From positions 1-32,507 of the IMG/VR virus record IMGVR_UViG_3300014656_000087: a stretch of DNA of 32,507 nucleotides; one strand, 5' to 3'. Positions 1-32,507 of this stretch are shown here, in pieces. Position numbers and translations under genes: made by a program. This stretch comes from a virus. Lineage: Duplodnaviria > Caudoviricetes. The notes beneath the pieces are model-generated. The model made no database searches, was not told where the DNA came from, and was given only the letters and a program-made list of their open reading frames with translations. The first letter of the stretch is position 1. Each line of letters starts with the position of its first letter.

Positions 1-180
1 AGTTGATGTGAAGGCGGTTGCCGTGAAACTGGCGGGCTTCCGCACTACCACCGTTGCCCCGATTGCTTGATACTCCTTTTCGTAGCCTCGGTGTACCAGG
101 TTGCCCATCACCATGTTATTCTCAAGGGCTATTAGTGCTTCCCTGGCCACGATGATTGGTGTGATTAGAGTCGTTGCCAC
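1..180 (-). CDS. Major capsid protein, P22 gp5-type coat (5' part only, runs off the window)
   Basis: Manual translation from GTG at 180 gives MATTLITPIIVAREALIALENNMVMGNLVHRGYEKEYQAIGATVVVRKPASFTATAFTST. This matches the N-terminal pattern of P22-type coat proteins. GGAGG RBS at ~189-193, directly after the scaffold. Confidence 0.85.
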   Translation of the reverse strand, partial: MATTLITPIIVAREALIALENNMVMGNLVHRGYEKEYQAIGATVVVRKPASFTATAFTST

Positions 181-195
181 TTTGTTTACCTCCGG

Positions 196-924
196 TTACT
201 TTTTCTTGCTCCTGTCGGCAACATACTCAGCGTACCCGTCTGGGTCTTCACGGGCTAACTTATCCAGTTGCTCGACAGTCCTGGGTCCTGAACCACCAGA
301 CCCTCTACCAGAATCAGGCTTCGGAGGCTTGGTTAGGTTAGGGATATTATCCCCCGGCTCTTTCTTGGGTAGAACCTTAGCCAATCTCTCCATAGCTTCT
401 TTTGAGCCGTCCGTCAGCGTGACAAGCAAAGATGAATCAACTGGATGGTCGGGGTCAGCAGCAGCTATATTATCAGCGAGCTTGGTTATCTTGTACTGCT
501 TCGCCTCTTCAACAGCTTCTGCCCACTCAGCCTTTTCCCTCTCAAGTTTAGCCGTAGCTTCCCTTTGAGCTACCCGTGCCTCAAAGAGGCTACGAGCATC
601 AGGGGAATCACCGAGGGACTCAAGCTCTGCCTTGTCAGCCCTCTTACGGGCTTCCAGAGCCTCCCCTTCCAGTGCATTGGCTCTCGCCTCAGCAGCTTGA
701 AGTGCCTTGGTAGTCTTCTGCCCCTCTTGCTCCAGTTGGAATATCCGCTTGTCCAGCTTAGACTGTCTCTCATCAAAAAGTTTGTCCGCCTGCTCCTTGG
801 TCAGCATCACTGGTTCAGTTGAATCCTTTTGACTCGTCTCCTCAGAAGGCATATCAACGACAGTCTCATCAACCTCATCGTCAACCACTGCATCCGTTGG
901 ATTGGTCTTGGGCTCCATTACCAT
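196..924 (-). CDS. Capsid scaffolding protein
   Basis: Acidic N-terminus, long coiled coil, KPDSGRGSGG motif and short C-terminal helix; directly upstream of the coat gene; GGAGG RBS. Confidence 0.8.
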   Translation of the reverse strand: MVMEPKTNPTDAVVDDEVDETVVDMPSEETSQKDSTEPVMLTKEQADKLFDERQSKLDKRIFQLEQEGQKTTKALQAAEARANALEGEALEARKRADKAELESLGDSPDARSLFEARVAQREATAKLEREKAEWAEAVEEAKQYKITKLADNIAAADPDHPVDSSLLVTLTDGSKEAMERLAKVLPKKEPGDNIPNLTKPPKPDSGRGSGGSGPRTVEQLDKLAREDPDGYAEYVADRSKKK

Positions 925-946
925 GGTCTTTACCTCCGTATTTTAA

Positions 947-3900
947 TTACCTTGTTAAACCTCTGCTTCTCTCTAAACCGCTAACAATATCCTCAGCTAG
1001 TTCCTCCCATCTCTCCTCCATTGTTGGGTAATATCGGCTTTGGGTAGCCGGTGTATAGTCAAATTTCAGTACCAGCCAAGCATCAAATTCAGGATACTTC
1101 AAGCGATATGCCTTTCTTTGAGTCCCTCTGGGTAAGGCAAGATATACCTGATACTGATGGAATACCTTTCGGGTAGGAACTTTACTAAGGTCTCTCTTTT
1201 CCTTCCACTCACCCAGGCCCACCATAGTGTCTTCAAAGTCTGCGTGTTCCATTAGCCACCAGTCATCCTCATACCATAAGTCACCTTCATCAAGGTAGTC
1301 GGGTTTCTTCAAGTCAGGGTTAGTGTAGTAATCTACATAGGTTTCTACCAAGTTATCGGGGAACTTCCCGTAGTCTGGTTTTGGCCCCGTTATACTGTAG
1401 GCTTTTCTTCTGTAAACATCCTTGTAGTATTCAGGGAGAGCAGCGTAGTATTCTTCCCTGGCTTGGGCAATCGCTGCGTTTCTTGCGTCGGGATTCTCAA
1501 TATTCACGAACCTTTCGGGGATTCCCGCATCATACTCCTCATCCTCTACTGCCCACTTTGCACTGATACGAAGGACGGGTTCATTCCAAGGTGTGTCAGG
1601 TTTCTCCCAAACCTCTAATTCCAAACCCTTCTCGTATAACTCAGGATGGTCAAGCATAAACACTTTAACTATTGGACTGTTTGGACTGGTCTCCCTGACC
1701 AGCGCTGCCCTATCTGTATAAAGTTGTATCAAAGTCTCACCAAAGCCCTTATTCCAAGCATCCCTCTTTTGGTCATCCTCCCAGAAGCCAGGGTTTTCAT
1801 TGTAGATGGTCTCTTTGCCAAAATCTATAAGAGCATCTTGCTTCTTATCAGGGTTCATCTTTGTCCAGTCTTCAGCAGAGATACCTTCTGGCGAGGGCAA
1901 CTTGTTTAGCTCCGCATCCGACATCTCCTTGAATGTATCCTTGACAGCCTCAAACTGCCGGTAAACATCGTTCCATTTCAGGCTTATCTTTTCTGCCTCT
2001 TCCTCAATCGGCTTCTGATTGTAAAACTTACCTGAGATTATCTCCTCTATTTCTGGATGTAAATACCTGAACACCCGTCTATCCCTTGCCTCCGCATCAT
2101 AGTAACCAGAGTCGCTTAAAGTGCGTTGTGCATCAATGAACTCCTGCATTAGCGGGCCCCAGTCAGTAAGTCCTATATTCCTATCTACATAATCCTCCTG
2201 CCCGATAGTCCACTTATCTCTTAACTCTGCTTCAAGTTCATCAACCTTCTCCCAGTCCATAACCCCAGAAGGCTTTAAGGCTTTGTCATACATATTATAA
2301 TACTCAACTAAGGCTCGTTTGTTCGGGTCGTCTGGTAAAATACCAGTATCCTTAAATAGTTCAAAGTCCTTATTTACCTGGGACTTCCTGTTAGCTATTT
2401 CCCTTTTAAGTCTACTGACCTCCACCCTGAAATCACGGGCTACATCAAATCGCTCCCCTCTTTCCTTGCTTTCCAGAGCCCCGATAAGTTCAGCTATTAA
2501 CGCCTCACCCCTAGTAATTCTTTCCTGGTCTAACTCATCCAGTTTTGAGAACCCTAAAGACCCAGGGTAATTCCTCTCAACAGATGCCACGCTCCGTAAA
2601 CCTAACTCGGTCTGTAGCTCCTCATTTGTAGCAAACTCCTTTTTCTGATGAGGTTCAAGGTCACTCCAGCTTTGAACTGGAGTCCCGTCTGCCTTGAGTA
2701 AACCGCTTCCCCTGGCGTATCTGTCAAGCATATCTAATGTATTCTGTGCCCTGACATTTAATCCTGTAGCCTGTATCAATGCTCCCACTACACCTATTCT
2801 CCCCTCAGCTTCGGGGAAGACTTCTCCAACTGGCGGCCATAACAGTCTGCCAGCTTCTACCAAGTTCCCGGCACCGATAGGCATAAAGAGGTCAACCAAA
2901 GCCTGCCTTGTCCTATCCTTCCAATCCGTGAGGTCTCTACCCCAGAAGTCTCTACCCTGAGCCTGATTCATTACTGCTCTGGGGAACACATTGACACGGG
3001 CTGTTAAAGCACTGGCTGGGTCTAATATCCATCTAAGGAATGTGTCCATCTGCCCTACAATATCAAGGTAGAGAGGTTGGTTATTCCTACCATTCCAGGG
3101 TAATCTCGGTGCCAGGAACTTATCGTTATAGGCAATACCCCAGGGCATTGATGACCACGAACTGCCAAACTTAACAGGCACATATCGGTCAGGTGGTAGT
3201 GGCTCCCCTTCAGATATAAGGTTTATAACGTTAGCCACCAATGCCAAAGTATAAAAAGTCGAAAGGGTAAACTCTTGCCAGTATCGTCTATTCTGACCTA
3301 CAAATGCACTTGTACCCTGCCTGATTAAGGATTCCGACTCATTGAAACTAAAGAACAACGCTCTAGCAGCTTCTCTCACAGCCGGCTGCTGTATAACGCT
3401 TTGCCACACTCCTAGAGTGCTGAATTGCTTATTAACTTCCTCCGCTGCTGACCCTGCAATCTGCTCAGTTGTCCAGGTGGGATGCAGCCTTCTCAATCTT
3501 GGAATAAAAACGTGTTCCAGAGCGAAGGCTTGTGATTCTCTATACATTCCATCGAATAAGCCCGCTTCAAAGAACCTAGCTACGGACGCTAATCTTTTAG
3601 TTACCGGGTCAGTAACTATAGTAACACCTTTTATCACCTGACCCATAGTGCTTACTGTCAGTCCTTCTTCTTGAGCTTCTGTAATAGTCCTCTCCAGATT
3701 TGCTCTGACATCCCTGCGAATCAGCAACTCGTCCTGCCCTAACTTCCAGCCCTTATCGGCCACCATTCTAAGAGATATATCAGAATCAACATATAGCGGG
3801 TCTCCAGAAAGTATGCGGGTTTCTAACCTAGCTCTACTAGTGGGACTGACTGATGACCACATCGCTCTAGAAACAAAAGCTGGCATCTTCAAAGGAACTC

Positions 3901-6900
3901 CATGCCTGATACCTTCTGGGGAAAAGGCTACTATTAGGTCCCGGGTTAAGAAATCTACGTGCTGGAATAAAGAAGCAAACAACTTAGCTCTTTTGGTAAC
4001 AGAGCCAAATGCTGAGATGGCTTTCCAAATGTTCACCCCTTTGACTCTAAACTCTACAGGCACACCATAAATACTCTCCAGCACATCGGCAACTCTATTA
4101 GGCACAGCTATTTTAGGTGTCATATAAGCCTTGCCATCCCTGACGTAAGGCTTACCTTCAAATGCTGGCCCAACTTTCGGAACTCTCCAACCATCCCTGG
4201 GTGCTTCGTGCTCGGCAATCGCCTTATTATGTGTCTTTAACCGTTTGATGAGGATACTGCCTTCTCTATACTCGGTTCCCGCCATTACCCTGAGAGCTGC
4301 CATATCGTAGGGATTCCAAGACAACGGCTCCCATCCAGCCTCAATCATCTCAGTAAAGGTCGCATCCACTCTAGGCTTTAAGAAACCCGGTTTAGCACCG
4401 AGCCTTAACCGTGCCCCTTCTTTTGGCGGTCTCCAACCTCTTGGGAAATAATCGGGATGTGCCATTAAAACTCTTGAAAATGTGGGGTCAAACGCCAACA
4501 TATCAGACGCTTCCTGGTCTAGTTCGGCTTTCAAGTGGTGATAAATAGGCTCAAGTTCGCCAGCGATTTCACCTTCCCCATGTAGTGCCTTGAACAGTTC
4601 AAGACTGTCTTCTTTAGTTAATCTTTGATTCATCCCATCCGTTTGGCCAATACCCAAATCCTTCAGGAATTTGCTGCCGCTTCTCCACCACGCTACAGTT
4701 TCAGTCGCCATCCTGTTTCTAGTACCGTCCCAAAGTCGTAAAGCGGCACGGCCAGCATCTTCTCCAGGGATAATACTGTTCGCCATATCATACAAGGAGT
4801 TTTCGGAGTTGTTGCCACCTGACCCAATATGCCCTATTGCCCCGGGTGGTATGTTGGGAGGTGGCAAGCCCGCAGCCTCGGCTTGAGCATTAAAGGCATC
4901 TTTACCCGCCCGCACAATATCCTCTTCAGGCGAAACCTCAACAAAAGCGTCCTTCTGTACTGCTTCAATATCTACATCGGGTGGTATTGAACCAACTACT
5001 ATCCATGCTAAACGTTGAGCTTCCCGTAGCGCAGCTATTTCATCCATATGCAAAGCGTTTAATGCACTCTCAGAATCAAAAACGGCACTTTGTAGTAATC
5101 CGCTATCATTGTATTCAATGGCTGTCTCAATATCATTTATAGCTCGTTTATTATTTCTTTGTTTAGCTACATTCAATAACTTCTGAAGATAATCATTTAT
5201 GGAATCAGCAGAAACATTACGGAATCCCTCCATTCTAGCTGGATGAGTAGTTAATTCTCGCAATTCTGGAGTCATGGCTGACAAAGATTCCACATCCTCT
5301 TTTGTGTATCCCTTAGATTCCCATTCCTTTATTTGCTCAGCAGGGGGAGCACCAAACATCCCCTTCTGTAAGCCAGCTTCAGGCATACCGGGTTCGGCAG
5401 TAGGTACTTCTGCAACCTCGGCTGGTGGGGGGGTGGGTGGTTTACTTACTGCCGTCTCCGGGTGGAAGACAACAACCTCATCACCTTTGGCTATTATATC
5501 CCTGGCTATTACGCCATCGTGTCCTCTACCCTCTAGTTCTTCTCTAATCTTGGTAGCCACAAAATCATCAATCTGTCTGGGGTCTACCATCCCTTCGGCA
5601 AGGGCTTGCTGCCTGAAGTTCCTACCCATATCTTGAAGCTCCGCATATTCAGCCTGTGACGTGATAACATAGGGGTTCTTCAAGGTAACAGCCGATGTCT
5701 CTACTTCTCCATAGGTTTCAGCATACTCACGGCTACTGGAGAAATATGTCCCCTTACCAAACAATCCCTCGTCTGTAGGGGCAACACCCTCTTTACTCCC
5801 CCTGTAGACCGTGGCTGTATATTCCTGACCAGTTTTTACAACCTCAGGTCTAACCTCAGGAGACGTTACCACAGCCTCTGTAGTCGGCGTAGGGGCTTGT
5901 TCCTCTCCCTGTTTGGATATATGCTCCCAGGCTAATGCCTCGATATTGTCCTGAGGTTTAATGATGGTAGCTATCTCTTCTTGCCTGACATCCTCGGTGA
6001 CTTCCTCCACCACTGTCTTACCCTCTGTAGTCTCAGCAAAGGTATCCATTGCCTTGAGGTCAGCCTGTTCATCGGAAAGCCCTTGCTCAATAAAATCAGC
6101 CTTATTAGCATCGAACTGCTCCAACTGCTCAGGGGTCATTCGAGCCTTGACCTTACTCTGGATAGTGGTAAAGACATTAGCAGCCCCACCGAGAGCCAGA
6201 CCCATCGTCCCACCAACTATCGCCACCATCTTCATTTCGTCATCCCAGACGACCTCGTCACCCAACGCTCTTTTAGAGGCTATCTCTTGGAGGACTTCCT
6301 GGCCTGCTTCAGTTAAGGCGATAGAACCAATCTTGGCACCAGTCCTTATAACTCGCACCCACCCCTTAGTAGTCAACTTGGTAAGAGTCCTGGCTGGTGC
6401 CGGCATAAAAGCAGCGAAGAACTCTAAGGCATTCGTTCCTGTTAGAACCTGCATATCCTTCCAGAAGACACTACTGAAGGCTTCACTGGCTTCCTCATCC
6501 GTAAAGTCTCGGCGCTTGGCTTCGTTATAAGTAGCCCCAGCTTCTATAACAGATTCGGCCACCGCACCACCTGTAGCTCCGAAAAGAATAGCCAATACTG
6601 TAGTAGCCGTAGCTCCCAAACCTAAGACCGGTGCTGCCGATGCTGCCAAGACAGCAAAAGGAATCATCGCCAGGGAGAAGGTCATCATCTCGACCCCAGA
6701 GGTCATCCAGAACTGGGGATTCCACCACTCGTCAGGGTTAAACGGCTCGGAGGGAGGTCGGCCAGATGTCAAGACCTCCCCTGCCTCAAAGAGGCTATTG
6801 GCCAAAGTCTCCTGTTTAGCCCACGTAGCTGCTCCCGCTCCCGCTTCCAGTAAGTTCCCTAAGCCTGCAAAGAATGACCTTCCTATCACACTATACCCAA

Positions 6901-8005
6901 CATCCTTCCAGACACTGATGTCAATGTCCTTCCACTTCTGAAGCCACTCCTCTGAGGTGAGGTCAAGTTTATTCAACTCGACAATCTTCTCAATCTCCGT
7001 CTCATCTACTCCACCCTGTCGTAATATACGCCTTCTGTCATCATCAGTAGGGGCAGGGGTATAGTTTTGTTTAGGCTCATCGAATATGGTATCAATCACC
7101 TCTTCTGTAGCCTGCGGCCATAGAGACTTAATCAGATTACGTGACGCCTCGGTATCTCCCCTCATCCATATTAACTGTAGGAGTTTCTCTGGGTTCTCCT
7201 GACCTAGTTCAAGGAAGGCATCGACATTTAATCCTTTGGGGAATACGCCATAAAAGAGGTCCTTAGTTTCCTCAGTCACCACAATCCCAGGTGCTTTTTG
7301 CGGCTCAAATATCTGCTCAATATCCGCTTCGTCAAAGCCAAACCGTTTCAGTAGCTGTTCTGTATCCTCTGTTCTCCCCTTCTCCCTGATACTTTCGATA
7401 AAGGAAGGGAAGTTATTCATCGCCTCTTCTAACACCGCTTCAGGAGTAAGGTCAGGGAAGACAGTGTTCATACTCTCGAATAACCGGGATTGTTCCTCTC
7501 CCACTGTTAGTTCAACGTCTAGTGGGCGTATAGGACTCCCCTCTCTTACCCACCTTCCGACATCAAGTGTGCCCCCAGTCCGCAGGTATTCTTGGTACAA
7601 TAAGCCTTCATCTGATGTTAAAGTCTCAGGTAATTCACCCAGCCTCTCCATCCCCGTATCCAGTTCCTCTTGAGCGAATGTCTCTACAACTACATCCTCA
7701 TCGGGAAGAGTCCCTTCGTCAAACAGTCTGTTATACTCATCTACCTGCCTATTGAGAGCATCCACAGCCTGGGAAAACTCGGTTATTTGAGGGAAAGCCT
7801 GAGCGAACTCAAGCTGCTCCTCTAAGGTGGCACCACGCTGCATCAGGAGGTCAAGTTTAATGTCCTCTCGATAGCCCAGTTCCTTCTCAGACAGGTATTG
7901 CTGCCAGATGTCACGGGAACCCTGAGCCTCACGTGTCAGCCTTCTTTGCTCTTCCTCAAAAGTAAAGTTTGGGTCTTTGGGATTTCTAGGTGCTTTAGAT
8001 ACCAT
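947..8005 (-). CDS. Giant (2352 aa) polyvalent / internal virion (DNA ejection-like) protein with hydrophobic segments and an ADP-ribosyltransferase-like domain
   Basis: Single long ORF between portal and scaffold. Gly/Ala-rich hydrophobic stretch at ~6550-6690 and an E-x-x-QE motif (TEAGQEVLQE). ART-like motif set YRG...GKGTYFSS...LKNP...GHDGVI...EVVVF at ~5455-5825. Confidence 0.75.
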   Translation of the reverse strand: MVSKAPRNPKDPNFTFEEEQRRLTREAQGSRDIWQQYLSEKELGYREDIKLDLLMQRGATLEEQLEFAQAFPQITEFSQAVDALNRQVDEYNRLFDEGTLPDEDVVVETFAQEELDTGMERLGELPETLTSDEGLLYQEYLRTGGTLDVGRWVREGSPIRPLDVELTVGEEQSRLFESMNTVFPDLTPEAVLEEAMNNFPSFIESIREKGRTEDTEQLLKRFGFDEADIEQIFEPQKAPGIVVTEETKDLFYGVFPKGLNVDAFLELGQENPEKLLQLIWMRGDTEASRNLIKSLWPQATEEVIDTIFDEPKQNYTPAPTDDDRRRILRQGGVDETEIEKIVELNKLDLTSEEWLQKWKDIDISVWKDVGYSVIGRSFFAGLGNLLEAGAGAATWAKQETLANSLFEAGEVLTSGRPPSEPFNPDEWWNPQFWMTSGVEMMTFSLAMIPFAVLAASAAPVLGLGATATTVLAILFGATGGAVAESVIEAGATYNEAKRRDFTDEEASEAFSSVFWKDMQVLTGTNALEFFAAFMPAPARTLTKLTTKGWVRVIRTGAKIGSIALTEAGQEVLQEIASKRALGDEVVWDDEMKMVAIVGGTMGLALGGAANVFTTIQSKVKARMTPEQLEQFDANKADFIEQGLSDEQADLKAMDTFAETTEGKTVVEEVTEDVRQEEIATIIKPQDNIEALAWEHISKQGEEQAPTPTTEAVVTSPEVRPEVVKTGQEYTATVYRGSKEGVAPTDEGLFGKGTYFSSSREYAETYGEVETSAVTLKNPYVITSQAEYAELQDMGRNFRQQALAEGMVDPRQIDDFVATKIREELEGRGHDGVIARDIIAKGDEVVVFHPETAVSKPPTPPPAEVAEVPTAEPGMPEAGLQKGMFGAPPAEQIKEWESKGYTKEDVESLSAMTPELRELTTHPARMEGFRNVSADSINDYLQKLLNVAKQRNNKRAINDIETAIEYNDSGLLQSAVFDSESALNALHMDEIAALREAQRLAWIVVGSIPPDVDIEAVQKDAFVEVSPEEDIVRAGKDAFNAQAEAAGLPPPNIPPGAIGHIGSGGNNSENSLYDMANSIIPGEDAGRAALRLWDGTRNRMATETVAWWRSGSKFLKDLGIGQTDGMNQRLTKEDSLELFKALHGEGEIAGELEPIYHHLKAELDQEASDMLAFDPTFSRVLMAHPDYFPRGWRPPKEGARLRLGAKPGFLKPRVDATFTEMIEAGWEPLSWNPYDMAALRVMAGTEYREGSILIKRLKTHNKAIAEHEAPRDGWRVPKVGPAFEGKPYVRDGKAYMTPKIAVPNRVADVLESIYGVPVEFRVKGVNIWKAISAFGSVTKRAKLFASLFQHVDFLTRDLIVAFSPEGIRHGVPLKMPAFVSRAMWSSVSPTSRARLETRILSGDPLYVDSDISLRMVADKGWKLGQDELLIRRDVRANLERTITEAQEEGLTVSTMGQVIKGVTIVTDPVTKRLASVARFFEAGLFDGMYRESQAFALEHVFIPRLRRLHPTWTTEQIAGSAAEEVNKQFSTLGVWQSVIQQPAVREAARALFFSFNESESLIRQGTSAFVGQNRRYWQEFTLSTFYTLALVANVINLISEGEPLPPDRYVPVKFGSSWSSMPWGIAYNDKFLAPRLPWNGRNNQPLYLDIVGQMDTFLRWILDPASALTARVNVFPRAVMNQAQGRDFWGRDLTDWKDRTRQALVDLFMPIGAGNLVEAGRLLWPPVGEVFPEAEGRIGVVGALIQATGLNVRAQNTLDMLDRYARGSGLLKADGTPVQSWSDLEPHQKKEFATNEELQTELGLRSVASVERNYPGSLGFSKLDELDQERITRGEALIAELIGALESKERGERFDVARDFRVEVSRLKREIANRKSQVNKDFELFKDTGILPDDPNKRALVEYYNMYDKALKPSGVMDWEKVDELEAELRDKWTIGQEDYVDRNIGLTDWGPLMQEFIDAQRTLSDSGYYDAEARDRRVFRYLHPEIEEIISGKFYNQKPIEEEAEKISLKWNDVYRQFEAVKDTFKEMSDAELNKLPSPEGISAEDWTKMNPDKKQDALIDFGKETIYNENPGFWEDDQKRDAWNKGFGETLIQLYTDRAALVRETSPNSPIVKVFMLDHPELYEKGLELEVWEKPDTPWNEPVLRISAKWAVEDEEYDAGIPERFVNIENPDARNAAIAQAREEYYAALPEYYKDVYRRKAYSITGPKPDYGKFPDNLVETYVDYYTNPDLKKPDYLDEGDLWYEDDWWLMEHADFEDTMVGLGEWKEKRDLSKVPTRKVFHQYQVYLALPRGTQRKAYRLKYPEFDAWLVLKFDYTPATQSRYYPTMEERWEELAEDIVSGLERSRGLTR

Positions 8006-8008
8006 CGG

Positions 8009-8158
8009 TTATATAACCCTCTTCTTTAGTTGTGGCAATTTGGGTACACTATTGGCTTGCTGCCTTTTAACTATCCGGCGCAGCCGTTGCATCCGGGGAT
8101 TGCGCTGTGTCCCAAGATTTATCTCAGTTTCAAGGAACTTATCCCAATCTTCAGCCAC
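8009..8158 (-). CDS. Small basic hypothetical protein (49 aa)
   Basis: GTG start overlapping the portal stop (TAGTG); MAEDWDKFLETEINLGTQRNPRMQRLRRIVKRQQ...; fills the gap to the giant gene. Confidence 0.6.
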   Translation of the reverse strand: MAEDWDKFLETEINLGTQRNPRMQRLRRIVKRQQANSVPKLPQLKKRVI

Positions 8159-9798
8159 TATTCTTCTCCTCCAGGTGAACCACCATCACCCCTACCACCT
8201 GTCGCCCCACCGAACATCGGTATTAACTGCTTCGGTTCCTGCTCCGGCACTGGCTTCTTGCCATTTGAACTTGCCCCAGAGAGTAACTCCTTCATAGTGA
8301 CGCCCATTTGTTTAGCAATATACCCTGCCTTAACCTTATCACCTCTTTCCCACAATGCCTTGCCGACATCATACATAGCTACCATCGGACTCATATCACT
8401 AGCCCTCTCAGCCAGTATCTTATCGTTCTCCTCATCTGGATTATCGAGGCGTAGATACTTGCGCCGTTTGGTATCCTTTGAAACAAGGCCTCCGACCGCT
8501 GCTGCCGTGCTGATATTGACCATGTCCTGTTGCGGGGAGGTCAGGTCAACAAAGAACTTCAAGGAAAAATCTTTATCCAGGTCTCGGTAGCTGTATTTCT
8601 TTTTGAAACCAGCCTCACCCAGTTCGAGATTCATCTTTAGTTGGATATACTGCTTGATAATCATCCGGTAAAGTCTTTGCCTGAACATAGTAAATCCCTG
8701 TATCCTGGGGTAATAGACAGGGTCTTCAGCTTCCTTCAATTGAGCGATACCCACTCCTGATGCCGGAGAAGGATATGTACCATAAGATACTTTGGGAAGA
8801 GCACCATTTTGCAGAGCCTCATCCAGTATAGAGTAGAAGAACTTGGCCGAGCTCTGTAAATCCTGGATTGGCATTGAGAAGTAGCCCTTTGAACCTATCT
8901 TCACCGGCGCAACAAACTTCTTGCCATAGGGCGGTAATGCTGGTTTCTTGGCAGTGGCCACATTTTCAACCTCTAATTGCAACCCATTGAAAAAGGACTT
9001 CGTGGTCAGGGACTGTAGAATAGTCCCAAAGAGATTCTTGGCCGGATACAGGTTGCGGTCGAGAGAAAAGATACTCTCCCCACTCTGGAGCATTCGGTCA
9101 TCGTCCATAAAGAATAGACCTGCTGGCACCACCTGGATAATAAAGGGAGGTTCACCCCAGACGTTCGCCTCTCTCTTTACCTCTTCTTTACCAACATAAA
9201 CTACTTCCTCCTCGCTATTCCAAAAGTCAGTGACTACAGCGTTCTTTCTGGTAACCTCAACGCCATACTCATCCTTGATATCCTCTTTGCTTCTGGGGAG
9301 TCTGTTAGCTACCCAGAGCAGGCCGTTGATGCCATACTCGTAACTCAGATAACGGGCATCAATCTGTAAGAATGAATCGGGAGCCAACTTGCCATCCTCT
9401 TCCCTCAAGGTTACTCGCCGAGCAATCCTACCCCTATCACAGGCTTGTAGTATCTCCCAGTCCTTGAATGAGGGGATGTCTCGATACTGAATAAAGGAAT
9501 CAGCCATAAGGTCAATAGCCCTGATAAAGCCCTCTATCAGGCTGGTGTCTTCATCCTTCAGCCCCTCGCCCTCCACTTCAGGGGTAATCCCAGCCCGGAT
9601 AATGGTATTGTGGACTCTATTGGCAAAGGTGGCAGCATCGTTCATCGTGATGTTATCTACATCCGGGTCTTCCCTATCATCCTTGTCCCGCATCACGTAA
9701 GAATACTGAATAAGGAGCTTCTTGTCCTCATCCATTCTGCCGTAGAGGTCGGCGAAGTCCTTTTCCTTATCAGTTACGAGTTTGTATTCGTCTGGCAT
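8158..9798 (-). CDS. Portal protein
   Basis: 546 aa, downstream of terL and upstream of scaffold and coat. Portal-like features include P-F-x-x-Q...GESIF, G...SGVGIAQL and a Gly/Pro-rich tail. Confidence 0.8.
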   Translation of the reverse strand: MPDEYKLVTDKEKDFADLYGRMDEDKKLLIQYSYVMRDKDDREDPDVDNITMNDAATFANRVHNTIIRAGITPEVEGEGLKDEDTSLIEGFIRAIDLMADSFIQYRDIPSFKDWEILQACDRGRIARRVTLREEDGKLAPDSFLQIDARYLSYEYGINGLLWVANRLPRSKEDIKDEYGVEVTRKNAVVTDFWNSEEEVVYVGKEEVKREANVWGEPPFIIQVVPAGLFFMDDDRMLQSGESIFSLDRNLYPAKNLFGTILQSLTTKSFFNGLQLEVENVATAKKPALPPYGKKFVAPVKIGSKGYFSMPIQDLQSSAKFFYSILDEALQNGALPKVSYGTYPSPASGVGIAQLKEAEDPVYYPRIQGFTMFRQRLYRMIIKQYIQLKMNLELGEAGFKKKYSYRDLDKDFSLKFFVDLTSPQQDMVNISTAAAVGGLVSKDTKRRKYLRLDNPDEENDKILAERASDMSPMVAMYDVGKALWERGDKVKAGYIAKQMGVTMKELLSGASSNGKKPVPEQEPKQLIPMFGGATGGRGDGGSPGGEE

Positions 9799-9801
9799 TT
9801 C

Positions 9802-9969
9802 TTACTCCTGTGGTTCTTTCACATCCTCTTTGTTGAGTATAGCAATCTTCTGGTTGATATAGTTTAGTGCTCCACTAATAGCCCTGGCCTGCGCTACTAA
9901 CTCTTCCCTATCCTTAAGGAGTTCAGTCAGGCTAATAGTCTTCTCTGTGTCATCGTGTTGCTCAGACAC
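9802..9969 (-). CDS. Small coiled-coil hypothetical protein (55 aa)
   Basis: Manual translation MSEQHDDTEKTISLTELLKDREELVAQARAISGALNYINQKIAILNKEDVKEPQE; G-rich RBS; packs between neighbouring genes. Confidence 0.65.
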   Translation of the reverse strand: MSEQHDDTEKTISLTELLKDREELVAQARAISGALNYINQKIAILNKEDVKEPQE

Positions 9970-9980
9970 TCAGTACCCCC

Positions 9981-10484
9981 TTATGCTGATGTTACCGTTT
10001 CCCAAGCAGCCCCGGTATAAACTACTAGCTTATTTAAGGTAGCATCGTAGGCTATCATACCTTCAACTGGTGTGGCAGGAAGACTGGCAGTAACTACGGG
10101 TAAAAGCACCATTGGAAGTGTAGCTTCAAAATAGGGGTCGGCAGCGCCAACAAGACGAGCAACATTGACTAATCCTACTCCGCTATCTCTAGCTTGAAGG
10201 CTAACTGTAGAATCATCTCCATTTTGCGTTTTAATAAGAGCCGTAGCTCCTGAGCCAATAAAAACAATGCCAGTATTACCCACATAGTAAGCATCAGCAT
10301 ATAAAGCTGCAAACGCATCATCGGCTGCATTTCTTATTTGGAGGGCTGCATAACCAGCGTACTCTTTGATACCAAAGCCGTTAAATAAGAGTAAATAAGT
10401 AGCTCCCATATCAATGTTAGCGGTAACCTCGGATATTACCGCATCTACAATCGCACTTGGTTGTCTCCCTGTATGTATCGTCAT
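9981..10484 (-). CDS. Putative virion fibre/decoration protein
   Basis: Beta-rich Ala/Gly/Thr composition; C-terminal P..EGMIAYDATLNKLVVYTGAAW motif typical of phage fibre proteins; GGAGG RBS. Confidence 0.55.
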   Translation of the reverse strand: MTIHTGRQPSAIVDAVISEVTANIDMGATYLLLFNGFGIKEYAGYAALQIRNAADDAFAALYADAYYVGNTGIVFIGSGATALIKTQNGDDSTVSLQARDSGVGLVNVARLVGAADPYFEATLPMVLLPVVTASLPATPVEGMIAYDATLNKLVVYTGAAWETVTSA

Positions 10485-10493
10485 CTTTACCTC

Positions 10494-10643
10494 CTAACTA
10501 GCCACAACCTTGACCTGCCACAACGGTCTAACCTTTGACGGCGGATTGTCTAGCTTCTCAGCCGTTCTGGCAACCCCTGGCTCAGCTACTATTTTCATAT
10601 GCACGAACTTGCTTGACCTCTTGGCTGGTTCCTGTAATGCCAT
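10494..10643 (-). CDS. Small hypothetical protein (49 aa)
   Basis: MALQEPAKRSSKFVHMKIVAEPG..., preceded by AGGAGG RBS. Confidence 0.6.
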   Translation of the reverse strand: MALQEPAKRSSKFVHMKIVAEPGVARTAEKLDNPPSKVRPLWQVKVVAS

Positions 10644-10664
10644 TGTCTTACCTCCTGAATTAAA

Positions 10665-10880
10665 CTAAGGGTGTCTTATTGTAAAAAAGAAAGGCCTGCC
10701 ATCCGGTGGTGTGACCTCATACTCCAGCTTACAGTTGGGGCACTTGGTCTTCCCTGAAGCCTTGAACTCCTCCTGGAATACCCCTATCTTCACACCATCA
10801 GCGATTATCTCAAACGGCATCGCTGCCTTGATGTCAGCCACCTTCATTTGCTTTAGCTGCGTAATCGGTATCGGTATCAT
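10665..10880 (-). CDS. Small protein with CxxC zinc knuckle
   Basis: KCPNCK motif; ATGA coupling with the upstream gene; GGAGG RBS. Confidence 0.65.
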   Translation of the reverse strand: MIPIPITQLKQMKVADIKAAMPFEIIADGVKIGVFQEEFKASGKTKCPNCKLEYEVTPPDGRPFFFTIRHP

Positions 10881-11065
10881 ACTACCTCCTGCCCATTCAA
10901 CCTTACTCCCTTTATCGGGAAAGTTGCAAGTATTGGTACTGACATCTTTAAATTGGCTCTAGGCCATAAGCACCAGGGACACAACTCATGATGCCTGTTC
11001 TCAACCGCCTTTATCTTCTCGAACTCCCTGGCACAACTGGGGCAACTATATTCGTAGAGGGGCAA
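10877..11065 (-). CDS. FmdB-family zinc-ribbon protein
   Basis: MPLYEYSCPSCAREFE...CPWC matches the FmdB signature MPxYEYxCxxC...CPxC. Confidence 0.75.
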   Translation of the reverse strand: MPLYEYSCPSCAREFEKIKAVENRHHELCPWCLWPRANLKMSVPILATFPIKGVRLNGQEVV

Positions 11066-11417
11066 AGGCTTTCTCCTTTCTTCTTAATCGGTATTGTGCA
11101 CTTTTGCATTTCCCACATTGGCGGCGACGGTTAATAGGCTTTGCATTACCACAAGTAATACACAAAGTAACTGACCGATACCCAAGCCGACCGCAACTGG
11201 GTTGATGTAGCTTGCAGTGTTCACCAAGCGTCATCATCTCCAAGTTTTCCAATCGATTGTCCAATCTATCGCCGTTCTTATGATGTAAAAGATACCCATT
11301 AGGGATTATACCACTCTGCGATTCCCAAACAATGCGATGAACCATCCGCCCATTTAACACCATATACTTTCCATCCCACAGATATGGTTCTGAGTGAGCC
11401 AATCCATTTCTAGCCAT
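11046..11417 (-). CDS. HNH endonuclease
   Basis: HRIVWE...HHKNGDRLDNRLENLE...EH HNH motif plus C-terminal CxxC...CxxC. Confidence 0.85.
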   Translation of the reverse strand: MARNGLAHSEPYLWDGKYMVLNGRMVHRIVWESQSGIIPNGYLLHHKNGDRLDNRLENLEMMTLGEHCKLHQPSCGRLGYRSVTLCITCGNAKPINRRRQCGKCKSAQYRLRRKEKAFAPLRI

Positions 11418-11449
11418 TATTTCTTATCCTTTTCTTCATATAGTGGCAC

Positions 11450-12787
11450 TTACCACCTCCAGACCGGCATTGCCTCTTGTTCCACTACTGTCTCCGGGGT
11501 GAAGTCACTCAGTATGTACCTCGCAGCAGCGAGGAGGTGATACTTTGCCTCATCCTGGATGATATTAGTAGGCTTCCTCTCATTATCCAACTTCCACATA
11601 CAGTTAGCCACCTGAGCTAGTAACACAAACAAGTCATCCATGATAAACAGCTTACTGGATTCCATCAGGCCGATAACCCTATCTACCTGAACGGCAACCC
11701 TTCTCATGTGCTCCTGTGGTTCTTGAATAGGCCAGCCGTGATTAGCGAAGTCATTACGCCAACCCTCTTCTTGATGGCTACCACCCACCCTCTTAGCCAC
11801 TGTGTAGCCGGCTGTCATCTCCTTAAACCTGTCTTTGTGCTGAGGTGTCGAGTAGCCGGCTCCGGGTGCATACTCCCTGAAGGCCACCAGGTCATTGTAT
11901 CGCATATAAGGCGGTGCTCCCTCTGGTAGTGGGAGCTTGGCCTGAGCCAGAAACAATGCCCCGGGGTTAGCAGAACCAAAGTCGTGTCCTGAGAACACAG
12001 GCCAGTTAGTGGGGATAGTGAACCGAGGTATCTTGTTCAATTGCTCGTTAAACTTGCCATAGACCAACCAGGATAGCTCGATATCGTCATCCTGAGCCAT
12101 AATCTCACGGCGGTACGAGTCCATCGACATATCACTGGTGATGAGGGATAACCCCTCCCTACTGATAAATGGATTCTCTAAGCTGGTGAAGTGGATTGTC
12201 TCCCACATCCCAGTCATATCAGCCTGAGCCTTCTTGAACATCTTAGAAGCGTGCCGGGGGTCCCTAGCTTTTGAGACACCTGTTGCTTTGAGCGAGGGGG
12301 GGGTGAAGATAAACACCGCATCGCCATTATTATCAAGCAACATCGGCGCTCCGACTTCGTCCCAGGTATCCTCAGCCATTAACTGAAACTCGTCTAAGTA
12401 AAGGTCATCAGCATAGTCACCACGTAATGTATTGGCGTTCCAAGCCGTCTTTGCCTTGATTCTCTGCTTAGTCCCTGGTAATTCTATAAATTGCTCGGAC
12501 TCATTTTGTTTGAATATACCGGCCCTGACTGGTTCAGCTAATGCTCGTTTGACTTCAAACCAAAAGGTATCGGTCTGCTCGGTGGTAGGGGCGGCGTATA
12601 ACTGGCGGCGGCCTTCAAGGAATCTCTTAACCGCCCTGATTGCAAAGCCCACTGTCTTACCACCCCTGCGGCCAGCCTTCACTACCAGTCGTTTACTGGT
12701 AGATTCAACCATCCTCTTCTGCGCTGGATGTCTGTCCGTACTCCATAAATCGATGGGTAGTCTAGTCTTAGTCTCGGTTGTCAACAA
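11450..12787 (-). CDS. terL: Terminase large subunit
   Basis: Q-motif HPAQ, Walker A AGRRGGKT, LRG...LYLDE Walker B, FTP motif, ENP, and RNase H-like GHDFG nuclease domain. Confidence 0.92.
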   Translation of the reverse strand: MLTTETKTRLPIDLWSTDRHPAQKRMVESTSKRLVVKAGRRGGKTVGFAIRAVKRFLEGRRQLYAAPTTEQTDTFWFEVKRALAEPVRAGIFKQNESEQFIELPGTKQRIKAKTAWNANTLRGDYADDLYLDEFQLMAEDTWDEVGAPMLLDNNGDAVFIFTPPSLKATGVSKARDPRHASKMFKKAQADMTGMWETIHFTSLENPFISREGLSLITSDMSMDSYRREIMAQDDDIELSWLVYGKFNEQLNKIPRFTIPTNWPVFSGHDFGSANPGALFLAQAKLPLPEGAPPYMRYNDLVAFREYAPGAGYSTPQHKDRFKEMTAGYTVAKRVGGSHQEEGWRNDFANHGWPIQEPQEHMRRVAVQVDRVIGLMESSKLFIMDDLFVLLAQVANCMWKLDNERKPTNIIQDEAKYHLLAAARYILSDFTPETVVEQEAMPVWRW

Positions 12788-13173
12788 TCTTCCTCAAGTT
12801 TATCGTGATAGATTATCTCAAGCTCTACCTTGCCATCATTTTGAACAGGCTGAGTCACCTTGCCCTCAAGCCTATCCAATAGTTCCTTGATTAACCCAGG
12901 ATTACCCCTCACCGCACCTATTAAAAGAGCTTGAGCTACCATCTGCCGCCAAGTCTTTCCCTTGCCTTTATCTGCAACATCAAGCCACCGCTCATCGGCA
13001 GGTTCGTTGAGCATCTCTTTGATTATGGCCGTGATACTCTGGCCATTAGAGTTGCCCGACTTCCCCTTCTTAAAGCCGTTTTTCCTGCCCTTTTCTAAAT
13101 TATTGAGGCTATTAGGGTGAAGGCCCCTCTTATCTCCGTGATTATTCAATTGCTGGTTGGAATCCTTTTTCAT
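12781..13173 (-). CDS. terS: Terminase small subunit-like protein (DUF5681-type)
   Basis: NSLNNL...FKKGKSGN...ELLDRLEGKVTQ pattern; immediately upstream of terL. Confidence 0.75.
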   Translation of the reverse strand: MKKDSNQQLNNHGDKRGLHPNSLNNLEKGRKNGFKKGKSGNSNGQSITAIIKEMLNEPADERWLDVADKGKGKTWRQMVAQALLIGAVRGNPGLIKELLDRLEGKVTQPVQNDGKVELEIIYHDKLEEDC

Positions 13174-13399
13174 ACTTCTCTTGACTAATTTCCAGTTATT
13201 ATGGCCGGTATCTTTGGTGTGCTTAAGAGGAGCATAAGCCTCTAGTAGGACTTTTTTTTAATCTTCTGACACTCCAAGCAGAGTAATAAAGGCTGCATTT
13301 GTTCTCTCCAAAGACTTCCCTATTGTCCTTGCGGTCACCCCAAAAATCTCGGCAGGTTTCTTATTATCTATTCCCTTCTCAAAAGCAACATGTCTATTC

Positions 13400-13570
13400 T
13401 TTTACCTTCTCTTATATTAACTTATATTACCTTAACTTAAACGCCCGTGCGTTAGTCGGGATTCCATCAGGAACTTATCAGGGATTCATCATGACCAAAT
13501 CATAGACGAATCAGGATAAGATTCTGATTAAATCAGGGGGGAATCAAGGAGAAGGGGGTATAATCAAGGC
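13400..13570. repeat. Iteron-like 11-bp phased repeats plus AT-rich tract (candidate replication origin)
   Basis: ATCAGG-like cores at 13466, 13477, 13488, 13499, 13510, 13521, 13532 and 13543 (exact 11-bp period). Adjacent cttatattaa cttatattac cttaacttaa tract at 13411-13440. No clean ORF. Confidence 0.7.
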
Positions 13571-13588
13571 TAGAATAGCACAGATGTT

Positions 13589-13858
13589 TCATCCGACACC
13601 CCCTGGGATTACAAAGGACTCGTTATCAATCTTGATGTAGTTGGCACTTGGTTTTGGTTGGCTCCAAGTAATAGTCGGTATAGACAAAAGAGGATGGTCT
13701 ATATCGACATCCATTAAGACTATTATATAATCTATATCGACATCAACGGCGACCATTGGATTTTTAGGGGAAGTGGACCTAGTTTTTACCACTTTTTCGG
13801 CCAAAGTGCCGGGATTATCCTGGATTATGAGGGAAGTGCAGGAATTATGTTTAGTCAT
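13589..13858 (-). CDS. Hypothetical protein (89 aa), possibly a remnant
   Basis: ORF coupled by ATGA to the upstream stub; no recognisable motif. Confidence 0.35.
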   Translation of the reverse strand: MTKHNSCTSLIIQDNPGTLAEKVVKTRSTSPKNPMVAVDVDIDYIIVLMDVDIDHPLLSIPTITWSQPKPSANYIKIDNESFVIPGGVG

Positions 13859-14019
13859 TCGGGCAATCTCCCTACAAGAACGGTATGCCAGAGGAGTGGC
13901 TCATTCAAATATACCTCATTACCACATGCCTTGTGATAGGCAGAAAGTTTCATCAGCGCCAAGTTAGGGAACGGCCTTTGCCTTCTCTGCACATCAAGGT
14001 CTAAAAGCAATATCTTCAT
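13855..14019 (-). pseudogene. N-terminal stub of a phage radical SAM protein
   Basis: MKILLLDLDVQRRQRPFPNLALMKLSAYHKACGNEVYLN matches the 'FPNLALMKLSAYHK.GD.V' start of a common phage radical SAM family. It stops after 54 aa with no CxxxCxxC. Confidence 0.7.
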
Positions 14020-14052
14020 GCTACTTTCCACAATCTATGCACTTTCCTCTCA

Positions 14053-14081
14053 AAGCTATCATTATTTCACCATTTTGTCAA
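14053..14081 (-). promoter_or_regulatory. Leftward sigma70-type promoter
   Basis: TTGACA-N17-TAGCTT with TG extended -10 on the minus strand. Confidence 0.6.
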
Positions 14082-14114
14082 GTCAAACAGGTACTTTCCG
14101 GGCAAAAGAAGGTA

Positions 14115-14143
14115 TTGACAAGGATAGTTCGAGGGTATATAGT
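14115..14143 (+). promoter_or_regulatory. Rightward sigma70-type promoter
   Basis: TTGACA-N17-TATAGT, followed by GGAGG RBS and ATG at 14192. Confidence 0.8.
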
Positions 14144-14191
14144 TAGGAGTATCCCAACAGATACAAGGGACACAATAAAAGGAGGTATCCA

Positions 14192-14380
14192 ATGCCAGCA
14201 ATAACAATTAAATGCAAATGCGGCTGTCCGGACCTGAAGCACATAGCCACAACCCACTTTGATACTTGGATACTAGAGTGTCAGGAGTGTCGGTGCCTCG
14301 CCCATTATGACTTGGCTAGTGGCTACATCCAGTGGTATCAGCCACCCCCCATCACTAGGGTCGAGGAGGTGTCAGTATGA
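14192..14380 (+). CDS. Small zinc-ribbon protein
   Basis: CKCGC...CQEC; strong AAGGAGG RBS; ATGA overlap with the next gene. Confidence 0.7.
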   Translation: MPAITIKCKCGCPDLKHIATTHFDTWILECQECRCLAHYDLASGYIQWYQPPPITRVEEVSV

Positions 14381-15003
14381 AAGACCACCCGATAATATTA
14401 TCAACCGATATGGTCAAGGCTATTCTGGAAGATGGGAAAACTCAGACCAGAAGAATATTGGCAACAACAACTAAGCAATGGAAAGGGCAGCAGCCACTTG
14501 ATATATTACCTATGAATACCCCTGATGAATGGGTAGGTCTTATGAGCAGGAACCCAAATAAGGGACTGGTTTTTAAGTGTAGATATGGTCAAGTAGGCGA
14601 TAGGCTCTATTGCCGAGAAGGGTTTGCTTATAGGGACAAACCAGAAGGTGAATCGCTAGTAGTTTATCGGGCAGACCAAGTGTTAGGACACTATCAATGG
14701 CGACCCTCAATCCACATGCCAAGATGGGCTTCACGGATAACCCTTGAGATTACTGAGGTCAGAGTGGAGAGGGTGCAGGAGATAAGTAGAAATGATGCAA
14801 TCAGTGAGGGCGTATTGTTTATGGGTGGCCTTATAGATTCAGAGCCGTGGTGTGCAAGTGTTGACGACCAAGAGCCGATGAAATATCCACAAGCTGCATT
14901 TGGCAGATTATGGGACTCATACAATGCCAAGCGTGGCTATGGGTGGGTGACTAACCCCTGGGTGTGGGTAATATCATTTAAGGTGGTGAAAGATGGCGAC
15001 TAA
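14377..15003 (+). CDS. ASCH-like phage protein
   Basis: PII..MVKAILE.GKTQTRR, CRYGQVGDRLY.RE, WRPSIHMPRWASRITLEITEVRVERVQEIS and NPWVWVISF signature motifs. Confidence 0.85.
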   Translation: MKDHPIILSTDMVKAILEDGKTQTRRILATTTKQWKGQQPLDILPMNTPDEWVGLMSRNPNKGLVFKCRYGQVGDRLYCREGFAYRDKPEGESLVVYRADQVLGHYQWRPSIHMPRWASRITLEITEVRVERVQEISRNDAISEGVLFMGGLIDSEPWCASVDDQEPMKYPQAAFGRLWDSYNAKRGYGWVTNPWVWVISFKVVKDGD

Positions 15004-15157
15004 CGTCTGGCATCTTAGGGGACTGGACCAGGAACTTATCAACCAGGCAAAGGCGTCAGCGCTGACGCGCCGCCCGAAGAGAGTCACTTACGCCGCCTGG
15101 GTGAATGAGGCGATTACCGAGAAACTAAAGACAGAAAGATTGGGGAGTGAGAGCTGA
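14993..15157 (+). CDS. Ribbon-helix-helix-like DNA-binding protein (54 aa)
   Basis: MATNVWHLRGLDQELINQAKASALTRRPKRVTYAAWVNEAITEKL shows a beta-strand/helix/helix pattern; RBS AGGTGG. Confidence 0.6.
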   Translation: MATNVWHLRGLDQELINQAKASALTRRPKRVTYAAWVNEAITEKLKTERLGSES

Positions 15158-15159
15158 TT

Positions 15160-15336
15160 CTAGGGGCATTGGCGGGGTTTCTGGTATGAGCGTACCTTTG
15201 ACCTCGCCTTTGCCTTGACTTGTTTCAGGTCTGCGGCTCTGGGATAGCCGCAGAGAAAGCATGGTTGCATTATCTTTGTTTGCCATTCCTCGTAGTTGGG
15301 TAGCCGGCTAGAACTCCCACACCTGGGACATATCAT
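15160..15336 (-). CDS. Small zinc-finger protein
   Basis: MICPRCG...PCFLCGY; ATGA coupling with the upstream stub. Confidence 0.6.
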   Translation of the reverse strand: MICPRCGSSSRLPNYEEWQTKIMQPCFLCGYPRAADLKQVKAKARSKVRSYQKPRQCP

Positions 15337-15449
15337 ATCCATCTGTTTTTCCCTGCTAAAATCATCCCAAAGCCTGCACGATAGTAGCCCATCGCAGCAC
15401 CGCAGAATAGGTCTAATAGTTTAGGTCCCTTTCGCAAATCATTAGTCAT
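15333..15449 (-). pseudogene. N-terminal stub of a C5 DNA cytosine methyltransferase
   Basis: MTNDLRKGPKLLDLFCGAAMGYYRAGF|GMILAGKNRWI* carries motif I (LLDLFCGA..MGY.RAGF), then is abruptly truncated. Confidence 0.75.
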
Positions 15450-15453
15450 AGTG

Positions 15454-16263
15454 CTATCTCATCATGTGTTCTTTGCAGTCAAGAACTAGCACCTTGCACC
15501 AAGACTCTCGCTCAAGCCTGCTTCTTACCCGCATATTAGCCAGGTCCCTCCAGTGTTCACGGCGATTATCCTCATACTTAAAGAGGTCATCCAGCGGCCG
15601 GTTGGTAGTAACGATAGTGTGCAGGGCATTATCATACCTGGCATCTATTATCGACTGTATCTGCTCGGCTCCCCATTCGCTTCCCTTCTCCGTCCCCAAA
15701 TCATCAAGAACTAACAGGCCAACTCGCTTATAAAGGGTGAGTATGCTTGAGTAGGAATATTGTGCCTCTTTGTCATAGCCCTCTCTTAATTCCTGGAGCA
15801 TAGCAGGGACATTGACATAGGAGGCGGCATGCCCTTGCTCTAGGTGCCTTCGACAGGCAGCAATAGCCAGATGTGACTTGCCCTTATCGGACTCGCCCAG
15901 TAATGTAAGAAAGACGGTATCAGGAGACCCATCAGAGACCTTAATCGCAGAGGCTAAAGCCTCTTCTAATATCTCGTCACCATACGTCAGGAACTTCTCG
16001 AAAGTCTTATGTTCGGTCTTGGTCGGGAGGTGGCAGAGTCGGATAAACTGGGTCTGTCTGCCCTGCTCATCAGAGTCCTTCTTGCAGAGACACCGCATTA
16101 TGTCACTATAAATGACCCGGCCTTCCCTGAACGGGTGAACCCACCCGAAATCACGGCAGACGTTACAATCAAAGACCTCTTCACTTCGTTCTGACGCTGG
16201 CCTTGAGGCGTTCTGTGCGCTGCTGGGGACTATCTGCGGGAGTATGTTCCCTATCTGCTCCAT
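15454..16263 (-). CDS. DnaC/IstB-like AAA+ helicase loader
   Basis: N-terminal CxxC...CxC zinc site, Walker A GESDKGKS, LLVLDDLG Walker B, IDARY...TIVTTN and RSRL arginine finger. Confidence 0.9.
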   Translation of the reverse strand: MEQIGNILPQIVPSSAQNASRPASERSEEVFDCNVCRDFGWVHPFREGRVIYSDIMRCLCKKDSDEQGRQTQFIRLCHLPTKTEHKTFEKFLTYGDEILEEALASAIKVSDGSPDTVFLTLLGESDKGKSHLAIAACRRHLEQGHAASYVNVPAMLQELREGYDKEAQYSYSSILTLYKRVGLLVLDDLGTEKGSEWGAEQIQSIIDARYDNALHTIVTTNRPLDDLFKYEDNRREHWRDLANMRVRSRLERESWCKVLVLDCKEHMMR

Positions 16264-16966
16264 GTCCTTCTCCTTTGGCTGTTCGGCCTTCTCTTACCCA
16301 TCGTTTCAATATACCCTCAATATACTTGAGACTCCCCTTGTTTTGAGTCTTTGCTTCCTTGACCGCATCCTCAAACCAGCCACCAGGTATCTCACGGTCA
16401 TCTCTAATAATCTTCAGTTCATCTACCAGTAAGGGCGCGAGCGCACCAATGTTTTGCTCATAACACTCAATCATAGCAGCCAACTTCGGGTCATTGTCAG
16501 AAGTCTCCGAGCTCTGCCTGCCAGTGTACTTCCTGATATGGTCTTTAGTCTCACCATCTTTGTGACTTATTTTAATAAGAGAGAAGCCATACTTTTCGTA
16601 TAGCTCCCTCAGTGGTAATGGGTGTTCTGGCTTCTCTCTCTTCCAATAGAGCCCTATCTGCTCATCTTCAAAGCCTGGGCACCAGAGATAGGTGTCACCA
16701 TCGGACGAGAATAGATGAATCAGAGGAGTTTCATCATCCTTCTTTGCCTCAGCCATGAGGCTTAACCACTTCTTCACCTTAGCCTCAGTAGCACCTTCTC
16801 TCCGTGGTAGGACCAAAGCCAATACTAACCTGGCATCAGCATAGAAGACACCATTGACATCGACATGCGCTAGAAGCCAGGTATAGAGTAAGGCACCGTC
16901 ACCGGGCAGGTTGTTGACCCTCTTTGAGTTCGATATTTTCTTGTTTATCATCCTGCCTCTTGCCAT
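16181..16966 (-). CDS. Phage replication initiator with C-terminal DnaD-like domain
   Basis: MARGRMINKKIS...LLYTWLLAHVD..G N-domain and YEQNIG...AVKEA...KYIEGILKRW DnaD domain; adjacent to the DnaC-like gene; AAGGAGG RBS. Confidence 0.85.
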   Translation of the reverse strand: MARGRMINKKISNSKRVNNLPGDGALLYTWLLAHVDVNGVFYADARLVLALVLPRREGATEAKVKKWLSLMAEAKKDDETPLIHLFSSDGDTYLWCPGFEDEQIGLYWKREKPEHPLPLRELYEKYGFSLIKISHKDGETKDHIRKYTGRQSSETSDNDPKLAAMIECYEQNIGALAPLLVDELKIIRDDREIPGGWFEDAVKEAKTQNKGSLKYIEGILKRWVREGRTAKGEGHGADREHTPADSPQQRTERLKASVRTK

Positions 16967-17084
16967 CAATTACCTCCTTCAAATTCCCCCTCACCGACAG
17001 CACCGCCAAGCAGCCAGCTAGAACAAGCACCATGACAACCACCGCGATAACTCTCAGGTTCCTCTTCGTTAGTAGTCTATTCAT
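16899..17084 (-). CDS. Small membrane-anchored protein (paralog of 19620..19853)
   Basis: RLLT-KRNLRVIAVVVMVLVLAGCLAVL: basic stretch plus hydrophobic helix; nucleotide similarity to 19762-19785. Confidence 0.5.
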   Translation of the reverse strand: MNRLLTKRNLRVIAVVVMVLVLAGCLAVLSVRGNLKEVIDGKRQDDKQENIELKEGQQPAR

Positions 17085-17243
17085 TTTTATAGTGTCCTTT
17101 GCAACCCTGGTGTTAAATGCCTTTCTCTAAGGGATAAACCCACCTACCAAGATACACGGCTGTTATTACCTCAACTCTGCTACCTATGCCAAAGCTCATC
17201 TACACAACATCCAAACTAAAACTCTATTGTCCAGAATATAGCC

Positions 17244-17399
17244 TCATCTCAGCTTTCTTAGGCAGTGTCTACAAGTCACCTCATCCATTGTCTCTTTGGT
17301 ATTCTTGCCCTCTATCCACAGCAAGCCACAAACCGAATACCTAAGACTTTTGTGTATTGCGTGGATAATCCTAGCCCTGTCATTTCGCTCTATATTCAT
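17244..17399 (-). CDS. Small zinc-finger protein (51 aa)
   Basis: IIH...SVCG...EVTCRHCLRKL pattern; downstream of a repeat A copy. Confidence 0.6.
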   Translation of the reverse strand: MNIERNDRARIIHAIHKSLRYSVCGLLWIEGKNTKETMDEVTCRHCLRKLR

Positions 17400-17430
17400 T
17401 TTCTTTTCCACACCAACCTCCAAACTAAAA

Positions 17431-18291
17431 TCATATCCTTAACTCCATTACTGACTGAGAACATCTTTTGGCTGCGATTTCGCAGTATTTCTCCTCGATT
17501 TCTATTCCGATGCAGTGGCGGTTGAGTTTCTTAGCACAGTAGGCAGTTGTGCCAGAACCAAGGAAGGGGTCTAGGATTAAGTCGCCAGGGTTACTCCAAG
17601 ATATTATATGGTCGCTTGCCAATGCTTCGGGGAATATAGCAGGATGTTCAAATACAAAAGCATCCTTACTAGATTTCATATATCCAACATCGTAAAACCA
17701 GATATTCGCTAAACTAACATCTTCTTTAGCGTCATAATGCTTTCTGGTTAAACTGCCATCTGCATTTCTATTAGTCACTAACTTGTTTTTCACAAAATTG
17801 TATTTGTTGCGATATTTAATCGGGTTAAATGTTTTGGGTTTTCCCTTACAAAAAACAAACATATACTCAAACTGCTGGTTATATCGTATAGTCTCAGGGT
17901 AGCGAATACCGTCCTTCCCATAAATCATAGTATCTAATAACTTAAATCCCACACTGTTAAATAGCAGAGCCTGTCTAAAAGACTCACCAGATTCACCGCC
18001 ATCTGTTACTTTATCTCCCGCTACCCATACCACGACTCCGCCATCACAAATTAACTTTAATAATTCTTGAGCTGTATTTTGGCAGTCAAATACAAACCCA
18101 CCATAATCCCGCAAATCTTCATAAGGTGGTGAAGTAACCACAAGGTCAACACTATTATCGGGTAATTCAGGTAGTATCTCCCTGCAATCAGCGTGTGCTA
18201 TGGCCACCCACTCATCAGAGTAATACCACTTTACCCCAGCGGGCGGCCACGGCTTTGGGTTGGTTTTCTCTGGCGATAATTCGTAGTCCAT
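17431..18291 (-). CDS. DNA N4-cytosine/N6-adenine methyltransferase (beta class)
   Basis: DLVVTSPPY catalytic motif IV precedes HPAIFP and the ILDPFLGSGTT SAM-binding motif I. Confidence 0.92.
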   Translation of the reverse strand: MDYELSPEKTNPKPWPPAGVKWYYSDEWVAIAHADCREILPELPDNSVDLVVTSPPYEDLRDYGGFVFDCQNTAQELLKLICDGGVVVWVAGDKVTDGGESGESFRQALLFNSVGFKLLDTMIYGKDGIRYPETIRYNQQFEYMFVFCKGKPKTFNPIKYRNKYNFVKNKLVTNRNADGSLTRKHYDAKEDVSLANIWFYDVGYMKSSKDAFVFEHPAIFPEALASDHIISWSNPGDLILDPFLGSGTTAYCAKKLNRHCIGIEIEEKYCEIAAKRCSQSVMELRI

Positions 18292-18628
18292 CTAACCTAC
18301 CATCCTCAAGCATGTGGCATCTCCGGCATAGGGAGCGGATATTCTCTGGGCTGTTATTGGTAGTGTTATCATCCTTGTGGTGTCTCTCCGCCTTCGGGCT
18401 ACCGCATCTTTTGCAAGGCTTGAGAGAATAACAGCGTAATGCTCTAGTTCGTCCAGACTTGATAACAATATCCTCGCCCTTGAAAGCGTGATGGTTAGCA
18501 CCAAATCGCTTACGTTTCTGCACATGTCCCTCAGTTTGCTTATAACCCTTCGGTGCTCCTGCTGATAACTTCGGAACATCTTCCCCTCGCTGCCTTGCCC
18601 GATACCGTCTAGTTGCTTCCTTTGACAT
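18215..18628 (-). CDS. HNH homing endonuclease with NUMOD3-like DNA-binding motif
   Basis: GYKQTEGHVQKR and CKRCG...HHKDDNTTNNSPENIRSLCRRCH; GGAGG RBS before MSKEA. Confidence 0.85.
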   Translation of the reverse strand: MSKEATRRYRARQRGEDVPKLSAGAPKGYKQTEGHVQKRKRFGANHHAFKGEDIVIKSGRTRALRCYSLKPCKRCGSPKAERHHKDDNTTNNSPENIRSLCRRCHMLEDGRLDGLRIIARENQPKAVAARWGKVVLL

Positions 18629-18658
18629 GAGCCTACCTCCATACACTTATCTATTGAT

Positions 18659-18687
18659 ATATTATCACAGACAGGTAGACTTGTCAA
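18659..18687 (-). promoter_or_regulatory. Sigma70-type promoter of the HNH cassette
   Basis: TTGACA-N17-TAATAT with TG extension, starting immediately after the methylase stub. Confidence 0.7.
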
Positions 18688-18729
18688 GTGATAGATAGTC
18701 ACCCATTCATCTTGGTAGTAGGATTTCAC
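18688..18729 (-). pseudogene. Orphan 5' stub of the DNA methyltransferase
   Basis: MKSYYQDEWVTIYH; 9 of 13 residues identical to KWYYSDEWVAIAH within the downstream methylase (18193-18231). Confidence 0.7.
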
Positions 18730-18765
18730 CTAGCAAGTCTCCAAACTAAAATCATCCGCACTTTC

Positions 18766-18999
18766 TTACAGGATGTTAACAACTAACTCAATTTTAACCG
18801 CTCTGGGCAATCGCCACCCGTGAGGTTCTCTCCTTAAATCTTCCCTGTCTTTAATATAACCATATCTCTCTTCTATCCATTCCCTACATTCTCTGCGAGT
18901 TCTAAACACAACTGGTAGATAATTTTCATAGAATATATGCCTTTTAACTCCATCTAATCTATTATGGCTATACCATTGACCTGCCCATAATGTCCTCAT
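18766..18999 (-). CDS. Hypothetical phage protein (77 aa)
   Basis: Clean ORF flanked on both sides by repeat A copies. Confidence 0.7.
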   Translation of the reverse strand: MRTLWAGQWYSHNRLDGVKRHIFYENYLPVVFRTRRECREWIEERYGYIKDREDLRREPHGWRLPRAVKIELVVNIL

Positions 19000-19087
19000 C
19001 TAACCAACCTCCAAACTAAAATCATCCCTACTACAAAACCCACCAAAAGTCAAAGCGTTATATCACTCGCTACTTCATTGCCCTAGA

Positions 19088-19273
19088 TTAAAAACTGTCC
19101 CACTCTGGTAGATTGAAAAAGGTTTCTCCTGGCATATCTACAACCTCTATGAGATATTTGTTGCCAACCTCATCATATTCTATCCCACATTGAATTTCAT
19201 CCCATACTGCCATTCTATCTATGTATAGTGGGATACCCCCTCCATCACCTTCGGTTACTTTCCAAACCTTCAT
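19088..19273 (-). CDS. Hypothetical acidic protein (61 aa)
   Basis: AGGAGGG RBS; ends ...FFNLPEWDSF. Confidence 0.65.
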   Translation of the reverse strand: MKVWKVTEGDGGGIPLYIDRMAVWDEIQCGIEYDEVGNKYLIEVVDMPGETFFNLPEWDSF

Positions 19274-19295
19274 ATTCCCCTCCTTTCAGCATAGA

Positions 19296-19517
19296 TTATT
19301 TAATACTTCTTTTCCAAATCAATACTCCCGCTAAAATCATCCCTGCTATGTAGCCTGTCCAGATAAAGGCTATCTCGAAGACTTGCTCCCACCACACATT
19401 AAGCAATACATCTACTTGCCCAACAACCAGATTGGTAGTCAGGATTATCCCGGTAAGCTCCGCCACAGGGTATATTGTTAGCCCTATTACCAGTAAGAAG
19501 AGTAGTTTCTTAATCAT
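19296..19517 (-). CDS. Small membrane protein
   Basis: Two hydrophobic helices; ends GMILAGVLIWKRSIK; ATGA coupling at 19514-19517. Confidence 0.65.
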   Translation of the reverse strand: MIKKLLFLLVIGLTIYPVAELTGIILTTNLVVGQVDVLLNVWWEQVFEIAFIWTGYIAGMILAGVLIWKRSIK

Positions 19518-19645
19518 AATCCCCAATCCATTGATAAGCTAAAGCACAAGATACCTATATGGAAATGGCGACCAAGATACGAAATTGTTAAAGGCAGGAA
19601 CCACATCCATAAGTGGAAATCAATATTGAACTTTACCATACCCAT
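19514..19645 (-). CDS. Small hydrophobic protein (43 aa)
   Basis: MGMVKFNIDFHLWMWFLPLTISYLGRHFHIGILCFSLSMDWGL; AAGGAGG RBS. Confidence 0.55.
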   Translation of the reverse strand: MGMVKFNIDFHLWMWFLPLTISYLGRHFHIGILCFSLSMDWGL

Positions 19646-19853
19646 ATCCTCCTTCTATCTCTGTAGTCGGCAACATATATCCGCCTTGCCCAGAAACCTC
19701 ACCTGCTCGCCACGTTAAAGCAATCAGGCAAGCAAGTAGTAGGGCTGCCATGACAATAATTGCGATAACTCGCAGGTTCCTCTTCATGTTTTTACCTCCG
19801 TAGGGACTGAGTGGGTTCTTAAAGATTAGCTTGGTTAGTAGTCTGTTTTTCAA
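19620..19853 (-). CDS. Small membrane protein carrying the repeat B leader
   Basis: MKNRLLTKLIFKNPLSPYGG-KNMKRNLRVIAIIVMAALLLACLIAL; internal GGAGG RBS before the second Met. Confidence 0.55.
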   Translation of the reverse strand: MKNRLLTKLIFKNPLSPYGGKNMKRNLRVIAIIVMAALLLACLIALTWRAGEVSGQGGYMLPTTEIEGGYGYGKVQY

Positions 19854-19872
19854 TTTACTTGAAACCTCCCTT

Positions 19873-20130
19873 TTACGCTGGCTTAACTATGTCGTGGATA
19901 AACCTGAGTGCCATCGCTCCGAGGTGTATGGCTTCCTTCCGCATCCTCACTATGTCGTATTCGGTCTGCTTCTTGAAGACCTCACGTTTTAGTTCCTCGT
20001 ACTCTTCAAGGATAACAGCCAGACCCTCGTGAGCAGAATGGAAGGGCGGGAACTTCGTTGCCGCGTTATGCGCCTCAGTTGCCATCTCCAAGCCTATCCT
20101 ATTCAGGTCAATCGACTTTGCGTGCATCAT
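19873..20130 (-). CDS. MazG-like nucleotide pyrophosphohydrolase-fold protein
   Basis: FHSAHEGLAVILEEYEELKREVF...RKEAIHLGAMALRF shows the EExxE...E all-alpha NTP-PPase pattern. Confidence 0.65.
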   Translation of the reverse strand: MMHAKSIDLNRIGLEMATEAHNAATKFPPFHSAHEGLAVILEEYEELKREVFKKQTEYDIVRMRKEAIHLGAMALRFIHDIVKPA

Positions 20131-20140
20131 CCCTCCTTAC

Positions 20141-20310
20141 TTAAGTGTCCAAAGCCATCTCAGATATACACTCTAAGAGTTTGCTGATTTCGTCCTCGTG
20201 TGGGAGATCGGACATGTCGACACCACCACTCACATACAGAAGCTCGACCCCTATCACTGTTCCGTCTTCTGCGTGGTCAACAAACCTTGTCTCATCAAGT
20301 TCTTCCGACC
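20141..20310 (-). pseudogene. 5'-truncated DUF2283-like gene
   Basis: ELDETRFVDHAEDGTVIGVELLYVSGGVDMSDLPHEDEISKLL resembles the DUF2283 C-terminal half. Upstream in frame is a TAA inside repeat B, with no start codon. Confidence 0.55.
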
Positions 20311-20360
20311 TCCATAGGGGCTGAGTGGGTTCTTAAAGATTAACCTGGTCAATAGTCTTT

Positions 20361-20594
20361 TCATTTATATCTCCATTTAACCATCTCGTAATCATCTATA
20401 GAATAAGGCTTCGGTGGTGGCTTGAGATTAAACTCTATCCACGCTCCACAAGGACAAGGTGCGTAAAAGTTCCTGACTTCCCAAAAATCAAGAATATCCA
20501 TATTACAAGGCCCGTCTTTACTCTGAAAGCCATCGACTTTAACTCCACACTCAGGACAAGGCATCTCATAACGAATATCATCGAACATTCCCAT
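20361..20594 (-). CDS. Zinc-ribbon hypothetical protein (77 aa)
   Basis: MGMFDDIRYEMPCPECG...FQSKDGPC...CPCG; this internal start has a GGGGG RBS. Confidence 0.7.
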   Translation of the reverse strand: MGMFDDIRYEMPCPECGVKVDGFQSKDGPCNMDILDFWEVRNFYAPCPCGAWIEFNLKPPPKPYSIDDYEMVKWRYK

Positions 20595-20595
20595 A

Positions 20596-20712
20596 TCATT
20601 CCCCCTTCTTACGATACTCAAGATACTTCTCAACACTAGGACGATGAGGACTAGACGCAGGCCATTGACCCCTCCACCACGCCACAAACCTCTCCCATTC
20701 CTTATCGGTCAT
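20596..20712 (-). CDS. Small hypothetical protein (38 aa)
   Basis: MTDKEWERFVAWWRGQWPASSPHRPSVEKYLEYRKKGE; GAGGAG RBS. Confidence 0.55.
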   Translation of the reverse strand: MTDKEWERFVAWWRGQWPASSPHRPSVEKYLEYRKKGE

Positions 20713-20730
20713 AAATCCTCCTCTACTTTA

Positions 20731-20928
20731 CTACTTTGAACACTCCCGTCTCTCTCTCCTCCACGTTAGATAACACGCTTTACACCAATAATGGAGCTTT
20801 TCCTTAGAGCCGTAGAAAAACTCACGGTCTGCTGGCCACCATTCGTCACATTTTGGACAGTGCCTCTCGACCCCACCATCTTCATCTAGCCGTTCTTTCA
20901 CTGTTTTTCTATCCACCATTACACTCAT
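20731..20928 (-). CDS. Zinc-finger protein (endonuclease-associated CxxC...FF...CKxC type)
   Basis: CPKCDEWWPADREFFYG...WCKACY. Confidence 0.65.
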   Translation of the reverse strand: MSVMVDRKTVKERLDEDGGVERHCPKCDEWWPADREFFYGSKEKLHYWCKACYLTWRRERRECSK

Positions 20929-21236
20929 TTTTTCTCCTCCTCTAATATAGATACTATCTCATCAAAGTCAGACGGTCTCCATAGATAGACTTCACACCCC
21001 GGACAGTTCTGCAATGTATAGAGCCACATCCGTTGACTTTCTGTCGGCTGGCCTGTCTCTGATTTGAGTTCTGCGAGAATAAGCCTAGGCGGTTTACAAA
21101 GAGCCACGTCAGGCCAGCCTTTGGGGGAATGAAAGGATTGCCAGGTAAAATAAAACATCCATCCGAATGTCTTGGCCAAGTCTCTTATCTGTTCCCTAAA
21201 TTGCGCCTCGGTTATCTCTAGCCCTGTCTTGGCCAT
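20925..21236 (-). CDS. VRR-NUC family nuclease
   Basis: TEAQF...GWPDV...AELKSETG...Q..W PD-(D/E)xK motif. Confidence 0.85.
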   Translation of the reverse strand: MAKTGLEITEAQFREQIRDLAKTFGWMFYFTWQSFHSPKGWPDVALCKPPRLILAELKSETGQPTESQRMWLYTLQNCPGCEVYLWRPSDFDEIVSILEEEKK

Positions 21237-21499
21237 CTCCCCTCCAACTCAGCCTTCAGCCTCTGATAATCCTCCGGTGTAATGATAATGTTTTCCCTCT
21301 CACTAAATTGGCATTTGTGTGCTTCTAACCACTCCACAAACCACCTCAGCGCATTAATACGGTCAAGGTCCCGTTGGGCTTCCCTTGTCCAAACTAAGAC
21401 ATCAGCCATTTTAGCCTCTAAGTTCTTGATACGGAACCAATCATAGTCCTTTCTTATATCGGCTTCCAATTGCTCATCACTCAATATCGGTAGTTTCAT
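21218..21499 (-). CDS. Hypothetical protein (93 aa)
   Basis: GGAGG RBS; 'AQRDLD' motif; clean ORF in the operon. Confidence 0.65.
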   Translation of the reverse strand: MKLPILSDEQLEADIRKDYDWFRIKNLEAKMADVLVWTREAQRDLDRINALRWFVEWLEAHKCQFSERENIIITPEDYQRLKAELEGRWPRQG

Positions 21500-21854
21500 T
21501 ATTTCTCCTCCCTTCTCCGAAGGGGAGGGGGCAGGCAGCTATCACTGTATGCTGTCATTAAGAGAACCTCACCCCCACCCCTGCCAGCTAGTAAGCACCA
21601 GAGCCTTCCTCCACTTGTTGCTACTCATTTCAACTGCGCCCTTTCGGGTAGCTGGCCCCTTGCTGGGGTTGCTGCGTTTGTCCTCTGGACTCTCTGCCCT
21701 TAACTCCCATTAAGGGTTTCTGCACTAGCCCTTCGCATACCTCCGATTCGCCTATCCTTCCCTCGGTCTAACTAGGGTCCTTAGCCCTAGCTCGGAGTAC
21801 CACACTACCCCCATGATAGTCTCCCAGCAAGCTATTCAGTTGTTAAGTTTCTCT
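21500..21854 (-). ncRNA. Candidate structured non-coding RNA (~350 nt)
   Basis: Large gap in a tightly packed operon, containing many stems: GCTAGGG/CCCTAGT, CCCTTAA/TTAAGGG, CCCC-AGCAA-GGGG, CCC-GAAA-GGG, TACTCCGA/TCGGAGGTA and long-range GCTAGT/ACTAGC. Confidence 0.55.
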
Positions 21855-22025
21855 CTATACCCGGCCTCCGCCGTAATGGGACTCGGTGAGTGCCATATCT
21901 TTGATAGCACACCGATCCTGAGACTCGACCCACCAGGCGCATTCGTGTTTCTGACACAACCAATTACTTACGTCAGTGCCACCCTTTGCAATCGCCATCA
22001 GTGGACATATTACGAATTCACTCAC
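21855..22025 (-). CDS. Small Cys-rich protein (56 aa)
   Basis: MSEFVICPLM...CQKHECAWW...CAIK; GTGA overlap with the upstream stop. Confidence 0.65.
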   Translation of the reverse strand: MSEFVICPLMAIAKGGTDVSNWLCQKHECAWWVESQDRCAIKDMALTESHYGGGRV

Positions 22026-23335
22026 TGTACGCCTCCCTGATTCATTTCCAGTCTGTCCTGGATTTCTTTGACGAATACCTGGTGTTCCTCATTGGTCAAC
22101 CGCCCCAGCACTTTAGCTAGGGTGCCTTCGATATTGATACCTGGGATGTTAACAGTCAGCCAACTAATGGCCGTCTGTGGCTTCCACTTGAGTACCTTGA
22201 GACTATCCTTTACCCAGTCCATATCAATGCCCACCACGCCGTCATCGTCGTCAGGTACCTTATCCGTAACAGTTTCCACGAACTCGTCGGGCGCTTCCAT
22301 TACGGATTCCATTTTGGCGGCTTCCTTCTCGCTGTACCAGTTACCGACATTATTGGGCCGTATGATCCATATCAGGATTTGGTTAGTTTCCTTTACCCGC
22401 AACTTCTGGCCCGGGCGGCCCATTGGCAGCGGGTCCCGCTGACCTATCACGGGTATCTGTTCCTCAACGTAAGCCTGGCCTGCAATTACGTTTCCCTCAA
22501 TGGCAGCTGCCTTGTCAGCGACCTTCACTATCTTGTCCCATGCCTCCTCACCGTCAAGGCCACCGTTGCCCTCAGTAACCGTAGGCAAGTCGGCAAATAT
22601 GGCGTCCTCATCAGGTCGGGGCAAACTCACCTCCTGCACCAGTTCCAGCGGTGGCATAGACGCCTTGCGGTACGCTTCCAGCATCTTATCCTGGCTCCGC
22701 AGATTAAGTACCCGCACCGTCTTTTTCTTCCCATCATCGGGGTTGGTTACCTCTTTGGGCTCAAGTGCCAGTATCAGCGGGACCATGGCAACCCGCCCGT
22801 AAACCTGGCGTACCAGGTCTACGGCACTGTTGATATTGATGATGCTGTTGATGCTCCCTGTGTCTATCTGCCAGACACCGAAGCCGCTGACCTCGGGCAA
22901 TAAGAATTGAAGATTCATTACCTCACCGCAGCCGGTGCGGCCATAGTCCGGGCATTCCCGGCCCTGGCAGGGTATTTCCTGCAGTTCGGCCTCTTTTGTG
23001 TAGCGATTAGCCATTGCCCCGGTAGCCGTATCAACCATGCGTACCGCCGTCTCCCCATCGCCTTTGCATATCAGGCCACGGGTACGGCTATAGCAGCGGT
23101 AATACTGGCTGGCAAACTTCTCGTCATCCTCAACGGGTATGATTACCCGTAGCTCCGTGGGCTTGGGACCATAGGTGGCTATAAGCTCCTCAAGCTGTGG
23201 GTGGTCGGGCGGGTACACGAAATGCTGCGCCGCCCTGGGGTATTCTACGCCGTCCTCCCGTTTTACCTTGTACCCCAGGTGTATCTTACCTATCCGGGGT
23301 AGCCGGCGTTGGTCACTCAATCCCTTTATCGGCAT
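22022..23335 (-). CDS. Gp3-like / recombination directionality factor-like protein (putative recombination/annealing protein)
   Basis: MPIKGLS..RRLPRIGKIHLG, CKGDG, C...CP...C, L.FLLPEV.GFGVWQIDTGS.NSI signature; acidic C-terminal tail. Confidence 0.8.
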   Translation of the reverse strand: MPIKGLSDQRRLPRIGKIHLGYKVKREDGVEYPRAAQHFVYPPDHPQLEELIATYGPKPTELRVIIPVEDDEKFASQYYRCYSRTRGLICKGDGETAVRMVDTATGAMANRYTKEAELQEIPCQGRECPDYGRTGCGEVMNLQFLLPEVSGFGVWQIDTGSINSIININSAVDLVRQVYGRVAMVPLILALEPKEVTNPDDGKKKTVRVLNLRSQDKMLEAYRKASMPPLELVQEVSLPRPDEDAIFADLPTVTEGNGGLDGEEAWDKIVKVADKAAAIEGNVIAGQAYVEEQIPVIGQRDPLPMGRPGQKLRVKETNQILIWIIRPNNVGNWYSEKEAAKMESVMEAPDEFVETVTDKVPDDDDGVVGIDMDWVKDSLKVLKWKPQTAISWLTVNIPGINIEGTLAKVLGRLTNEEHQVFVKEIQDRLEMNQGGVQ

Positions 23336-23379
23336 GTTCGGTTTCCTCCTTTACTTTAATGCTTTGTAAGAATTGTAGA

Positions 23380-24036
23380 CTACCTTGCATTTACCGCAAT
23401 GATTGGTTCGTTGTAAATCTCGATGCCCGGGATAGTCCTGGTATCCTTGTATGACTTAGCAGCAGGCGTCACTACGGCCGGGTTAATCATTTTGTACTCG
23501 TCCGGTACAAGGGTAAAGTTCACCACTTTCCACTTCCAGTTGTCTCTCTGGCCTATGGTGCCCATATCGGTACTTACCCGCGTTGGGGCTTCGGCTACCA
23601 CTTCAACGAGGTCTACTGATTCGGTCAGTTCGCCCTTCAGTTCCATTTCGGCCCTGGCGGCGTCCATGCGCATCTGGTTGATACGCTCCTGCTCTTGCCG
23701 GATGACTTGTTGCTTCACCTGGAATTCCAGTATCTTGGCCCGGGTCGTTTTATCAGCTATCTCAATCGGCTCCATCAGTGTCTTGAAGGCATCATTAAAG
23801 TCCTTGACCTGGCCCTGGAGTGGTACGACGTATTCCTTCCGCTTCTCCTCAAGGGCCTTCTTTAATTGGGAGATAACGCTGAGGTCGTTGGTCACTGGGG
23901 TGAGGTCTTCTGCCGTTCTAATTACCAGCTTCTCCGCATACTCTCGTAACCCGTTGGCCTGGTTCCAGAAGGACATGACCGCACTATCACTCTCCAGTCT
24001 GACTAGCGCCATTGTCTGTTCCTTAGTCTCTATCAT
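23380..24036 (-). CDS. Coiled-coil phage protein typically linked to recombination genes
   Basis: K.LEEKRKEYVVPL...FK...P and WKWKVVNF.LVPDEY...IPGIEIY motifs. Confidence 0.7.
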   Translation of the reverse strand: MIETKEQTMALVRLESDSAVMSFWNQANGLREYAEKLVIRTAEDLTPVTNDLSVISQLKKALEEKRKEYVVPLQGQVKDFNDAFKTLMEPIEIADKTTRAKILEFQVKQQVIRQEQERINQMRMDAARAEMELKGELTESVDLVEVVAEAPTRVSTDMGTIGQRDNWKWKVVNFTLVPDEYKMINPAVVTPAAKSYKDTRTIPGIEIYNEPIIAVNAR

Positions 24037-24040
24037 TTAG

Positions 24041-24346
24041 TTACCTCCTTTCGCACCTATCTAAGCAAGTTTCTATATCGTTACAGAAATATTCCGTAGT
24101 ATCACGGCCTAGTATATGCGTAGGCTGCTCGCTTACATCCAGTCCCCGGTGTCCACACCTCCAGCAGGTTTTAGTTTGACTGATTGCTTCCTGGATACGG
24201 GCATAGGTCACTGTTTTACTCACCCAAGCGATAATGAATTCCCCTTTGCAGTTGAGGGTGGTACAGTCCCACAGTTCCTCAAGTTCGTAGCCTGCCTGCC
24301 TCTGCTCTTTAGTCAGTGCCCCTTCTAATACTTCCTGATATAACAT
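24041..24346 (-). CDS. Hypothetical protein with CxxC motif
   Basis: AAGGAGG RBS; CWRCG...C...C. Confidence 0.65.
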   Translation of the reverse strand: MLYQEVLEGALTKEQRQAGYELEELWDCTTLNCKGEFIIAWVSKTVTYARIQEAISQTKTCWRCGHRGLDVSEQPTHILGRDTTEYFCNDIETCLDRCERR

Positions 24347-24371
24347 TTTAACCCTCCTTTAGTCATGGGAT

Positions 24372-24995
24372 TTAACTCTCCCCTCTTATTAAGATTCTAA
24401 ACCTATCTATCTGCCATTCTTTTTCAGCAGCCCAAGCAGCAGCCCAAGCAGCATCCCAAGCAGCAGCCTCAGCAGCATCCCAAGCAGCAGCCCCAGCAGC
24501 ATCCCAAGCAGCAGCCCAAGCAGCATCCCCAGCAGCATCCCTAGCAGCAGCCTCAGCAGCAGCCCCAGCAGCAGCCTCAGCAGCAGCCCCAGCAGCATCC
24601 CTAGCAGCAGCCCCAGCAGCATCCCTAGAAGCAGCCTCAGCAGCATCCCTAGCAGCAGCCAATTCCTCTTGCGTAACTTCGTTGTTGGCGTATTTACGAG
24701 CAATCACTATCGCCTGTTGGGGTCTTTTGTCTATCGGGTGTTTCTTTACAAACAATGGCAATACCCTCTCGGCACAGTCACACACAAAGATTCTTACTTC
24801 TTTGTCGGCTGGCTCAATAAGAATCCTTAAAGCCCATAGCGCATCATCAAATCCGCAAACCTCAAGTACCTTTTCCATTTCTATAGGAGTACCCTGTCCG
24901 TAATTCCGAACTCCACCGAGAGCCTTTGCCATCTTCTTATAGCTCTCCTTGCAAGCCCCTCCTTTTTTAGCTTCCCTGAATGTTGTGTATAACAT
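24372..24995 (-). CDS. Imm5-like protein with Ala-rich tetrapeptide repeats
   Basis: DALWALR...FVCDCAERVLPLF...DKRPQQAI..AR, followed by AA[WRGE][AD] repeats and EKEWQ. Confidence 0.7.
   Translation of the reverse strand: MLYTTFREAKKGGACKESYKKMAKALGGVRNYGQGTPIEMEKVLEVCGFDDALWALRILIEPADKEVRIFVCDCAERVLPLFVKKHPIDKRPQQAIVIARKYANNEVTQEELAAARDAAEAASRDAAGAAARDAAGAAAEAAAGAAAEAAARDAAGDAAWAAAWDAAGAAAWDAAEAAAWDAAWAAAWAAEKEWQIDRFRILIRGES
24426..24660. repeat. 12-bp coding tandem repeat (~19 units)
   Basis: gcagcccaagca / gcatcccaagca / gcagcctcagca / gcatccctagca variants in tandem. Confidence 0.9.
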
Positions 24996-25072
24996 TAATC
25001 CCCCTTTTTTAATCCCGAAACAAGTGCGGAAAGTGTCTCCCCAGCCAGTCTTTCCTTAGTGCCCTGGAATCC

Positions 25073-25180
25073 TCAAGCTGTTTCCAGGTCGTACTTAGCT
25101 CGGTGCCGCTCCTCCCAATGGTCTACCAAGTGCTGGAACTGGGCAAAACTCTCCGGGCATCGGACACACTCAAACTTCAT
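25073..25180 (-). CDS. Single classical C2H2 zinc-finger protein (35 aa)
   Basis: MKFECVRCPESFAQFQHLVDHWEERHRAKYDLETA fits F-x-C-x2-C-x3-F-x5-L-x2-H-x4-H; ATGA overlap with the upstream stop. Confidence 0.65.
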   Translation of the reverse strand: MKFECVRCPESFAQFQHLVDHWEERHRAKYDLETA

Positions 25181-25383
25181 TTTGCCCATCCCCGTTCTTC
25201 TTTGCTTAATGGTTCGCCCATCTCATCATAGTCAAGGCACGTTTCACAAATGGCCATCTTCAAAGGTGCACCTCTGGCTACGTTTAGTATGGTAACTCTT
25301 CCCTCAAAACTATGCCCTTTGGCACAAACCACTTCAGTCCTATTAACCTTAGCGTTGAAACATTGATACAGTTGTCTTTTCAT
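25177..25383 (-). CDS. Small Cys-containing hypothetical protein
   Basis: C..AKV...CAKGH...CETC; GGGG RBS. Confidence 0.65.
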   Translation of the reverse strand: MKRQLYQCFNAKVNRTEVVCAKGHSFEGRVTILNVARGAPLKMAICETCLDYDEMGEPLSKEERGWAK

Positions 25384-25521
25384 TTTATTCCCCGCTTCAA
25401 CACAGTGTCTTTAGCTTCCGGCAAGTTGCACCTCCCTCTTTATGCTACACCAAAGCGTTAAATATTACTCTGCCTATCATCATTCCCCTTCCTCACTCGT
25501 TCCGATTCTCGTCAGAGTGAA

Positions 25522-25668
25522 TCAGTCTTTCTTCTTATGTGGTCTTAATCCTTGTGCGATCGCCCAGTTTACCCACTTATTAAATGTCATTCCTCGCCGT
25601 GTAGCTCTTCTGTTTATCTTCTCTAATAGACTAACTGGGATTCTTATGCCAATAGCTTTCGTATTCAT
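25522..25668 (-). CDS. Ribbon-helix-helix (Arc/CopG-like) transcription regulator
   Basis: MNTKAIGIRIPVSLLEKINRRATRRGMTFNKWVNWAIAQGL; first gene after a consensus promoter; AGGAG RBS. Confidence 0.75.
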   Translation of the reverse strand: MNTKAIGIRIPVSLLEKINRRATRRGMTFNKWVNWAIAQGLRPHKKKD

Positions 25669-25686
25669 CTGCTCTCCTATGTGCAC

Positions 25687-25716
25687 ATTATAAAAGAATG
25701 CTGTGCTCTTTGTCAA
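25687..25716 (-). promoter_or_regulatory. Consensus sigma70 early promoter
   Basis: TTGACA-N18-TATAAT. Confidence 0.85.
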
Positions 25717-25809
25717 ACCTGAATATCTCTATTGGCATATAACTACCTATATCTACCTCGCTATAACTCTTTATTGCTACGTTTATCTTCATATTACTAT
25801 GCGTAAGAG

Positions 25810-25845
25810 AAACAAAAACAACCGCCCCATCCTTTCGGACAGGGC
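25810..25845 (-). terminator. Intrinsic terminator ending the late operon
   Basis: GCCCTGTCC-GAAA-GGATGGGGC hairpin followed by GGTTGTTTTTGTTT. Confidence 0.7.
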
Positions 25846-25937
25846 ATAAGTGGTTTTACCCACAAAAAGGAAGGCCACAATTAAGATGGCCAGTACGATT
25901 ATACTTATTCTTCTATCAATGAGGCTCTATATGGCTC

Positions 25938-26354
25938 TCACGCAGGCACAGTCTTGCTCCAAAGCAGTTTTGTCTCCTGTGGTTCCCCTGTTTCAAGGTC
26001 AACGCCTCTTTGGAAGCAGGACACCTGGTAAAAACTCAGTGCCATAGTCTTCTTAACAAACTCCATTAAATCTTCCGGCGGGTCCACGTCTTTGCAGGTA
26101 AAGAGATTGATATTCACCCAGTGAAACTCAGGATAGGTATGGACAACGATATTACTCTCTCCCAAGAAGATTATACCGGACAGACCAGAATCCTTGAGGG
26201 GAGGATGGAGGGGATAGGAAGTATGATAGACTTGGGGTTCACCAAAGACAGTCATCTTGGCTTCCCGTGCAGCGTGCAGCAGCCATTGTTTCAGGGATTC
26301 CACATCCTTGAGCAGGTGTTTATTATGAGCTCTACCATCGATGAGGAGCTCCAT
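25938..26354 (-). CDS. speD: S-adenosylmethionine decarboxylase proenzyme (pyruvoyl-dependent, class 1b-like)
   Basis: GLSGIIFLGES-NIVVHTYPE...INLFTCK retains the cleavage E|S, the downstream His and the catalytic Cys. Confidence 0.85.
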   Translation of the reverse strand: MELLIDGRAHNKHLLKDVESLKQWLLHAAREAKMTVFGEPQVYHTSYPLHPPLKDSGLSGIIFLGESNIVVHTYPEFHWVNINLFTCKDVDPPEDLMEFVKKTMALSFYQVSCFQRGVDLETGEPQETKLLWSKTVPA

Positions 26355-26370
26355 GGTTTATCATACTCCA

Positions 26371-26697
26371 TTATGGCATTACCCCTGTAACTGAAAGAAT
26401 ATAAACGATAATATAGACCAAGGCAGTAATAAGCGCAATAGCGCCTCCACCTGTTGCTACCATCTTTTTCTTGTTCATTGGGAGTTTAATCAAACCATAT
26501 TTATCTTCGACCTCTGCGATGATTTCTAATTTACTGATACGCTCATGATTTTTACTCACCTTGTTATTGAGCTTCTCTAGGTGAGTGGTGATGGCTGGTA
26601 GTTTCTCCTCGCTAATGCCGTCTACCTTTAAGGCTATCAGGGCTGTTAGATATTGGGGGTCTTTCTCCAGGTAATCTTCTATCTTTCTTTCGGGCAT
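26371..26697 (-). CDS. Holin-like membrane protein (coiled coil plus C-terminal TM)
   Basis: HLEKLNNKVSKNHERISKLE coiled coil, then one hydrophobic helix; lysis-cassette position. Confidence 0.55.
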   Translation of the reverse strand: MPERKIEDYLEKDPQYLTALIALKVDGISEEKLPAITTHLEKLNNKVSKNHERISKLEIIAEVEDKYGLIKLPMNKKKMVATGGGAIALITALVYIIVYILSVTGVMP

Positions 26698-26967
26698 CTA
26701 ATCTCCTTTCTGATTTGGGACATACTCCTTCCCCCAAAATAGATGCCCTCCGATGTAGCCTACCGAGAACACCCATAGAATCTTCATTACAGTTACCCAG
26801 TCGAACTGATGCCCCAACCACACCCCTAGTGAGATAAGCCCAACAATCCAGAAGAACTCATATGTGTGCCATATATCTCGAAGGATAAATGTCCAGGGTC
26901 GGCCACCTATCCAATACCACAATCCCCACTTGTACGGATTTTTCCAAAACTTCTTCCACCAATTCAT
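26698..26967 (-). CDS. Small membrane protein (putative holin)
   Basis: MNWWKKF start coupled by ATGA; two TM segments; GHLFWG. Confidence 0.6.
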   Translation of the reverse strand: MNWWKKFWKNPYKWGLWYWIGGRPWTFILRDIWHTYEFFWIVGLISLGVWLGHQFDWVTVMKILWVFSVGYIGGHLFWGKEYVPNQKGD

Positions 26968-27089
26968 CTTAGCCTTATTAGCCGGTAAATAAATATAGCC
27001 AGCCCCGATACCGCCATCCCGATACCCAGCCAGCCTATCACTAGAAGGCACCAGATAAACGTAGAGGCCAATTGATTGATTGCTTCCAT
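26964..27089 (-). CDS. Small single-TM protein (41 aa)
   Basis: MEAINQLASTFIWCLLVIGWLGIGMAVSGLAIFIYRLIRLR; AGGAGG RBS. Confidence 0.6.
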   Translation of the reverse strand: MEAINQLASTFIWCLLVIGWLGIGMAVSGLAIFIYRLIRLR

Positions 27090-27102
27090 ATATTATATCC
27101 TC

Positions 27103-27843
27103 CTAGCCAGCGTATACGAGACTAATTGTATAAGTCACTTTCAATTGCCCGGTAGCTGCCACGGCTACTCCAGATGCGAGCTTGTCACGGGCTACCAGTA
27201 TGTACAGTCCCTCACTACCAGCCGCGTAACCACAGAAAACTAAACCAACTTCGGTAACTGTTATAGACCCACCACTGTTATTATTAAGATACCTCACCAA
27301 GTCCACATCATAGGTCTTGGTGCCAGCAGTATAAGTCTCAGCGTGGGCGTCATGTTCACCGTAGGCCAACTGGGTAGCAACGTTGCCATTCACAATCTTC
27401 GTTCCTAGAGCAAAATCCTCAAAGCTCTCAGCACCAGTTCCAGTGCCCACCAGGATACCGTAATCGTCATTGGCAGCTTCGGCTAAGTAACCTCCGTAAG
27501 CAAGGAGCGGAGTATCCATAGTATATAAGTCATCTGTTCCCATATTAGATATACATGAAGGGTAGGAACCATCTCTAACTGTGCCACCAGTATCTTTTAT
27601 ATTAAGATAACCACCACCAAAGGTAGTGGCATCATCCAAGTCCTTACCTGCCAACTGACTGAATAAATGGTTATAGGCGTTTCGTGTCCAGCTATGGCTT
27701 CTCTGCTTTCTCTTGGATAGAACGTTGCCATCCTTGTCCAGCACCTCCAGCGTCAAGAAAGCCTCAAAGACTGGCACTCCCAGTTTCTGACCTATTCTGG
27801 CAAACTCCCGATAATCTTTTTCTGTCTTTAATTCTGGGTTCAT
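27103..27843 (-). CDS. Tail/baseplate-associated structural protein
   Basis: GILVGTG...DFAL...N.SGGSITVTEVGL...L.ARD...L.VTY.I pattern seen in tail fibre N-terminal/baseplate proteins. Confidence 0.65.
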   Translation of the reverse strand: MNPELKTEKDYREFARIGQKLGVPVFEAFLTLEVLDKDGNVLSKRKQRSHSWTRNAYNHLFSQLAGKDLDDATTFGGGYLNIKDTGGTVRDGSYPSCISNMGTDDLYTMDTPLLAYGGYLAEAANDDYGILVGTGTGAESFEDFALGTKIVNGNVATQLAYGEHDAHAETYTAGTKTYDVDLVRYLNNNSGGSITVTEVGLVFCGYAAGSEGLYILVARDKLASGVAVAATGQLKVTYTISLVYAG

Positions 27844-27853
27844 ATCATTCCTC

Positions 27854-29884
27854 CTAGTGTGTTCCTATCCAGGCTTGCTGCCCCAATGGTTGAGTTACGA
27901 TTGATGTGTAAGCTGAGACTCTGCCTCGTATCCAGTATTTATTTGCCAGGATAATAGTGGCTGTTGCCCAATCTCCCGGTCTAAGAAAGGCTACACTACC
28001 TGACTGGGTGAAGCCGACTGTCGTATCACTGAGTCCTGTTAGGGCTACCCAACTTGACCCATTATAGTATTCCCAAACAATAGTCCAGACGCCATCACCA
28101 GCCGTGCTTATCTCCAGAGAGAGCCAGTCCCATTGTGCGTCTGCCCCAAAGTAGTAGGCGTCATTCGCCACGGGAACGGCCGGTAATAAGGTCATATCGT
28201 TGGCAGTGGCATTATTGGCTGGAGTTGTTTCGTCTGTCTGGGCACCACCATCATCGGCAATAGCCCCCGTAACGGCTGCTACCGTATATGCCGCCGCCGC
28301 CGCTGATACTGTAGGCACAGTTAAAGCTGGCAACGAGATAGGTGCAGTAAACGCACCCCCTGAATGGTCTTCGGCAGTCGCTAGAACAATGGTCGGGGTA
28401 GGTATAGCTAAAGACGCAGCAATCGCCCTATTCACTGCACCCGTAAGGAAGTTAATCAGTGCTTCGATGTCAAACCATTCCGGGTTTATCCCTTCTCCAA
28501 GACTACGCAACAGCCAGTATCCTGTGCTGGCCGAAGGTCCCAACCTTTCAGCTTCGTTTTTACCTCTAAAAAGAATATCTCCCCAGGTGGTCATTACGGC
28601 TTGCTTAATAAAATCCAGGTCCAGATATTCCAGGTAAGCCATCATATTCTCGACTATTTCCCAGAGTTGCTTTATCAGGCTGTAAAGGTCATTAGTCGAG
28701 ATACCTCCCCCAGTGGCAGTTTGAGGCAGGGCGGTTCCGCTTAGCCCCTTTAAGGTTACCTTGCCAAAACTAATAGCCAACCCCCACTCGCCCCCACCGC
28801 AGGTTGTGACCATTTCAACTACATTGCCGATAGCGTTCTGGCCTTCCCTGGTATCTGTTACTTTGACGTAATCCCATACTTCTTGGCCAACATTCATTGG
28901 CACAGAAATAAAACCTTTTTGAGCATCTACCTGATGACCTGCCAGTATGGATTCAGCAAGGTTCGTTGCCTCAACATTACTCTTTACCCGATAGAAGTGG
29001 TAATCCCTTTTATCCATCAGGGCGAAGCTCTCAGTATCTTCCCCTGCACCGATGAAGTCAGGGTTATCCTGCATCGGCCAAGCTACAACCACGTGGTTTG
29101 GGATAACCAATCTATCACGATAACCCTTTTCGTAGAAGCTGTGTGACCCCGATGCCAGACTATATTCATAGTCGTATGATGCTCCAGTAGTTGTCGGCAC
29201 AAAGATATGGATTTCGGCATTGTCGGCGCCGTCATTTTCTATTCTGAAACGGCAGGTGGTAAAGCTAAGTAATTGCTTTAGCTTAAATAACCTGGATGCC
29301 CTGGGCTGGACTCTGAAGCTGGTCTTGGGCATATAGCTGGCAATGACAGCATCTTCACTATCAAACACCACAGTATAGGCATCGGTGTGAGTAAAGCCAG
29401 TCATCGTGCCATCCAGCAATGCAGTAATAAGAGCTTTCACTGTATTGGTGTCATCGGCGGTAGGGTAGTATCCCACACTGCTTCTGTCTGTTTGGAGCAT
29501 ACTGGAGACACCAGCCAAACTTAAAGAAAAGAGAAGGTTACTTCGGTTGCTTCGGGGCTTGCCCACAAAAGACCGGAACTGTTGAGCTATAACCCACATC
29601 GGCGCTCGCGCTGAGTATCTATCAACTCCATTGGCATCGGTCATACCAATACTAATAACGCCCTTCCAAGCTCGGAAGTCAACGCTATTGAGGCTCTGGT
29701 CGTAATTGGTAAGTAATACCTCAGCACCTTGACTATCATCGCTCTCTTCGTGGCGTATGAAGTAAATCTTGTCCTGCTCGTAGGTTACATCGCTCTCCCC
29801 AGATTTAGAGAGCACAATCTTGTAAAGCCCTTTGATAGAGCCTTGTTTCTGGGCAGCCGTTAAATCTACGTGAAGGGTTCTCAT
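27854..29884 (-). CDS. Tail (hub/receptor-binding) protein
   Basis: N-terminal tail-hub-like region, central helical and GDILFRG motif, C-terminal beta-rich WEYYNGSSW...YWIRGR domain. Confidence 0.65.
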   Translation of the reverse strand: MRTLHVDLTAAQKQGSIKGLYKIVLSKSGESDVTYEQDKIYFIRHEESDDSQGAEVLLTNYDQSLNSVDFRAWKGVISIGMTDANGVDRYSARAPMWVIAQQFRSFVGKPRSNRSNLLFSLSLAGVSSMLQTDRSSVGYYPTADDTNTVKALITALLDGTMTGFTHTDAYTVVFDSEDAVIASYMPKTSFRVQPRASRLFKLKQLLSFTTCRFRIENDGADNAEIHIFVPTTTGASYDYEYSLASGSHSFYEKGYRDRLVIPNHVVVAWPMQDNPDFIGAGEDTESFALMDKRDYHFYRVKSNVEATNLAESILAGHQVDAQKGFISVPMNVGQEVWDYVKVTDTREGQNAIGNVVEMVTTCGGGEWGLAISFGKVTLKGLSGTALPQTATGGGISTNDLYSLIKQLWEIVENMMAYLEYLDLDFIKQAVMTTWGDILFRGKNEAERLGPSASTGYWLLRSLGEGINPEWFDIEALINFLTGAVNRAIAASLAIPTPTIVLATAEDHSGGAFTAPISLPALTVPTVSAAAAAYTVAAVTGAIADDGGAQTDETTPANNATANDMTLLPAVPVANDAYYFGADAQWDWLSLEISTAGDGVWTIVWEYYNGSSWVALTGLSDTTVGFTQSGSVAFLRPGDWATATIILANKYWIRGRVSAYTSIVTQPLGQQAWIGTH

Positions 29885-29891
29885 TTAACTC

Positions 29892-30488
29892 CTACTTTAC
29901 ATCGGGGTAGCGAACACCAAACTTAGATGTAATACCGCCTATCAATCGAGACATTACCTTCTGCTCCCTGCGTTCCCCAGCCGTAATATAACTGCGCCAA
30001 GTGTCAGCACCACCTATATTTATTGACTCTATCCTGTCTAAACTGATGTTCTGAAGCAGGTGGGAAGCCACCAGCTCAACCAGTATCCCCTCCTGCGTCC
30101 GGTCTAAAGTATTGGTAGAACCTGAAACAGTATGGGGAGCCGAGTACCAGATGTAAGCCGTGTCAGACGATGATACCGAGGGGAGATACGTATCCAGAAT
30201 GACACTTCCACCCCTGCGTGAAGCGGTAACATATCTCTTGGGATGCTTATCAATCGGGAACTCCACCTCATCCACATCTAGTAGGTCGGCAATAGAGGCC
30301 AGACTTAGTTCCCTGGCGGTCCCGGCAAAGGAAACAGTAGCCTGGGCTAGTTGAGGCTGGTAGTCGGAGAGTAGTCTAATGTCCAGCTCCATCTGGGCAG
30401 CAACAGTTGCCGTGCCCCAGATGGCCGTTGCCGAGTCATTAAGTGCCGTTGAAATCCTGTTTATTATCTGAGCTTCAGTCCAAGCCAT
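29892..30488 (-). CDS. Head-tail adaptor-like protein
   Basis: I..RI...LND....W....N-terminal pattern of phage adaptors; upstream of the tail genes. Confidence 0.6.
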   Translation of the reverse strand: MAWTEAQIINRISTALNDSATAIWGTATVAAQMELDIRLLSDYQPQLAQATVSFAGTARELSLASIADLLDVDEVEFPIDKHPKRYVTASRRGGSVILDTYLPSVSSSDTAYIWYSAPHTVSGSTNTLDRTQEGILVELVASHLLQNISLDRIESINIGGADTWRSYITAGERREQKVMSRLIGGITSKFGVRYPDVK

Positions 30489-30655
30489 TATTTACCTCCA
30501 GTTGGCTTACTACCACAGTATTCCTTTAGAGTTTCCTCACTCATCTCCTCTGCCATCTTAGCTGCTTCTGCACTGTAGCTCTTGGGAGTCAAGCCCCTCT
30601 TAATCGAAAGGGCTACACAGAATATACGTCTCTGCGCTTCCGTTTTAGCTGGCAT
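30488..30655 (-). CDS. DUF3008-like small protein (55 aa)
   Basis: MPAKTEAQRRIFCVALSIKRGLTPKS...MAEEMSEETLKEY matches the DUF3008 pattern MPAKS.AQ...AL.AKRG...MSE..L.E. Confidence 0.7.
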   Translation of the reverse strand: MPAKTEAQRRIFCVALSIKRGLTPKSYSAEAAKMAEEMSEETLKEYCGSKPTGGK

Positions 30656-30665
30656 CACTCACCCC

Positions 30666-31832
30666 CTACTGAACACTAAATCCTTTGAAAGCCTCCAGCT
30701 CTTTATAGTCTAACATATCGGTGCGACAGTAGACCTTGCCGTAGCAATACTCACTGTAGTCACCATTTACCTTATGCCCTCTGGCTGTGACTTCTTTATC
30801 GAGTTCCGTCCCGGGAAATGGACAGGCAAATACCCACCCGTAGAAGGAAGGTTTTATCTCTTTGATTAGAGCATCCGTAGTAGCCAATGTTCTCAGTGTC
30901 TCCCCGGGCATCCCAACAATAAAGCTGCACTGAGACTGGATACCCACTTCGTGGGTCAGGGCTACAGCTCTCTTAATCTCTGATACCATTATCCCCTTCT
31001 TCATATGGTCAAGCATCTGCTGGCTACCGCTCTCGATGCCAAAAAAGATATTCCAGACTCCAGCTTCCCTTGCCTTATCCAAGAACTCCCTGGTCAACAG
31101 GTTCTCATTCACCCGACAGTCTATTTTGAACAGCATCTCCTTATGGAGTCCGTTCTTAATTAAGCCATCAAATATCTCAAACGCCCACTTGTGATTGAGA
31201 TTAAAGGTATCATCCTGAAAGAATATCTCATCAATGCCGTACTGGTTGTGGAGTAATTCAATTTCACCCACTACAGATTGTGGTGCTCGGTATCTTACTT
31301 TCTTGCCCCAGAAAAGGGGAGTATTACAGAATGTGCATTGATATGGGCACCCCCGGCTGGCCATTAGCGCTAGGGAAGGAGTAGCCCCGACCGGGCTAAT
31401 TCCCGAGAACCTGTCGAGGTTGACCAAACTATAATCAGGGATAGGAATATCATCAATAGTCTTGATGTCTGGCTCTGCCCCAATGAACTCAAGCCAGACA
31501 TTCTCGCCCTCGCCAATGACTACCTTGTCTACTTTGCCGTCTACTTTCATGTCCCAGGCACAGGCGTGGGGGCCACCGACAATTACTTTAGCGTTGTGGT
31601 TTTTGGCCAACCTAGCGGTAGCTCTGGCCGATTTTACTTGAAAGGTATTCACTGTGATACCCACTATCTCAGGCTTCCACTTCCAGTCTATCTCTTCAAT
31701 ATCGAGGTGTACTATCTTGACATCGTGACCCCTTTGGGATGCTAAGGTTCCCAGTATCAGTAAAGCCCGTGACGGTGTCTCAGGTAGCCTTTTGCCGGTA
31801 TTAAAGTCGGGTTGCACAAGTAATATCCTCAT
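30666..31832 (-). CDS. Cobalamin-binding radical SAM protein (class B methyltransferase-like)
   Basis: N-terminal B12-binding domain (MRILLVQP...IVGIT...VGGPHA...GEGE), SRGCPYQCTFC, FQDDTF, GIESGSQ, FIVGMPGET and PFPGT. Confidence 0.92.
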   Translation of the reverse strand: MRILLVQPDFNTGKRLPETPSRALLILGTLASQRGHDVKIVHLDIEEIDWKWKPEIVGITVNTFQVKSARATARLAKNHNAKVIVGGPHACAWDMKVDGKVDKVVIGEGENVWLEFIGAEPDIKTIDDIPIPDYSLVNLDRFSGISPVGATPSLALMASRGCPYQCTFCNTPLFWGKKVRYRAPQSVVGEIELLHNQYGIDEIFFQDDTFNLNHKWAFEIFDGLIKNGLHKEMLFKIDCRVNENLLTREFLDKAREAGVWNIFFGIESGSQQMLDHMKKGIMVSEIKRAVALTHEVGIQSQCSFIVGMPGETLRTLATTDALIKEIKPSFYGWVFACPFPGTELDKEVTARGHKVNGDYSEYCYGKVYCRTDMLDYKELEAFKGFSVQ

Positions 31833-32507
31833 CTACCTCCTTTCTGGCAAAGCACAAACATCTGAGTGCTCACGTAGTAGCGGTCTTCATAGACCCTTGT
31901 TCTTTTGTCCCAGTCCTTAAACTCACCTAATACCTGAGTGAACCCTTGCTCTGCCATAGGCAGTAGTGAACTCAGAATATAAGGGACATTACCCCTTTTC
32001 TTGATTACCTCGAACCCCTGTGATTTCAACTCACCCAGGAAGCTACTCGGCATATAGGCTCGCCGATGGATTATCCCATCCAGAGGGAAACTAAAAGCAT
32101 TGGGGGTTGTAATGAGTAACAATCCCTGCGGTCTTAATACCCTATTAATCTCATCGAAAACGGCTTGCTCATCAAGGACGTGCTCAATTAACTCCCGGCA
32201 TATCACCATATCAAAGGAGACATCATCAAACGGCAAGGCAGAGGCATCGGCTTCTATTACACCATCATCGCCTACAATATCCGTTCTGATAACCTCCTTC
32301 GCATTTATGGCAGCCAAAAGTTCCTGTTCAATCCAGTGTCTAGCCCCTACTGCCAGCACCTTTTTATCGTGGCAAATATCACCAAGCATCTCCAGGCAAA
32401 TCTCGTTCCGATTGCGGTTATACCAAAGGTCTGCCTCATAGTTACGGCGACTGGTATCTTCCCAGTACTCGTCGGCTATCTGAGCATGGTCCTGGTATAA
32501 TTGTTTG
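31829..32507 (-). CDS. Class I SAM-dependent methyltransferase (5' end beyond the window)
   Basis: VLAVGA...DI...ADASALPFDDVSFDMVICRELIEHV...RVLRPQGLLLITTPN. The frame stays open upstream of the annotated Met (KQLYQDHAQIADEYWED...) to the window edge. Confidence 0.85.
   Translation of the reverse strand, partial: KQLYQDHAQIADEYWEDTSRRNYEADLWYNRNRNEICLEMLGDICHDKKVLAVGARHWIEQELLAAINAKEVIRTDIVGDDGVIEADASALPFDDVSFDMVICRELIEHVLDEQAVFDEINRVLRPQGLLLITTPNAFSFPLDGIIHRRAYMPSSFLGELKSQGFEVIKKRGNVPYILSSLLPMAEQGFTQVLGEFKDWDKRTRVYEDRYYVSTQMFVLCQKGGR

What the first reader, a model, noticed from the sequence alone, without database searches (positions are those of the whole stretch)
15355..19343. Repeat A: micro-peptide-encoding junction element defining a gene-cassette array
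Seen: six copies of a GGATGATTTTAG(TTTGGAGG)-type element within 4 kb, and none noticed elsewhere. Four sit between genes and read as micro-ORFs MILVWRLVR*, MILVWRLAR*, MILVWRLVWKRK* and (R)VLVWMLCR*, each ending in an ATGA/GTGA overlap with the next gene. Differences between the 19025 and 18755 copies are mostly synonymous (AGG/AGA, TTG/CTT, AGA/AGG), even at the cost of the GGAGG RBS. One copy marks a truncation breakpoint and one lies in a membrane-protein tail (GMILAG). Inference: a portable translational-coupling and recombination adaptor that lets small genes be gained, lost and shuffled, resembling an integron-like array without an integrase. It may be driven by the phage Gp3-like recombination protein. 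Precedents for the idea are T4 PeSL elements and mycobacteriophage start-associated sequences, but I do not recognise this motif.
Basis: partly seen in the sequence, partly recalled or inferred. Interest (0 to 1): 0.8.

Follow-up and report, generated by a model that had tools for sequence, protein, structure and literature searches.

The report
Membrane-gene tails reused as gene junctions
The repeat is real, but it is the leftover last 8-17 codons of a small phage membrane-protein gene, copied several times between unrelated genes, where it likely supplies a ribosome-binding site for the next gene and likely a short homology for gene swaps; it is not an integron-like site or a purpose-built micro-peptide.

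Summary
Observation confirmed: five exact ATGATTTTAG plus one decayed copy, all on the minus strand within 4 kb; 0 of 500 shuffles match this. The micro-ORFs are the C-terminal helix tail of the small hydrophobic protein family encoded at 19296-19517 (327 clusters at 50% identity). Relatives end in MMLVWRLVWKRKT, MILVWRLVCR, MGLVWRLAR and MILVWRLAWQKQN, and homology runs upstream of the 19025 copy. That parentage explains the peptide-level conservation. In four related contigs the element sits between other genes; two share the downstream gene and diverge exactly at its ATG, so it does mark mosaic boundaries. It is one of several gene scars here: stubs of both ends of an MT-A70 methylase flank an inserted gene, as in two other phage sequences, and two further methylase starts are cut short. 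A 16-nt core is invariant and usually begins at a stop/start overlap. No integrase, palindrome or promoter was found, and nothing links the element to Gp3-like. Best reading: scars kept as stop-RBS-start linkers that likely act as weak recombination boundary sequences. The scan held no look-alike DNA.

The parts
19296..19517 (-). Intact parent gene: 73-aa hydrophobic protein of an unnamed family (no Pfam or PHROG match); its last codons from the ATG at 19340 are the long form of the repeat
   Evidence: 327 clusters at E<=0.001; hydropathy
19279..19311 (-). 5' stub of an MT-A70 methylase gene (19311-19286) overlapping the membrane-gene end, followed by an AAGGAGG ribosome-binding site
   Evidence: 24 of 26 nt identical to the start of intact MT-A70 gene L217; Pfam PF05063 on 4 of 4 intact genes tested
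19088..19273 (-). 61-aa unknown gene lying between the two MT-A70 stubs
19058..19083 (-). 3' stub of an MT-A70 methylase gene
   Evidence: aligns to the 3' end of 4 of 4 intact MT-A70 genes tested
18996..19049 (-). Long 3' stub of a second membrane-gene allele: open frame LLVGFVVG-MILVWRLVR*, ATG at 19025, GGAGG 8 nt before the next start
   Evidence: rank 2 of 33260 six-frame positions for a family-tail profile built without the window's protein
18766..18999 (-). 77-aa unknown gene; its homolog in L240 (61% identity) has no repeat upstream
18726..18755 (-). Short stub MILVWRLAR*, GTGA overlap with a methylase start
   Evidence: the tail WRLAR* also ends P0002 and P0018
18190..18729 (-). N6/N4-methylase-like 5' stub (18729-18688), then a promoter-like site (18687-18659) and an HNH gene (18215-18628)
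   Evidence: a joint 18189-18688 without the HNH cassette in contigs of X1 and X3, with short sides of 26-27 nt
17431..18291 (-). N6/N4 DNA methylase; its TGA is the TGA within the ATGA of the next copy
   Evidence: PF01555 E 1e-44
17396..17434 (-). Short stub MILVWRLVWKRK*, ATGA overlaps at both ends
   Evidence: P0005 ends MMLVWRLVWKRKT
17244..17399 (-). 51-aa unknown gene
17224..17247 (-). Micro-ORF MRLYSGQ*, resembling the start of the 77-aa gene (a likely 5' stub)
   Evidence: compared by eye only
17196..17225 (-). Decayed copy without ATG and with GGATG in place of GGAGG; stop overlaps a 28-codon ORF starting at 17199
15333..15449 (-). 38-codon ORF: 5' stub of a phrog_363 methyltransferase joined in frame to a long-form copy (GMILAG, ATG at 15365)
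   Evidence: tblastn to the 238-aa ORF of L236, E 9e-6
22022..23335 (-). Gp3-like protein (PF18897); context only, no link to the repeat shown

Best explanation
Repeat A is the 3' end of a common small membrane-protein gene of groundwater phages, left behind in several allelic versions between unrelated genes, where it is likely kept because it carries a stop codon, a GGAGG ribosome-binding site and a correctly spaced start, and where it likely serves as a short boundary homology for gene exchange. Shown: the origin from the gene tail; the changing neighbours; one breakpoint at the ATG; the fixed spacing from GGAGG to the next start; and the same scar pattern for methylase genes. Inferred: (1) replacement of the gene body leaves the tail because the next gene needs its ribosome-binding site; (2) new upstream genes are joined at the ATGA microhomology, which gives an intact stop/start overlap and turns the internal Met into the start of a relay micro-ORF that couples translation; (3) once present in two phages, the 16-27-nt identity allows occasional crossovers that combine one phage's upstream gene with another's tail and downstream gene. 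The peptide itself likely has no function.
For: Family tails match the micro-ORFs: P0005 MMLVWRLVWKRKT, P0011 MILVWRLVCR, P0002/P0018 MGLVWRLAR, P0010 MSLAWRLV. P0040, found later, ends MILVWRLAWQKQN and matches the L052/L074 micro-ORF in 12 of its first 12 residues. An 8-column profile of 24 relatives, without the window's protein, ranks 18755, 19025, 17434 and 19340 first to fourth and 15365 sixth of 44317 six-frame positions; a 15-column profile ranks the extended 19025 stub second of 33260. Synonymous/non-synonymous codon differences among 6 distinct copies are 14/18 in the parent frame and 2/31 and 4/32 in the other frames (pairs not independent). A start codon lies 5 or 8 nt after the SD position in 8 of 9 short copies; the upstream gene's stop overlaps the ATG in 4 of 8 ATG-bearing copies and lies within 13 nt in 2 more. 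L052 and L074 are identical for 63 of 63 nt from the ATG and unrelated just before it. L207 holds an intact gene, an HNH gene, then a stub. MT-A70 5' and 3' stubs flank other genes in the window, in L208/L218 and in L232/L235 (3 of 28 loci matching the MT-A70 start pattern are such stubs, 2 distinct sequences).
Against: No full-length gene with the short tail was obtained as DNA; its match to the stubs rests on protein sequences. The first 16 nt are invariant in 7 of 7 ATG-bearing short copies compared, although MILVW occurs in only 4 of 157 family tails; independent passive truncation does not predict this. The micro-ORF stop overlaps the next start in only 4 of 8 ATG-bearing copies, and L207b has no downstream start. 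Two window copies have lost GGAGG (18755, 17225). Perfect identity between window copies is 17-23 nt, at or below the minimum pairing lengths quoted for Red-beta (23-27) and RecA (31-34) in PMC3945230. No joint between two Repeat A copies appears among those listed. Only 4 related contigs were found, and L052 and L074 are short and share their downstream gene.
Confidence: 0.68

Rival explanations
1. Passive scars only: one ancestral truncation made a 16-nt-core stub, which was carried along with neighbouring genes by ordinary illegitimate recombination; it keeps a ribosome-binding role at most and is not a preferred crossover site.
For: Identity is short relative to quoted pairing minima (PMC3945230 passage). 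No joints between copies were listed. The HNH insertion boundary and the MT-A70 stubs show rearrangements away from Repeat A. The 77-aa gene exists without the element.
Against: One invariant core is combined with at least five different family-type tails and with different upstream genes in nearly every copy. The left edge of homology lies within 0-3 nt of the ATG in all stubs except 19025. L052 and L074 diverge exactly there.
Confidence: 0.17
2. The 16-nt core is now under selection as a nucleotide signal, such as a U-rich translation enhancer or a binding site for a phage regulator as proposed for mycobacteriophage SAS motifs; the coding origin is incidental.
For: Positions 1-16 are invariant, including three free third-codon positions, in 7 of 7 copies compared. 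All copies share one orientation and a fixed distance to the start.
Against: Copies are confined to 4 kb and absent before most genes of the operon, which have ordinary purine-rich SD sites. Recent common origin explains the invariance equally well. One copy has no downstream gene.
Confidence: 0.1
3. One reading: a dedicated micro-peptide adaptor acting as an att-like site of an integrase-free cassette array driven by Gp3-like.
For: Differences are biased to synonymous in the micro-ORF frame; neighbours vary.
Against: The peptides are family tails and vary from 8 to 17 codons. No common fold. No PF00589 or PF07508 match in the contig, which is 80% complete. 0 of 3 Gp3-like records hold the core at up to 2 mismatches; G001 holds it without Gp3-like, though it is only 43% complete.
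Confidence: 0.05

Closest known systems
Short conserved boundary sequences at phage mosaic junctions (as summarised in passages of PMC3029335; the original papers were not read)
   Same: Short shared sequence at gene boundaries, with different genes on either side in related phages; general recombination is the proposed driver.
   Different: Here the boundary sequence has an identifiable parent (a membrane-gene tail), is repeated six times within one genome and reads as a micro-ORF; crossover at it is inferred, not shown.
PeSL elements of T4-type phages (PMC2839356, passages read)
   Same: Repeated intergenic units that run from an upstream stop to an SD and start, flank small unknown genes and are proposed to shuffle them.
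   Different: PeSLs carry a sigma70-like promoter and a stem-loop, and mini-circles were shown. Repeat A has neither feature consistently, is 30-50 nt long and derives from coding sequence.
Start-associated sequences of Cluster K mycobacteriophages (PMC3203893, passages read)
   Same: Non-palindromic, single-orientation repeat containing an SD-like part a few bases before start codons of non-structural genes.
   Different: SAS are spread over half of the genome and have no reported coding parent in the passages read; no inverted-repeat extension is seen here.
Termination-reinitiation at ATGA/TGATG overlaps (PMC6728339, abstract read)
   Same: Overlap type and intragenic SD; 13 of 14 tested gene pairs were coupled in that study.
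   Different: Here the upstream partner is an 8-17-codon remnant; coupling was not tested.
Integron cassette arrays (definition recalled)
   Same: Small variable genes separated by repeats in one orientation.
   Different: No integrase and no palindromic attC-like site; the repeats are coding remnants.

Membership tests
3' remnant of the P0001 membrane-protein family | Micro-ORFs match the family's C-terminal residues in frame | tested here: met
3' remnant of the P0001 membrane-protein family | Homology extends upstream of the ATG in at least one copy | tested here: met
   19025 copy; other copies share only 0-3 nt
3' remnant of the P0001 membrane-protein family | Nucleotide match to a full-length short-tail allele | not testable with these tools
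Phage boundary sequences | Same short sequence at junctions of different genes in related phages | tested here: met
   L052 versus L074, L076 (two copies), L207
Phage boundary sequences | Crossovers actually occur within the sequence | tested here: inconclusive
   One boundary at the ATG; no joint between copies among those listed, and contigs drop rare forms
PeSL | Sigma70-like promoter in each element | tested here: not met
   Only 9/12 consensus sites near 19340, 18755 and 15365; none at 19025, 17434 or 17225
PeSL | Stem-loop in each element | tested here: not met
   Folds of 11 copies differ and are weak (-2.3 to -11.1 kcal/mol; no shuffle control); no terminator-like site at a copy
PeSL | Mini-circles between elements | not testable with these tools
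   Only assembled contigs were available
SAS | Oriented, non-palindromic repeat just before start codons | tested here: met
SAS | Dispersed before many non-structural genes | tested here: not met
   All copies lie in 15365-19340
Integron array | Tyrosine integrase nearby | tested here: not met
   PF00589: 0 matches in G000 (80% complete); control rang in 14 of 14 genomes
Integron array | Imperfect-palindrome attC sites | tested here: not met
   No shared hairpin; no Rfam match below E 0.7 in 13000-22000

The most novel reading that the evidence does not exclude
In this group of groundwater phages, ends of once-common genes (the membrane-gene tail and both ends of the MT-A70 methylase) have become a shared kit of 25-50-nt stop-RBS-start linkers. 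The 16-nt core is now an autonomous, selected crossover and translation-relay unit that lets any small gene plug into the operon in a coupled frame: a promoterless, coding-derived counterpart of PeSL elements.
Probability: 0.25. Interest if true: 0.68.

Novelty: new variant of a known kind. Interest (0 to 1): 0.42.

Why it matters
It shows where a phage boundary repeat can come from: the tail of an ordinary gene that already carried the next gene's ribosome-binding site. If such scars are preferred crossover sites, they offer a traceable route by which accessory regions gain genes without breaking translation, which bears on the open question of how many mosaic junctions are homology-guided. 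It also warns that conserved micro-ORFs with a synonymous bias can be inherited remnants, not functional peptides.

Tried and rejected
Exact-pattern scans mostly returned chance hits. IMG/VR: 5 hits and 40 hits, none with a BLASTN match to the window. GTDB: 37 hits, none phage-related by BLASTN apart from one 28-nt hit at E 0.005 that I treated as chance. JGI metagenomes: 118 stretches from 53 of 64 parts; 2 are the window's own contig; of 117 other matches only 4, in 3 loci, extend to the 22-mer. The other loci were not annotated one by one; L081 (E 0.005) was not followed. The six Gp3-like loci shared only that gene with the window, and their flanks covered little of the downstream region. 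The very high contig depth at 19260-19319 first looked like a second, abundant mobile element; it is explained at least in part by MT-A70 gene starts. The frame reading DDFSLEVG* was rejected (4 synonymous, 32 non-synonymous). Rfam gave nothing. The membrane protein has no Pfam, PHROG or GenBank-phage match; Atlas hits were all under 0.9. A search for longer fused forms found none, which is weak evidence. The MT-A70 family search rang nowhere, controls included, so it is uninformative. RNA run X5 holds only short related pieces, so expression is not shown. The structure prediction did not finish. Literature searches found no paper on this motif, on gene-stub linkers of this kind, or on Gp3-like as an annealase; only open-licence papers are covered. 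The host was not identified.
Full report
Setting. The window is a whole 32.5-kb virus contig, estimated 80% complete. On the minus strand a Gp3-like gene (22022-23335) is followed by many small genes, an N6/N4 methylase, a replication initiator, a DnaC-like loader and, further on, a terminase. The repeat lies in this small-gene stretch, which resembles the nin-type accessory regions of temperate phages (resemblance recalled). Runs that hold the DNA are groundwater metagenomes. The host was not identified.

Observation. ATGATTTTAG occurs five times in the window, all on the minus strand between 15365 and 19340, and a 17-mer occurs three times; 0 of 500 shuffles of the region reach either count. 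A sixth, decayed copy at 17225 lacks the ATG. The four micro-ORFs and their ATGA/GTGA overlaps are as reported. Separately assembled public contigs span the copies without differences (X1 may be the source sample, X2 is another study).

Origin. The gene at 19296-19517 encodes a 73-aa hydrophobic protein. Its family has 25 members in the word search and 327 clusters at 50% identity in the full search, with no Pfam or PHROG name. Family members end in the micro-ORF sequences: P0005 MMLVWRLVWKRKT, P0011 MILVWRLVCR, P0002 and P0018 MGLVWRLAR, P0010 MSLAWRLV. P0040, found afterwards, ends MILVWRLAWQKQN, which matches the micro-ORF of L052/L074 over 12 residues. A tail profile built without the window's protein ranks the three ATG-bearing short copies and the gene itself first to fourth of 44317 positions, and the 15365 copy sixth. 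A longer profile picks up LVGFVVG upstream of the 19025 copy (rank 2 of 33260). So the copy 'in a membrane-protein tail' is the parent, and the others are 3' stubs of different alleles. The synonymous bias (14/18 in the parent frame against 2/31 and 4/32) is what tails inherited from diverged functional genes would show; it does not require a functional peptide.

Neighbours in relatives. Four related contigs carry short copies. L076 has two: after a 72-aa gene and before a 78-aa gene; and after an HNH gene and before an MT-A70 stub. L207 has an intact membrane gene, an HNH gene, then a stub with nothing downstream. L052 and L074 share 63 of 63 nt from the ATG into a VRR-NUC gene but have different genes upstream. 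The homolog of the window's 77-aa gene in L240 has no stub. Most pattern hits were chance; the counts are under Tried and rejected.

Anatomy. A start codon lies 5 or 8 nt behind the SD position in 8 of 9 short copies. The upstream gene's stop overlaps the ATG in 4 of 8 ATG-bearing copies and lies within 13 nt in two more. The micro-ORF stop overlaps the next start in 4 of 8, plus the decayed copy. The first 16 nt are invariant in 7 of 7 copies compared, while MILVW is found in only 4 of 157 family tails; homology to the parent ends 0-3 nt upstream of the ATG except at 19025. One fixed core with several allele-type tails is the pattern expected if crossovers happen in the core, or if one stub spread and exchanged tails; this is inference. 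Perfect identity between window copies is 17-23 nt, marginal against the pairing minima of 23-27 (Red-beta) and 31-34 (RecA) quoted in PMC3945230 (passages read), so such events would be rare. No joint between two copies is listed (full list for 18690-19560) or among the 15 of 30 shown; contigs drop rare forms.

Not a lone element. The sequence right behind the membrane gene matches the start of intact MT-A70 methylase genes (24 of 26 nt), and the sequence before the 19025 stub matches their end; a 61-aa gene sits between the two. Of 28 IMG/VR loci with the MT-A70 start pattern, 24 are full length, one is broken at 40 codons, and three (two distinct sequences) are micro-ORF stubs ending in ATGA, with other genes and then a 3' stub behind them. 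L076 joins the MT-A70 3' stub directly to one copy and the 5' stub directly behind the other. The ORF at 15449 is the start of a phrog_363 methyltransferase cut off at the 15365 copy, and a methylase start at 18729 is cut off by an HNH cassette that is absent in some contigs. The region is a patchwork of gene scars, and rearrangement boundaries also fall outside Repeat A.

Mechanism. Most likely, replacement of the membrane-gene body leaves its tail because the TGG-AGG codons are the next gene's ribosome-binding site (inferred). Joining at the ATGA microhomology gives the incoming gene a stop and makes the internal Met the start of a relay micro-ORF (inferred; coupling at such overlaps is common according to the abstract of PMC6728339). 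The shared core then acts as a weak boundary homology (inferred). I put this at 0.68, passive scars at 0.17, a nucleotide-level signal at 0.10 and the dedicated micro-peptide/att model at 0.05.

Comparison. It works like the boundary sequences described in passages of PMC3029335 and like PeSLs (PMC2839356, passages), but it fails the PeSL promoter and stem-loop tests. It shares orientation and start spacing with SAS (PMC3203893, passages) but is not dispersed. It is not an integron: no PF00589 or PF07508 match in the contig and no palindrome. Gp3-like shows no association: 0 of 3 carrier records hold the core, and one search found no paper tying the family to annealing. Eight literature searches found no description of this motif; supplements were not consulted. 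The scan's earlier notes held no look-alike DNA.

Verdict. A real feature whose origin is now explained; its function is inferred. New variant of a known kind; interest 0.42.

Noticed in passing
window 19058-19311; L208/L218; L232/L235; L076: MT-A70 methylase 5' and 3' stubs flank unrelated inserted genes in several phages; the 5' stub forms its own micro-ORF with an ATGA overlap in L208 and L232. The 19269-19311 segment has about 100 times the phage's summed contig depth in run X1, and several contigs include the ribosome-binding part.
   Followed up: partly
window 20254-20364, 19620-19853, 16899-17084; L074 948-1013: A second repeat family of duplicated gene starts (54 nt at 87% and 38 nt at 87%). 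Family member P0008 begins with a similar peptide, so these may be 5' stubs linked to the same membrane family.
   Followed up: no
window 18190-18729: HNH gene with its own promoter-like site inserted after a 14-codon methylase start and followed by a second, complete methylase; a joint without the cassette exists in contigs of two runs.
   Followed up: partly
L074 147-488 and L052 622-846: An unrelated exported-type protein and a membrane-family member share the same C-terminal LAKEAGRVP*, suggesting tail grafting at this locus.
   Followed up: no
L052 898 (-): A further GGATGATTTTAGC near the end of a 117-aa ORF just before the membrane gene; possibly another long-form stub.
   Followed up: no
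window 13855-14016 (-): Short ORF matching only the first 37 positions of a radical SAM family (phrog_9298): another truncated gene start.
   Followed up: no
window 947-8005 (-): 2352-aa protein with a weak ART-PolyVal hit below the cut-off (E 8e-5); may be a polyvalent protein.
   Followed up: no
window 24377-24708: 12-nt tandem repeat encoding Ala-rich repeats in an Imm5-like protein (phrog_18326); a homolog lies upstream of the element in L052.
   Followed up: no
window 14192-15157 (+): A three-gene block on the opposite strand (including phrog_874) with a strong promoter-like site at 14115-14143, inside an otherwise minus-strand genome.
   Followed up: no
window 25938-32389 (-): S-adenosylmethionine decarboxylase, a B12-binding radical SAM protein and a methyltransferase are encoded near structural-looking genes.
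   Followed up: no
window 19296-19517: The parent protein family (YAPxELTR and ExxFIWxxY motifs, 327 clusters) is widespread and matched no Pfam or PHROG family.
   Followed up: partly
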